From assembly GCA_965112155.1 (NCBI GenBank), contig OZ218099.1: DNA of 64,000 nucleotides; one strand, given 5' to 3'. Both the position numbers and the translations under genes were made by a program. Below the pieces are notes generated by a model that saw nothing but the letters and a program-made list of their open reading frames with translations, was not told the DNA's origin and did not search any database. This document shows, piece after piece, positions 1-64,000 of this stretch (the first letter of the stretch is position 1; every line of letters begins with the position of its first letter). The DNA is from Podarcis liolepis. Lineage: Eukaryota.

Positions 1-231
1 GCCAGCATGACTAAGCTGCTTCTGGCGAACCAGAGCAGCGCACGGAAACGCCGTTTACCTTCCCGCTGGAGTGGTACCTATTTATCTACTTGCACTTTGA
101 GGTGCTTTCAAACTGCTAGGTTGGCAGGAGCTGGGGCCGAGCAACGGGAGCTCACCCCGTCGCGGGGATTCGAACCACCGACCTTCTGATCGGCAAGTCC
201 TAGGCTCTGTGGTTTAACCCACAGCGCCACA
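1..231 (-). mobile_element. Sauria SINE (Squam1-type), cut by window start
   Basis: Reverse complement reads GTGGCGCTGTGGGTTAAACCACAGAGCCTAGGACTTGCCGATCAGAAGGTCGGTGGTTCGAATCCCCGCGACGGGGTGAGCTCCCG..., the tRNA-derived head with A/B boxes. Near-identical copies at 7358, 24402 and 60782. Confidence 0.93.
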
Positions 232-2310
232 CCAGCTTTAATACAATATACTGATGCCGAACAATATAGCAGTGCCCTTAAGGCTAAAGGAAACAACCCA
301 GCAGAGGAACAATTTGGCAATTGCCAGAGGGCATGCACTGGGGGCTTGAGGAACCCTGCGTAAAGTTACTGAGCTTCCAAAAACAATTCCTGTTTGCGTT
401 CATCAAGTTGCACAGAATAGCCAAGGGGACGCAATTGGCATAAATCATGCCCTGCTCTTCAGCGGCAGATTTTGCTATGCACAGCCTAGAACTGTGGGTG
501 TCAGCTTTTAAACTGCATGACGTTGATCCCTGGGTGTCATCTCCCTCCAAAGCTTCACCGTGACGTTTCCCACAGAAGTTGTTGGCAATTGCATGCACTG
601 TCTGAATCCTTTCTGGCTCCTGGCAAGTTTTATTTGAGGAACCAGTTTGAATCAACACAGCATGCCTTTATGTACTCAGCTGACTTGAATTAAAGCAGGG
701 CTTGACCTGACCTAGTGATATGTGCAAATCCCTCCAGTTCTCCCACGACTGCACTGGAGGGACATGTTTTGCCCCAGTTATTCTCTCACTTAACCCCATT
801 CCTACAGGGTTACGTCAGAAACTCAGGGCCTTGTCTGGCCCAGTTGTGCCTCAGAGGCCTTTGACACCTCCCACTTTCAGGAGCCTCAGCTGTTTGTTTG
901 CAGATATGTACTTCTTCATTTCAATTTTTATTTCTTGTAAGAAAAAGACAAAGGGATAAATTAAAACTACCACTGATATAATCCATCTGGTCAACTAATA
1001 GGCACTCTTTTCTTAGCTTCAAGCCTCTCCAGGAGCCATTGTTCTCTGCTCCGACACTAAGCCATATTTTGGGAAGCAAAAGTATGCATGTAACTGGAAA
1101 GAGTGTGGAGGTGTGAGGGAGGTTTCAGGAAGCTGGCAGTGAAGAACCAAGAGAAGATAATTGGGTATCACAGCTAGGTTGCTTCCTTTTCATGCCGCAC
1201 CCCCTTTCCTAGTCTCAGGGCCTATGCAAAATGTGCTGTAGCATGTCCATGAGAGAAAGAACAGCCATACATTGATACTACGCTGGGTGAAAACATGTAG
1301 TTAGGAAGTTTTCTCTTGCATAATTCATGCTATCTATTTCACATGTTACCTCTTATAGCACCAAGAGGAACCATTAAAGAAGAATGTGATTGCTTTGTTG
1401 GCACCAGCTCAGCCAACATTCTGAACAAAGGGAGTCACCGCTGAGGAAACCTGCTGTAACATATTGTTATGCATTTGGAGGGGTCGGTTTGGATGACACC
1501 CTGCTTCTCTTCCAAACCCTCGATCCTGTATCTGTGAGGATACTGTTAAACCAGGAACTTCACCAAGGCTATGGTCTTTGCTGGCCGGTTAAGCTGGCCT
1601 CATCAGCATTTTAAATAATGAATGGTTAGGCATTTTCCTCACTCCCCTCACCTGGCTGGAAGCTACGTAATCCTAGGTGGAAGAACAGTAGCCAGAGTTG
1701 CATGTGTGAGTTTGACTGGTATTAGAAGCTGGAGACAGAGAGACACTCTGTGATGGATCTAAATTTGGGACTCCCTCTGAAAATCTACTTATGCCCCTTC
1801 ACCTTATGCTTCAGTGTGAATGAATCCTAAAGACACCAGTCTCAACTGACCATTGTTCCAGGGAAACCAAACCGTGGGAAAGTACAGGAACCCCTGGAGT
1901 CACTCAGAGATTAGAGATGTATCAATATAAAGGGGGCAGCTGGTGAAGGGCCTCAGCAGAGGTTCTTGATGTGCAGGCTGGTTGTTATGTGATCAGGCCC
2001 TTGCCATGTTGAACCCAACTGACACCATTAGGCATGATATAAATCCACTTGACTGGGGTAGCCAACATACTGCCCTGCATTTTTTAAAAAATGCAACGCC
2101 TATCATCCCTTAACATTGGCCACACCTGAAGAGGCTGATGGGAACCAAAGTCCAACAACATCATTTGGAGAACCAACGATTCCAAAGTGTGTTTCCAGTT
2201 CCCACTGCATATAAAGCAGAGGAGAGGACAGAACTGGGCCGATCTGTGACTGGGATTTTACTCTTAAACTCAAAAGAAAGCCCTCTGTGAAAAACAGTTG
2301 CAGGCAACTT

Positions 2311-2311
<1 letters not shown>

Positions 2312-2344
<33 letters not shown>

Positions 2345-2737
2345 GTTGTGTCCGACTCTTCGTGACCCCATGGACCAGAGCACGCCAGGCACTCCTGTCT
2401 TCCACTGCCTCCCGCAGTTTGGTCAGACTCATGCTGGTAGCTTCGAGAACACTGTCCAACAATCTTGTCCTCCATCGTCCCCTTCTCCTTGTGCCCTCCA
2501 TCTTCCCCAACATCAGGGTCTTTTCCAGGGAGTCTTCTCTTCTCATGAGGTGGCCAAAGTACTGGAGCCTCAGCTTCAGGATCTGTCCTTCCAGTGAGCA
2601 CTCAGGGCTGATTTCCTTAAGAATGGATAGGTTTGATCTTCTTGCAGTCCATGGGACTCTCAAGAGTCTTCTCCAGCACCATAATTCAAAGGCATCAATT
2701 CTTCAGCAATCAGCCTTCTTTATGGTCCAGCTCCCAT
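2312..2737 (-). mobile_element. 5'-truncated BovB (RTE-clade) LINE with (CAA)n tail
   Basis: Minus-strand ORF RVPWTARRSNLSILKEISPECSLEGQILKLRLQYFGHLMRREDSLEKTLMLGKMEG...WRALVHGVTKSRTQL is the BovB ORF C-terminus. (CAA)n tail; 8-bp TSD GCAACTTT at 2304-2311 and 2738-2745. Confidence 0.93.
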
Positions 2738-3927
2738 GCAACTTTACTGCAATGTTATTTAAAAACGAGAAGGAGCCGTTGCAATTTTAAGTGGAAGAAG
2801 AACAGGTGGAGAGGTTAGCATGCCAACCCCTTTCCCTTGGCCCTCGTGGTGATTTTTCTGCTCCAACTCTCACACCCATGCTCAGCTGCACCAGTGATTC
2901 TTTCCAGTACTTGGTCAGCCAATGTCACAGGAACTATCATATCTGTAATGAACTGGTCACCAGAGAAGAGATGGCACTGCTATTTCCACATGTCACCTTC
3001 CTTCTCTATGGCAAGCTCAGAGATAGGAGGCATGTTGACACCTCAGGATTGTCAGCAACCCAAAACCCAGAATGGAAACCATGATCCATCTGTGAGAACG
3101 AAATGCCATATGGAGCAAGTCCTGGCTGGAGACATTTGAAAGATTAACTCTGACATCATTAGTGGGCAATTAATACAGAAAACATTTTGGACTTTGTGGA
3201 ATCCTATTTGGCTTGTGAAGCAAAATCAGTTTCATTTTTTCACTTGTTCCTCATCCTGTATCCATGAATAACCCACATACGCCAGTATCATCCTCCCAGA
3301 GTTTCTTCGGTCACACACATCCTCTCTTTACTTATGTGAGGCCCACAGTATAATTTGTGTATCTATTCTTGTCTTAATTATACCAAGTCCTTTCTCCCAT
3401 CTTGGTCCCAAATGTCACCACCTTTGTGGAATAAAATCCTTTTGAGTGTTAATTAAGCTCCCATTGCTCTGATGCAATACATTATTATCTTCTTGGTTTA
3501 TGGAACAGCCTCAAATATTTTTACCTTAGCCATGCATGCTATTCTGCCAGTAATTATTTCTCTAAAATGCTACTGTAAGTGTATACACAGTATCCAGTTG
3601 CTCTCAGCTAATCATTTGTTAATACATTGCATCTTCTACTAATTCTAAAAGTTTCATAACAGCATAGATTTTATTTCAGTCCACTAGTATGGGGGGAGCA
3701 GAAATTATTATTGATTGACACTTCAGGTTAATACCTCAAAGTTCTAGTTCTTCATGATTTACTTGAGCATCACCTTTGCCATGTAGTCTCTTCTACATCA
3801 CGCTGGCATGAAAATGTTCTCCATCGTGTGGTACTTCCCATGCCATTTTATCCATGACCCCTTTTCCCCAGTGTGCCAGGTGTTTTTGGACTTCAACCCC
3901 CCCCCCCCGCCCCAGACAGTATCTCCA

Positions 3928-4064
3928 CACAGTTGGAAGCAACCCGGAGGATTATGTAGTTCAACCCCCTGCAGTGCAGGAATATGCAAGTGTCCCATAT
4001 GGGGAATCGAACCTGCAGCCTTGGTGTTATCAGCACCATGCTGTAAACCAACTGAGCTATCCAG
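3928..4064 (-). mobile_element. Short SINE: tRNA-Ile-derived head + CR1 3' tail (probably Squam2-type)
   Basis: Reverse complement GGATAGCTCAGTTGGTTTACAGCATGGTGCTGATAACACCAAGGCTGCAGGTTCGATTCCCC resembles tRNA-Ile. It is followed by the TTCCTGCACTGCAGGGGGTTGAACTAC...CTTCCAAC CR1-type tail. Confidence 0.75.
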
Positions 4065-4097
4065 TGCTCATGCCATGCATCATTTTATATACTTCTA

Positions 4098-4243
4098 GCA
4101 TGTCACCTCTTATTTACCTTTTCTCTAAACTTAAAAGCCCCAAATGCTGCAATCTTTCATAGGAGATTGATCATTTTGCCTGCCCTTTTCTGAACTTTCC
4201 CCAGCTCTACAATATCCTTTTGGAGGTGAGGGAACCAGAAATG
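4098..4243 (-). mobile_element. Degraded CR1 LINE ORF2 fragment
   Basis: Sequence CTTTTCTCTAAACTTAAAAGCCCCAAATGCTGCAATCTTTC...CTCTACAATATCCTTTTGGAGGTG resembles antisense CR1 ORF2. Confidence 0.55.
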
Positions 4244-5584
4244 TGAATTTAAGATTATTTTTTGCTCCAGTGTGCATCATCTGCAGCTCCCAACAGCACT
4301 GCTACAATCCAGAAAATGTTTTGTGACTGACTTCTGCTGATGGTGCAAACTAGTATAGAATACATTGCCTAAGAGCACTTGGTGAGTCCCTAAGAGGAAA
4401 TCTGAGCTGAAAACTTTTACCTCATCTGTATTTCACCAGCTCTTCCATCTATTAGTGTACGGATATGACTTGCAAATTGATCTAGACGTAACCTGGTATT
4501 TCCATGATTTGCGTCATCTACAAGTAATCTGCTTGCTTTAAATTCATAGACTTTGTTGTTTTACCCATCCAACATAATGTGGTCTGTCTGCTAGAAATTC
4601 TGGGTTTGGGCCTACTATTATCACAAATACAAATCCAGTGGACCTGTAATAATCCTTACAGTTTGGAGCTAAATTAAGACCTCGAAGACAGACATCGAGA
4701 GTCTGTTTGCCAACCAAATCAAAATTTACTAATTTATCAACTTTTGCAGTTTATCCAACTCACATGGCAAATCAATATGTCAGTTCTACCCAAAGCCCTG
4801 CTCCAAAGTTCAGTTCAACCTCGGCCACAAATGTATGCATCAAGTAGCCATCATTGATGTTATCCGAATTTACTTCTTCCAATTCTGTCACACTTTTGTT
4901 GAAACAAGGAGTCTTACTGTGTGGTCCAAGGTTGACCATTAGCAGGGCCAGCCCAAAGCATTTCACTGCCTGATGTGGAGGACAAGATAGGGCACCCTCA
5001 CTCAATCTCCATTCCACTTACAGGGCAGTGCTATTTTTCTAGAAGAAGAGGTGCTGGAACTCACTATGAATGCCTCCCTTGTTCTCTGTGCCCACCTGGG
5101 AGGTGCCAGAACTGAGTTCTGCTGAGTTCCTGCTGAAAAAAGTCATTTTACAGGGTTATTTCCAATGTGGTGCTAAACAACTTGTTGCGTCAACACAAGG
5201 ATTTACATTTGCACACAGGAACTCCCCTCCCCCACTTTCCTCTTCACACGCGCACCCTGCACTCTCTGCAGAGAGTTAGGGAGAGACCCTAGAAAAAATT
5301 TAGAGGGTATGCAAGAGTGGAGGAGAGGGGGGAAATTTCTGTTGTCCGAGCCTAAATCTTTGCACCGATGGAGCCAGTAAGTTGGCTAACACCCACAGAA
5401 TTCAGCTACAGGTGGGTAGCTGAAATTCACCTTAACCCTGCTGATGGGACAATATCCTCCCACCATCCCTGAGGGCAGGAGACTAGCTTAAGGGGTACAG
5501 AGGAGGCTGGCTTAGGGAACTCAGAGAGAATGCGAACAGGGGACTGCTGCCACCTGAAGCAGCCGCCTCACTTGGCCTAATGGT

Positions 5585-6065
5585 TGGGCTGGACCTGAAC
5601 CTGAGCCACACCCATTGGGTCCAAGCTATCTGAAAGATCGTATTCCCTCATACAAACCTGCCCAGGCTTTGAGATCTTTGGGGGAGGCCCTTCTCTCAGT
5701 CCTGCCATCCTCACAGGCACACTTGGTGGGGATGTGGGCGAGGGCCTTCTCAGTGGCTGCTCCCATGCTCTGGAACTCCATCCCTGGAGAAGCTAGCCTG
5801 GCTCCCTCCTTGTCCTTCTGCCAGCAAGTGAAGACGTTTTCATTCCATCAAGCTTTTGGGAACTGACTGCTTTTAATGAAAGCTCTGGTGCTGTTCTTAT
5901 TTGAAATTATTTGTATGGTTTTAACACATTGTATATATGTATATAGTCTTCCTTCTAACAATGCTTGATTGTTTTTTAATGATTTTTTCCCCTATGTTTT
6001 TAGCGGTTCTCGTGTTAATAGGTAAGCTGCCTTGAGTCTCGTCAGGGGGAAAGGGTATAAATATA
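5585..6065 (+). mobile_element. L2 LINE 3' end
   Basis: Translation LGPSYLKDRI...RAFSVAAPMLWNSIP...KTFSFHQAF is the typical L2 ORF2 C-terminus. AT-rich 3' UTR ends GGGTATAAATAT. Confidence 0.85.
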
Positions 6066-6756
6066 TGACGATGGTGATGATGATGATGATAAAAATTTCC
6101 CCATCTGAGATAATTGATCTGACTACACCTGACGGCATCTTCAGAATCAAGTTCTGGAGAAGCGGAAAAAAGGTACTTTTGGACTGTTCCACAGGATTTC
6201 AGTTCCCTGAGAACATACCATGAGATGTTTGCAGTGCTTCCGTGGGAAACATAAGAAATCACATCCTGTGTCGTGTACAGGGAACCTGCTCTGCAAAACC
6301 ATTTGTCCTATTTTCAGAGTTTAGATTCCTCTTGCAATGATGACCAAGTGGCGGTTTTATTTCCTCAGCCTACCCACTCACTTTCCAATCTTGCCCTTGG
6401 AGGAACTTCCTGTTTTTGCTCTACCACCTGTCGAGCCAGAAGAGATGCCATCTTCCAGGTTATTCCCCATGCTAGAGTTGGCACCTTGCTGCTAGTTCCT
6501 CTATGGCCTCTTAGGCTCCACATTTTAAATTCTATCACACAACATCCTTCCTGCCAGTGCAATGATTCACGTGTTTTAAGATGCTGTTTTAAAGCAATAT
6601 TCCGACTGACAGTGTCAGAACCAAGTCAATGGCTACAACTGGAATTTTTTCTTTTACTGAATGGTTCCATGTAAGTGATGGGGACATACACACTTGATAC
6701 AATTTACCAGTGGGATCACCTTACCCCAGCTGCTATGACCTCCAGAATAGGCACTG

Positions 6757-7212
6757 TTCCTGCATTGCAGGGACATGGGTGGCGCTGTGGTCTAAACCAC
6801 TGAGCCTCTTGGGCTTGCCAATCAGAAGGTTGGTGGTTCAAATCCCCACTACGGGCTGAACTCCCGTTGCTCTGTCTCAGTTCCTGCCAACCTAGCACTT
6901 CGAAAGGATGCCGATGGAAGTAGATAAATATGTACTGCTGTGGCAATAAGGTAAATGGCATTTCCGTGCGCTCTGGTTTCACTCATGGTGTTCCGTTGCG
7001 CCAGAAGCAGTTTAGTCATGCTGGTCACATGAGCTGGGAAGCTGTCTGTGGACAAACGTCGGATCCCTTGCCTAAAAGCGAGATGAGCACCACAACCCCA
7101 TAGTCGCCTTTGACTGGACTTAACCATCCGGGGGGGTGTCCTACTTTTTTTACTACTGCAGGGGGTTGGACTAGATGTCCCTCATGGTCCCTTCCAACTC
7201 TACAATTCTATC
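6757..7212 (+). mobile_element. CR1-type 3' tail interrupted by a Sauria SINE
   Basis: TTCCTGCATTGCAG (to 6770) resumes as TGCAGGGGGTTGGACTAGATGTCCCTCATGGTCCCTTCCAACTCTACAATTCTAT at 7157. Confidence 0.75.
6770..7156 (+). mobile_element. Full-length Sauria SINE (longer subfamily)
   Basis: GGGACATGGGTGGCGCTGTGGTCTAAACCACTGAGCC head. Has internal extra segments (CTCATGGTGTTCCGTTG; TCTGTGGACAAAC) relative to the other copies. TGCAG is duplicated on both sides. Confidence 0.9.
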
Positions 7213-7357
7213 ATTCCCTCAATTTTTACTTTAGCAGTACATACATACACTTTGAAACACCCTGATTATTGATAACAGGCAGGCACTTTTACTACACTCT
7301 TTTAAGTGGCTGCTAAAAACATTTTTTTTTTAAGACAAGCCTATCCCTATCCCTATC

Positions 7358-7647
7358 GCGGTTCAAATCCCCGCAGCAGCGTGAGCTCCCGTTGCTCGGT
7401 CCCTGCTCCTGCCAACCTAGCAGTTTGAAAGCACGTCAAAGTGCAAGTAGATAAATAGGTACTGCTCCGGCGGGAAGGTAAACAGCGTTTCTGTGTGCTG
7501 CTCTGGTTCACCAGAAGCGGCTTAGTCATGCTGGCCACATGACCCGGAAGCTGTACGCCGGCTCCCTCAGCTAGTAAAGCGAGATGAGCACTGCAACTCC
7601 AGTCGTCCACAACTGGACCTAACGGTCAGGTGTCCCTTTACCTTTTT
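7358..7647 (+). mobile_element. 5'-truncated Sauria SINE
   Basis: Begins at the B-box GGTTCAAATCC and ends in the CCCTTTACCTTT tail. Confidence 0.92.
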
Positions 7648-8462
7648 ATCCAGATATATAGAATGAGAATGTTTTAATCTGTTGTGTGTTGCACCGGTCC
7701 CCACTAGCAACCCACCAAGGAATGCCTCACCAATGGAAGTAGTGGCTGTGGTGATAGATGGTACCCAGCAAACAGTTGTCACACACTTAAAAAAAAACCA
7801 AAAAACACCACCACCACACTCCCACACAATGCACTTCAGCATGTCCTGCGTAAGATGTGATTTTTATGTTGGATTCCCCCCAAATTACTACATTATCTCT
7901 GGATCAGGAAAATCCAAATTAATTTGGGGGTGGGGGGTAGTAGTACAAACTGAACTTGGAACAGGATGTTGTGTGGATAATGCACAACACACACACACCT
8001 GGGACACATCAAACCCACTTTACAGTGCCCTGTGTTCACACCTTGAGTCAATATTGGTGATGAGGAACTGAGGCTGAGAAATAGTGATGTACCTAAAGGT
8101 TCCAAATGACTTGAAAAGTAAGGTGGGATTTGAAGTGTCGACAATCTGGTTCAAAGCCTCAGTCACACGTCCCCAGCTCTCGAGGTCACTTAAGCTTCTC
8201 TGTCATCTACGAACTTGTAAGGAAACACATAAAAAAACCCACAAAAATATCTTTTTATGGTTGTTTATGCTTTGAGGCCTTCTTCATGGGATCTGAGCAG
8301 CTGTTTTTCATCTCACCATATCTGTGGCAGATAGTTGTGTTACTTTGTTGGTGTTCCTTGTCTTTGACTGACTAGGATAAGGAAACCACGGAGGTCAGGG
8401 GTTTCCTGAAGCATGAATTGCGATGAGAAATAGGGTTGAATGGAAATATGTACTACTCCTCT

Positions 8463-8465
<3 letters not shown>

Positions 8466-8509
<44 letters not shown>
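8466..8509. repeat. (GT)n microsatellite
   Basis: Perfect GT run, ~22 units. Confidence 0.98.
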
Positions 8510-8512
<3 letters not shown>

Positions 8513-10359
8513 AAATCTGCCTGCAATCCAATAAACCTGGTTTTGAAGGCACTGACAGAGGTGGGCATTTCTTACTTTCTTGGCAAGGTGTTTTCTCTTT
8601 GAGAATCTCCCTTCCTATCTCTTTCTATCTAGTACCCTAGTACTCTGATCCCTCAGAGCTTGCCAAGAAGATGGAGGCATACACCTTACACCAAAATGAG
8701 AGCTTCCAGAGGCATTCCTAGGGGGTAACTGAAACCAGCTCCTGCTGAGGCCGCAAGCCCAGTGGGGGTGCAAAAATCACCTATCAGGTGTTGAAGTCCT
8801 CCCAATACTGGGAGCACCCCTCTCACCCAATGCTCAGCACTCCAGCATCTGTTTTGCTGGCAGAAGGAATCCGCTGGGATCTCTAGCAGGAAGAACTGCT
8901 GCTCCTGCTGCAGGAGGAGGAGATGGAATGGCCTCCAGGCATAGAGCGGCGCGAGTGCCCCATTCAGCCCCAAGGAGCCATGGTCCTCCTGTTCAGGCAA
9001 CCTTGCCTGCTTCTCAGGTTGTTGTTTTTTTCAGAGGAGGGGGGTGCCTATACAGCTCCTTGCCAAGGGTGCAAGGGACACTAGGTATGCCTCTGAGAGC
9101 ATCCACCTTATACCCTCAAGTGCATGTCTCATCTTCAGGCTCCTCCAGGGAAATGTGAAAATTTGTAGGTCACCTGCCACTTCCTATGGTGTTTTGTTCC
9201 TTAATTGATTTATTTAAAGCCGGCAGGATGAAACCAAATGCAGGAAGAAACGAACGATGGACTCTCCTGCTTCCATTGCCACTTATATAACTAAATTACA
9301 ACCTGGTTTAGACAATTCCCGCCTCAACTCTTATGGGTAATTTAGAGCGCCGTCCCACTGCTTGTGATGGAATTCCTAACACAACTATGCAAGTACATTT
9401 CCAAGCGATGATTGATGTAAATAACTTTTGGGCTAGCCATTATGGAGTCGTGAGAAGTCCCAAGGAAGGGTGTGTACAATTTCCTGGTCTGGTGTGTGGA
9501 GAGAAATGAGGGCTGTAGGCCTCAGAGACCCCAGAGCTATGGCAACAGAAGAGTAATATGTAACTCAAAGGGAACTGGGCCCTGCTAGGTGACCATAGGG
9601 CCAAACTAGCCGATACATTAGCTTTGTATCTGGGCCCTTAAATGCATCTTTAAACCAGCTGGCTACACATCATTTAGTTTGATCCTGCATGGCACATAAC
9701 CCTGAAGAAAGTATACCAGTGTAAGTCAATGGCTCGCTCACACATCTTGAGTTGAGATTATGTAAAGGATAAACAGTAGGTGCTTAACTTGGTCATCAGG
9801 ACACATTAATTAGGCTTGGCAAGCAGTAGCTGCTAAATATTTGGCTAAAACCCAGGTTTCTTCCTCCCTGGGCACCACATTTCCCCCTTTATGTTTAAGA
9901 CTTAATTTCCAGGTGCCATTTGAAACTGGCAGGAGAAGAGAAGAGACTGGTTCATTTGCAGGCGTGTAGGAGGTTATGGATCCATTAGTGCAATTATGTG
10001 TACTTGAGGCCTGCCGGGTTATGAACTCAGGGTCAAACTAGATCCGACTTGAAGTACCTGATTCAAAACTCTGCTTGTGTTTATTTACAACATTCCTACA
10101 CCGCCCATTAATAAAAAGTTCTCTGGGTGGTTCAAGAACAAAAGTTAAAACCTCCATGAAGTGAAAAAGCAGAATGCAAGCATAAAATCTGATCAGAATA
10201 AAACCAGTATAAAGGCAGCAACAGAAAATAGTGCAAAGAGCATTAAAAGAAACCCTGAGAAAATAAAAAGGCCTTTTGCCACAGCATGGGTCTCAGGAGG
10301 ACAATCTCTCTAGTGAGAGAATTCTGCAACCAGGAGTGTTGAAAAGGCCTTCCCCTAGT

Positions 10360-10620
10360 GACAGCCAGTGTGGTGTAGTGGATAAGAGCAGTGGACTTGT
10401 AATCTGGCAAACTGGGTTCGCTTCTCCACTCCTCCACATGCAGCTGCTGGGTGACCTTGGGCTAGTCACACTTCTCTGAAGTCTCTCAGCCCCACTCACC
10501 TCACAGAGTGTTTGTTGGGAGGGAGGAAGGGAAAGGAGATTGATAGCCGCTTTGAGACTCCTTAAGGGGAGTGAAAGGTGGGATATCAAGTCCAAACTCT
10601 TCCTCCTATTCTTCTTCTTC
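10360..10620 (+). mobile_element. Squam3-type tRNA/CORE SINE with (CTT)n tail
   Basis: AGCCAGTGTGGTGTAGTGG A-box, GGGTTCG B-box, CORE-like GGGTGACCTTGGGCTAGTCAC, L2-like tail and CTT repeats. Second copy inverted at 51857-52098. Confidence 0.85.
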
Positions 10621-10701
10621 TGGCCACCAGCTTCAGTTCAAATGATGTCTCCTTGCCCTACTTTGTAGAGGGCAGACCTCTGTTTGAAAGTGTCCTCTAG
10701 A

Positions 10702-11255
10702 GCAGATCTCTTCAACCTTTAGAAACTCAGGACCCACCTTTAACCCAAACACGCATTTACGGATCCATTTCTTATGCTTTTACCATATTCCAATTTAAAT
10801 GTTACAAATTTCTTTCAAAATTGGTATTTATACACTTAAGCTACCATATGCAAATTGGAGTCCTCTTTTGCCCCCTACTTTTTTGGTGTCACAAATCATA
10901 ATCTCCTATATCCCACTGATTAAAATTGGGGTGCTCGTTTGGCCCTGAGTTTTTGCAGGAGCCAGCTGACTCACGCAAGAGCGCGAAACCAAAGAATGGG
11001 CGTCTTTTGGGCCAGAGATCTAGCACGAGCTGCTAGCATGTGCCAGAGTGCCCAACCAAAAAATGGGACATTCCGGGATCCAATCAGAAGCTGGGTTGGC
11101 TTCTGTAATTCCAGGATGTCCCCCTCAAATCAGGATGGTTGAGGAGTATGGCAGATCCTCAACTTTGGCAATGCGTGGCTGACCACCCTATGGGACGAAT
11201 TTATTGAGGACACCCAGAGAAGGGCTTCTTAAATGAGTCTGTTGAAACAGACTGG
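10702..11255. mobile_element. Degraded non-autonomous hAT-like element
   Basis: Imperfect termini CAGATCTCTTCAAC ... GTTGAAACAGACTG; GACCCAC subterminal motif. Confidence 0.4.
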
Positions 11256-11689
11256 AAAGTAATTGGAAAGTAATTCAGAATTCCCCGTTCTGTGTCTGGG
11301 GAAACCAACTGGTCTGAGCTGGTGAGAAAAGGGAGATTAAGCCTTTCCTCCTTGCTTCCTAACCCCCCCCCCCTTCCGATAGGCTATTTACAACTAGGGC
11401 AAACAGCTTCTTTGGGTGGTGCTTTATATTTATAAAATATTCTTTTAGGCAATAATCCTAGGTGCAATTACCTGAACATTAATGCTACCGAAATCATTAT
11501 CTATAATTATAATATTAAGATTGCTGTGATAGTTAGTTACATATTCACCCTCCCAGACATTTGTCAGCTGGGAACTAGGTGCAAGCCTTTCAGTAAGGGA
11601 GAAAATAGAAAATTACCTTTTATCAGCTTTGTCTGATTTACAAGCTGGGGCTGTTTGTGGACAGGGATAGACTAATCGCTGTAGTCAAT

Positions 11690-11960
11690 GCCTTGGTAAC
11701 TTAAAGACTGGGTTACTGCAATACACTTTATGTGGGGCTGCCTTTGGACATGACTCCAACTAGAGCAGAATGCAGTGGCCTGGTTATCCCTCAACTTTCC
11801 CAGAAAAACAGAGACTTCCCATTTTTTAACACAACAGCATGGCAGCCATTTTGGGATACTCTGCCAATAGAGATTCAGCAGGCACCTTCTGTTTCAACTT
11901 TTAAATGCCTGCTGAAAACTTTATATTCCATCAGGCTTATGCAGGCAACTAACAATGCAT
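11690..11960 (+). mobile_element. Degraded L2 LINE fragment
   Basis: GACTGGGTTACTGCAATACACTTTATGTGGGGCTGCCTTTG encodes an L2-like (D)YCN(A)LYVGLPL. The downstream part translates to FWDTLPIEIQQAPSVSTFKCLLKT. Confidence 0.7.
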
Positions 11961-13178
11961 ATTTCCATAGTATAGGTAACTCACAAATTGTGCACATTCA
12001 ACTTGTGCACATTCAGCTTTACACACTTGGCAAATAAAAAATAAAAAGGGGTGGGGTTCTAAGAAAAATGACTTTGGCAACCCCAATCACCATCAAACCC
12101 AATGTATTTTTGACTATATACAATTTTGGATTTACAGGTGATCCCGGAATGGAACCCTGCATAAGTTGAGATTCATTTGTAATTAGCTGCTTTCTGATTT
12201 AAACATTTTCGAATGGCATGCATTGTCCTTTCCGTATGGTTATTGTAAACCATTCTGAGTCTTTAACAAAAATGAATAGCAGTATATAAATATTTTTTAT
12301 AAATAAATAAATATTGTTGTTATGCACAATGGCAAATGTCATGATACAGACATTTTCATCAGTTCCAATGGCTGGGTGGGGGAAAACCCAGTGGATATAA
12401 AGAGGATAGTAAGAGTTGCTGCACTATCAAATGCAATATACAGTACATATAAACAAATCCTGATTATCCTTCTTACTTTTGTGGTTTAGAGTCTGCCCTA
12501 AAGAATTCACCCTTATCCCGTTATGCTAAAATGAAACAACTAGTTGTCACCGTTCCTTTGTATTGTGAGTTGTTTTTCCCCGCACTCCACCCACAAGTCG
12601 TCACATATGGTCCTAGAACTGCTTATAGAGCAACAACAGAAAGCACTGTTTACTTGCAATGCAGAGCAATGCGCCATCTCTTGATGGGAACAACAGGTCT
12701 GACAAGCCCCAAAGACCTCTGTGATGCTGTGCAAACAGCCAGAGGGAACCTTGCCCTAATTCAACAGTGTTAACTAGGGGCAGGCGATAAGGGAACCTGC
12801 CTCAAGTGGAGCCTGGACAGGAGAGCAAATTGGTCGCTTTAAATCATCTAACATTCCACTGACAGCTGCTAAAGCAATACTTCATTTGGAATAATTTGAC
12901 ATGTTTTCCAAGCCGGTAGCTGAAAAGTCAAGAAGCACAGGTATCAGCTTGCTCAGGGTGCTGGCGGGAACAGCAAGCCAGACTTAATGACATCCATCTA
13001 ATTTGCCAGTAGGTTAAGCCTAGCCAAAGAACCGCTATACTGCAGGTGATATGCAACTTTCCCCCAGATTTTACCATTCATTTCCCAAAGGAAGTTAAGG
13101 TTGTGGATGAATTCATCAATTTTGGGTTCTCATTTTTTCAGCTTTCAGTTCTCCGCATATCTGCATTAGTTTGTTATA

Positions 13179-13409
13179 CAGTGATACCTCGGGTTAAGAA
13201 CTTAATTCGTTCCGCAGGTCCATTCTTAACCTGAAACTGTTCTTAACCTGAGATACCACTTTAGCTAATGGGGCCTCCTGCTGCCGCCACGCCGCCAGAG
13301 CACAATTTCTGTTCTCATCCTGAAGCAAAGAGGTACTATTTCTGGGTTAGCGGAGTCGGTAATCTGAATAGTCTGTAACCTGAAGCGTCTGTAACCCGAG
13401 GTACCACTG
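13179..13409. mobile_element. Tc1/mariner (Tigger-like) MITE
   Basis: TIRs CAGTGATACCTCGGGTTA / TAACCCGAGGTACCACTG with TA on both flanks. Same family at 40423 and 53124. Confidence 0.9.
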
Positions 13410-13729
13410 TACACACACTCCAAAAAATCCATCAGCATTTAAGTACAAATTTATCCTAATATGCAATTTTTGGTGTGCAAGTCTGCCCAAGTGGTGAAGT
13501 GCCCACGTTTGACACTTTGCAGGCTGTGACTGGAAATTGCATTTCCAACATTTCACAAAAACATAGGGATATGATTGTATCACGCCATTTCCCATACCAA
13601 GGATCGGTGCCTGAGCTCCCTACAACTAGCACATATAATAAAAGGCTGCCATTCACTTGATACATGGACCCCAGACCCCAATTATTTTTAATGATCCCCA
13701 AGTTCCCTCAACATTTAAAAATATATATA

Positions 13730-13943
13730 CAGTGGACGCTCGGGTTGCGAACGTGATCCATGCGGGATGCACGTTCGCAACCCGCAGCAGCACATCTGCG
13801 CATGCGCCGATTGTGTTTCGGCGCTTCTGCGCATGCGCGACCTCTGAAACCCGGAAGTAACCCATTCTGGTACTTCCGGGTTTCGGAGCATCCGTAACCT
13901 GAAAAAACGCAACCTGAAGCGTCTGTAACCTGAGGTATGACTG
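13730..13943. mobile_element. Tc1/mariner MITE (second family)
   Basis: TA|CAGTGGACGCTCGGGTT ... AACCTGAGGTATGACTG|TA, with internal palindrome AACCCGGAAGTA...TACTTCCGGGTT. Confidence 0.85.
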
Positions 13944-14734
13944 TACTGCAGTGTGATGTTCTCCTCTGGGTTTTTTTTATCTCGGGTGGTGGTGTCATGC
14001 TCCCTCTCCAGCCATTGTCAACAGCAGCAGAACCATACCCAGTAGGCTACTTGCCACTTCCTCATTCATGATCGCTTTTGCAATGCTCAGTCATCTTTGA
14101 GCACTTCTGGGAAGCCTTGTCTGCCCACTGAATGATCAGAAGCGGCTGGCTAGTCCCAGCAGAGATTGCACATTAAAGCAGCCACTGTTCTGCCATGCCA
14201 GAAGTTTCACAAAGCCACTTTTCTGTGCTAAGTGCTTGCTGAGCACCCTACATATGTCAAATACTTGTTTGATCAAGACTGGAATCAGGAAATTAATTAT
14301 CCATTGTTTTGCGATTTGAGGACATTGACACTTCAGTTGAGCTGGCTGTCCAGCAATGACTGACTAGGGGGCAACCTGGATGTAGCTGTGCTGAGGAGAG
14401 CTGTGGATCCACTTGGTGCACCTGAACTAGCCAACGCCACCCTGGGGCTGGCCCTGTACGGAGATGTGCAGGTCGGGCAGTGCCAGCATCATTAGCAGGC
14501 CAGCACCAGCCACTGCACATATGCAAAGCCGACCCAGAACTCCACTCAGCACAGCCACCAAACCGGAGCATCCACTGTGGGCTTAGCTGTGTCATTAAGC
14601 CCTCCCAGGGAATCCATTGTTTGCTTTACAATGCATGCCAGAGGCTGCTGCCAGGCCTATTAAATCCCATTAGGAGTAAACATGCATAGGATTGCACTTC
14701 ATGCTAAAGTCTATGGCGCTGCAATGTCATTGAC

Positions 14735-14765
<31 letters not shown>

Positions 14766-15881
14766 CAGGCAGACATGGAAGAGGAGCCACAGAAGAAACC
14801 TTTCGAATTTACGAGAGATTGGCTTATAGCTTCTCTGTGCCTATAAAATCAACATGCATGGATTGCTAGTGTGCAGGACAGCAGGCCTTGGACTTAGGTG
14901 ACACGTGTGCCTGCACAAAGCAGGTTATAAACATACTTAGTGTGGTTGACACTGACACTGGCATCTCTCTTGCACATCCTCAGATGAGAAAGAAGCCAGC
15001 CAGCCCTGTTTTATGGCTACAAATAATAACCCCTCACAATGTCCACAGTGCACCGTCACTACCATCCAAAGGGCTGGGCAAGCATTCTGTTGCATTGCTC
15101 CTCCTAGGAATTATAATTTGGTTTCACATGCCCTGCACTTACCCAGCAGCAGCACCTATGCTAAAGAGCTGCTTGGAAATTCCCTGCTGCCACCAAACTA
15201 AGGATGGAATGATCTGAAAATCTCAATGTCAAGTTTATCCGCCATATTTTCCCCCCTAATTCCTGCCTCACTTGTTCTCAATGAGAAGTTTACTGGTTCT
15301 ATTAAAAACACAAACAATTCTTGCACAGTCTACACACACACACACACACAAATAATATTACTAGGGGCTGCCAACCCGGCTTGCTCTATCCACCAACCCA
15401 CCAATCCCTTTGCCAACCCTCTTCCCCCACACCCAGCCAACCCCTTCTCATTCCCCAACTGGGTAGGCAAATGAGCAGGGTGGGGCTAGATGTGTTTTAT
15501 TTGCCAAGATGCTATAAACTATATTAACATACCCGCCTACATTTCTCTGATGAAAATAGGGGCATCCTATTCAACAATAACAGTAATAGTAATAATGTGT
15601 TTCCAACATATATATAAATATAATAAAACATTAAACATGAAAACAATTCCTTGTAAAGGACTGCCTTCAGATGTCTTCTAAAGATTTTATAGTTACTTGT
15701 CTCCTTGGCCCAGGGGTTGCATAACTCCATACCTTCCAATGTTTCTCCAATGAAAAAGCCACTTCTACAATAAACAAGGAAGTGGGGTTGCGGGCGTCAC
15801 ACCCCTTCCCCACATTTGCGGGGGCTGGCTCCAGCCCCCGTGATACCTAAGGGAATCCCCGCCTGTGTCATATCCCGGGCC

Positions 15882-15924
15882 AGCCAATCGGCTGGCTCCG
15901 GGGGTGGGGCCTCGGCTATTTAAA
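15882..15924 (+). promoter_or_regulatory. Pol II promoter module of the retroelement cassette
   Basis: AGCCAATC, GGGGTGGGGC (15901-15910) and TATTTAAA (15917-15924) in canonical order and spacing. Confidence 0.6.
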
Positions 15925-16021
15925 CCTGCTGCAGCCGAGGCTCCTCTTCTTTTCCTCCGCTGCTACAGCTGACCTGGTTTTCCCGCCCATCCCACCCCTT
16001 TTTAGGATAGGTTCTCTGACG

Positions 16022-16122
16022 TTGCTATGAACTCCGGTTGGTCGCCGTCAAGGGGCGTGGTAGGAATTTTCCCAAATGGCAGATTGGCTCCAGCCATTTG
16101 GTTTTCGCCTACCTCGTAGCAA
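16022..16122 (+). ncRNA. Structured RNA element with U-rich internal loop (ENE-like; resembles the Deu/Nin-domain core)
   Basis: Stems TTGCTATGA/TCGTAGCAA, GGTAGG/CCTACC and CCAAATGGC/GCCATTTGG. Internal loop AATTTTC / TTTTCG. Confidence 0.5.
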
Positions 16123-17208
16123 ACCGTCACAACTCCTCGGTATTGGCGGTGAGGCATTGGTAGGGGTACTGTCCTATTGTTATGCAAATGAAGGGGGAAG
16201 GAGCGCCATCACCTTCCCCCCAAGCAAGGGTAGTCCGGTAAAGGATTCCGGGGGGCGTGGCCTTGTCCTAAGCCTAAGGAGGTGTGGGCCCACGGCACGC
16301 CCCACGCGGTGATGCCCGGGGGAGGTCCTAGTTGACGTGCCTCAGCAGGACTCCTCGCTCTGGTGAGTAACCCTTCTGGCCTCCAGCCGGTTAGTAGTTA
16401 GGACCAATGCCTAAGCCAATACCTCTCAATTCCTGTAATCAATAAAGTTGTGGCCTAATTTGACCCACTAACCTGAATTCTTGTGTCCTGTGTCTTTATT
16501 TCCTCAGGGGGAGGCGGGAACTCACCACGCAATAGGAATAGCCTACCATACCCTCCAACATTTCACCAATTAAAATAGGGATGTCCTAAGGGACAACAGG
16601 ACATTCCAGGATAAAATCAAAAGCTGAGACAGCTTCTGTAAATCCAGGGCTGTGCCTGGAAAATAGGGACACTTGGAGAGTCTATATTAATGTCAACAGA
16701 GAATTGCCAACATGTTTATCTCCCGCCACCCATTTATCTTCAGCATAATAGGGGCATCTCTTACGTAAGTTATCATTTTGTAATAAACCCTGTTGGAAAT
16801 TACCTTCCAACCTTTCAGTAGCATGACTCAACAGAAGCTACATGTTTAGAGTGTGAGGTTAAAAGCCTTTGTGTACTTAAGTAGGCTTCAAGTGAGGTTG
16901 TCAGTCTGTAATAACCCCTCTTAATAAAGAACCAGTGCAATGGCCAGGGAACTGTTGCCTAGGGACTTGGTGCAGGTAGCACTCCAACCAGCTAGCTCCT
17001 CACACACAAAGTGGCTCAGAAGAGTGACGCATGCAAGGGAACGAAGATCCCTGCCTGCAATTAGAAAAAGTGGCAGCTTGCCATTTTCCTGTTCAAAAAG
17101 AGAGGGAGCAAAGCACATTACTACTACATAAGTAGGCTGTTCAGATGAGCGGATAGTTATGCAGTCAAATCTTGCTGCACTAACATCTGTCCTGGCAGTA
17201 TTATTATT

Positions 17209-17253
<45 letters not shown>

Positions 17254-17404
17254 AAACTAATAACCACTCTGATTTTTACAATTCTCATGCTGTTGCTTAT
17301 TGCTTGTTCTTATTAACTGGGCTGCATTAAACAACTGTCACTTTTTTGCATTATTGTATTCGGTGCATTGTTGGAAACTGTCCTGGAATCACATAAACGT
17401 CTAT

Positions 17405-17427
17405 AAACTGGACAGATAAATAAACTG
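17405..17427 (+). repeat. 5' copy of 23-bp target-site duplication of the CDK9 retrocopy
   Basis: AAACTGGACAGATAAATAAACTG, identical to 20131-20153. Confidence 0.88.
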
Positions 17428-17588
17428 TCTTATAGCCCACGACCTGGAAGTGGCGTTGGTGGCGGCGGGATGAGAGGAACTGCAAAGAAATGGAGCGGCT
17501 GGGTGAAAGCGCTCCCGGAAACATGCTGCTGCGCCCCTCAGATGGAGACCGGCGGCAGCCAGAAGAGATCAGGGGCGCCGGCTCCGCC

Positions 17589-18671
17589 ATGGCCTAGCAG
17601 TGCAACACGGTGGAATGTCTCTACTGCGACAAGGTCTCCAAGTACGAGAAGTTGGCCAAGATTGGGCAAGGCACCTTCGGGGAGGTCTTCAAAGCAAAAC
17701 ATCGTCAAACAGGCAAAACTGCATTGAAAAAAGTGTTGATGTAGAATGAAAAGGACAGGTTCCCCATCACAGCCCTACGGGAGATCAAAATCCTCCAGCT
17801 ACTCAAGCATGAAAACGTTGCGAATCTCATTGAGATCTGCAGGACCAAAGCCTCTCCGTACAACTGCTGCAAGGGCAGCATCTACCTGGTATTTGACTTC
17901 TGTGAGCATGACCTGGTTGGACTCCTTAGCAATGCCCATGTCAAGTTTACACTTTCGGAGATCAAGAAAGTCATGCAATTGCTCCTGAACGGCCTGTACT
18001 ACATCCACCGGAATAAGATTTTGCATCAGGACATGAAAGCAGCCAACGTGCTTATCACCCGCGATGGTGTTCTGAAGCTGGCCAACTTTGGCCAGCCCAA
18101 TCGCTACACTAGCAGGGTGGTGACTTTGTGGTATCGTCCTCCGAAGCTGCTTTTGGGGGAACGAGATTATGGACCACCCATTGATGTCTGGGGCGCAGGA
18201 TGCATAATGGCAGAGTTGTGGACCCGGAGCCCCATCATGCAGGGAAACACAGAACAGCACCAGCTCACTCTCATCAGCCAGCTTTGTAGATGTATCACCC
18301 CGGAGGTATGGCCAAGCATGGATAAGTACAAACTGTATGAGAAGGTGGACTTGCCGAAAGGGCAAAAGCACAAGGTGAAGGAGAGGCTAAAGATGTACGT
18401 CAAAGACCCATATGCTCTGGATCTCATAGACAAGCTGCTGGTCCTGGATCCTGCCCAAAGGATAGATAGCGATGACACCCTGAATCACGACTTCTTCTGG
18501 TCCGACCCTATGCCTTCTGATCTCAAAAACATGCTCTCCACTCATAAGTAATCCATGTTTGAGTACCTGGCTCCTTGTAGGAGGAGGGGTGGACATGTGC
18601 CACAGCAACCTGCCAATCAGGGCAGGAATCCAGTGGCGACCAATCAGACAGAGTTCGACAGAGTGTTCTGA
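17589..18671 (+). pseudogene. CDK9: CDK9 (P-TEFb kinase) processed pseudogene, CDS remnant
   Basis: Intronless MA*QCNTVECLYCDKVSKYEKLAKIGQGTFGEVFKA...PITALREIKILQLLKHEN...NQTEFDRVF*. In-frame stops at codon 3, ~17742 and 18549. HRD>HQD, DFG>NFG, and an 11-codon activation-loop deletion. Confidence 0.97.
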
Positions 18672-19189
18672 TGGCTGTGGACCAAGAACAAGAATGGAGT
18701 ACTGGTTTCCAATGGAATAACGAAAACGATTTATTTCAGCTGTTGTTGTTTTTTACTGTTGCAAAACAAAACAAAAATTGGTGGGAAGAGAACAAAACAC
18801 CTGCGGGTCTGTGTTTTAAGAGCTGCAGGGCTAGATTAAACACTGTCTGGAAAGGTGTGTAGAGTTCTGCCTACCTGGGCTATCACAGACCGAACTGCAG
18901 CTTTTCTGTGCTTGTTGATTTCTGAGGTACTGAAACAATCTTGGTGAACTGTTTTTCGGGGTTGCTGTTGTTTTTAATTCATTGCTTCTATGAAGTTGCA
19001 CTGCTAGGAAAGTGTGTATCTGGTGTGCAGGAGGATGGAGCAGACTGGGTAGGGTCTTGTGTCCAAGAATGGCTGCTGACTTTGAATCATACCGTGTGGC
19101 CTGTCCACTTCTGTCAGCAAGTTCCACACACGTGTTGCTGCAGTGGGTTTGTAGCAGTGGTCTCCAAGATTCTGAGAAAACCCATATTG

Positions 19190-19688
19190 TGAGAAACAGT
19201 TTGTCATGTACTCAATTGCAGCTACAGGCCATGGACAGTTGCGAGAAGACTTATTCTTTTTGTACTAACCAGTGACGGTAAAGCTCCCTTTATCTTATCT
19301 CTGGAATGTTGCTTAGAAGAACCAAGAAGGTCCGTTCGGAACAATAGTGAAGGCCATGAAAGAATGATGGAGCTTATGTGAAAAAGGGGGAAGTTAACCT
19401 TAAAAGGAGTGAGGAAGGATGTGGTTTAAGAATTAGCTAATGAATATGTAATGCTTCATGTATATCAGCCAAAAATAAAGTATATAAGCCTCTGGGCAAC
19501 CATGGCAAGGCACTCAGCTTTTGGAAGTATCCTCTGAGTATCCACTGCTTGCTGTCAGCAAACAATAAATTTACTTTCCTTTTCTTTATTGCTGCGTTTT
19601 GAAGTTTTCATTCAGTCTGCAGAGTCTTGCAACAGGTTGGTTAGGGGGGCCAGGAAGCAAGCTGCAGATCTCCCAGGCTTTGGTAACA
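19190..19688 (+). mobile_element. Probable solo LTR inside the CDK9 retrocopy 3'UTR (5' end uncertain)
   Basis: TATATAA 19481-19487, AATAAA 19564-19569, T-rich U5-like region ending ...GGTAACA. No TSD resolved. Confidence 0.5.
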
Positions 19689-19733
19689 GAGGTAGCCTTC
19701 CCATGGTGGGTGAGAAGAATGTGGCCATCAAAC

Positions 19734-19863
19734 CAGTGTTTCTTGGATTTAGGTCCTCAGCTGTTCGACTACAAGTCCCACCATGCCTGGTCACTGGTTC
19801 TGCTAGCTATGGATGATGGGAGTTATAGTCTAGCAGCTGGTGGCCAAGGTTTGAGAAACACTG
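19734..19863. mobile_element. Short hAT-type MITE
   Basis: TIR CAGTGTTTCT / AGAAACACTG with internal GACTACAAGTCCCA...TGGGAGTTATAGTC palindrome. Related copies near 26815, 35073, 40170, 45665 and 63605. Confidence 0.75.
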
Positions 19864-20130
19864 AATTCTTATATTTTTGCTGCACCACTATGTAGCTTTG
19901 CCATGGATTTTGTAGACTTCAAGCTTCTTAAAAAAAAAAAATCCCAACAGCAGCAGTAAATGCTCACTTACTTGGACCTAACAAGGCAAGAGGTCTGATG
20001 ACTTTCCATTCTGGGTATGGGTGGGATACTTATCTGTATTACACTTTTATCATGTTCTGATCTTTTTCTAAATAGCTCAACTGTAATAAACGGTATTTGC
20101 ATACACACACACACACATACAGTGTCTTAC

Positions 20131-20153
20131 AAACTGGACAGATAAATAAACTG
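20131..20153 (+). repeat. 3' copy of 23-bp target-site duplication of the CDK9 retrocopy
   Basis: AAACTGGACAGATAAATAAACTG, identical to 17405-17427. Confidence 0.88.
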
Positions 20154-21150
20154 CCATGTTGTTATTACTTGTATACTCCACTTTCCAATTAATATTTCTC
20201 AAGGTAGTTTAGGACGGCGATGATCAAATTTTAAAAGAACCTACAGGGTTGGACCAATATACAGTATACAGTTGAATCAATTAAATTCATCACAACAGAT
20301 TATATGGGTATACATAACTGACACAAGACAAAGGGGCAGTTAAATTTCAGGCTGGCGGCTTAAAATAATAGTGCGGCAGTCGGAAACAGAACAGACCAAT
20401 TTAACATCAACTTAAAACATGGTCACTTAAAATATTTTTTTTAAAAAAGGTAAACAAAGCCCCACCCCACCCCCCAGTTAGCAACAAGAAGTAAAAAAGC
20501 ACTAAGAAATAAAGGTTTGGCTTCAGGCCTAGCATATGAACGAGGCACTAAGCAAGAGTCCCAGTTGTAAGTACTGAGAAGCCCCATTCACCTTACCATC
20601 ACATATACAGTGGTGCCATTTAGTACTTTGCAGCAGAAGTCCAAGGCCTCACCAAGTGCAGGCAGGGCTCCCCAATGCAGCCTGGCTGGCCAGCTGACAG
20701 ATGCTGAGCCAGTGAAAGGGTATTGACTACCAGGAGTAGGTATTGGGCTTAATCTGTGCATGATTTGGAATTTGCATCTATTTAGCTTAGAGATTGCCTC
20801 CATCCATACTTTGCGCACCACAGGAGGAACAGCAGTGTGGTGTTAACAAGACAGGTACGGTATGTCATCCTATAAGCAGCCTGCTGAAGGACATTCTCTT
20901 CAGAGGACTCCAAGCCTGACTCAGGTCATGAAACATTTAGCATATGCAGGCATTCAGGTGATGCATCCCTAAGGATTTTTATGGTTTTAAGCATGCAGTT
21001 TTAAGCATGTCTGTGTGTATGTATGCGGTATTAAATGTGTTTATTTTGTACATGGAGAGCTTTGGGCAATGGGTGCTTTCATTTAAAAAAAAAATCACAA
21101 TGGGCATAATCCATACATGAAACCCTCCCACTGAAACTGATGGGACTGAA

Positions 21151-21382
21151 TAGTTACAGATAGGTAGCCGTGTTGGTCTGCCATAGTCAAAATAAAAAAA
21201 TTCCTTCCAGTAGCACCTTAAAGACCAACTAAGTTAGTTCTTGGTATGAGCTTTCGTGTGCATGCACACTTCTTCAGATGTATGTGTGTATCTGAAGAAG
21301 TGTGCATGCACACGAAAGCTCATACCAAGAACTAACTTAGTTGGTCTTTAAGGTGCTACTGGAAGGAATTTTTTTATTTTGA
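21151..21382. mobile_element. Penelope-like element remnant: inverted pseudo-LTR pair
   Basis: Perfect 93-bp inverted arms (21187-21279 / 21290-21382) with a 10-nt spacer. PLE-type end GGTAGCCGTGTTGGTCTG; TSD TGATGGGACTGAA at 21138-21150 and 21380-21392. Confidence 0.88.
21288..21325 (+). ncRNA. Minimal type I hammerhead ribozyme (PLE-associated)
   Basis: GTAT-CTGAAGA-a-GTGTG(CATG)CACAC-GAAA-GC-TC-ATAC contains the CUGANGA and GAAA cores, stem I GTAT/ATAC, stem II, palindromic AGCT stem III and a UC cleavage site. Confidence 0.8.
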
Positions 21383-22031
21383 TGGGACTGAAAACATCTA
21401 TTTGAGGCAAATTTTGTACCTCTTTTATAAGACTAATAATCAAATTTATTCCAGTCATTTATAATGTTGATTTTAAGAAAATAAATCAATCAAAATTTCA
21501 ACATCAAATAAACAGAAACATACAAAATGTTTTTCTTTTCTGGCTTATACATATGCACACAAAAAGAGAAAGAGATAAAGAGAAAGCATGAATGAAAGAG
21601 ATCAATCAGTTGAAACTGAATTTTATGCACCCCACGTTTGCATATTTTTGTATCATCTACACATCACTGCCCTCATCCAAATGTCAGTCGGTATTTTCTT
21701 CACATTCCTCAGACAGGAAAAATATGTCATTTGTTATACACAATCACTGCTGCTGTGGATGTTCCTTGGCACTTTTTTGCAGTGGGTGGTTTGTCGTGTG
21801 TGGCGACCAGTTATACTGCTTTCAGTGCTCTCTATTGCCACACCTCCGACTTCCTCACCTGAGCACAATGAAACCGTTTTGTTTCTGTGGCCTACACAAT
21901 AAGAGTGTGCCTATTTCCACTGGCTGCTGAAGGCATGCTCCCGGTGCACATATATATATTTGTTTTTAATGCACCAGCCTTGCCCAAAACTACATCTGAA
22001 CAAAACATCAGCATTAAAAATAATATAGAAG

Positions 22032-22190
22032 CATAGAATTGTAGAGTTGGAAGTGATCCCAATGGCCATGTAGTCCAACCCCCTGCAATGCAGGAATCTC
22101 AACATGTGGTTCCTCATCCAATTTGAAATCATATTGGACCCTGCTTAGCTTTGCAAATGTGCTAGCCGTTTTGTTGCTACACCACTAGGA
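22032..22190 (-). mobile_element. SINE with 5S rRNA-like head + CR1 3' tail
   Basis: Reverse complement contains AAGCTAAGCAGGGTC (15-nt match to the 5S box A region) and TTGGATGAGGAACC (box C-like). These join the TTCCTGCATTGCAGGGGGTTGGACTAC...CTTCCAACTCTACAATTCTATG tail. Confidence 0.65.
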
Positions 22191-22673
22191 GATAATTTGG
22201 ACTGTCATCCTCTCTTGGCTCTCACCCAACAAACACAGTTAGAGGCTCTTACTTGTAACAATACAGGCTCAGCAGAAGACACCGTTCTCAAGAGTCACGA
22301 TTCAGGAGCAGGACAAGAAGTTCAGAACTGGATGGAAGTGATGAAGATGTCCCAGCAAGTTTTCCCACACCTCCTGCCAAAATTTCAAAGATGAGGCATG
22401 GTACACTAACTCACAAGGCTCCAACAATTTTGCCTGCCCCACCACCGCTGCTTCCTCCTCTTCCATCAGAGCCTGTCAGCCCAAACCTAAGAGCACTGTG
22501 GGGCTCAAGACTTAACCTGAATAACAACTATGGCAAGTGGAAAGGGGGAGAGTCCAGGTGACATGAGCTCATGCCACGGACCCCCCCATCCCCTCCGGTT
22601 CTACAATATGCATGAGCATGATAAGTGAGAGAGATTCACTGTGCAGATATGATACACTGTTGTATGATATAGC

Positions 22674-22674
<1 letters not shown>

Positions 22675-22713
<39 letters not shown>
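22675..22713. repeat. (GATA)n microsatellite
   Basis: Perfect GATA run. Confidence 0.97.
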
Positions 22714-22714
<1 letters not shown>

Positions 22715-24401
22715 GGAGAGAGACAGATACTCAATATACCAGTTCAGTGCAAATTGCTTCTCGGCAAAAAAGAAAAAAAGGTCTGTATTAAAATTTTGAG
22801 CAAATATTGATCCATCAGGATATGGTCAGGATTTGGTAGCCTTCCACTCACTCAGATCGCATCACATTAAATTCAGACTCCTGTCTCTCGTCACAAAAAA
22901 ACCTCCCTCCCTTACCTCCTTGATTTACAGCTGTTCAGAACACTGGCGATTTCACTTTTTGTGTTGGCGAAAGCAGAAACAAAGCAGAAGGAAAAAGACC
23001 CCCAAACAGCCATTTGGTTTTTTTATGTGCTTAGGGAGTGAAATGGCCTGGGAATGAGCTTGATAGCACCTTAAGAGAGACTTTGCAGGGGTGAAACATG
23101 GTGGGGGGGGGGGGAGAGAACAACATTGGGTCCGTTTTAAACTGCTGTGTAGACAGACCAAGCCTGGATAGATCCCACTGGTGTGGACTGCAAGCAACGC
23201 ATATAGTGTCTAAAAACCCTGGAGTGTGTGTGTGGACACTTGCAAGCCAATAGTTCACACACATGAAACAATTCTGAACCACCTGTTTGCAAGATTACAA
23301 GCATCCCTGAAGCTGAAAGAAAGATTGATTCCAACCTGTTTATAAAGCATCCGTCCTGATTTCTTTGTACAAAGGTTGTATAACTTACCATCAATTGATG
23401 GCTATGCCACGCTTTCTTGTGCCATTGAAAGCAATCATTATCCCACACATTCCAGCACATTTTCCCACCACTTTCCTTACCGCAAAAAGTCTATTAAAAG
23501 AAAAGGTGGATTTGTTGTGCAAGAGAGCCAAATCCACTTTAATTGTGCAATGTGAATTTTCTCGTTTCCTATTGGATCCCACCTACAAATTAGCAACGGT
23601 CTGAAAACAGCCAAATCAGTTCATGTGTCCAGTGTCATGTATACACATGTCCATCTTGCATTGTAAATTAAGATGCTAATTCTATGAATGCTTATCTTTA
23701 CTTATTCAAAGGACACTTAAACTTATAATTGATATGTTACAAAAATAAAATCAGGCCCTGCCTGTAGGCGTTCAACTGGAAATCAACCTGTGCAGTCAAA
23801 GTGCTTTTTTAAACTTCAATTGATTTCAGTGGGAGAGAATTAAGCATGGGCTTAACTTCTGTGGATCATGCACTTAGTAAATATCATCTCAGAAAAGGCC
23901 CTCCTGCAGTGCAGTGAGGATTAAATTCTGAGTAAACATACATACAGGATGCATATGATGTAACGTTTAGTGTCTCCCAGCTCAATATGTGTTAATAAAT
24001 GCTGTGTGGTGCCATAGGGATTGATCATCAGCTCTTATTGCCTCGCTTATATTACGGGAGAATCCTGTAAGGAATGAACACTGTCCAGAAGAGGAGATCT
24101 ATTGCAGAATAAATTACACCAGGGTTTAGCCAGTCATCACCTCCTCTGCCCCTATTTGTCAACTCCTTTCAATGATGCTGGAGAGAAAATCCCTTGTCCC
24201 TCTCACCTTTCCTCATTCCTCTGGGCCCTTTTCCCACGCCCAGCAAAACATTCCAAAACATTTCCAGCAACATTCCACCACATCCTTTTTCTTATTAGTG
24301 CATATTTAAATTTAATTGTTCTCAAGAGTGATTTCCCATGAAAACATGTTTTAGCACCCCCCCCCCGGTAGCTTTTCTTTTTCGCTTTCTAAAATCACCA
24401 T

Positions 24402-24722
24402 AGGTAAAGGTAAAGGGACCCCTGACCATTAGGTCCAGTCATGACCGACTATGGGGCTGCGGCACTCATCTCGCTTTATTGGCCGAGGGAGCTGGTGTAC
24501 AGCTTCCAGGTCATGTGGCCAGCATGACTAAGCCGCTTCTGGTGAACCAGAGCAGCGCACGGAAACGCTGTTTACCTTCCTGCCGGAGCAGTACCTCTTT
24601 ATCTACTTGCACTTTGACGTGCTTTCGAACTGCTAGGTTGGCAGGAGCAGGGACCAAGCAACGGGAGCTCACCCCGTCGCGGGGATTCAAACCACCGACC
24701 TTCTGATCGGCAAGTCCTAGGC
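24402..24722 (-). mobile_element. Sauria SINE lacking its extreme 5' end
   Basis: GGTAAAGGTAAAGGGACCCCTGACC tail, and body near-identical to the 60782 copy. Confidence 0.93.
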
Positions 24723-25446
24723 ATCAATTACTGGCATCCGTGGGCATCAGATTCTCCATCTCCTTGGTGCCTAACAAGGCACCCCTCTCTTTTTTTTAAC
24801 TTGGTGGTTGAGGGAGACGACCATTTGGGCCAAAACGAATTTCAACAGATGTACTGTTAAGTTAATAATGCAAAGGGCTGCCCTGTATGCCTGCTATTGA
24901 GCAAGAATTTTGCTAGTTCAGTAGGCAAACAGGGTAAAAGGGAAATTAAGAAGGTAATGAAATGTTTTTCTTCTGGCTTTTGTGAATGAGGCACACAATT
25001 TCGAAATGATTCTCTAGAAGGAGCCAAATTTAAGTATGTCCTTACCTGCTCAAAATGTCCCCAAGCAACTGCTCAGAATTGCTTTTTTTAAAAAAATAGA
25101 AATGTGTAACTTGCGGTTTCTCTGCATTCTTTCCTTACTTTTCTGTGTTTTGAAGAGGTAGTTTGAGCAATTCCCACTGGCGCAGAACCCACATCGTGAA
25201 TGCTGTACTTTCTACCACGTCAGAGTAATGGTTCAGGCCTGGTCTACACCTTGTAAAAACTGAGGTGCTGACAGTCGTATACTGATAAAAGTTATTTGGG
25301 TGCCAGCAGAAAATGGCTGCCATGGACAGTAAGAGAGACAGAGACAGAGACAGAGAGACTGACTGACTGACTGGCTGGCTGGCTGGTACTCCGTGTTGGT
25401 GAGTACTGTAACAGAAAAAAGCCCTGACATTATTTTTAAAAACAGC

Positions 25447-25600
25447 CTGTTCTTGAATCCTGATTCTATCTTCTGAGGTATTAGCCACCTCTCCCAGTTT
25501 GGTGTCATCTGCAGTTTTAATGAGTATTCCCTCAATTCCTTCATCCAAATCATTTATAAAAATGTTGGACAGCACCAAGCCCAGAACAGGAACCAGTAGC
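25447..25600 (-). mobile_element. CR1 LINE reverse-transcriptase fragment
   Basis: Translation VLGLVLSNIFINDLDEGIEGILIKTADDTKLGEVANTSEDRIRIQ is the CR1 RT motif around (F)ADD. Confidence 0.9.
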
Positions 25601-25638
25601 ACCCCACATATAGGGCCTTGGTATGGTTTACCAGGATG

Positions 25639-25803
25639 ATAGAACCATAGAATTGCAGAATTGGAAGGGACCCTGAGGGTCATCCAGTCCAACCCCCTGC
25701 AATGCAGGGATCCTACTCACAGCCATGTCTTGGTGGGCTCAAACTACAGTACCAGCCTTCTAGTTAACAGCCAGACACACTGACCCATTGCACCACAGGC
25801 TCC
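25639..25803 (-). mobile_element. SINE with tRNA-Asn-like head + CR1 3' tail
   Basis: Reverse complement CCTGTGGTGCAATGGGTCAGTGTGTCTGGCTGTTAACTAGAAGGCTGGT...GAGCCCACC resembles tRNA-Asn(GTT), followed by the shared CR1 tail. Truncated relative at ~44120-44192. Confidence 0.7.
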
Positions 25804-26150
25804 CTTAATGTGTGTGAAGAACTTTGAACACTCAAAAAATTTAGTTGTTTCTGTTTTAACTATTTGTGTTTTTATCTTGTATTTTAGTCTTTTGATGAAG
25901 GGTGGTATATAAATCTAAAAAAAGAAAGAAAAGCGTTATATAAATTTCAGTGGTTTGTACTGGTAGCAGAGAACACACGAACCCTCCAAGAGCTTAGGTC
26001 ATCAAAGGACCATACAAAGAGAATAAATCAACAAATTATTACTACCACTATCCTTTTGGGTCTTTGGCCTGCAATAAAGAATTGACTGATACTGCTGCTA
26101 TGATCATGTAGGCTTAGCACTTTTCATTTTAGAAACGGAATACTATTTTG

Positions 26151-26320
26151 CAGTGTTTTTTTAAAAAAATGTTTAGGGGTACTCTCATTTTGACTCAAGG
26201 AAATCACCATTTTATAGTTCAAATTGGGGAAAATAAATACAGTAAATGGACAAAAGTACAAAGATTCGCAAAATGTTTAGGGGTATGCATACCCCTGCGT
26301 ACCTCCAGAAAAAAGCACTG
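26151..26320. mobile_element. hAT-type MITE with 8-bp TSD
   Basis: TIR CAGTGTTTTTTT / AAAAAAGCACTG; flanks CTATTTTG / CTACTTTG (one mismatch). Confidence 0.85.
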
Positions 26321-29300
26321 CTACTTTGTAACCCTCAAAAGGTAACGTGGAAAGCAGTCCGTCTTTTGTCCTCCTCGCCCCCTCCAGTTAAATTCTTTAA
26401 AATGAGATACTGGAGCTGAAGCCATCTATACATGAGTAACATGTAGTTGTGCACACACATGCACATTCAGAGGGCGTTCACACACCCAAGAATCCTGGGA
26501 TCTGTAGTTTGCTAAGGGTGCTGGGAAATATAGTTTTGTGTGTGGGTGTGAACTGCAGTTCTCAGAATTCTTTGAGGGCAGCGATTTAAATGTATGGGAT
26601 CTATGCAGCCTCAAATGTGTGTGGGCTGGTCAGGTATGATATTGTAGTTGGTCATGCTGTTATTTTCTTCGTTGTGGCCAAACCTGGGAATGCAGGTAAG
26701 CCCTGGCCCAGCTCAAGCTTCCTACTGACCTCTAGCGGTATAAAGAAGCAAGAACAAATGGAACTGAAGCAAGCCACAACCTTGCTTTTTAAGTGCAGAG
26801 ACAAGGGACCTGGGGCCTCCCCCTACAGCTCCCATTATTTTGACTATTGGCCATGCTGGTGGAGGCTGATGGGCATTGGAGTGCAACAACATCTGGAGGG
26901 CCACAGGTTCCCCACCCTGGTTGAAAGTGTATTTTCCAGTTCTCACTGCATATGGGGGCAGGATAGGATAGGACTGGGCAAGATCTGTGGCTGGGAAGAT
27001 TTTGCAGAGAACATTTGCGGTGGCACGCACTTTCCCAGCTGGTCCTCAGAGGAAATGCATGCCCAAGTAGCAAAACAAAAAGGGCTGTTTTTGCTGTGTG
27101 TGGTTCCTTGTTGCCTGAAATGCACTCTCCAGAAGCCTTTTGCTTTAATCAATGGGAGATTATCATATCGACAGAGAAATTCCCTTTTGTTGCAAAGCCA
27201 GCTCCTTGCCATTTGGGCTTCAGCTCAACTTTAAACAATAAAGAGTAAATATTGGCTCTAGTTTCACATAGTTGTTAAAAGGTGGCTGTTTTCAGCAGCC
27301 CTCCAGAGGTTGTTTAATTGAGTCCAACAATACCCACAGAGCTGCAAAGTCATCCACCCAGATGTAGAGTTTCTCTACTGCCGCCGCCCCCCCCCCCATG
27401 AAAAACTGAAATTAGTAATAGGGTTTTATTATTTATTCATTAATAGATTTGTACCCCACTTATCCATGGAGGCCATATATTCAAAATGGCTAACAAGAAA
27501 ATCCAAACACCTATCATAAAAACATCCAATATAATTTCAAATGAAGCCTGCTCTTATTTTGATTCCACCTGGCTGAAATTGTTTCAGTTCAAGTTAATCA
27601 AATTTCTATAACCAGTTCAGCACAAAATAGAAGAAAATAAAATGATGCTTAATTTCTTACAGGTGAGTAATACCCATTTCAGAGTCAGAGCAGAACAAGA
27701 TGACCTAGTGACAGAAGCCAGTGTGTTTTAGCATTACTTTCTACAATAAATCTGATCTGCTCCAGGATGAAGTTCCCTTTGCATCAATGGGCAGAGTTCT
27801 TATCTAGACACCACACAGAAAAGCAGTAAGTACTTTATTTCACAATTCCTTCCCCCCTCCCCTCTGCATTTCAGTGTAGAAGGAAGATGGGAGAGAATTC
27901 TCAACTGGTTTGCCCAATCACAGCCAACTTGCACCAACTAGGAGTTTTGCAGGTCATGGAAAGGGGTGGGGCTGTGGTTCAGGAGGCAGGGAATATCATC
28001 AGGATTAAAAGTGCTATATAGAAGCACCTGCCAGAGTCATTCTGCTCTCAGTTGCCCAGTGCTGCATCATCAAACAGCTTCCTGGATCGTCTACTCAGCC
28101 TGGATTGAAGACAAACACCTGTGCTTTCTTCTTATCCCACTTACTACCTGATACGCCTACTGCAAGCAACAGACCTCGGTACATCACTTCTGTAGGGATA
28201 ACCAGCACGCATCAGGGGAACATAAAGAAGAGTGATGATGGAGCACGGTAAGTGAAGCAGGATAACTTCTTTATCACCTTTTTTAAAAAAAGTGGAGCTT
28301 GGAATATGCAAGATCAAGAACAGCAAAAAAGAGTTCTGGCATGCTGAAGTTTACCATTAAATAATGTACTGATTGCGTTTTAAAGGGTTTCCCCTTGTTC
28401 TGCTTTCTCTTGCTGATGAGACTGGAAAATATGGGATGTTAAATAGCTTCTGAGCTACTAGTATTTGGTTTAGCTTGTTGATGGTATTCCTGTGCCTTCC
28501 TCTGCCGCCTCCTGAAAGTTGTTGTCGTTCTCGTTTGAAGTCTCTCTGTACTTTTTTGTGCCTTACCCATCTTTGAACTCTAGGAGTGAATGAGTAACAT
28601 AACCAAAATTCTGCCTTGGTCCTCATCACACAGGAAGATCACTGGGCATTAGTAGTGGCTGTGCAGCAAAACAGTCATCCAGCTAATTTGTCACATGTAC
28701 AAGTTGGGTTTCACCCTGAAATAATGTGCCACAGAAGTCAGTAGTTCATCTCTTTAACTGGTTGAAACTTGATCTAAGTGCATGTTGGAGCCATCAGACA
28801 TTTCCAGGACACAGGCATGGGGTGGTCAGTTAGTTTCTGCTCAAAAAAACATGAACTGAAAGTATCAGACAGATATCTGTCTGGGATTGTAGACCAGGTG
28901 GAGGTGATGTGATTGATAGGTTGTCAGTGGCACATGCACTTATTTCCCACCCCACTCCTCCTCCTATTGCCTCTGGTCAAAGATGTTCAGTAGGGCTTTG
29001 AAATGCTGAAAGCTCATTTGGCCAGAGGCAATAGTGGTGTCAGTGCCAGCTCCAGGTTTGGCCAAGATGCCTTCAGCCAACCTTTCTCTTTTCTTCTCTG
29101 AGTTGACCCACCTTTAAACATCTCTGCCCTTTTGCTTTTGCTTGTCCTCACCCTCTGGACTCAAGAGAAATGGTTGCTGCTTCATTCTTGCTGCTTAAAT
29201 ATCCAAAGAGGACCAATGATTAGGTAGAGCCAGAGATGAAAGAGTAGCAAGGCCAGGAGGCTCTTAGCATTGATGATGGGCTCTCTGCAGGGGTGTAGAC

Positions 29301-29479
29301 CTTGGCAAGTGCTGCTGCTGATGATCATGATGATATCCTGAGCCTAAATGCCAGGGAGGAAAACCAGTGAGTGCAACTGTGAGCATCAATGGTTTTACTC
29401 TGCTATCTTCAACTCTCTTTGAGGAGGACAGGAGAAGAATCTCTTGACTATCTCCATCCTGAAATATCTATAATTCTTT

Positions 29480-29785
29480 GTGAGCCTCCTAGGATGGTAA
29501 CACAAGAAGAGGCCTTCTCTGCAGTGGCTCCCCGTCTGTGGAATGCTCTTTCCAGGGAAGTTCGTCTGGTGACTTCCTTATACACCTTTAAGCACCAGGC
29601 AAAAATGTTCCTTTTTAACCAGGCCTTTGCATGTTTTGATTGACATCCTATGCCCTTTTAAAATGGGGAGGGGGAGTTGCTTTTTAAATATTTTGTGGTT
29701 TTATATTTTGATTTTGTTCTGTGAACCACCCTGAGACCTCTGGGTATAGGGTGGTATACAAATTCAATAAATAAAATAAAATAAA
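29480..29785 (+). mobile_element. L2 LINE 3' end
   Basis: EAFSAVAPRLWNALSREVRLVTSLYTFKHQAKMFLFNQAF, followed by a 3' UTR and A-rich tail. Confidence 0.85.
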
Positions 29786-30544
29786 CAATAATATAAGGCC
29801 ATAATAATCCATAATGTAACTGAGAAAATGGAGTCACTCTTTGAAATAGATAGCAACTTGATTCCATGGCTACAACTTCTGTCTACTCAAAATTACATGC
29901 AGAACATAGATTGGAATTTAGATCTTTATTGGATCTTAGTGTTGTGCAAGGATATTTGTCCAAAATCTCAGGCAGAGAGGTTTATTGGTACTTTTTCCTT
30001 CCTTGTAGTTTATAGAGCTGTTGTATATAATTCCTTCACCATTAATGTTATGTCTGCAATCCAGCAAGTGGATTTTCAGGCTTCATTCCTCTTTGTTTCA
30101 CCATACATAGGTCTTATTTTATTTTCTGCAAAGCTCTCATTTATTTCAATAGAATGTACAGTACGGGTGCTTCCAAACTACCGCTATTTTGGGATGGAAT
30201 TCAGTCACAGACCAGCAAATTCAGGTTGTACAATGGTAGTTGAGGTTAGGAATTGTGCAACAAAACTTCTTCCCAAAAAGTTCAGGCTTTTTGCTGTAAG
30301 GCAAGTGATGGGGAAATGAACCAGAAAGTGTGGGATAACACCTGTGTCTTCCAACCCCTTTGGAAACAAATCAGGATGACTGCCGAATAAATGGTTTTTG
30401 CTTGAAGAGGCCTCAATGTCATGCAGGCTTGCTTGTAGTCCACACATTTCCCTCTGGCTTTTATCCTTCCTTTCTTATTTGTCTTGCAAAGCAGACAGCT
30501 TTGAAGCCATTTAGGGAGATAACTAAGAGTGCAATAAATACCAC

Positions 30545-30583
<39 letters not shown>

Positions 30584-31330
30584 AAAATTTTTATTAGTTA
30601 GTAAAACATGGAGGCATAAAAGCAGAATGGTGACCACAACTATTTTTCCCAAGGAAAGAAGAAATGGGGCAGGGGTGGGTGGGTGAAGCATTGTTGCTTG
30701 GGAGTGGAAAGTTCAAATGTCACCTTACACTCTAAGTAAGCAGCTTCAGAGCCTCGCAGTAAGATTCATAAAACTTTTAGGGCAACACCTTTCCCATAAG
30801 ATGGCTTAAGTGCCAGATGTCCTGTTTAATTTCCTTGTGGGTCCCAATTTTGCAGAAAGGAAGTGGGTTATAAGTCTCCTTGATGGCTATGTCTTCCAGT
30901 TAATTATTTGGGATCCGAAATAACTAGCTTCAGTAGAAGTAAATTGCACACTAATGTTTTGAGGACAACAGCCTTGCAGATAAATCTTACGCTGCCTACA
31001 GGCAGCACTTTATTCCATTTACTCAATGTTTATTACCTGTTAATTTCTGCAGTGAGGCTGATACTGACCCAAGCAAGCATGCATAAAATTGCAGCCTTGG
31101 CTTCCTCACCGTTAAACATTATCTCCCCATCTCAGTCAGCCAGTCTCAGGGCCCCTCCTGCCTTGTATGTGTTTGCCTTTTTTGCTGTGACACGCCACTG
31201 ATGCAATAATTGTGCATTAGTGGTGGATTTACTCTGGACCATCCGCACATTGTTCTGTTTTATTAGCTGCTCTGCTATGCTTCCTCTGTGTTACTGCATT
31301 ATAGCCATCCGGACAGGCACTTTTGCACTA

Positions 31331-31833
31331 CAGTGGTACCTTGGTTCTCAAACTTAATCCGTTCCGGAAGTCCGTTCCAAAACCAAAGCATTCCAAAACC
31401 AAGGCATGCTTTCCCATAGAAAGTAATGCAAAACAGATTAACCCATTCCAGACTTTTAAAAACAACCTCTAGAACAGCAATTTAACATGAATTTTACTCT
31501 CTAACGAGTCCGTTGATCCATAAAATGAAAGCAATAAACAACGTACTGCAGTCACACAATCAATCAATCAATCAATCAGTAGCTGAACTGAGTTCCACAC
31601 AGTCACAAAAACAAAACAAAACAAAAGTCACAAAAATGTAAAATAAATAGCAAAAACAGACAGACCTCAGCGTAACGCTCAAAGCGGAAGTGTGGCACTC
31701 AAATCGGAAGCGTTAACACTCAAAACAGAGTATGTTCAGCTTCCGGAAAAAGTTCGCAAACCGGAACACTTACCTCTGGGTTAGCACTGTTTGGGTTTGA
31801 GTACCAAGGCATTTGAAAAGCAAGGTACCATTA
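31331..31833. mobile_element. Tc1/mariner non-autonomous element (~500 bp)
   Basis: TA|CAGTGGTACCTTGGTT ... CAAGGTACCATTA|TA termini. Confidence 0.85.
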
Positions 31834-31989
31834 TATAGCACAATAAAAATGGGACAAAATAAATAAATAAGCCAGAATACTTGTGGTATGAAAAATTACA
31901 GGATTTCAGCAGACACAAAATGAGGCAGTATGCCTGCCCCGAAACATTTGCAGGCACAAATAGGACTGAAAGCAAGATCGCATATACCT

Positions 31990-32070
31990 ACGCCATCTGT
32001 CACGGATGTTCTAGCTGAGATTCCTGCATTGCAGGGGGTTGGACTAGATGACCCTTGGGTCACTTCCAAC
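31990..32070 (+). mobile_element. CR1 LINE native 3' end
   Basis: GCCATCTGTCACGGATGTTCTAGCTGAGATTCCTGCATTGCAGGGGGTTGGACTAGATGACCCTT...CTTCCAAC. Confidence 0.75.
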
Positions 32071-35000
32071 AACAACTGTTGTTGTTGTTGTTATACCCCA
32101 CCCACCTTGCTGGGTTTCCCCAGCCACTCTGGGCAGCTTCCAGGACATATAAAAACATAACAAAACATCTGCAATGCTATGATTCTACCCCAATACTATC
32201 GCAAACACAAGCACAATGAAAAGGATGTAAGGAGAAGCCCTATGATCCTTTTAAAAGATTAGAAAGGACAGGATGGCACAAGATTGCACCTTAAGCTGCA
32301 TGTCCAGTGACCACACTATGGGCTTGGGAAAGATGTGGGGCCATAACTTCTATCCAACTTTGCATATGGTTTAGCAGTTAAACTTTAACTCATCTGCTAG
32401 CGTGGACTAAAGTATATTGTCCATTGATGAGCTATGTTTGGTCTGTGTTTTGCCCAAACCCCTATGGCCACGTGAAGGTAGACCTGGGAAAAATGAGGAG
32501 GGGAGTGGCTTGATTTACCACAGGCACTTCTGCATGACCGAAAGAACTCTTCCAGAGTCTCCAGCTTGGTGCAAATACTTCCAGTTGCAATGGGTGTAAT
32601 TAACTTAGAAGCACTCTCTGTTGCTAGATATCAGCAAGGGCTGAGTCACAGGGAGGAGACACCAAAATGACTAGGGTGAGCACATGCAGTGACTCTAGCC
32701 GGGATGCCAAGAGTCTATTAGTGGTTCAGGCATTTGTGTTTCCTTGAAAGGCTCTTAGGCACAAAACTGGCATCTCTCCATCCCCATCAGCTCCACATTG
32801 TTTGTTCTGTGGCTGGTTCTCCCTTGCATTCCTGTGTGGCGGATAGGTAAGGCGGTGTTTATGGATCTGCGCTACCCATAGCAGGCAATCTTAGGTGCTT
32901 GAGGCTGCAATCCATGTATACTTATAGTTGGGAGTAACTCCCATTCAGCTTAATAAGGTTTAATAGGGTGCTGAGCTTCTCTGCTGTCGCGTCTCAGTGG
33001 CCAAAGCAGGTAGATTTCCAGAACCCACACCTGCTCCTGAAAGAATTAGCAGGAGGGATCTATAAGATTGTACCAGTTTCTCTTCCCTTCCTTCACATGT
33101 TTTGCTAACTCTCTCGTAAGCTGGTCTCCAGCACCCAGTTGACTTCTGTTGGCTTTGGCCCATAATTTTCCAGCTGTAAGTATCTGTGAGAAGGGAGACT
33201 GCCAGTATCCACGTTTCAGCCTTGTGACATTTGGCAAGTCAACTCCCAGAGTCATCATACCAAGCATACCTGTCATAGGTATCATAGGTGCCAGATTGCC
33301 TCTTAATTTCCAAATCTGATCTCCTGGCTGCAGAGACATGCTGGAGACTCAATAGAAACATGGAGCAGGGGGACGCAGTTTTAAAGCCTTGCAGTTCTAT
33401 CAGATTATGGACTCCCCTTACCCACCCAAGACGAGAATTGCGGTACATAGGAACTCTGTGCTGGGGATATGAAATGATGACCAGGTTAAAGGACAAGCTA
33501 TCAGAGTGCTCTTTTCCAGATTACATGAAGGAGCAGTGGGTGTTTTGAGATGCCAAACGCTGATCCCATTATTTTCATTATTATGTATTTATATACCGCC
33601 TTTCCTTTCAAGCAGTTCACAAACCACTATCAACCGCAAAATAACAAGAATAAAACCAAATGGTAAAAATGCAGCCATATAGGTCTAGCACAGGTCTTTC
33701 AAAGCTCTGGAGCGATAAAATCATTTCCTGGGCAATGAAGTAGATCCCATGTTTATGAAGAAATAAAATGAGGTCTTTTTTCTTCTAAAGCAATGGTTTG
33801 GCTCTCAACACTTCTTCTAAAAGAGACGCATGTTAGAGGTAGTTGCAGAATGTGATCAAAGTGATGAGGTGACAAATATACACATGGCAATAATCTGCAA
33901 TGGATTTTATCACTTCATTTGAAAATTGGGAACGCTCATATTTATGTAAAAACTCCAAACTGGTACCACCACTTTTTAAACCATTCCCCCCTCCCACTGC
34001 CACAACTTTTATTTAGCATAGCCCACAAAGAAAAGAAAATATTATTTGCTGCATAGTTGCAGTTTTAACTGGTGATTCAAGCATGCATTTTTTCTTTCAT
34101 GATTCCACAGCTGCCCCCTCGCCCAAATGAAATATTTGTGCAGATCAGGATTCCTCAGTTTCATCACAGAAAAAGGATACATAATCCCAGGTTTCTAGCT
34201 CTTAAGACTGCCATGGAAAGCTTAAAAGAGGGTAAATCTCAGAAACCACAATATGAGTTAGGGATGGGTATTAGTGCCCAGCCTTTTGTCCCTCCCTAGG
34301 GCTAGCAGAATAAGCATCAGAAGCAAGGATGTTGCAACACTTTTAAGTGGCATACTACATCCTGTCATAAACCTTGGGGGCAGGGGATATAGTACACAAC
34401 ACCGTCACCTATTACAGTTTTGAAGTGGCACATATAAAATAACCCACAGAATTAATCTTACAGATGCTAAAATTTTACACTCTGAAAAAGATCAACTGTA
34501 CTCACCCAAAGCCAGACCAGATTTCCTTTTTTGTTTAAATGCTTAGGGCCAGATTCAATGAAGCTTTTGTGCTAGAAGAAGCCAGCGCAACGAATCCTAC
34601 TAGGGCAATGCTAGTACATTGTCACTTTCCAGTCAAGCAAAGGACAGGGTGTGGGAAGAGTCAATGGGCCGCCTCAAGAGGCCTGGAGGGCTTCACTCAG
34701 TCTCCTAGGCCCGAGATTTCCTTTCCTTGCTGCAAAATATGCAAGGCCCCTAGCCGATTTGGGCCATGCAACAAGCATTCACTTTTGCTTAATCACCAGT
34801 TTCCTCAGCCCCTCCCCTAAAAAAAACCCCATTCTATACTGAAACCCATCCCAGGTTGAAAACAATGTAGGGTGGAGTGATTTGGTCCAAGCCCCATCTT
34901 CTCCTTGACTCACATTATTCTGCTTCCTTCCTCTAAAACTTCTCTTGATTTCAAGCCAGGAAGGATCATTGCAGAGCTTCTTTTCACACCTTCCTACTGA

Positions 35001-35072
35001 ACTGCTAAATAAAGGTGGGACTAGGAGCAAGATCACTACAGACCTGTCCTCCCCCCTGACAAAACAGTCCGG

Positions 35073-35210
35073 GAGGGATGGCTAAATTGTGGCCCCCCAG
35101 TTGTTGTTGGATTCCAGCTCCCAGCAGCCCCAGCCAATATGGCCAGTGGTCAAGTATGAGGGAGGTGTCGCCCGACAGCAACCGGGGCACCACAGAGTTC
35201 CTCATCCCTG
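35073..35210. mobile_element. Short hAT-type MITE
   Basis: AGGGATG...CATCCCTG termini; body related to 19734-19863. Confidence 0.6.
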
Positions 35211-38200
35211 CATTACAAGAGCAACTCCTAGAATTTGGGTCTTTTATTGTGAGCATATCGGGTTTGGTGCATATCCCTCACACCCTTAGAGTGAATGGAG
35301 ATCTCATAAGCCAGTAGCAGCTCATGCCATGGTGACACTAGTCCCATGACTGTGGAACCAACTGTTGCTAGACGCACCAATTAATCGTCAACATACCTCG
35401 ATTTTCTCGTTTTTGTGAATAAGGAAACCAAGTCACACAGGAAACGTAGTGAGGTGTCGGGAAATCTCGCCTTGAGTGCCTGAGTTCCTACCTCAGTGCT
35501 CCCTTGAACCAGTCAGATGGAAACAGTTGGAATGCCAAGGAGGTGACTCCATTTTATTTGTGGCTTCCATCGCACCAGACTAATGAAGGGATAATACTGT
35601 GAGAAAAACGCTCTGCTCCCTGAAGGTCTAGCACATGGTGAAGTTGTTTTCTTCTTCTTCTGAGTAGCATGAAATGAAATTTAAAAATACATAGAATCAA
35701 ATACACCCCCACTCCTGATTTAGTGCTTTGAAGGTCCACAGCAGGAGCCTGAAGCAAGTGGAAACCTGTGAAGTTGGAATGATATTGGGAGTTATATGCT
35801 CTGTGAAGTGAACCCATGTTAAGGGTCCTCCAGACTGCAAATCCACAACCCCTTCATGCTCAAATGAAAAGGCTGAAGCTCATCTCAGCTGTATTAGACG
35901 TTTGGAATAAACTGGTTTTCATCCAGCTTCAGCTCCACTGGGCTGTGAAAATACTAGTTTGGATGAGACGCTAGTGTAATGAAGAGCAATGAGGCCTATT
36001 TAGCTGAAGAACATAACCATGCTGGATTAGCTGTTTCTTTTTCGCCTGCCCTGTTTTAAGCTGCACAGAGCCCCTTGTTTTGACAGACGGAGGGGGGGGG
36101 GTCCTAACAAATCTCATAAGCCTCAACAAACTACAGTTCCCAGGATTCTTTGGGGTCTGATAAATCTTTGATATAAGCTTGGATTTATAAACCATTGGTG
36201 CCATAAATAAAAGCTGGGTGCTAAAAGAAATGTGAACCAGCAACCACTCTCCTTGTGAACTCAGTTATCAGACTGCAAGAGAATTCAGTGTATAGCAGAT
36301 TTTAAATAAATACATTTTCATATAAAGTAAGTTGAACCAGTAGATGCTAAACCTAGAACAGTGATAAGGGTGTGCTACCTATGTGGACTGATTTTATCCT
36401 TGCCCTGTAGTGGTTAGAACAGTTGATGTGCCTCCAGAATCCGGGGGGGGGGGGTGTAAATTTATTGTTACTTATGGTTATGTTTGTAGCAGCACATTCC
36501 TCTTATAAATACTTGACGTTTTGGTTCTGAATGTCTGGTTTCATTACTGTCCTCTGTACACCATGGTTTTTGCCGCCTCCCTTTATTTGTAGAGCCACTT
36601 TGGTGTTGGTGGGAGTGGCAATGGCAAGATGTCTTTCCAAGATCCAGCAGCTTTTCTTCCTCTCTTGAGTATCCCACAAGGTGAGGCAGTCTGAATAGCT
36701 GCCAACTTCTGACATCCCTACGATTCTCTCCAAACAGGTTTGCCTAGTCTGGGCATGAGAGGGAAAAAAACCTTGAGCTGAGCTATTCATTTTGTGGCTT
36801 CTGTAGTACTACTGACATCGCTTCCTGGCTTCTCTCGATGGCTTCCTCCTGGGCTCTTCTTGCCATGCTGACCTGTCCTTACACCCCAATGGAAACGAAT
36901 TTCCAAGCTTAACAAATGGAGCTCTTTAATGCAGCGGTAACATATATCCACAAAACCCTACCTTAGGCTGGTAGGTCAGCCATGCATCGTCTCAAAATGG
37001 GTGGAACAGAGAGCTATGAATCTCCAGAGTTTGTGGATTTAAAATCTGGCCTGCTAAGTCTCACATTGATTGACTTTGGTTTGTTGACTTGAAAAGTTTT
37101 TGAAATCTTGCTGCAGAATCCTTTGATGATCTCAGCCTGGCTTTTCTTTTCTCGACATAGGAACCTTTTCCACAACCCTCTTCTCCCTCCTATATTACAT
37201 CATAGAGCCTCTCTTCTATTGGGATTGGTTGCATCATTTTTCCGACTTTCCAGCTGATAATACCCAAAGTCTGCTTTGGGTGGATCTACACACAGGGGGC
37301 GGGGGGGGGGAATGCTATAAATAAGTCAGAAATTGAATCGTTATAACAAACGAGAAAAAAAGCTATGTAAAAATCGCTTCGTTGTTTGTTTGTTTTTGCT
37401 CTCTGGTGCCATCTTGCATGTTTATAACGAATTCAAAATCTTGGTTTTTTACTAATGTAGCTGAGTCCTTTGTCTGTGATACTGTTTCTCTTGAGAAGTT
37501 TGAGCCAGTTGGATATTGTTCTGAAACCGGGATGCCAACTAAATCACAATCCTGGTGATATCCTTAGTCTTTATCTTCAGGCGTGTCAGAGTGGGCTGGC
37601 AGCAAGTTTCCACTTAGAAAACCAGCAGTTTGGGCTGCTTCTATAGCTTAGCATAAGAACCCCAGAATCAGGGAATTGTTGAGAATGAGATAAGCCAAGC
37701 AGTCCTCTGATCCACGCTCCAAGGCAAAAGATGCACCAGACATTTAAGCATCCCTAGGAGATGAGCACAAGATATTCAGACGGCAATATTCTGCGATCAG
37801 TTTACCCACCACGCAGAATTGCAGCATCTCCCGGGGGTTGGAATAACCTACATTCTTGATTAACACACCGCAAGGTTGCACAACATTTCTGTGGAAGGAA
37901 GCAAACCTTTCTGCTGAAACTTCAGGGGATACTCAAGTAGGCAGATTGTAATTGCTCAATTTGGGAAGAACCCAAAAACACCTGCAGTGTTTCAGGACAC
38001 CAGCGAGCAAGGTTTTGATCTTCTACTTTCCCTAGGTCACTGCACAAGCATAAAGAAGTGAGCCGTAGTAGGGCATTCATTCAGGTGTCTCACTGGGAAA
38101 ACTTGTAAGTCCAAAGCTTGCATGTTATAGAAAGTATGTGGAAGTTAACTTAACGTGCAAAAAAAAAATCAAAACGGAACTAAATTTCTGATACTCAAAC

Positions 38201-40422
38201 TTTCATAGCTAGTTTCCTTTGCTTTAGTGTGCATGTGCCAAACATATATCTTGAACAATTAGAATACAACCCAAAAACACATTCGGGTAGAATACTTGTA
38301 AAAGGTTGGTGTGGTGTGATAACACACACAGTTGACTTCTATAGACAGGGAAAGCAAAACTTCAGTTACCATACTAGCACATAACAATGTGCTCTCTTAA
38401 ATATGGGGGAGCAGAATATATTTCCACTACATTTTGTTACCTCACTCTATGTGGATAGAGTTCTTTCTGATATATTGGAGGCCACAAAGAGAAATGACTG
38501 GACCTGCTTTTGCAGTAAGAAAGACAAAATTGATAGGTGCAAGAGAAAATTATTTGATAAGCAGAGTTCTACATTTCACACCATGTTTTGAATATACTTC
38601 TCCTGGGGAAACTAGTCAGCTTTTAAATTTGAAACTAAAATTCTGATTCAGTTCAATTTCTTCCATCTTACTCCAGAGCAAATCACACCTATGCAGTGCA
38701 AATTAAAGCATGTGGTATCGTCGTCACCCCCCCCCCGAATCCTGGGAACTGTAGTTTGTTAAGAAAGATGGGAATTGCAGCTCTGTGAGGAGTACAGAAC
38801 TTCTACCAAGATTCTTTGGAGGAAACCATGTGCTTTAAATGTATGGTTTGCATACGAGACAATTGTACAGGCTAACCTGCTGTATACATTGAGAGAGAGA
38901 ATATCTTGCCTTTACAATCAGGAAATAGAATTAAACTTTCTTGCCATTGTGCAGCTATGAAAGGAGACTTATCTGGAAAGAGCTTGAAACCAAGAGTACT
39001 GTTTTCTCAAACAAGATACCAGGTAGTTTCCCAGAAAAATACTGTGTTTAGAAACCAGCCTGGTATCTTATTTCCTGGTGTCGTCGTTTTTAACTGTTTT
39101 AACCTCCATAGTCAGCATGCCATACAGTTGCATATTCTGGTGGGAGGGATTTGGATCTGAGTAGACCCATGGGATAGTCTTGGGTAACCCTCACCCATAA
39201 AATAATAACAAAGAGAGATGGGTGGGGATTGTAAAGTAGATTGGCTGGTGTCATAAGTGTCATAAGAAGCAGTCATATTTTTAAAACCATGGGACGTCTT
39301 TACCAAGGCGACAAAAGGCCTATATAGAAATGCTGAAGAAGGAATAGGAAGTTTTGCCTGTAGGAAAGGACAGTTGTTTTCTCGTTGTTATGAAAAGAAC
39401 CAATTAAAGGCCGCTCACAGTCTGAAGCAGTTTCTGCCTTGGAGGCAAAATACTTAAGCGTGTTGGAAGGGGTGAAACCTCTACTGGCCTGTGTGCTGGT
39501 TTCACAAGATGCCTCTCCAGAATGCATTTGCTACAGCCATAAATAATGGGCATGCAAATCAGCACGTGTGGCGGTGGCCCTGCCTGGCTGACCTACCAGC
39601 TGTGCTTCCTTTCAGCAGCAGCCAAGGAGCCTGTTTCGGCATGTGAGTGTCACCAAGCAAAAGCAGAACATTCCTGTTCTTGCATATATTGTCTCCAGCT
39701 AGGATCAGGACAGCGATAGCTCTCTGACCTTCCGCCTGTTTTCTTTCAAAAGCTAGCCCTGCAAAGCCTTCATCACAAAAGACTTGAATCACCTATGTCC
39801 CGATTCCCCAAAGGCTCTCTCCTTTGTGGAATAATCTCTTTAACAAAATGAAAGCTACTTGGCCAACTATTTTATCTAACAAAGCCAGACCTCTGTGGCA
39901 GGTTTGACCAGTTGAGCAGGCCCCCCACCCTATTTTCCAGACCCCAGCCTTTAAAAAAAAAAAAAATGAGCCTGGGAAGTATCCGAAGGGGACATCCAGA
40001 CCAATCCCTCCCCTAAAAAAAAATTCCAATTCTCATTAGCCCAGCCAGCATAGCTGAAGGTCAGGAATAATGAGAACTGTAGTTCAGCAACTTCATCAAT
40101 GGCTGAACAAGTTTCAAGTGAAGGCACTCTCCAGCGCCTTGCAGGTGCTGGCCCCTCTTGCCCTGGTTTCGCCTTTCCCAACCAGACACCTTCCAGATGC
40201 TTCGGACTACAGGACCCATCATTCCTAACCATGGGCCATACAGGCTTCTGGTTAATGGGAGTTGTAGTCTAATAACACTGGGAAGGTACCAGGTGAGGGA
40301 AGGCTATCTAATCTTTTTTTCTTTTTTTTTTTTTTTTGAGGAAGGAGAACAGGGGGCATTTACATTGACCAGATAGCAAAGGGGTTACAGCCTTATCTTT
40401 TAACCAAAGGAAAAAGGATATA

Positions 40423-40651
40423 CAGTGGTACCTCTGGCTACGAAGTTAATTCGTTCCGGAGGTCTGTTCTTAACTTGAAACCGTTCTTAACCTGAGGTAC
40501 CACTTTATCTAATGGGGCCTCCCTCTGGCGCCGTTGCGCCGCCACTGTGTGATTTCTGTTCTCATCCTGAGGTAAAGTTCTTAACCCGAGGTACAACTTC
40601 CAGCATAGCGGAGTCTGTAACCCGAAGTGTTCGTAACCCGAGGTACCACTG
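40423..40651. mobile_element. Tc1/mariner MITE
   Basis: TA|CAGTGGTACCTC ... GAGGTACCACTG|TA. Confidence 0.9.
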
Positions 40652-41318
40652 TACTGTGCTTGAGGATAGCTGGAGACCCCAGGAAAGTAGCATAAAACAA
40701 TCTTAAAATCAAGTTGTAAAATGGGTGTTTCTCAGCACCAGTGGACTGCACCTGCATATCTTTAAACTTGGAATACATGGTCAATGTGTCCTCTTCATCT
40801 CTCCCCGTATCATGTGAAATGGACAATTACCAATGGGCCACCAGTGTTGAAGCAGCTCAATAGCAGAACTGCCGTTCTTGCAGAGCTGCTCAAAATTCTG
40901 CAGCAAGGTCTGTCGCCCCCTTAGCTGGCAGGGTTTGACTCGCAGCAGCAAACACACACCTACCTCCAGAGGTTTCCAAATGCCGCCTGCAATGGGCGCA
41001 GCTTCTTTTTGCCTCACACCCCCTCATTATGCTAGCCTGTCAGTTAAGATCTCAGATGCTTCCACAGCTGAAGACACTCCTGCTAAGTAACTGCTTAGTA
41101 TTGGTTTCACTCCATTTTGCGTGGTATGGACTGAGAAAGGGAGGGAGGAACAAATGCCAATCATCATGTCATGAAACAAATCCTGGAATGGAGCAAAGAG
41201 GTTATCAAGGACACAAGGCTTCGGTCTGAGTTTTTCAAAAGGTCACCCTGTTAAGGGCTGTCCACACAGTCTGGGAAATCTAAGAACTGTATACACACAT
41301 ACATATATATATATATGA

Positions 41319-41352
<34 letters not shown>

Positions 41353-43341
41353 TATTCATCATTGCACCTTCATTTAATATGTTACACTTCCAAACATTAA
41401 GGCACTGCCATTTTAAGAGACCTAACAGGATTTGTGTCATTTATATAGTAGAAATTAAATTGATAAAGCTTCGTTTAACTCAGAATGCCCTCTTTTCTTT
41501 TGCTGCAGGCAGCAAAATGTCTTAAGACTGTGCTTTTATACGTCCACCATGCTCTGTTTTTACTGTATATCTCTTGAGGAATGGCTGTTTAGCCCAGTGT
41601 CGAACAATATCTGAAGGGCACTGCATCAACTGCCCATGCTGTGCACACTTCCCTGGTAGTCAGGCCTATGGATATACTTCCAAGTAGGAATGCATGCGAC
41701 TGCACTTTATATCTTCGAGATCAGCAGCAAGAAAAAAGCCACACCTGTCAGAAAGGAAGGTAGATTCCAGTACAGTAATTCCTTTATCAGCATTCTCCAA
41801 GCAGAGCCAGTAGATCTATTGCACATACAGAGAGTGTGTGTGGGGGGGGAGAGAGAGAGATGCCCTGGAGCATACAAAACGCCTTCATGTTTAATTTGCA
41901 AGTTCTGAAAACACCCCAAATGGCTGGCACTCCTATTGCACCACCACCAGTCACCACCCCCAGTCACACCGAAAGAGCACGCCTAGGCTGCTGGCCGGCC
42001 TAGATATAGAAAGCATGACAGGGTGTGCTTTTGCAGAATTGTTGTCAGGTGTTTCTGGTGCTTTTCCAGCAGAGGGTGCAATCGCACTACCAATCGCACA
42101 GGGAGTGGTTTAGGAGCAAACAAGGTGAAAGCCAGGACTCTACTACAGAGAGCTATTTCAAGACCGGCTGGCTATGCTACTGGTCTGGTGGTGTGGAAAA
42201 AGAGAGAGACACGCACAAGACGACTGCAGTTGTGAGTGTTCACTCACTGTGTTTGTTATATGTTTACATAGAATAGCCACAGACTGTGCAGATTGTATTT
42301 CTTTGTGGACATTTTGTCCCATAGCCTACATTTTATTTCCTGGGTGGAAAGCCCAGTTCCTATTATCATCTGTTGAAGAGTTCTACTGATGTGGCTTCAC
42401 AAGTTGTCATTTGGGGTACACTGATCTGTCATGCAGTGCCTTGTACCAATAAGCGTCCCGATTCACCAGCTGTTATGTTCTGGGAACGTGCTCAGCTGCA
42501 GTGTCACACCTTCCTTAAGCCAGGTGTGCTTGGCCACCTCACCCCAGATGCTCACCAGTCTGCAAAAGCTGAAGGCAAGAACAGCTGGACTGCAACCCAA
42601 ACATTAGAGAAACAAGCCATGGTTTGTTTGGTCACCTATGGGGCAACTCAGCCCTGGTTCAGCAAACCATGGTTTAGCATTAGCTGTGAATTGGGCCAAT
42701 GTCAAGGCTGTTTGCTGGGCCCCCAGTATTGAGCATACACTTCTGGAAAACGCACCTCAACGTCTGTGAAATGACCCACAGTGAGATTATATGGGTGAAC
42801 AAGGATTCAACTTCCTCACCTTCATTGCATAGCAATGAAACTCAATATCAACTGAACACTGGGACCTGCACAACCCTATGCAAGTTCTGGTGATCACTAC
42901 ATTTTTGCTGCCTGCAACAAATCAAATCCACTATCTAGGTGCACCTTAAAAGTGTTTGTGAGAATCAGCATTTCAGAAAGCTGCAGCTGCTGGAATCTCT
43001 TGCTTTCTTCAGCAGTGTTGTGCTCAATCTGTGAATGCACCTATTGCTCCATCTCAGTAGAGCTACTACCTATGAGAAATGGGGCTTCATGCCAGGTTCA
43101 AAGTGCCTGGAATGAGTGATGCAATGGTCTCTCTGGCTTGGAAACAGAGCGGGAATGGAGTCAGTGGGCTTCATTTTGGCCAAAAACTGGAATTACTGGG
43201 ATCTGGCTATACTAAAATACTGCCCTTGTTCTAGTCCCAAATGATGCAATTTGCATTTAAAATAAACCTGCAGGAAACGTACCTGGAAGCAACCTCCTCT
43301 TCTAAATTACAATCATGAAAGACAAACTACGCCAGGTTCTT

Positions 43342-43347
43342 TTTATT
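43342..43347 (-). terminator. USH1G: Candidate distal poly(A) signal of USH1G
   Basis: Minus-strand AATAAA in an AU-rich context followed by GT/T-rich sequence, ~1.8 kb after the stop. A proximal AATAAA also lies at 45067-45072. Confidence 0.45.
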
Positions 43348-45176
43348 AAAAATATTGTAATCAGGCAGTGGCAGGGAATAGTATGCACATGGTATAATAA
43401 ATAAGCAGTAAACAACAGGGTCCTTTTACGGGTTGGATATACATACATACAAGGAATACAAAACATACCAAACATCCACAGAAGATAGGAGGTGTACTGT
43501 AAATGCACAAACATTTACAAAACTGCAGCCCAATTCTATGCACATTTACTCAGAAATGAGTCCCTGTTGGATTGTAAAATTGACTTCTGCTCATGCAATA
43601 GGACTTCACCTTCTCCCTCTCCCAGCCCTCTTCACACCTCAGAATATGTGTTCTGGATGGTGGGGACTCCCCATCCAGAGCAAAATTTGGGTGTGCACAG
43701 GAGAGAGAGAGAAGGAAGCAGTGAAGGCCCACTGTGCAAGAGAAGGTTTGCACAACATTGGATTCCGCCCACTGATGTTCAGTCAGGCTTACTGCCAAGT
43801 ACACATAAGATTGAAGCCTGAAAGATATACACTGTAGATATGGTCGGGCACAAGAGAGTCATGTAAAGTGGAGAAAGGGAAACAGTTTCTCTCCATGATC
43901 TCAAACCACACAACACTTGCTTCAGAGAAATCCTACTGAATAAAAGTAGGCTTGAGAATTGCAACCAAGTTTAGGTTGTTCATTTAATGGCTAATATAAA
44001 CAAAGAGCTTGGCTAAAATTCAGTTTACCACAGTTTAAATTTGCCCAGTATTGGTCCTTTGGATTCAAACCACATGCATATGTGATCAGATGCTCTTAAC
44101 TGCTGTCAAATGACAGTGGCACAGGGGCGGCGGCTGTGGGCAGGATTCCTTCATTCCTAGGGGGTTAGACTAGATGACCCTCTACAATTCTGTGAGTGGA
44201 GGGACCTATGTTTACACATGGCAATAAGCTGTCCAGTGCTGAAAGGTCTGCCCCTATATTTTGTCAGTGGAGTTTTCTTCACCAATCCCATTGGTATGGC
44301 TTAGCTTGTTTTACCTTTATTTAAAACGTTGCGACAAAGCCTTTGCAAAACTGATGAAGATACATCACCAGGAGAAGTTCTGTAACATAGATCAGCCCAT
44401 CCATTAGCAAAAATATAAACCTTGTGCGGAAAAGAGGCTTAAGACAGTGTGTGTGTGTGTGTGTTCGTTCCAGTCACAGTAAGTGAAAGCAGCAGGCATA
44501 AAGACAAGGCAGGCAGGCATAAAAAATAAACTCATTCCACTCATGCCTATTTCCATACATTTGCCTCCCACTCCAAGTCATGCAGCCTGAACTGTGCAAA
44601 GTTACTTGGAATAAGAGCAATTTCCCTAGAGTTCTCAGAGCAGGAAATGCAGGTGAGCTCCTGCTCAACTTGGCCCTAAGCATGGTGGCTTCACAATGTG
44701 ATAGCCAAAGTTACAATACTGGTGGGATTCCACTGACATTGCAAATCTTGATGGTGGTAATCACAGAGTCGTGAAGGTTTGGTTCAAATGAAGCTCCTTC
44801 ATCCGTCGCTGTTGATATAGGATAGGCCTGGAAAACCTGTGGTGGGGGAAAGTGTTCAACAACAGCTGGAGCGCCACAGGCCCTGTAAGTCCTGTTGGAC
44901 TTGATGGGGCTTACTTCTGAGTAGAGATGTATAAGACTGCATGGTTAGATTAGTGTAGTGCAACTCATGTCCCCAAAATGCTCTTAAGCAAGAGGCTGTT
45001 CTCTGGCAAAAGTCTGCAGGCAGGAAAGCAGAGAAAGGAAGCTGAGAGGTGGTTAGAATTGGGCCTTTTATTATGGCGTTCATTATTTCCCACTGTTAGG
45101 ATCACTGGGAGATGTTTTCTGGCAACTTAGAACTGGGGTTTTGTTTTTCTGTTCATTTCTTGTTCCTTAAAAACAG

Positions 45177-45180
45177 CTAT
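45177..45180 (-). CDS. USH1G: USH1G coding exon 3 (last base of Leu codon + TAG stop)
   Basis: Minus strand ...AATTTCTTCTCTCCGTTGCAG|ATAG: a strong acceptor completing CT|A TAG. Matches the mammalian layout as recalled, where only 4 coding nt lie in exon 3. Total CDS 164+1233+4=1401 nt. Confidence 0.75.
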
Positions 45181-46472
45181 CTGCAACGGAGAGAAGAAAT
45201 TTTGTTAACGTAAAAGGACATTAAAGTACAATTACTGAACTTTTCAGGGCTACGGAGTCATCACTGATACAAAAGCATGAAGCAACAAAAATATTACTGG
45301 TATCTGTGAGAAGCCCATTGTAAATCCAGCATTCCACAAAACGTTTCTCAAAGCTGCCTAGGAGATTGCAGTTCCTGTCCTCCATTCTTTGCAACAAGTA
45401 AAGATGCGTACTTAAATCTTCAGACCTACTTTACAAATAACCACTTGAGGCTAGGAATAAGAATGGGATAACAGGCTTGCGGTTTGCCAAGAAGTGGCAC
45501 AGGTTTTTAATGCCAACACTATGATTAATTGAAGGCTCCCATGCTGTCACATAGGAAATATATTATCTGACGGCAGCCACTGATTAAGTAGATGAGAGTC
45601 TGTTTACAAAGCCAGATCTATCGTTTCTTCAGACCAACCACCTGAATACTATTTTTGCCTTTTAAGGGATGGTGGGGAAACTCTGGCTTTCCATGAGCCT
45701 CAGCCAGCACAATCCAATGTACAAGAATTATGGTCTAGCATATGTAGTCTAGCATATGAAGGGCTATGAGTTTCTCATGCCTGCTTTAAAGCTACCAACA
45801 GGCCCGAACTAGCTGTTGGACAGGTACAAATAGTATGGGGCTATGGGCCAGTAAGCAACAGCCAAGGGAAGTCTCCCCACCACCACACAAGACGCTCCTT
45901 TAGCAGAGGGTGATGCAATACAACATCTGAAGCAGCAGGAGGTGGCTCTGCCAGTACTGTGCTTGTGAGTTTGCTGATCAGATGGTGTGAGCCCAAAAGT
46001 CCATAATTAGACCTGTCCTGTAAGGGTATGGAGTAGCCCAAGGTCTGTCCCTAGAAGCTCAGCTTTTGTCTGGTTTTTTGGCCAAGACTGCTTAAAAATG
46101 GCTTCCAGTGGCTTTAATGGCAGCACATTAGTGTTGATTTCACTGGGTAAAAATTATATTGATACCAACACTACCTTAATCTAGGTAGCAAAAAGAATCT
46201 GATTTAAGGCATTACCTCAAGGCAACTTGTGTACCCAGCTTGCAAATATTGAAACATTTGTATAAATTCATTTTTGTCAGTCTTTCTGCTGGCAATTTTC
46301 TGCCGTGTGCTACGCAGACATTCTCCTAGCACCCTGATCTATCGGAGAATTCCTGTTATTCAAATACATAATATGAATGTACGTAAGAAGTACCATTCTA
46401 TGCTATGCGCATCGCATGCTGAAGACCTGTGTGCATTCCATGAGTGTGAAAGGAGGGGGCTCAATTGCTTAC

Positions 46473-47705
46473 AGCTCAGTGTCTTCTATGACTTCAGGGT
46501 TCTCCATAGTCTGTCTCCTCCTCTTGCAAGCATCCAGCATCTTTTTCCGGGGCCCCAGTGGAATGTTGATGCTTTTCAGATCATTGTCCGAACACAGCAT
46601 AAGAGCTTCCAGGTCAATCTTCTCCTTCTTGAGGATTGAAATGAACTCAGACATATGCAAGGAAGCCAGAAAGGTCTCCAGGGGGCTCGTCTCGGGTTCG
46701 ATATCATCATCCAGGCCTAGCTCCACCTCATCCCACGGCAGCTCCTCCACATTCCTCTCCTGCAGGCTGTTGGCACTGCCGATGCTGTCATTGAGACTTG
46801 GCGAGCGCTGCAGGCGGTTGTGAAGTTTAACACCCATCCTGTCCTCTCCCAGCATGCTGGGGTCATCCTGGCCAATTCCAAACAGTCCGCTACTGACATA
46901 GTTCCTCCGGAAAACCATCGTGCCAAGTCCAGGTCGATTGAATAAAGAGTCGTGACCAGAATCAGTGCTGACCTCAGAATGGGCCGAGTCCATGTGCAAA
47001 CCTGGGTCACTTATGGCACGGGAGACAGTATCTTCGTCCGTCATAAACATGTCCCTAACGTTGCGCCGGGTCCAGTCCTTTGGGCTAACGTAGGTGCCTT
47101 GTTTCACAAACATGACGTCGTTGCCCAGCTGCAAGCCAGACAAGGACCTCACACTTTTCCTCCCATCCTCGTAGATTTTGAAGGTGCCATCCACTTGCTT
47201 CTTTTTCTCCAGCTTCTTCTGGATTTTGGTCTTGCCCTTGGCTGTGCCGTGTATGGTGGCCTGAGAATATGGCAAGGAAGTCATCATAGACATGTGCTGG
47301 AACCTCCTGCTCAGAGTGCTGCTGGAGTAGCTGGAAAAACTCATAGTGTCTGAGTGGTCAGACATTTCCTTCTTGTACCGCTTCTCCATCCTCTCATGGT
47401 GCTTCTTCTGCATCTTTACACAGTCCTTAATCCGCTTCTCTGCGTCCTTGAAGGCCTTGTCCTTCAGCTTGCTTACCAGCTTGGGGTTGAGGCCACTCTG
47501 CTTGGCAGCAATGGAGTCCAAATAACGCACACACTCCATGTGGCCCTTCATGGCTGCCATGTCCAGCGGAGTGTGGTAGTCATTGTCCAAACACCAGATG
47601 TTGGCCCCAAAAGACACCAGGAAGGAGAGGCAATTGAGATGACCATTGGCTGCTGACAGATGAAGAGGTGTGTTCCCCCAGATATCACATTTGTCTGGGT
47701 CACCC
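46473..47705 (-). CDS. USH1G: USH1G (SANS) coding exon 2: ankyrin repeats, central domain, SAM, PDZ-binding DTEL
   Basis: Acceptor TTTCCTGCATTTTAG|GGGTGAC. Encodes [15 protein letters not shown]...[32 protein letters not shown]...[14 protein letters not shown]...IPLGPRKK...IEDTEL. Donor CT|GTAAGC. Confidence 0.98.
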
Positions 47706-48617
47706 CTAAAATGCAGGAAACAAATTAGTTAGTGATCAGGGAAGCCTCTATACCTAATGAGTAGATGTTGCTTAGGACTTGTGAATTGTATCAAATCAGT
47801 TTACACATTCTTATTCTGGTGTTTACCTTACCTGTGGCCCTTGTCTTAATCAATCACAGTAATTCTGGAGCATTTTTTGGAGGAGGAAATCCACACAAGC
47901 AGAATTATACCCAATAAACTTCCCTTCATCTCCTGTCAACAGATCTCTTTCCACCCTTCTCCACAATGCATTATTGACCTTTTTTAAAGCTTAGTTTCAG
48001 ACCTGCTGTGCTTGTTCAGTCTTCTTCTTTTCCTCAGAGTGAGAGAGGGTATATTTGAAGTTTGGGGATGGCAAAGGTGGCAAGCAGCACTGACACTGAC
48101 GTAAGACATTGTGCACTCTCTCGACCTTTTTTGTGTGGGCATGAGGTGAAACGAATCCCTGCTTTTCAACTGCACTAGAGGTATTGCACAAATTAGAGCA
48201 GCTCCTTCCTACCCACTCACGCCTGCTCAAATGCCCTTGGTTATCTTCTCCAGAAATCCAGGACAAGTTAGCCAGGAGCACATTTCAAGAGGGAGCAAAG
48301 GTGAGTCCACCTCCAGAACCACAGTCTTCACTAGCACCGAGCTTATAATCTGGTCACACCTTTCCCCAGCAAAGTCGGCACAATGGGAGGCTAGTATAAC
48401 CAGGCATGCTAAAAGCTGCCCTAGTATGCAAACCAAGACTCAGTCCTGCAAACAACATTTTGTTATTTTATTTTATGTCCCGCCCTTTCCCTCAAGGAAA
48501 TCCAGCTATCATGCATGTCCCCTGCACCGCCAACTTTATCATCAGTAAGACCAAGGAGAACTAGGTTCAAATTCCCACTCACTTTTAACCTACCTAGGTG
48601 ACTTTGAGCCAGTCATT

Positions 48618-48837
48618 AGGGCTTATGCACACATTTGCCCCACTCTTTCCAGGCACAGGTCAGCGCTTGAAATCTCTGTGTCCAAGCATTGTGGTGTTTT
48701 TGCCCCAGAGCTTTTCCTGCAAAAAACCTGCTCTTTAGTGCTCAATCAGCACAACTGTCAATGCTGGGTTTTCATATGGAAAACTCTGGGGCAAAGAAAA
48801 ACAATGTTTGGATACGGAGCTTTAATGGATAAGCCTT
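48618..48837. mobile_element. Palindromic MITE nested in a degraded CORE-type SINE
   Basis: Termini AGGGCTTATGCA / TGGATAAGCCTT; internal TTTGCCCCAGAG...CTCTGGGGCAAA. SINE pieces at ~48560-48617 and ~49010-49070. Confidence 0.6.
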
Positions 48838-50109
48838 GGTTATGTTGGGTTTAAAAAAATAAAATTATATTGTTATCAGTTATGATGTTTTATTAATTGT
48901 TTATGACTATTTTTGTTACATTGCAGTTAAGTTTCTTTTGTGTTGTAAGCTGCCTTGAGCATGGCTTGAACTGTGAGGTGGCATACAAATTAAATTACGT
49001 ACGCATGCATCCCACCTCACAAGGTTGTTGTGACGCTTAAAATGGAGGGGAAGGGAGTACCCTGCACACTGCCTTTTCCCATTAATATTTCTTTACATTT
49101 TTATGGATGCCCATCAGTACAGTTCTCTAGTCCACTTACAAAACATGTATGCTGCCTCACTCTCTTTGGAGGAAAGGCAGCTTACAAATATAATACATAA
49201 AGATGGGTATTGTTGTTGTTGTTGTTTTGAGTAGTGCTTGTTAACTCCATAGGCAAAAGCAGAAGACACGTTTTTAAAAGAGCAGTGTTGCTTAGTGGCA
49301 GGCCTTCTCCCTATTTTAATGATATGCTGGAGTGACCGATACAAGATTTCTAAGCCACCCAACTCCAGATAAGCTCTCTGTTGCGTTTCCCACATAGAGC
49401 GAAATCTATCTAACCAGCCAGGCCCAGCAAGCAGCGACAGGAGGTGGGAGGATGAAGTTGTCTGGCAGCAGAACGCTGGAACAGGTTTCCTTTTGCTTTG
49501 TAGCCCTGGGTAAATGAGTACCATCCAGGAGCTGGCAACAGGTTCGCTGCGACTCCTTCGCTAGCCTGCCCTCATCCCTTCACCTTGATACTGGCCTATC
49601 GGTAGTGGGGAACTCAGGGAAAAGATGAATATTTGATGAATTGCAAGAGGGGTGAATTATTGATGGAGATTGCTTAAAGAGACACAGAAACTGTAAATGC
49701 TGGAGCCGGCTGGGAGCTCAGGGCGTGTGCGGCATTGTTTATGTTTGTTCTGAATGAAGACATGTGCGTTGGAATTGGGCGTGGAGGCTTGCAAGCAGCC
49801 GGAAAAGCGGAATCAGACCCTACTGTTTTCTCCCTGCAAGCGAGAAATGCCGCTTGTTTCCCAATAAAGCAATCTATTTCACACCGATACAAAGCAGTAT
49901 CGGGTGCAGGTCCAGGGCAGGAAAACGCAGCTATATCAAAGATTCTTGTTGCCAACGCAGGCAATTTCACCACGTCTCATCGGAATGTCCCAGCTTGGTG
50001 GGGCTGAGGGGAAAGTGGGTGACGGTTGCTTCCCACGTAACCTTTGGTTGGAATGTGAATACACCAAAGCTTAGCAACAGAAACGTCGCACTGAGCATTT
50101 GTTCACTGC

Positions 50110-50388
50110 CCTGAGCTGGAACTTGTACCTATGGGACCGCCTCTCCCGGTATACCCCACAGAGAGCCTCAAGGTCCATAAATAGCAACACCCTAGTGGTC
50201 CCAGGCCCTAAAGAAGTTAGATTAGCTTCAACCAGAGCCAGGGCCTTTTCAACTCTGGCTCCGGCCTGGTGGAACGCTCTGCCACATGAGACCAGGGCCC
50301 TGCAGGATCTGATTTCTTTCCGCAGGGCATGTAAGACAGAGTTGTTCAGCCTGGCCTTTGGCTTGGAGCCAGTTTGATTCCCTCCCCC

Positions 50389-50424
<36 letters not shown>

Positions 50425-50593
50425 TTTTCTTTTCCTTTCTCCTCCTGCAATGAGGCTGCATTTTAATATTTTAATGTTTCAATATTTTATGTTGTATTTT
50501 AATTTTGTTTTTAAGTTGTATTCATTCAATTTGTTTTTATTATTGCTTGTTTGCTGCCCTGAGCCCGGCCTTGGCTGGGGAGGGTGGGGTATA
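50110..50593 (+). mobile_element. L2 LINE 3' end with (TTTC)n in its UTR
   Basis: YLWDRLSRY...RARAFSTLAPAWWNALP...FRRACKTELFSLAF, ending GGGTGGGGTATAAAT. Confidence 0.9.

Positions 50594-50671
<78 letters not shown>
50594..50671. repeat. Inverted microsatellite (AAT)n(ATT)n
   Basis: About 13 AAT units directly followed by about 13 ATT units. Confidence 0.97.
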
Positions 50672-50888
50672 CCTGCTAGAGTAGGCCAATGGGCCACCTA
50701 GCTGCCAATGGCATTCTGTCCCCACAGTGGCCCACCAGACACCTATGGGAAACAAGCAAACATGATCCGGCCATGAGGGTACTCTGTCCTCCCATTGCTT
50801 CCTGTGATCATGGAGGCAGAGCACAGCCATCATGGCTAGTAGACATTAATAGCTTTACCTTCCATGAATTTGTCCAGTCCTTTCAAGA
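50672..50888 (-). mobile_element. Old CR1 3' fragment
   Basis: CCATCATGGCTAGTAGACATTAATAGCTTTACCTTCCATGAATTTGTCCAGTCCTTT and CCTGCTAGAGTAGGCCAATGG resemble the antisense CR1 3' end. Confidence 0.65.
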
Positions 50889-51339
50889 TGGGAGCTGTGA
50901 AGTACAATACAACCGTTCCTTGCACCGCATTGTACTGCAGCCCCTCATTATTGAAAATTGCAATACAAATTTAACCGCTAAACCATAGAGTATCCGGGCT
51001 GGAAAGAAGCAGCATGCCTCATATTGTCCTCTCTTACATTCACCCACTTGCCCAAGACATGTTAGTGCCTGAAGCAGGAAAAATCCCTGTGGAACCTACC
51101 TCCCAAATAGTGGCTAGTCTCATGACACAATTGACAGCTTGTTGCTCTTTAAATGGTACTTTGAAATCTAGTGCCCAGTGTGACCTGCCTCCACCTGCTA
51201 AAAGGTAGGCCTCAGTCTGGATAGCAGCTTCTGCTGCTGCTGGATGATTTCTTGAGGCAGGTTGTAAGGGGTGGGTTGGTTGGTTGGTTGGTTGGTTGGT
51301 TCATTCTTCAATCTGGGCTTCTTCAAGGAAAATCAGTGA

Positions 51340-51480
51340 AGAGTCTTGTGGAACCTTGAAAGATTAACCATATTTTTATAGCATAAGCTTAAAACTACTA
51401 CTGCTGCTGCTACTACTACTAAATAGGATGTTTAGTCTTTAATTTGCCACAATACTCTCGTTTTTTGGTTGCAACAGACT
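51340..51480. mobile_element. Degraded Penelope-like inverted remnant
   Basis: GAGTCTTGTGGAACCTTGAAAGATTAAC ... TTTAGTCTTTAATTTGCCACAATACTC form an imperfect inverted pair of PLE type. Confidence 0.55.
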
Positions 51481-51856
51481 CACTTTGGAAATTTGTTTCA
51501 ATGCAAATGACTTCTTGGAGAGCCAACGTTTGAGAAGGGTCTTTACATTAAAATGGTGAGGTGTGGATGCTGATGGGGGATGCTGGCAGCTCCAGGCAGG
51601 GCATTAGGCAGAGTGGGGTGACCACCTGAGGGAGCAGTCCTTGAGTGTTCCTCTTGAGCACACATCCCTTCTTCCATTCCTCTCTGCTGTCACACTGCTT
51701 GTCCTTCACGCTACTGTGGCCTGGTGCCTCAGATACAGTGGAGAAAGCTGTTGCACCCCCAGTGTTGATAGCAGATTCCACTGCCATTCCAATTGGTTTC
51801 TGTGCTTGGAATGTGGAGGAACGCCATCTTGTCTGCCTCAGGCAGCAAGACGACTT

Positions 51857-52098
51857 GAAGAAGAAGAGTTTGGATTTGATATCCCGCTTTATCACTACCC
51901 GAAGGAGTCTCAAAGCAGCTAACATTCTCCTTTCCCTTCCTCCCCCACAACAAACACTCTGTGAGGTGAGTGGGGCTGAGAGACTTCAAAGAAGTGTGAC
52001 TGGCCCAAGGTCACCCAGCAGCTGCATGTGGAGGAGTGAGGAAGTGAACCTGGTTCACCAGATTACGAGTCTACTGCTCTTCACCACCACACCACACT
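51857..52098 (-). mobile_element. Squam3-type SINE
   Basis: Reverse-complement match to 10360-10620, including the (GAA)n tail. Confidence 0.87.
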
Positions 52099-53123
52099 TG
52101 GGTCAGCCCTGGCTCCGGGACTGCTTGATTCCCACACTGGAAGGGCTCTCATACTGCAAACAGACTCCATGACTAGGTCAAGTTTCAGTGCCAAGTGCCA
52201 GATTGGTGTGCTTTCCATTCTGCTCCAGCATAGGATTTCTGTAACCTCGCTGCACGGCCGCCTCCTTTGTCTGGTATGATGTGAAGTGCTTCCGCAACAC
52301 AGTTGGACACCATCGTCACGTGGGACAGGGTGCGTGAGCGGGGCTACAAGGAATACGAGAGACCAAGTAGGCATGGGATGCAGGGAGAGGAAGAGGCCTG
52401 TCCAAAAACCTCCTTCCCACTTGACTGATACCAGATCATCCTTTATGGGAAATTCAGTAATCCCTGCTAACAACATCCAGGCAGGAAAAACATAATTAAG
52501 TGCAATGACTGGTGGCAGTTACAAAACCACCAGAAGCAGGAATCAGCAAGAACCAGTAACCAGGGGGAAGTCCCTTTGCTAGGTGGAACATTTCCCGTCT
52601 GGCGTTGGGGGAAGTGCATGGGAAGGGGTAAGGTTGCATCAAGCTCCAATTAATGTGAGCCTAAGCTTAATCACAGTTAATAATAATCTAATTGGCTGTG
52701 ATGTTTGCTTAATTGTGACATATTGCCACTTCCAAGCACTTACAGCGCTTCCCTTAAAAAAAAATGCCACCAAAATACCCTATAGATAACTGCTTCTCAA
52801 AGAGTGGGCCGGGACCCACCAGTGGGCCTTGGGACGCTTTCAGAGGGCCTCAATGCCACAGTCTGCCCACTGCTCACTCCTCACTTGCCTTCCCTGCTTC
52901 TTGGCCACGCCATACCCTTTTGGTTGGACCAATGGCAGCACCAGCCAACTGCTTACATGGTGAGAAAACATGGCTGGAGATGGGGGGCGGGGAGGAAAGA
53001 AGAAAAGGAATGTCCCCTCTCCTCTGAGGAGAAAGGACCAGGGAAGGTAATGGAGGAAATTAGAAAGTCAGACAAAAGGTGGTGGTTGCTGCTGCTGCTG
53101 CTGCTGCTGCTAGCAGTACAGTA

Positions 53124-53365
53124 TAGTGGTACCTCAGGCTTAAGTACTTAATTTGTTCCAGAGGTCCGTTCTTAACCTGAAACTGTTCTTAACTTGAAGA
53201 CCACTTTAGCTAATGGGGCCTCCTGCTGCTGCCGCGCCACCGGAGCATGATTTCTGTTCTCATCGTGAAGCAAAGTTCTTAACCCAAGGTACTATTTCTG
53301 GGTTAGCGGAGTCTGTAACCTGAAGCGTATGTAACCTGAAGCGTATGTAACCCAAGGTACCACTG
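53124..53365. mobile_element. Tc1/mariner MITE
   Basis: TA|TAGTGGTACCTC ... AAGGTACCACTG|TA; same family as 13179. Confidence 0.9.
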
Positions 53366-54864
53366 TAATTAACAAACTGGGACTAGTACATCTGGAGGGG
53401 ACTTTGACTGGGGTGTTTTGTTAAGGGGGGGTTGTTGTTGTTGGTCTTTTGCATCTTTATTTACGATTTTTTGTGATTCATGTGGGAATTGTTTGGTTTT
53501 GGTTTTGTATTTTTTAATGTTGTATTTATTGTTTATGACTGCTTTTGATATGTTGTAGGTATGTGTTCTTTTCTGTTTTAAGCTTCCTTGAGCATAGTTT
53601 GAATTGTGGATTGGCAGCATACAAATCAAATTATGTATGCATGTATGCACGGCTTTTTTAAAAAATAGAAAGAGTTGTCGGTACTGACCATGAAGTTGTT
53701 ACAGCAAGTGCCACACTTTTAACATTTGGGGGGAAAGGAGGTGCCCAGAAAAAAGCACTGTATGTATTTATGAATAGAAATGAAGAAAGCTGTTTTACAT
53801 TAAAGGACCAAGTGAAATGGCAGTTGGGTCCAAGTTTAGTGTGAAAGAAAGGGAAAATAAATCACAGGAGATGGGCAAAAATACTTTGAGAGGCATGCGG
53901 AGTTGGGACGATAAAAATATAAAAGAAAAAAAATGTTCTCTAGTTAGAAGCCTCTGGATTAGCAAATTCTGCCTAAAATGGGAAGGCCTAGGTACACCAT
54001 ACCTCCAGAGCAAATGTTTGTAGTAAGCAGAGCTATGGAACTCCTTGACGCAAGGAAATTGCAGTGGCAAAGAAGTAGGCCATTTCAAAAGATGGATTAG
54101 GTGTAACTAGAAGGTGATGTCAGCAATGGCTAGCTGCTTATGCCGAAGTCTGCATCCATCTGCCACCATTTTGTGATGAGTGTGCTTCAGTAATTTTTGC
54201 CTGTTCCAAATGGGTCCTAGGGAGCAGATAGTTTGAGAACGCCTCCTTTTGTTAACCCAACAAGTGGCCTACATTGAGCAGCCTCTTTTTATCTTCTGTA
54301 AACCTCAGCCCCATCCGTTTGTTGCCACATTTAGTGATGCAACAGCTATAAATCAGGCCCTCACTATTTGCATACATAATATTTATGAGTAATCACAAAT
54401 ATTTAGCATTGCCATTTTTTGTCGCCATGGCTTCCATGCCTTACACAGACACAGGATAGGCAGAAATGCTAAGGTTGTAGCTTTGCCCAGCCTTGTGATG
54501 CTGTCATGACAGGGTAAAAAGGCCTTTGTTGAATTTCTGCTCCTTCCTGACACTTGTAAATGTACAGGATCACAGCATCTAAATGTAAAATAAATACAGA
54601 AAAGGATGCTACAACTACATTAAAGGGAACCACTGAGTTCTCTTGAAGTGTCTGCAAGATGTACAGATCACTGGGCCACTGTGGATTTTATTTTTAATTG
54701 CTCTAGGGTCACTCACGTCCAACACATTTTTGGAACTTTATAAACAAAAAAACAAATCTCTAACATTCTGTGCCCATCTATCTCCTTGCATGTCAGCCTT
54801 CTCATGAAGTGCCTTCCTGGAACAGGCAGAAATCTGAGAGGGAAGGGAACATAACAGGCTAGTA

Positions 54865-55104
54865 CAGTGGTACCTCAGTTTACGAACTTAATCCGTTCCG
54901 AAAGTCCATTCTTAAACCAAAGCTGTTCTTAAACCGAGGTGCGCTTTCCCTCATGAGGCCTCCCGCCACCGGTGCCCTTCCACCGATTGGCCTTCGTTCG
55001 TAGACAGAGGTAAAGTTCACTAACCGAAACACTAATTCCGGTTTTGCAGAGTTCATATACCGAATAGTTCTTAACAGGGCTGTTCTTAAACTAAGGTACC
55101 ACTG
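54865..55104. mobile_element. Tc1/mariner MITE
   Basis: TA|CAGTGGTACCTCAGTTTA ... TAAACTAAGGTACCACTG. Confidence 0.88.
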
Positions 55105-58100
55105 CATTTGGAAACATGTAATCTTTAAGTGGGGAGTAAGTGTCCATCTGTATCCTCCACTGCAGGGATTTTTTTTCAGTGGGCAGAAGTTAGCAAGACT
55201 GAGTACAGAGGCTCAAGTGTCTTTACAACATTTGGTAAACTAAATCTCACTCCTTTCTGTAAGTCTACAATCCTCACAATCACTACTCAGTAATTAAAAA
55301 TATTGCCTTGCAAATTACTGATGTCCTGACTTCAAATAGAATTAACTCAGATTCTGGGCAAGGATCAATTATTGCCATGAGTAACCAGACAAGGAAATGA
55401 TCTTGGCAGTGGCGTCTGTCTAAATTTTTAAAAGACTTCTACCTCTTTTGCCCTAGAGGGCTACATAAAAAATGTCAAATTAAATTTATAATTGGTGTAG
55501 AGGCTCAAGGCGGCTTATATTATTTTCCCTGCAGCCTAAGGCAGGAAGAGGCACCAACAGGTGTGCCTAGCTGGAGAATGGAAGGATGGGAGAGGGTAGC
55601 ATGCATGCATGGCAAGCATGCAGGATAAATATGAAGAGGCAGGGGAGAGAAGCTATGACAGTGTGCAAAATTTGGGGTCGAGGAAGGGTACAATAGAAGG
55701 AAGACAGCAGATTGCAAAACAACCTTGCTGTGTGTTAAGCCACTAATGTGAAAACATCCTACATCAGGGATGGGGAGCCTTTGTACAAGGCTGGCAGGCC
55801 GCCCACCTGTCACTCAACTGGTGTCACTATGGCAACAGGTGATGCTGCGCTTTGGAGTCCCAGATCGTCAAAACTTCCAGAACTGTTTGAAAGCCTTTTG
55901 CTGTTTCCCTCCCCTCTTACTTTGGATTTGCAGCAGCTGAAGCTTAAGCTCTACCTAGATCAGGTGGAGTTCAATGCATCTGCACTCCAGAGCCTGCCTC
56001 ATGTGAGGAAGTGTGGGATCAAGCTGAAGCCATGAATTCAAATCCAGAGCAGGAAGTATAGCTAAGATCAGGGTCTCCGCATCCTGCAATCTGAACTGCA
56101 TACTGCATTTGATATACAACTGAATTATGAAAAGAGAGCATCTCTGGCATTCACCCAGGAATAAAACAAACTGGGGGGAACAACACATTCTTTAATGAGT
56201 GTGTTGTTGCCAAAATAGCACACTGCCACTTGGACAGAAGGCAACTTCATTGCCACCTCATCTCCTGAAACCCTTCATTGTGAAGCCCAGCTAATCATAA
56301 GCTGGCCCATCTCCCATCTTGGGCACTGCTGCTGATGAGCTCGTCAAAAACTCACACTAAAGAGCAATTGTTTCTCTCGGAGGCTGTGGCACCAAATGCC
56401 AGCTTGCCTCCCTTTTCCCAGCCATCACATTAATTGTGTTCCTTTCCCTCATTAGCGCACAGCCGGGAGGATGAAAGAGGCCTTTTGTCTGACTAATGAA
56501 CAGGGCAGATCTACCACCAAATCCTCCTGTCTTCCCCACAACCCTGCCTTCATCATGTACTGCACAAAATACAAACATGGTGTTTCTTCAGAGCTGCGCA
56601 CCCAGACAAATCCTTCGTGTGCAACAGTAGTATTGCCTCATTGTTCCCTACGTTGTGCATTGAGAGGATAAAGTGGTGCACACAGTTGATATAAGATTTG
56701 GGAGTGAGGCCTATGATCATAGCCTCCATATTCACCAGATATCCGTTTTGGAAAAGCTTAGGGAAGCAGTCCAGACAGCAATTTATCCTCCAGTCTAGCA
56801 CACCAAAGCACATTCAGCCACTGATTACTGGTGCATAAATGTCTGCAGGAATTAGTTGCAATTGTGCAAAAGTATTTGTCCAACAGAAGACCTAAACAAC
56901 TGGAGCTCATAATCTTCTAAAACAGAGTTAAGTTCCCTGCCGATTTCTGCTTGCGGCAGCTAGGCAGCTGTGCCAATACAGGATATGTTACTGTCGTTAA
57001 TTGGGGGACGGGGGGAGAATAGCGACATTGCAGATGCAGGTAAACTTTCCCAGTCAATACTGAGCATCAATAATTTTGCTTCTCTGAGCGCAGCAAGGCC
57101 TCCTCCCTCCCGCTTGCAAATTCCGTGCTGTTTTAATTAAGCGCCAGGGTATATTTCTTCCATCTCTGACAAACTGTGGCCAATGATGAAAGCACCTTTT
57201 AAAGAGCCAGCCTCATCTGTCTTTTCCTAATAACATCCATCACCAAAAGGGCATGAGCATTCCTCTCTACTATATCCTCCCCACTGACAGCAAGCACATA
57301 GTATTTTCAGTTCATTAAACACTAGCTGAGCTGCAAGGAAGACGCTCATCCAGGACCATCTATTCCAGTCCAAATGTATCATCAAGTACCTTTCTGCAGA
57401 AATCCACATTTAAGCCCCTTTGAGGGGTGGCAGAATTGTATGGAACTGCAGCCAACACTGAAAAATTAGGGGAATGCCGCTTACCCATCAGATAATAATG
57501 AGAGCACTCATATTTAGTGCTCAGAGGAGAAACATATAAAAATGTGTGCATTAGCAATCATGGAAATCAAAAAGCCTCAATGTAAGGCAAGTCAGTGTAA
57601 TGACTTGTTCTTTGCTTTCTGTGCAAAAGCTGAGATTTCAAAAAGACCTTTTGAAAGGGACCTGCTTTGGCCCAAAAGGTTATAGGCCCCTGTGCTTCTC
57701 CTGCACACTGGAGCTATCTGAGAGCTGCTTGGACACTTCAGCAATTAAGCAGCATATGAATACCTTAAATAAATAAATCCTTTGAATTTCTAATAGTCCA
57801 GCAGCACCTGCCCAAGCAATTTCGGCAAACCTCATACAGTACTAGCTATGGTCCCTGGTCAACTGATCTATGCTGGAGCTCTGCACTGACTGGCCTCAGG
57901 TGAACTTCCATTCCTGTGCCTCAGTTCATTTGGGGAATGGGAACAACAGCACTCCAATCTTGCGGATTTGTGAACAGCAGTGGCTGAAATGAGGACACCT
58001 TTGATTATTTGTTCACCACAGAACTACCACAGAACTCATAGCCTTCGTCCAATAGATAGAACTGCCTTTGCACAGTGCCCATCTTCAACAGATAACCAAA

Positions 58101-59135
58101 ACACATATTTTCATCTTGTAAAAGTTCAGCTTTTCTGGGACACAGAGGCTGGCAGCATAATCTAGGAAGAGGATCCAGTTATCCTGATACCTCTCTGCCT
58201 CTCAGATTCTTCCTCTTGCAGCTTCTATGATTAACACCATCAGTGATTGTGATGGAGAAGATAAGAGCATGGGTCTGATCTGTGTTTTAGCACACTCATT
58301 TTGCAGGCCTCCTCCATCCTTCTCAGCACACTGTCTTCAATGGATTTTGGAGGGGGTGCATAGATAATTAATACCCTCTTCAAACTATAACAGAAGAGCC
58401 GATACATCCCCATCAATGCCTCATGAGCCAGAGTTGGCTTGAAAAACAAATCACTTTGGGGGGAGAGGGGTGTCGAGAGATCTCCCCCATCCAACTCCCA
58501 CATCTAATAGGTTTGGTAGGTTTTTGTAGTGCTTCAAAATCCACACAAAACCTAGAGGTAATAGAAATGTGAGTGGAGGAATGGAGGAAGCAATGCTAAA
58601 AAAACACTTTCAATGTCTCTTTAAAACTATTGACACACATAACAGGAGAGGGTTACCAACCCCTGCCTTCGCCAGATAAAACAAGAGAACGGGGCTAGAG
58701 TTGCCAGCCAGGCACCAAACATCTTAACCAACATTGAGAGAACACAGTGCTGCGGTCCCGCCATTCCTGATATTTTTAAGGGTGAAATCTGCAAGGGAGG
58801 GAGACCAATCCAGGACATTCACAGGCAGTGAAAGACAATTGTTAAAAGATGGGATAAGGTGATGGGGGAAGAGGTTTTCTTGCCCACTGACCCAACACAG
58901 CAGCTGCACCGAGTCAAAAGCTTCTCTGCTTTCCCAACATGTCCATATGGGAAATTCAGACTCGCACAGATTTACACATTCCCTCCCCAAAGGTTGAAAA
59001 ACAAGCAGGCTCAATCCACCTGCCTCGCTTTCATTCCCTGCGAGGCTGTGTGGCCTGTCAAGGGAAAGAGCCGTGGACTTTTCGCTGAGCCCTGCATCAC
59101 AGCAAAGTCAAAACAGGGCAAAAGGCAGAACTTAC

Positions 59136-59299
59136 CCTCTGCTAACTATCAGCCTTAAGGCATCCAAGTTGCCATGGTAGGCGGCCCATAGGGTTGGGGT
59201 CATGCCATCCTCATCCAGCGAGTTGAGGTCCTTCTTGGTGGCTTCCTTCAGCAGGTCGAGGTAGCCATCCCTGGCTGCCCTGTGGTAGTGGTCGTTCAT
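59136..59299 (-). CDS. USH1G: USH1G coding exon 1
   Basis: 164 nt from Kozak CACCATG, encoding [55 protein letters not shown]. Donor GG|GTAAGT; phase 2 matches exon 2. Confidence 0.98.
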
Positions 59300-60781
59300 G
59301 GTGCAGCTTTACTCCCTGGCCGCTTCATTGGGAAGGGCGAGAGGGGATAGTAAGAGGAAGGGCATGGAGTCTGAGGGGAGAGTTCCAGGAAAGCAGCTGG
59401 CTGAGAAAAGAGAGGAGGAGGGAGCTTTGTTACTTGGACACCTGAGAATCCCTGACCAGTGAGGGGAGGAACTCCTCATATTGAATGCATGAGATTAGTT
59501 TCTGTGGATTCCCCTGGGTCCTAAGGATTCTTTGCCTCTCTCTGGTGTGCACTTCACCTTAGCAAACCCCTCGCAGAAGACACTCGTTCTGTCCTCTTCC
59601 TAGCAGCAAAATGGGCTGGTAACACTGTGGAATTCTCTGCCCAGCTGTTGCCTCAATAGCTGAAGTTCTCGCTTAAAGGGACTTAAAACCTTCTGCCTGC
59701 TACCTGCTAATCTGAGACGTTTTCTCCCTCCCCTCTCTTCAAATCTGAGATAACAGCGTTGTTGTTGTTTTGAAAGGAAGTTTCTGGGAGGGATAGTTGC
59801 CGCATACAAAAATCCACTTTTGAAAAGGCTTCCCTCCACAATTTCTACTCAACAGAGAACTCTACAACTGTGTGAAGCAGCAAAGCAGCTGACTTTTAAC
59901 CAGTTAGACCCGTGCTTAGTATTGTGGGCACTGACTGGCAGCTCTCCAGGCCTTCAGGCAGGGGGCCTCTCTCAGTCCTACCTGGGAGGGGTGGGCAATA
60001 GCCCTGGGACCTTCTGCTTAAAAAACACCACCCACTGTGCTCTGGCACTTCCTCCAGTGTTTACCCAAGTGATAAGGCTCAGTTTCAGAATAGTAGTAGT
60101 TGTCTTCCAGGAATGTTCTTCAGAATTGTGCCTGTTTACTACGCAGTGTATGCCCACATCTAATGCAGGCTGCTGTGTGGTGCCTGTACGATGCATGTGC
60201 TTCCAGACACCTGTTTGTTGCATCAACCATCTCAGTAATGCGTGACCTGAATTTCAAAGGGCTGTGAGTGACCACTAGTTCTCTCTTTCCAGCTCTCTTT
60301 GGGAATACCTGGTCTTCTGGCGCCATCTGTTGCTCAGAGAATGAAATTCACTTAGAAGCTCTACCAGAAATAAGTGGCACTTAAGTGGCATAAGCTGTCA
60401 TGGACTAGTGTCCAGAAATGTTTGTTTCCTTCCAGCCTTATTGAACATGGAACTAAATGATTCACTCCTGCAGTTTTCTTAGGATAAATGGCTGCAAATG
60501 GCATTCTATTGCAATAGCATCAGTGGATGTCATGGATTATTATTTTTTAATGTAAACTGCTTGGAGGTTTTGGTGGTGAAGTGGTGTATAAATCTGGTTA
60601 AGTCAGTGAACAACTCGTTGCCAGGGTGCCTTCCCTACAGTTCAATAACAGCAATCTTCTAACTAATCTGAATTGTGCACTGTTGGCTAAAGGACACTGG
60701 TATTTAAGCACAAACAAAAACACAGACCCACAGGAAACAAAACTGGCATTGCATGCCTAGGATAGTCAGGTGAAAAAGGGC

Positions 60782-61121
60782 TAAAGGTAAAGGGACCCCT
60801 GACCATTAGGGTCCAGTCGTGACCGACTCTGGGGTTGCGGCGCTCATCTTGCTTTATTGGCCGAGGGAGCTGGCGTACAGCTTCCGGGTCATGTGGCCAG
60901 CATGACTAAGCCGCTTCTGGCGAACCAGAGCAGTGCACGGAAACACCATTTACTTTCCTGCCAGAGCGGTACCTATTTATCTACTTGCACTTTGATGTGC
61001 TTTTGAACTGCTAGGTTGGCAGGAGCAGGGACCGAGCAATGGGAGCTCACCCCGTCGTGGGGATTCGAACCGCCGACCTTCTGATCGGCAAGTCCTAGCC
61101 TCTGTGGTTTAACCCACAGTG
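60782..61121 (-). mobile_element. Sauria SINE between USH1G and OTOP2
   Basis: TAAAGGTAAAGGGACCCCTGACC tail through CTGTGGTTTAACCCACAG head. Confidence 0.93.
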
Positions 61122-61663
61122 GGGCTCCTTTGTCTTTAATAGTTGTGTAGAAAAGGGTTTGGTTGTGATTTTGTTCTGCTGCCATTTATACTGAAATCCC
61201 CCCTCCCCTGCATAAGAGCTCTGTACTCTTTTTCATCTGGCCCCCAACTCTAAAAATATGCAGGAAATAAGACACCGACAATGCAGTCCTTATATATCAC
61301 ATCTACTCCGAAGACCCAGTAAGTTCAATGGAGCTCGTATAGGATCAGTGGAGTGTGTATAGGATTTCAGCCTAAGGAGGTTTTACTTCCAGCTCAAGAC
61401 TGGCAGGTTGATTCTAAGCCAAGGCCAATTGTTGCTGTTATGCTTTTTAAAAATAATAATAATGAAATGAAATGTGACCTGTGTGGTATGGTTTGCGATA
61501 AGATCCCACCTTCCCACCATTTTTACTGTCAAGTGACCTTGACCCTCTCTTCCTCATCCTTTCTTCCCTAAAACTAGCTACTGCACAAAATGGATCATGT
61601 GAGCCTTACTGATAAGTTTATGAAGATCACTGGTGGTGTAAATCACAGAGGCGTCCGGACAGA

Positions 61664-61669
61664 TATAAA
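61664..61669 (+). promoter_or_regulatory. OTOP2: Candidate OTOP2 TATA box
   Basis: TATAAA about 90 nt upstream of a donor CAG|GTAGGT at 61756; GATAAG sites nearby. Confidence 0.5.
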
Positions 61670-61694
61670 TTCCAGGGCATCTGTGAGCTGGGGG

Positions 61695-61756
61695 AAAAGG
61701 AAGCTTGTGTGAAAGCAGCGGTGAGGAAAGAGAGTCGACTTACGGGTGGAAAACAG
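61695..61756 (+). other. OTOP2: Candidate OTOP2 non-coding first exon
   Basis: Lies between the TATA box and donor CAG|GTAGGT. Next acceptor CCCCCACCTTCAG|G at 61995/61996 precedes the ATG exon. Confidence 0.45.
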
Positions 61757-62027
61757 GTAGGTGTTCTTTGTTGTGATTACAGTTCTGGTCTCTTCGTGCC
61801 TAGTTATAATATACCAACTAAGCGATATTAGTGCTATGGAAAGAGCAGTTGAAATATTGCACCTTGAAGCCCACCTTTGCAGGTCTTACTGTTCTCTTTT
61901 TCTGTGCATCTTCCCCCTTTTTCTAACAATACCATAATTTTCGATGACACTAACATAGGTGTGTACATTTTCTCTCTTCCTGCCCCCACCTTCAGGCCAG
62001 CAGCATCTCCTCGGTGCCCATTAAATC

Positions 62028-62442
62028 ATGACCGAAGTATCAATGTGGCAAGACTGTGAGATCAGACGTGAGGATTCCATTATGGGCTCCGGCCACAAGG
62101 ACGATAAGGGCAGCTTTGGACCTGACCCGCTATCTCCCACCTCTCCCATTGGCTCCCACAAGTGCCCGTCTCCCTCGCCACACAGCTCCAAAGAAGTCTG
62201 GAAGAAAGGAGGGCGTGTCTTCTCCATTCTACTAGCCATCAATTTGGTGCTTCTGTCCTGCACACTGGTCAGCGGTGGGGCTTTCCAAGAAGTAAAGCTG
62301 CATGACTATGATGTCTTTTTCATGCTCATCATTGTGATGCTGATCAACATTGCCTGGATGCTCTTCTACATCTTCAGAACCTCCCGGCTGCAGGGTGCCA
62401 TTCCTTGCAAGGACAACCATGCAGGGCCCATCTGGCTGAGAG
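62028..62442 (+). CDS. OTOP2: Otopetrin-2 proton channel, first coding exon
   Basis: EVWKKGGRVFSILLAINLVLLSCTLVSGGAF...DNHAGPIWLRG is characteristic of OTOP2. Donor G|GTGAGC (phase 1); synteny with USH1G. Confidence 0.93.
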
Positions 62443-62867
62443 GTGAGCAGGAAGCTATATGTTGTTGGGGTGGGAAGGACAAAGCGTAAACAGGATGAGC
62501 AAGTGGGTCTTATTCCCATGGGAATGGGGCAAATCCATGAAAAGGGTGCTGCTGCATTCATAAGAACATAATAAGAAACAGCTGGATCAGGCCAGTGGCC
62601 CAGTGTAGTACATCAACCTATTCTCACAGTGACCAAGCACAGTCCTGCCTATATTTAATCAAAAATCTCAGCTGTTCTCTAAGTTCTGCGAGACTTGCTG
62701 TTCTGCTGAGAGCCGTAAGCGGGAAATACCTTCAGTGTCCAAGAAGAAAGCTGGGTAAAAAGTTATGTCACATTTGGTGTGGCAGCCAGAGGTGATGCCA
62801 GGATCTGGAGCATCTAACCCAGATTCATGAGTTTTCAAAGCAAAGCCGTTGATCCAGTACAATCCCT

Positions 62868-62870
<3 letters not shown>

Positions 62871-62910
<40 letters not shown>
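62871..62910. repeat. (CA)n microsatellite
   Basis: Perfect AC run, ~20 units. Confidence 0.98.
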
Positions 62911-62911
<1 letters not shown>

Positions 62912-63427
62912 ACACCCCAACCACTTATCCTCCAGTGCTTTGGAGAGCATTAAGGAGGGTGGATTTAAGAATTACAGAAGCAAGCAAGTGACATAATATT
63001 GCTGGGGAGGCTCAGATGTCTTGTCTGCCTGTCAAACAGAAAATGACGTGGTGCAGATCTTTTGCCAAAGGGGCCCAGCAGAAATCTGGAGCCAGCTCTG
63101 AGTACCCATGTATAATCAAGGACTTGGAAGAGTTGGAGCTCCATTTACTGAGATGGATTCTTCACCCTGACATTGAGTTTGGACTTGATTTGCTTGAGGC
63201 AACACACACACACACGGGTTATTTTTGCTTTTATAAAATGGAATACCTAATTAGACTCCTGTTTCAGCAGACTGGTACCTTGTGCAGGAAATTCCATTAT
63301 TGTTACTTTATGTGGGCTGCTGGCATAAAGGATCCATGGCTGTGGGTAAAAAGACAAAATGGAGGGACTATAGGAGTCTAGGAATCTGATGTGCATGGAA
63401 TGTGATTGCATTTTCTTTCCAAAACAG

Positions 63428-63564
63428 GAGGCTTGGTCTTGTTTGCAGTCCTCTCACTGGTAATGGATGCTTTTAAGACCGGATATTATTCCAGCTACTA
63501 TAAGTGCCTGTCACCCATCAGAATAATGTTTCCAGTGGTACAGGGTGTGTTTGTGATCACTCAG
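63428..63564 (+). CDS. OTOP2: Otopetrin-2 second coding exon (gene continues beyond window)
   Basis: Acceptor TTTTCTTTCCAAAACAG|GA, 137 nt, GLVLFAVLSLVMDAFKTGYYSSYYKCLSPIRIMFPVVQGVFVITQ, donor CAG|GTGAGT; phase compatible. Confidence 0.93.
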
Positions 63565-64000
63565 GTGAGTTGGGCTCTTCTTTGGGGTACATAGGAGATG
63601 GTCTATGGTGGGGGAAGCCAGCCTGGGACTCTCCAGATGTTGTTGGACCCCAAATCCCATCAGTTCCAGCCAGCATGGCTAAGGCTTAGGGAAGATGGGA
63701 GTTCAGATCTTGCTGTGACTGATTCACTGAACCCAGCACATGCAGCAACCTTAGCTGAGATGAGGAAGCAAAAGGAATGGGTGGTGGCAAGTTCTTTAGC
63801 CTTGTTAGCTGTGCTTGTGTTTACTGGAGACTGTTCTTAGTTAGGATCTTGTCTGCTAGGAGGAGACTGGATAAAACTATGCCACTGTTTCCTTTTTGTG
63901 TGGCCTCACAGCTGCCTGGTTAATATACTTAGAGAGCCTCTTGTCTGTCTTTTGGATTACTTTTAGACCTGGAAAGGTTAGCATTCCTGTAGAAAACATT

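Follow-up and report, generated by a model that had tools for sequence, protein, structure and literature searches.

Does the hairpin junction at positions 16022-16122 of the window (the whole 64-kb stretch of DNA that was analysed) act as a structured RNA signal of the retroelement-like repeat that carries it, and if so, is it an ENE, that is, a clamp that stabilises RNA through its poly(A) tail, as proposed in a preliminary description of this DNA? The fold itself exists in the sequence as the predicted minimum. RNAfold on the 101 nt of the + strand returned one structure as both the minimum and the centroid, a three-way junction (16022..16122) at -38.5 kcal/mol (z -2.84, equalled by 3 of 200 shuffles), and the pairs of this junction had probabilities of 0.58-1.0 when folded in the context of 15950-16465. 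In this structure an outer helix (16023-30/16114-21, with a single G.U pair, 16028-16116) encloses a side hairpin (16043..16057; CGCC 16043-46 paired with GGCG 16054-57) and a long hairpin (16059..16113; -21.8 kcal/mol when folded alone). The long hairpin is composed of a 6-bp lower stem (GGTAGG 16059-64/CCTACC 16108-13), a U-rich 7/6-nt internal loop with the strands AATTTTC (16065-71) and TTTTCG (16102-07), each of which contains a tract of 4 U (16067..16070 on the 5' side, 16102..16105 on the 3' side), a 9-bp upper stem that is perfect in the present copy (16072-80/16093-101), and a 12-nt apical loop containing an inverted CCAAT. The heptamer ATTGGCT of the apical loop (16083-89) is complementary to AGCCAAT at 16414-20, shortly before the AATAAA at 16441-46. 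The lower stem, the loop strands, the upper stem, the side hairpin and the outer helix had all been claimed previously; all are in the sequence, and the RNAfold minimum agrees with them. The letters of the claimed loop complementarity are likewise correct. An alternative register (16080-88/16093-100) is possible in the present copy, at -29.8 vs -38.5 kcal/mol.

How far this fold stands above chance depends on the comparison. The complementary strand folds equally well (z -3.91, with none of 200 shuffles as good), because the junction is near-palindromic. Among 320 sampled 101-nt segments of the window, six per strand have a z as low as the junction's and 9-13 have an energy as low. The fold, which stands in about the top 2-4% of segments, is therefore unusual, though in a scan of such size not a rarity. 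An ENE-like pattern as strict as that of the junction was found in one of 40 dinucleotide shuffles of the window, and six looser stem/U4/stem/U4/stem patterns occur in the real window vs a mean of 1.3 in the shuffles. For the 7-nt match between the loop and the downstream sequence, the chance expectation is about 0.12 (six heptamers x ~337 places / 16384), and the heptamer AGCCAAT recurs at 15882-88, there as a CCAAT box. Several further structures stand out. A second stem/U4/stem/U4/stem pattern, with an upper stem of 7 bp and a lower stem of 8 bp, lies in AT-rich sequence at 20985-21048 (+) and is probably due to chance. The strongest hairpin of the sampled segments, at 21222-21328 (-66.9 kcal/mol on the + strand and -63.9 on the - strand, z below -11), is matched on both strands by the covariance model of the junction with E ~3.5, and is probably a long inverted repeat. 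Another strong fold is found in the promoter part of the element, at 15822-15922 (+; -57.6 kcal/mol, z -6.5), with palindromes around GGCTGGCTCCAGCC and the CCAAT box.

The host of the junction is a GC-rich, gene-less, LTR-like repeat unit of ~790 nt (15757..16545, + strand), delimited by shifts in the contig depth class at 15756 and 16546; these edges are approximate, the left one being good to ~20 nt. The unit contains no ORF longer than 78 aa. A candidate CCAAT box (AGCCAAT, 15882..15888, +), to which we ascribe a function from its position, stands ~35 nt before a TATA-like box TATTTAAA (15919..15926, +), whose role is putative and at which no RNA read starts were seen. Further downstream follows the AATAAA (16441..16446, +), presumably used as a poly(A) signal, with a GT-rich stretch (16481-94) behind it. 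Read by eye, a promoter is thus followed by a poly(A) signal on the + strand within a few hundred nucleotides, which is the order expected of an LTR. The junction lies ~75-175 nt behind the transcription start presumed from the CCAAT/TATA pair and ~345 nt ahead of the AATAAA / poly(A) site. The terminal features of an LTR are less clear: for TG..CA ends with a target duplication, just three weak candidates of 4-5 bp were found at the ends of the element, and no second LTR, gag-pol or other internal part was found within the 64-kb window. The search for a Pol III head gave no tRNA, 5S or 7SL match at E<=10 (Rfam, 14000-18000), and the CCAAT/TATA pair stands in its place. A hammerhead ribozyme or Penelope-type pseudo-LTR was considered and rejected, as the junction strands have no core motif of this kind and no Rfam match. 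As judged from its signals, the element appears to be a retroelement-like, LTR-like dispersed repeat whose LTR nature is putative.

The surroundings of the element have features of their own. Both flanks (15528-15755 and 16547-16724) belong to a very abundant short repeat, with a summed contig depth of ~1e5 vs 12.4 on unique DNA, and the start motif of this flank repeat recurs at 15525, 15727, 16544 and 16801, imitating a long target duplication. An apparent flanking repeat of 13-30 bp arises because both flanks are copies of this other, extremely abundant repeat; a 30-bp target duplication was rejected, the right flank beginning at the natural end of the high-copy repeat and the loose contig ends before 16547 being mutually dissimilar (agreement 0.33). 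Some 0.9 kb downstream of the element, at 17470-18551 (+), lies an intronless, frame-shifted copy of CDK9, which looks like a processed pseudogene; the ORF 17973-18548 within it matches CDK9 residues ~124-325 in one piece (E 6.7e-112, Pkinase domain). Microsatellites, (TTG)n and (GATT)n, are found at 17192-17253 and 14729-14769.

The junction is heavily covered by assembled DNA contigs. The unique right flank has a summed contig depth of 12.4 in the DNA run X1; the promoter part (15756-15983) reaches 260-3,700, the bins of the junction (16041-16154) 12,077-27,982 and the surroundings of the poly(A) signal 31,979-42,978, and the run X9 has the same depth profile. The junction is thus covered about 1000-fold above the unique flank and 3- to 100-fold above the promoter part, where the summed contig depth (80% likeness) is not a copy number. 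The depth is patchy along the whole element, and 16212-16268 and 16383-16553 are likewise high. The junction belongs to a dispersed repeat, in whose copies it greatly exceeds the promoter part in abundance or conservation; the differences in depth may reflect a mosaic of families, not selection. Within single contigs, 15904 is linked to 16102 or 15796 to 16145, and some copies therefore lack half or all of the junction. A second copy was found nowhere in the 64-kb window by pattern search, blastn, nhmmer or a single-copy covariance model, the best non-self match of cmsearch with this model in the window having an E of 1.7.

At five positions of the junction the best-supported letters of these copies differ from those of the present copy. 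In X1 the majority letter is C instead of G at 16057 (7,975/8,120, ~98% of depth), T instead of A at 16076 (3,775/4,364), A instead of G at 16082 (8,258/11,352) and A instead of T at 16089 (17,156/19,543, ~88%), and nearly half of the depth has C instead of A at 16075 (2,070/4,364). Among the differences listed for the X1 contigs there is no change at the partners 16043, 16097 and 16098, and the differences listed for the contigs include no majority change in either U tract. The letters at 16075 and 16076 would mismatch their partners 16098 and 16097, so that most copies, on the differences listed, would be without the pair 16043-16057 that closes the side hairpin, and would show one or two mismatches in the middle of the upper stem. 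The majority letter at 16082 would strengthen the alternative register 16080-88/16093-100, and that at 16089 removes one of the seven pairs between the apical loop and AGCCAAT. The unusually perfect fold of the present copy is thus explained by its minority letters at the stem positions 16057, 16075 and 16076.

A more diverged copy was found by way of protein searches. The reverse-strand ORF 16005-16208 has 13 protein matches, and one of them, P0011 (111 aa, a single ENA contig), is a copy of the family, being the reverse-strand ORF of a diverged copy colinear with ~16014-16260. Because its alignment to the window runs through three frames, P0011 is not a gene, and the coding reading of the reverse-strand ORF was rejected. 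It is best kept over the junction, with 26 of 41 residues identical (63%) vs 17 of 42 (40%) and a 15-residue gap next door. This copy is known from its protein alone, and its DNA letters were derived from the letters that each codon allows. Of the 27 pairs, 11 must pair in P0011, 14 can, and two cannot (C.C at 16043-16057 and A.C at 16063-16109). The pairs 16024-16120 and 16045-16055, and 16030-16114 by parsimony, have one-sided changes that G.U pairing accommodates on the + strand only. In the internal loop a U at 16066 lengthens the 5' U tract, and a purine at 16104 interrupts the 3' tract. For the serine at 16074-76 two readings are possible, one codon family keeping the pairs and the other giving the majority letters with two mismatches. 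Three or four pair-keeping transitions vs one pair-breaking transition and one transversion is the neutral expectation.

Further relatives were sought more widely. P0011 has none in a word-indexed protein library, and the + strand ORF 16076-16309 has no relatives found. Of the other twelve protein matches, three were inspected over stretches of their length: P0005 and P0006, which share a short bacterial-type motif (…LNLPHG.APTTPVDGD…) taken for coincidence, and P0001, a long low-complexity protein, whose match is likewise taken for chance. The junction had no matches in viral contigs or in bacterial and archaeal genome contigs, and the 86 stretches matched in a protein-pattern scan of viral contigs included none related. 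One exact 21-mer match in metagenome contigs falls in a bacterial coding region and was set down to chance.

Two RNA runs, X22 and X24, in which 6-12% of each run's raw reads were used, gave no sign of unit transcripts of the element. In X24 the depth over the junction is 8.3 and 13.4 on the + strand vs 6.4 and 10.5 on the - strand, X22 is similar, and neither run has RNA enrichment, strand bias, piled starts or transcript ends over the element; 1,766 of the 1,777 reads placed in X24 fit only partly. A separate observation concerns 16404-16467, where ~300 + strand X24 reads cover a 64-nt piece with fixed foreign flanks and fixed differences at 16458 and 16462; the fixed flanks indicate one well-expressed, unrelated transcript carrying a fragment of the family.

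The preliminary description had combined a retroelement setting with a poly(A)-stabilising function, and these parts fared differently. The setting is borne out, the host of the junction being a dispersed repeat that is gene-less and retroelement-like; the clamp is not. In the proposed mechanism the poly(A) tail of the element itself would be captured by the two U4 tracts via U-A-U triples, slowing deadenylation, and pairing of the apical loop with AGCCAAT would bring the tail close. The layout speaks for it: AAUUUUC and UUUUCG lie between helices of 6 and 9 bp and are closed on both sides by G-C pairs (G64-C108 and C72-G101), and the U tracts are free of majority changes among the differences listed. 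According to PMC7583470, four consecutive triples are the least that supports a triple helix, in the context of MALAT1 mutants, so that four U per strand may suffice. ENEs embedded in LTRs (PMC13541005) and ENEs several hundred nucleotides from the tail (PMC12501189) are known in plant and fungal elements. The evidence against it is that the KSHV PAN element forms five U-A-U triples and three A-minor triples (PMC7583470), which leaves a count of four at the margin; that AA and CG separate the U tracts from the lower stem and C71 stands above the 5' tract, so that the tracts sit 1-2 nt from three of the four closing positions; and that P0011 carries a purine within the 3' tract. In addition, the upper stem, which gives the loop its shape, is weakened by the majority letters at 16075/16076, and RNA does not accumulate in the two runs. 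The loop complementarity holds for the present copy, but the majority letter at 16089 costs it one of seven pairs, and a heptamer match was expected 0.12 times anyway. Rfam 15, which may be without ENE models, gave no family at E<=10 for 15990-16160, nor any that covers the structure in a search of 14000-18000. From its letters the element would be called ENE-like in outline, with the defining features present just at the margin, and the family data do not establish that the geometry of the loop is kept. Clamping of the tail by this junction therefore seems to us improbable, and the fuller proposal, a minimal four-triple ENE-type clamp within a three-way junction, placed in the R-like region of a squamate retroelement of high abundance and possibly shared as a module among element families, which would be an ENE in an amniote transposable element, is slightly less probable still.

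Our tentative preference, which we consider a fair candidate though not a probable one, is that the junction acts in cis as a conserved, structured portion of the leader (R-like part) transcribed from a family of repeated, LTR-like retroelements without genes. The element would be transcribed by RNA polymerase II from ~15950 to ~16465, and the junction would act in cis on its RNA and possibly, because both strands fold well, on the complementary first-strand DNA also, in a role akin to that of structured retroviral R/U5 elements in expression, translation or strand transfer, not in poly(A) clamping. What was observed in its favor is the fold, the position between the CCAAT/TATA pair and AATAAA, and an abundance or conservation above that of the neighbouring parts. 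The same conservation could be spurious if the palindrome is an old internal inverted duplication with no function of its own, kept in appearance by young copies or by sharing with a more abundant derivative family. This we regard as possible, if doubtful: the depth is patchy, with 16212-16268 and 16383-16553 high too, the contigs joining 15904-16102 and 15796-16145 lack half or all of the junction, the fold ranks no higher than about the top 2-4% of segments, and the substitutions of P0011 fit neutrality; yet the junction is the best-kept part of that diverged copy, in which 25 of 27 pairs are still possible. Selection might also act at the level of DNA, the palindrome bringing together several transcription-factor sites as part of a downstream enhancer for the LTR-like promoter, with the RNA fold as a by-product. 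The candidate sites would be an inverted CCAAT/NF-Y-type site, an E-box-like CAAATG and GGAA/TTCC half sites. Folding is as good or better on the reverse strand, the element has AGCCAAT or its complement at three places (15882, 16083 as the complement, and 16414), P0011 keeps the ATTGG core at 16084, 16085, 16087 and 16088, and the promoter part has other strong palindromes, that at 15822-15922 among them. Binding sites, however, do not explain why P0011 keeps the long-range outer helix 16023-30/16114-21 through changes of the G.U type (A.C on the other strand), and we hold this explanation to be unlikely.

The comparison with known systems begins with the ENEs of KSHV PAN and of plant and fungal transposable elements, including Evade of Arabidopsis, with which the junction shares a stem-loop, an internal loop rich in U, and G-C closing pairs; ENEs generally have a U-rich internal loop adjoining G-C pairs, and ENEs of stickleback retroviruses have already been listed (both from PMC7583470), while in Evade the G-C pairs flanking the U tracts are essential (PMC12501189). 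It further resembles the ENEs of transposable elements in lying in retroelement sequence upstream of a poly(A) signal, as in the LTR-embedded ENEs described in PMC13541005. Unlike these, the present structure has four, not five or more, U per strand, spacer bases between U tracts and stems, a place within a three-way junction, a U tract broken in P0011, and no model match. The Deu/Nin-domain of the DeuSINEs (AmnSINE1), compared here by description, is likewise a conserved central module of a transposable element, with a wider distribution than the remainder of that element; vertebrate Deu-domains span ~330 bp, with a Nin part of ~120 bp, and their function is unknown according to PMC4824008 and PMC5786205. 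Unlike DeuSINEs, the present element has no Pol III head, as judged by the Rfam search of 14000-18000 described above. The preliminary description also proposed a sequence likeness to Deu/Nin SINEs and CR1, a compensatory change in GGTAGG/CCTACC, and an exchange of the module between LINEs, SINEs and LTR or tyrosine-recombinase (YR) elements, all of which are conjectural here. Among the matches listed in our literature search, no paper joins DeuSINE and triple-helix terms.

Retroviral R/U5 leader elements, for instance the 5' post-transcriptional control element to which RNA helicase A binds, are alike in lying just behind an LTR-type promoter start, and post-transcriptional action of RU5 elements is documented (PMC2836548 and PMC1885656). 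An R/U5-like location would place the junction at both ends of the full-length RNA. The likeness is one of position alone, and unlike the retroviral elements the present one has in the window no convincing TG..CA ends with a duplication, no partner LTR and no gag-pol. The present evidence is a single, well-formed copy of a hairpin junction that a repeat carries. Structural selection on the junction, if it exists, would make it the mark of a cis-acting RNA signal in a successful family of reptile retroelements and give a handle on the recognition and copying of gene-less elements; should the junction bind poly(A) as well, stabilisation of the ENE type would reach beyond plant and fungal elements to those of amniotes.
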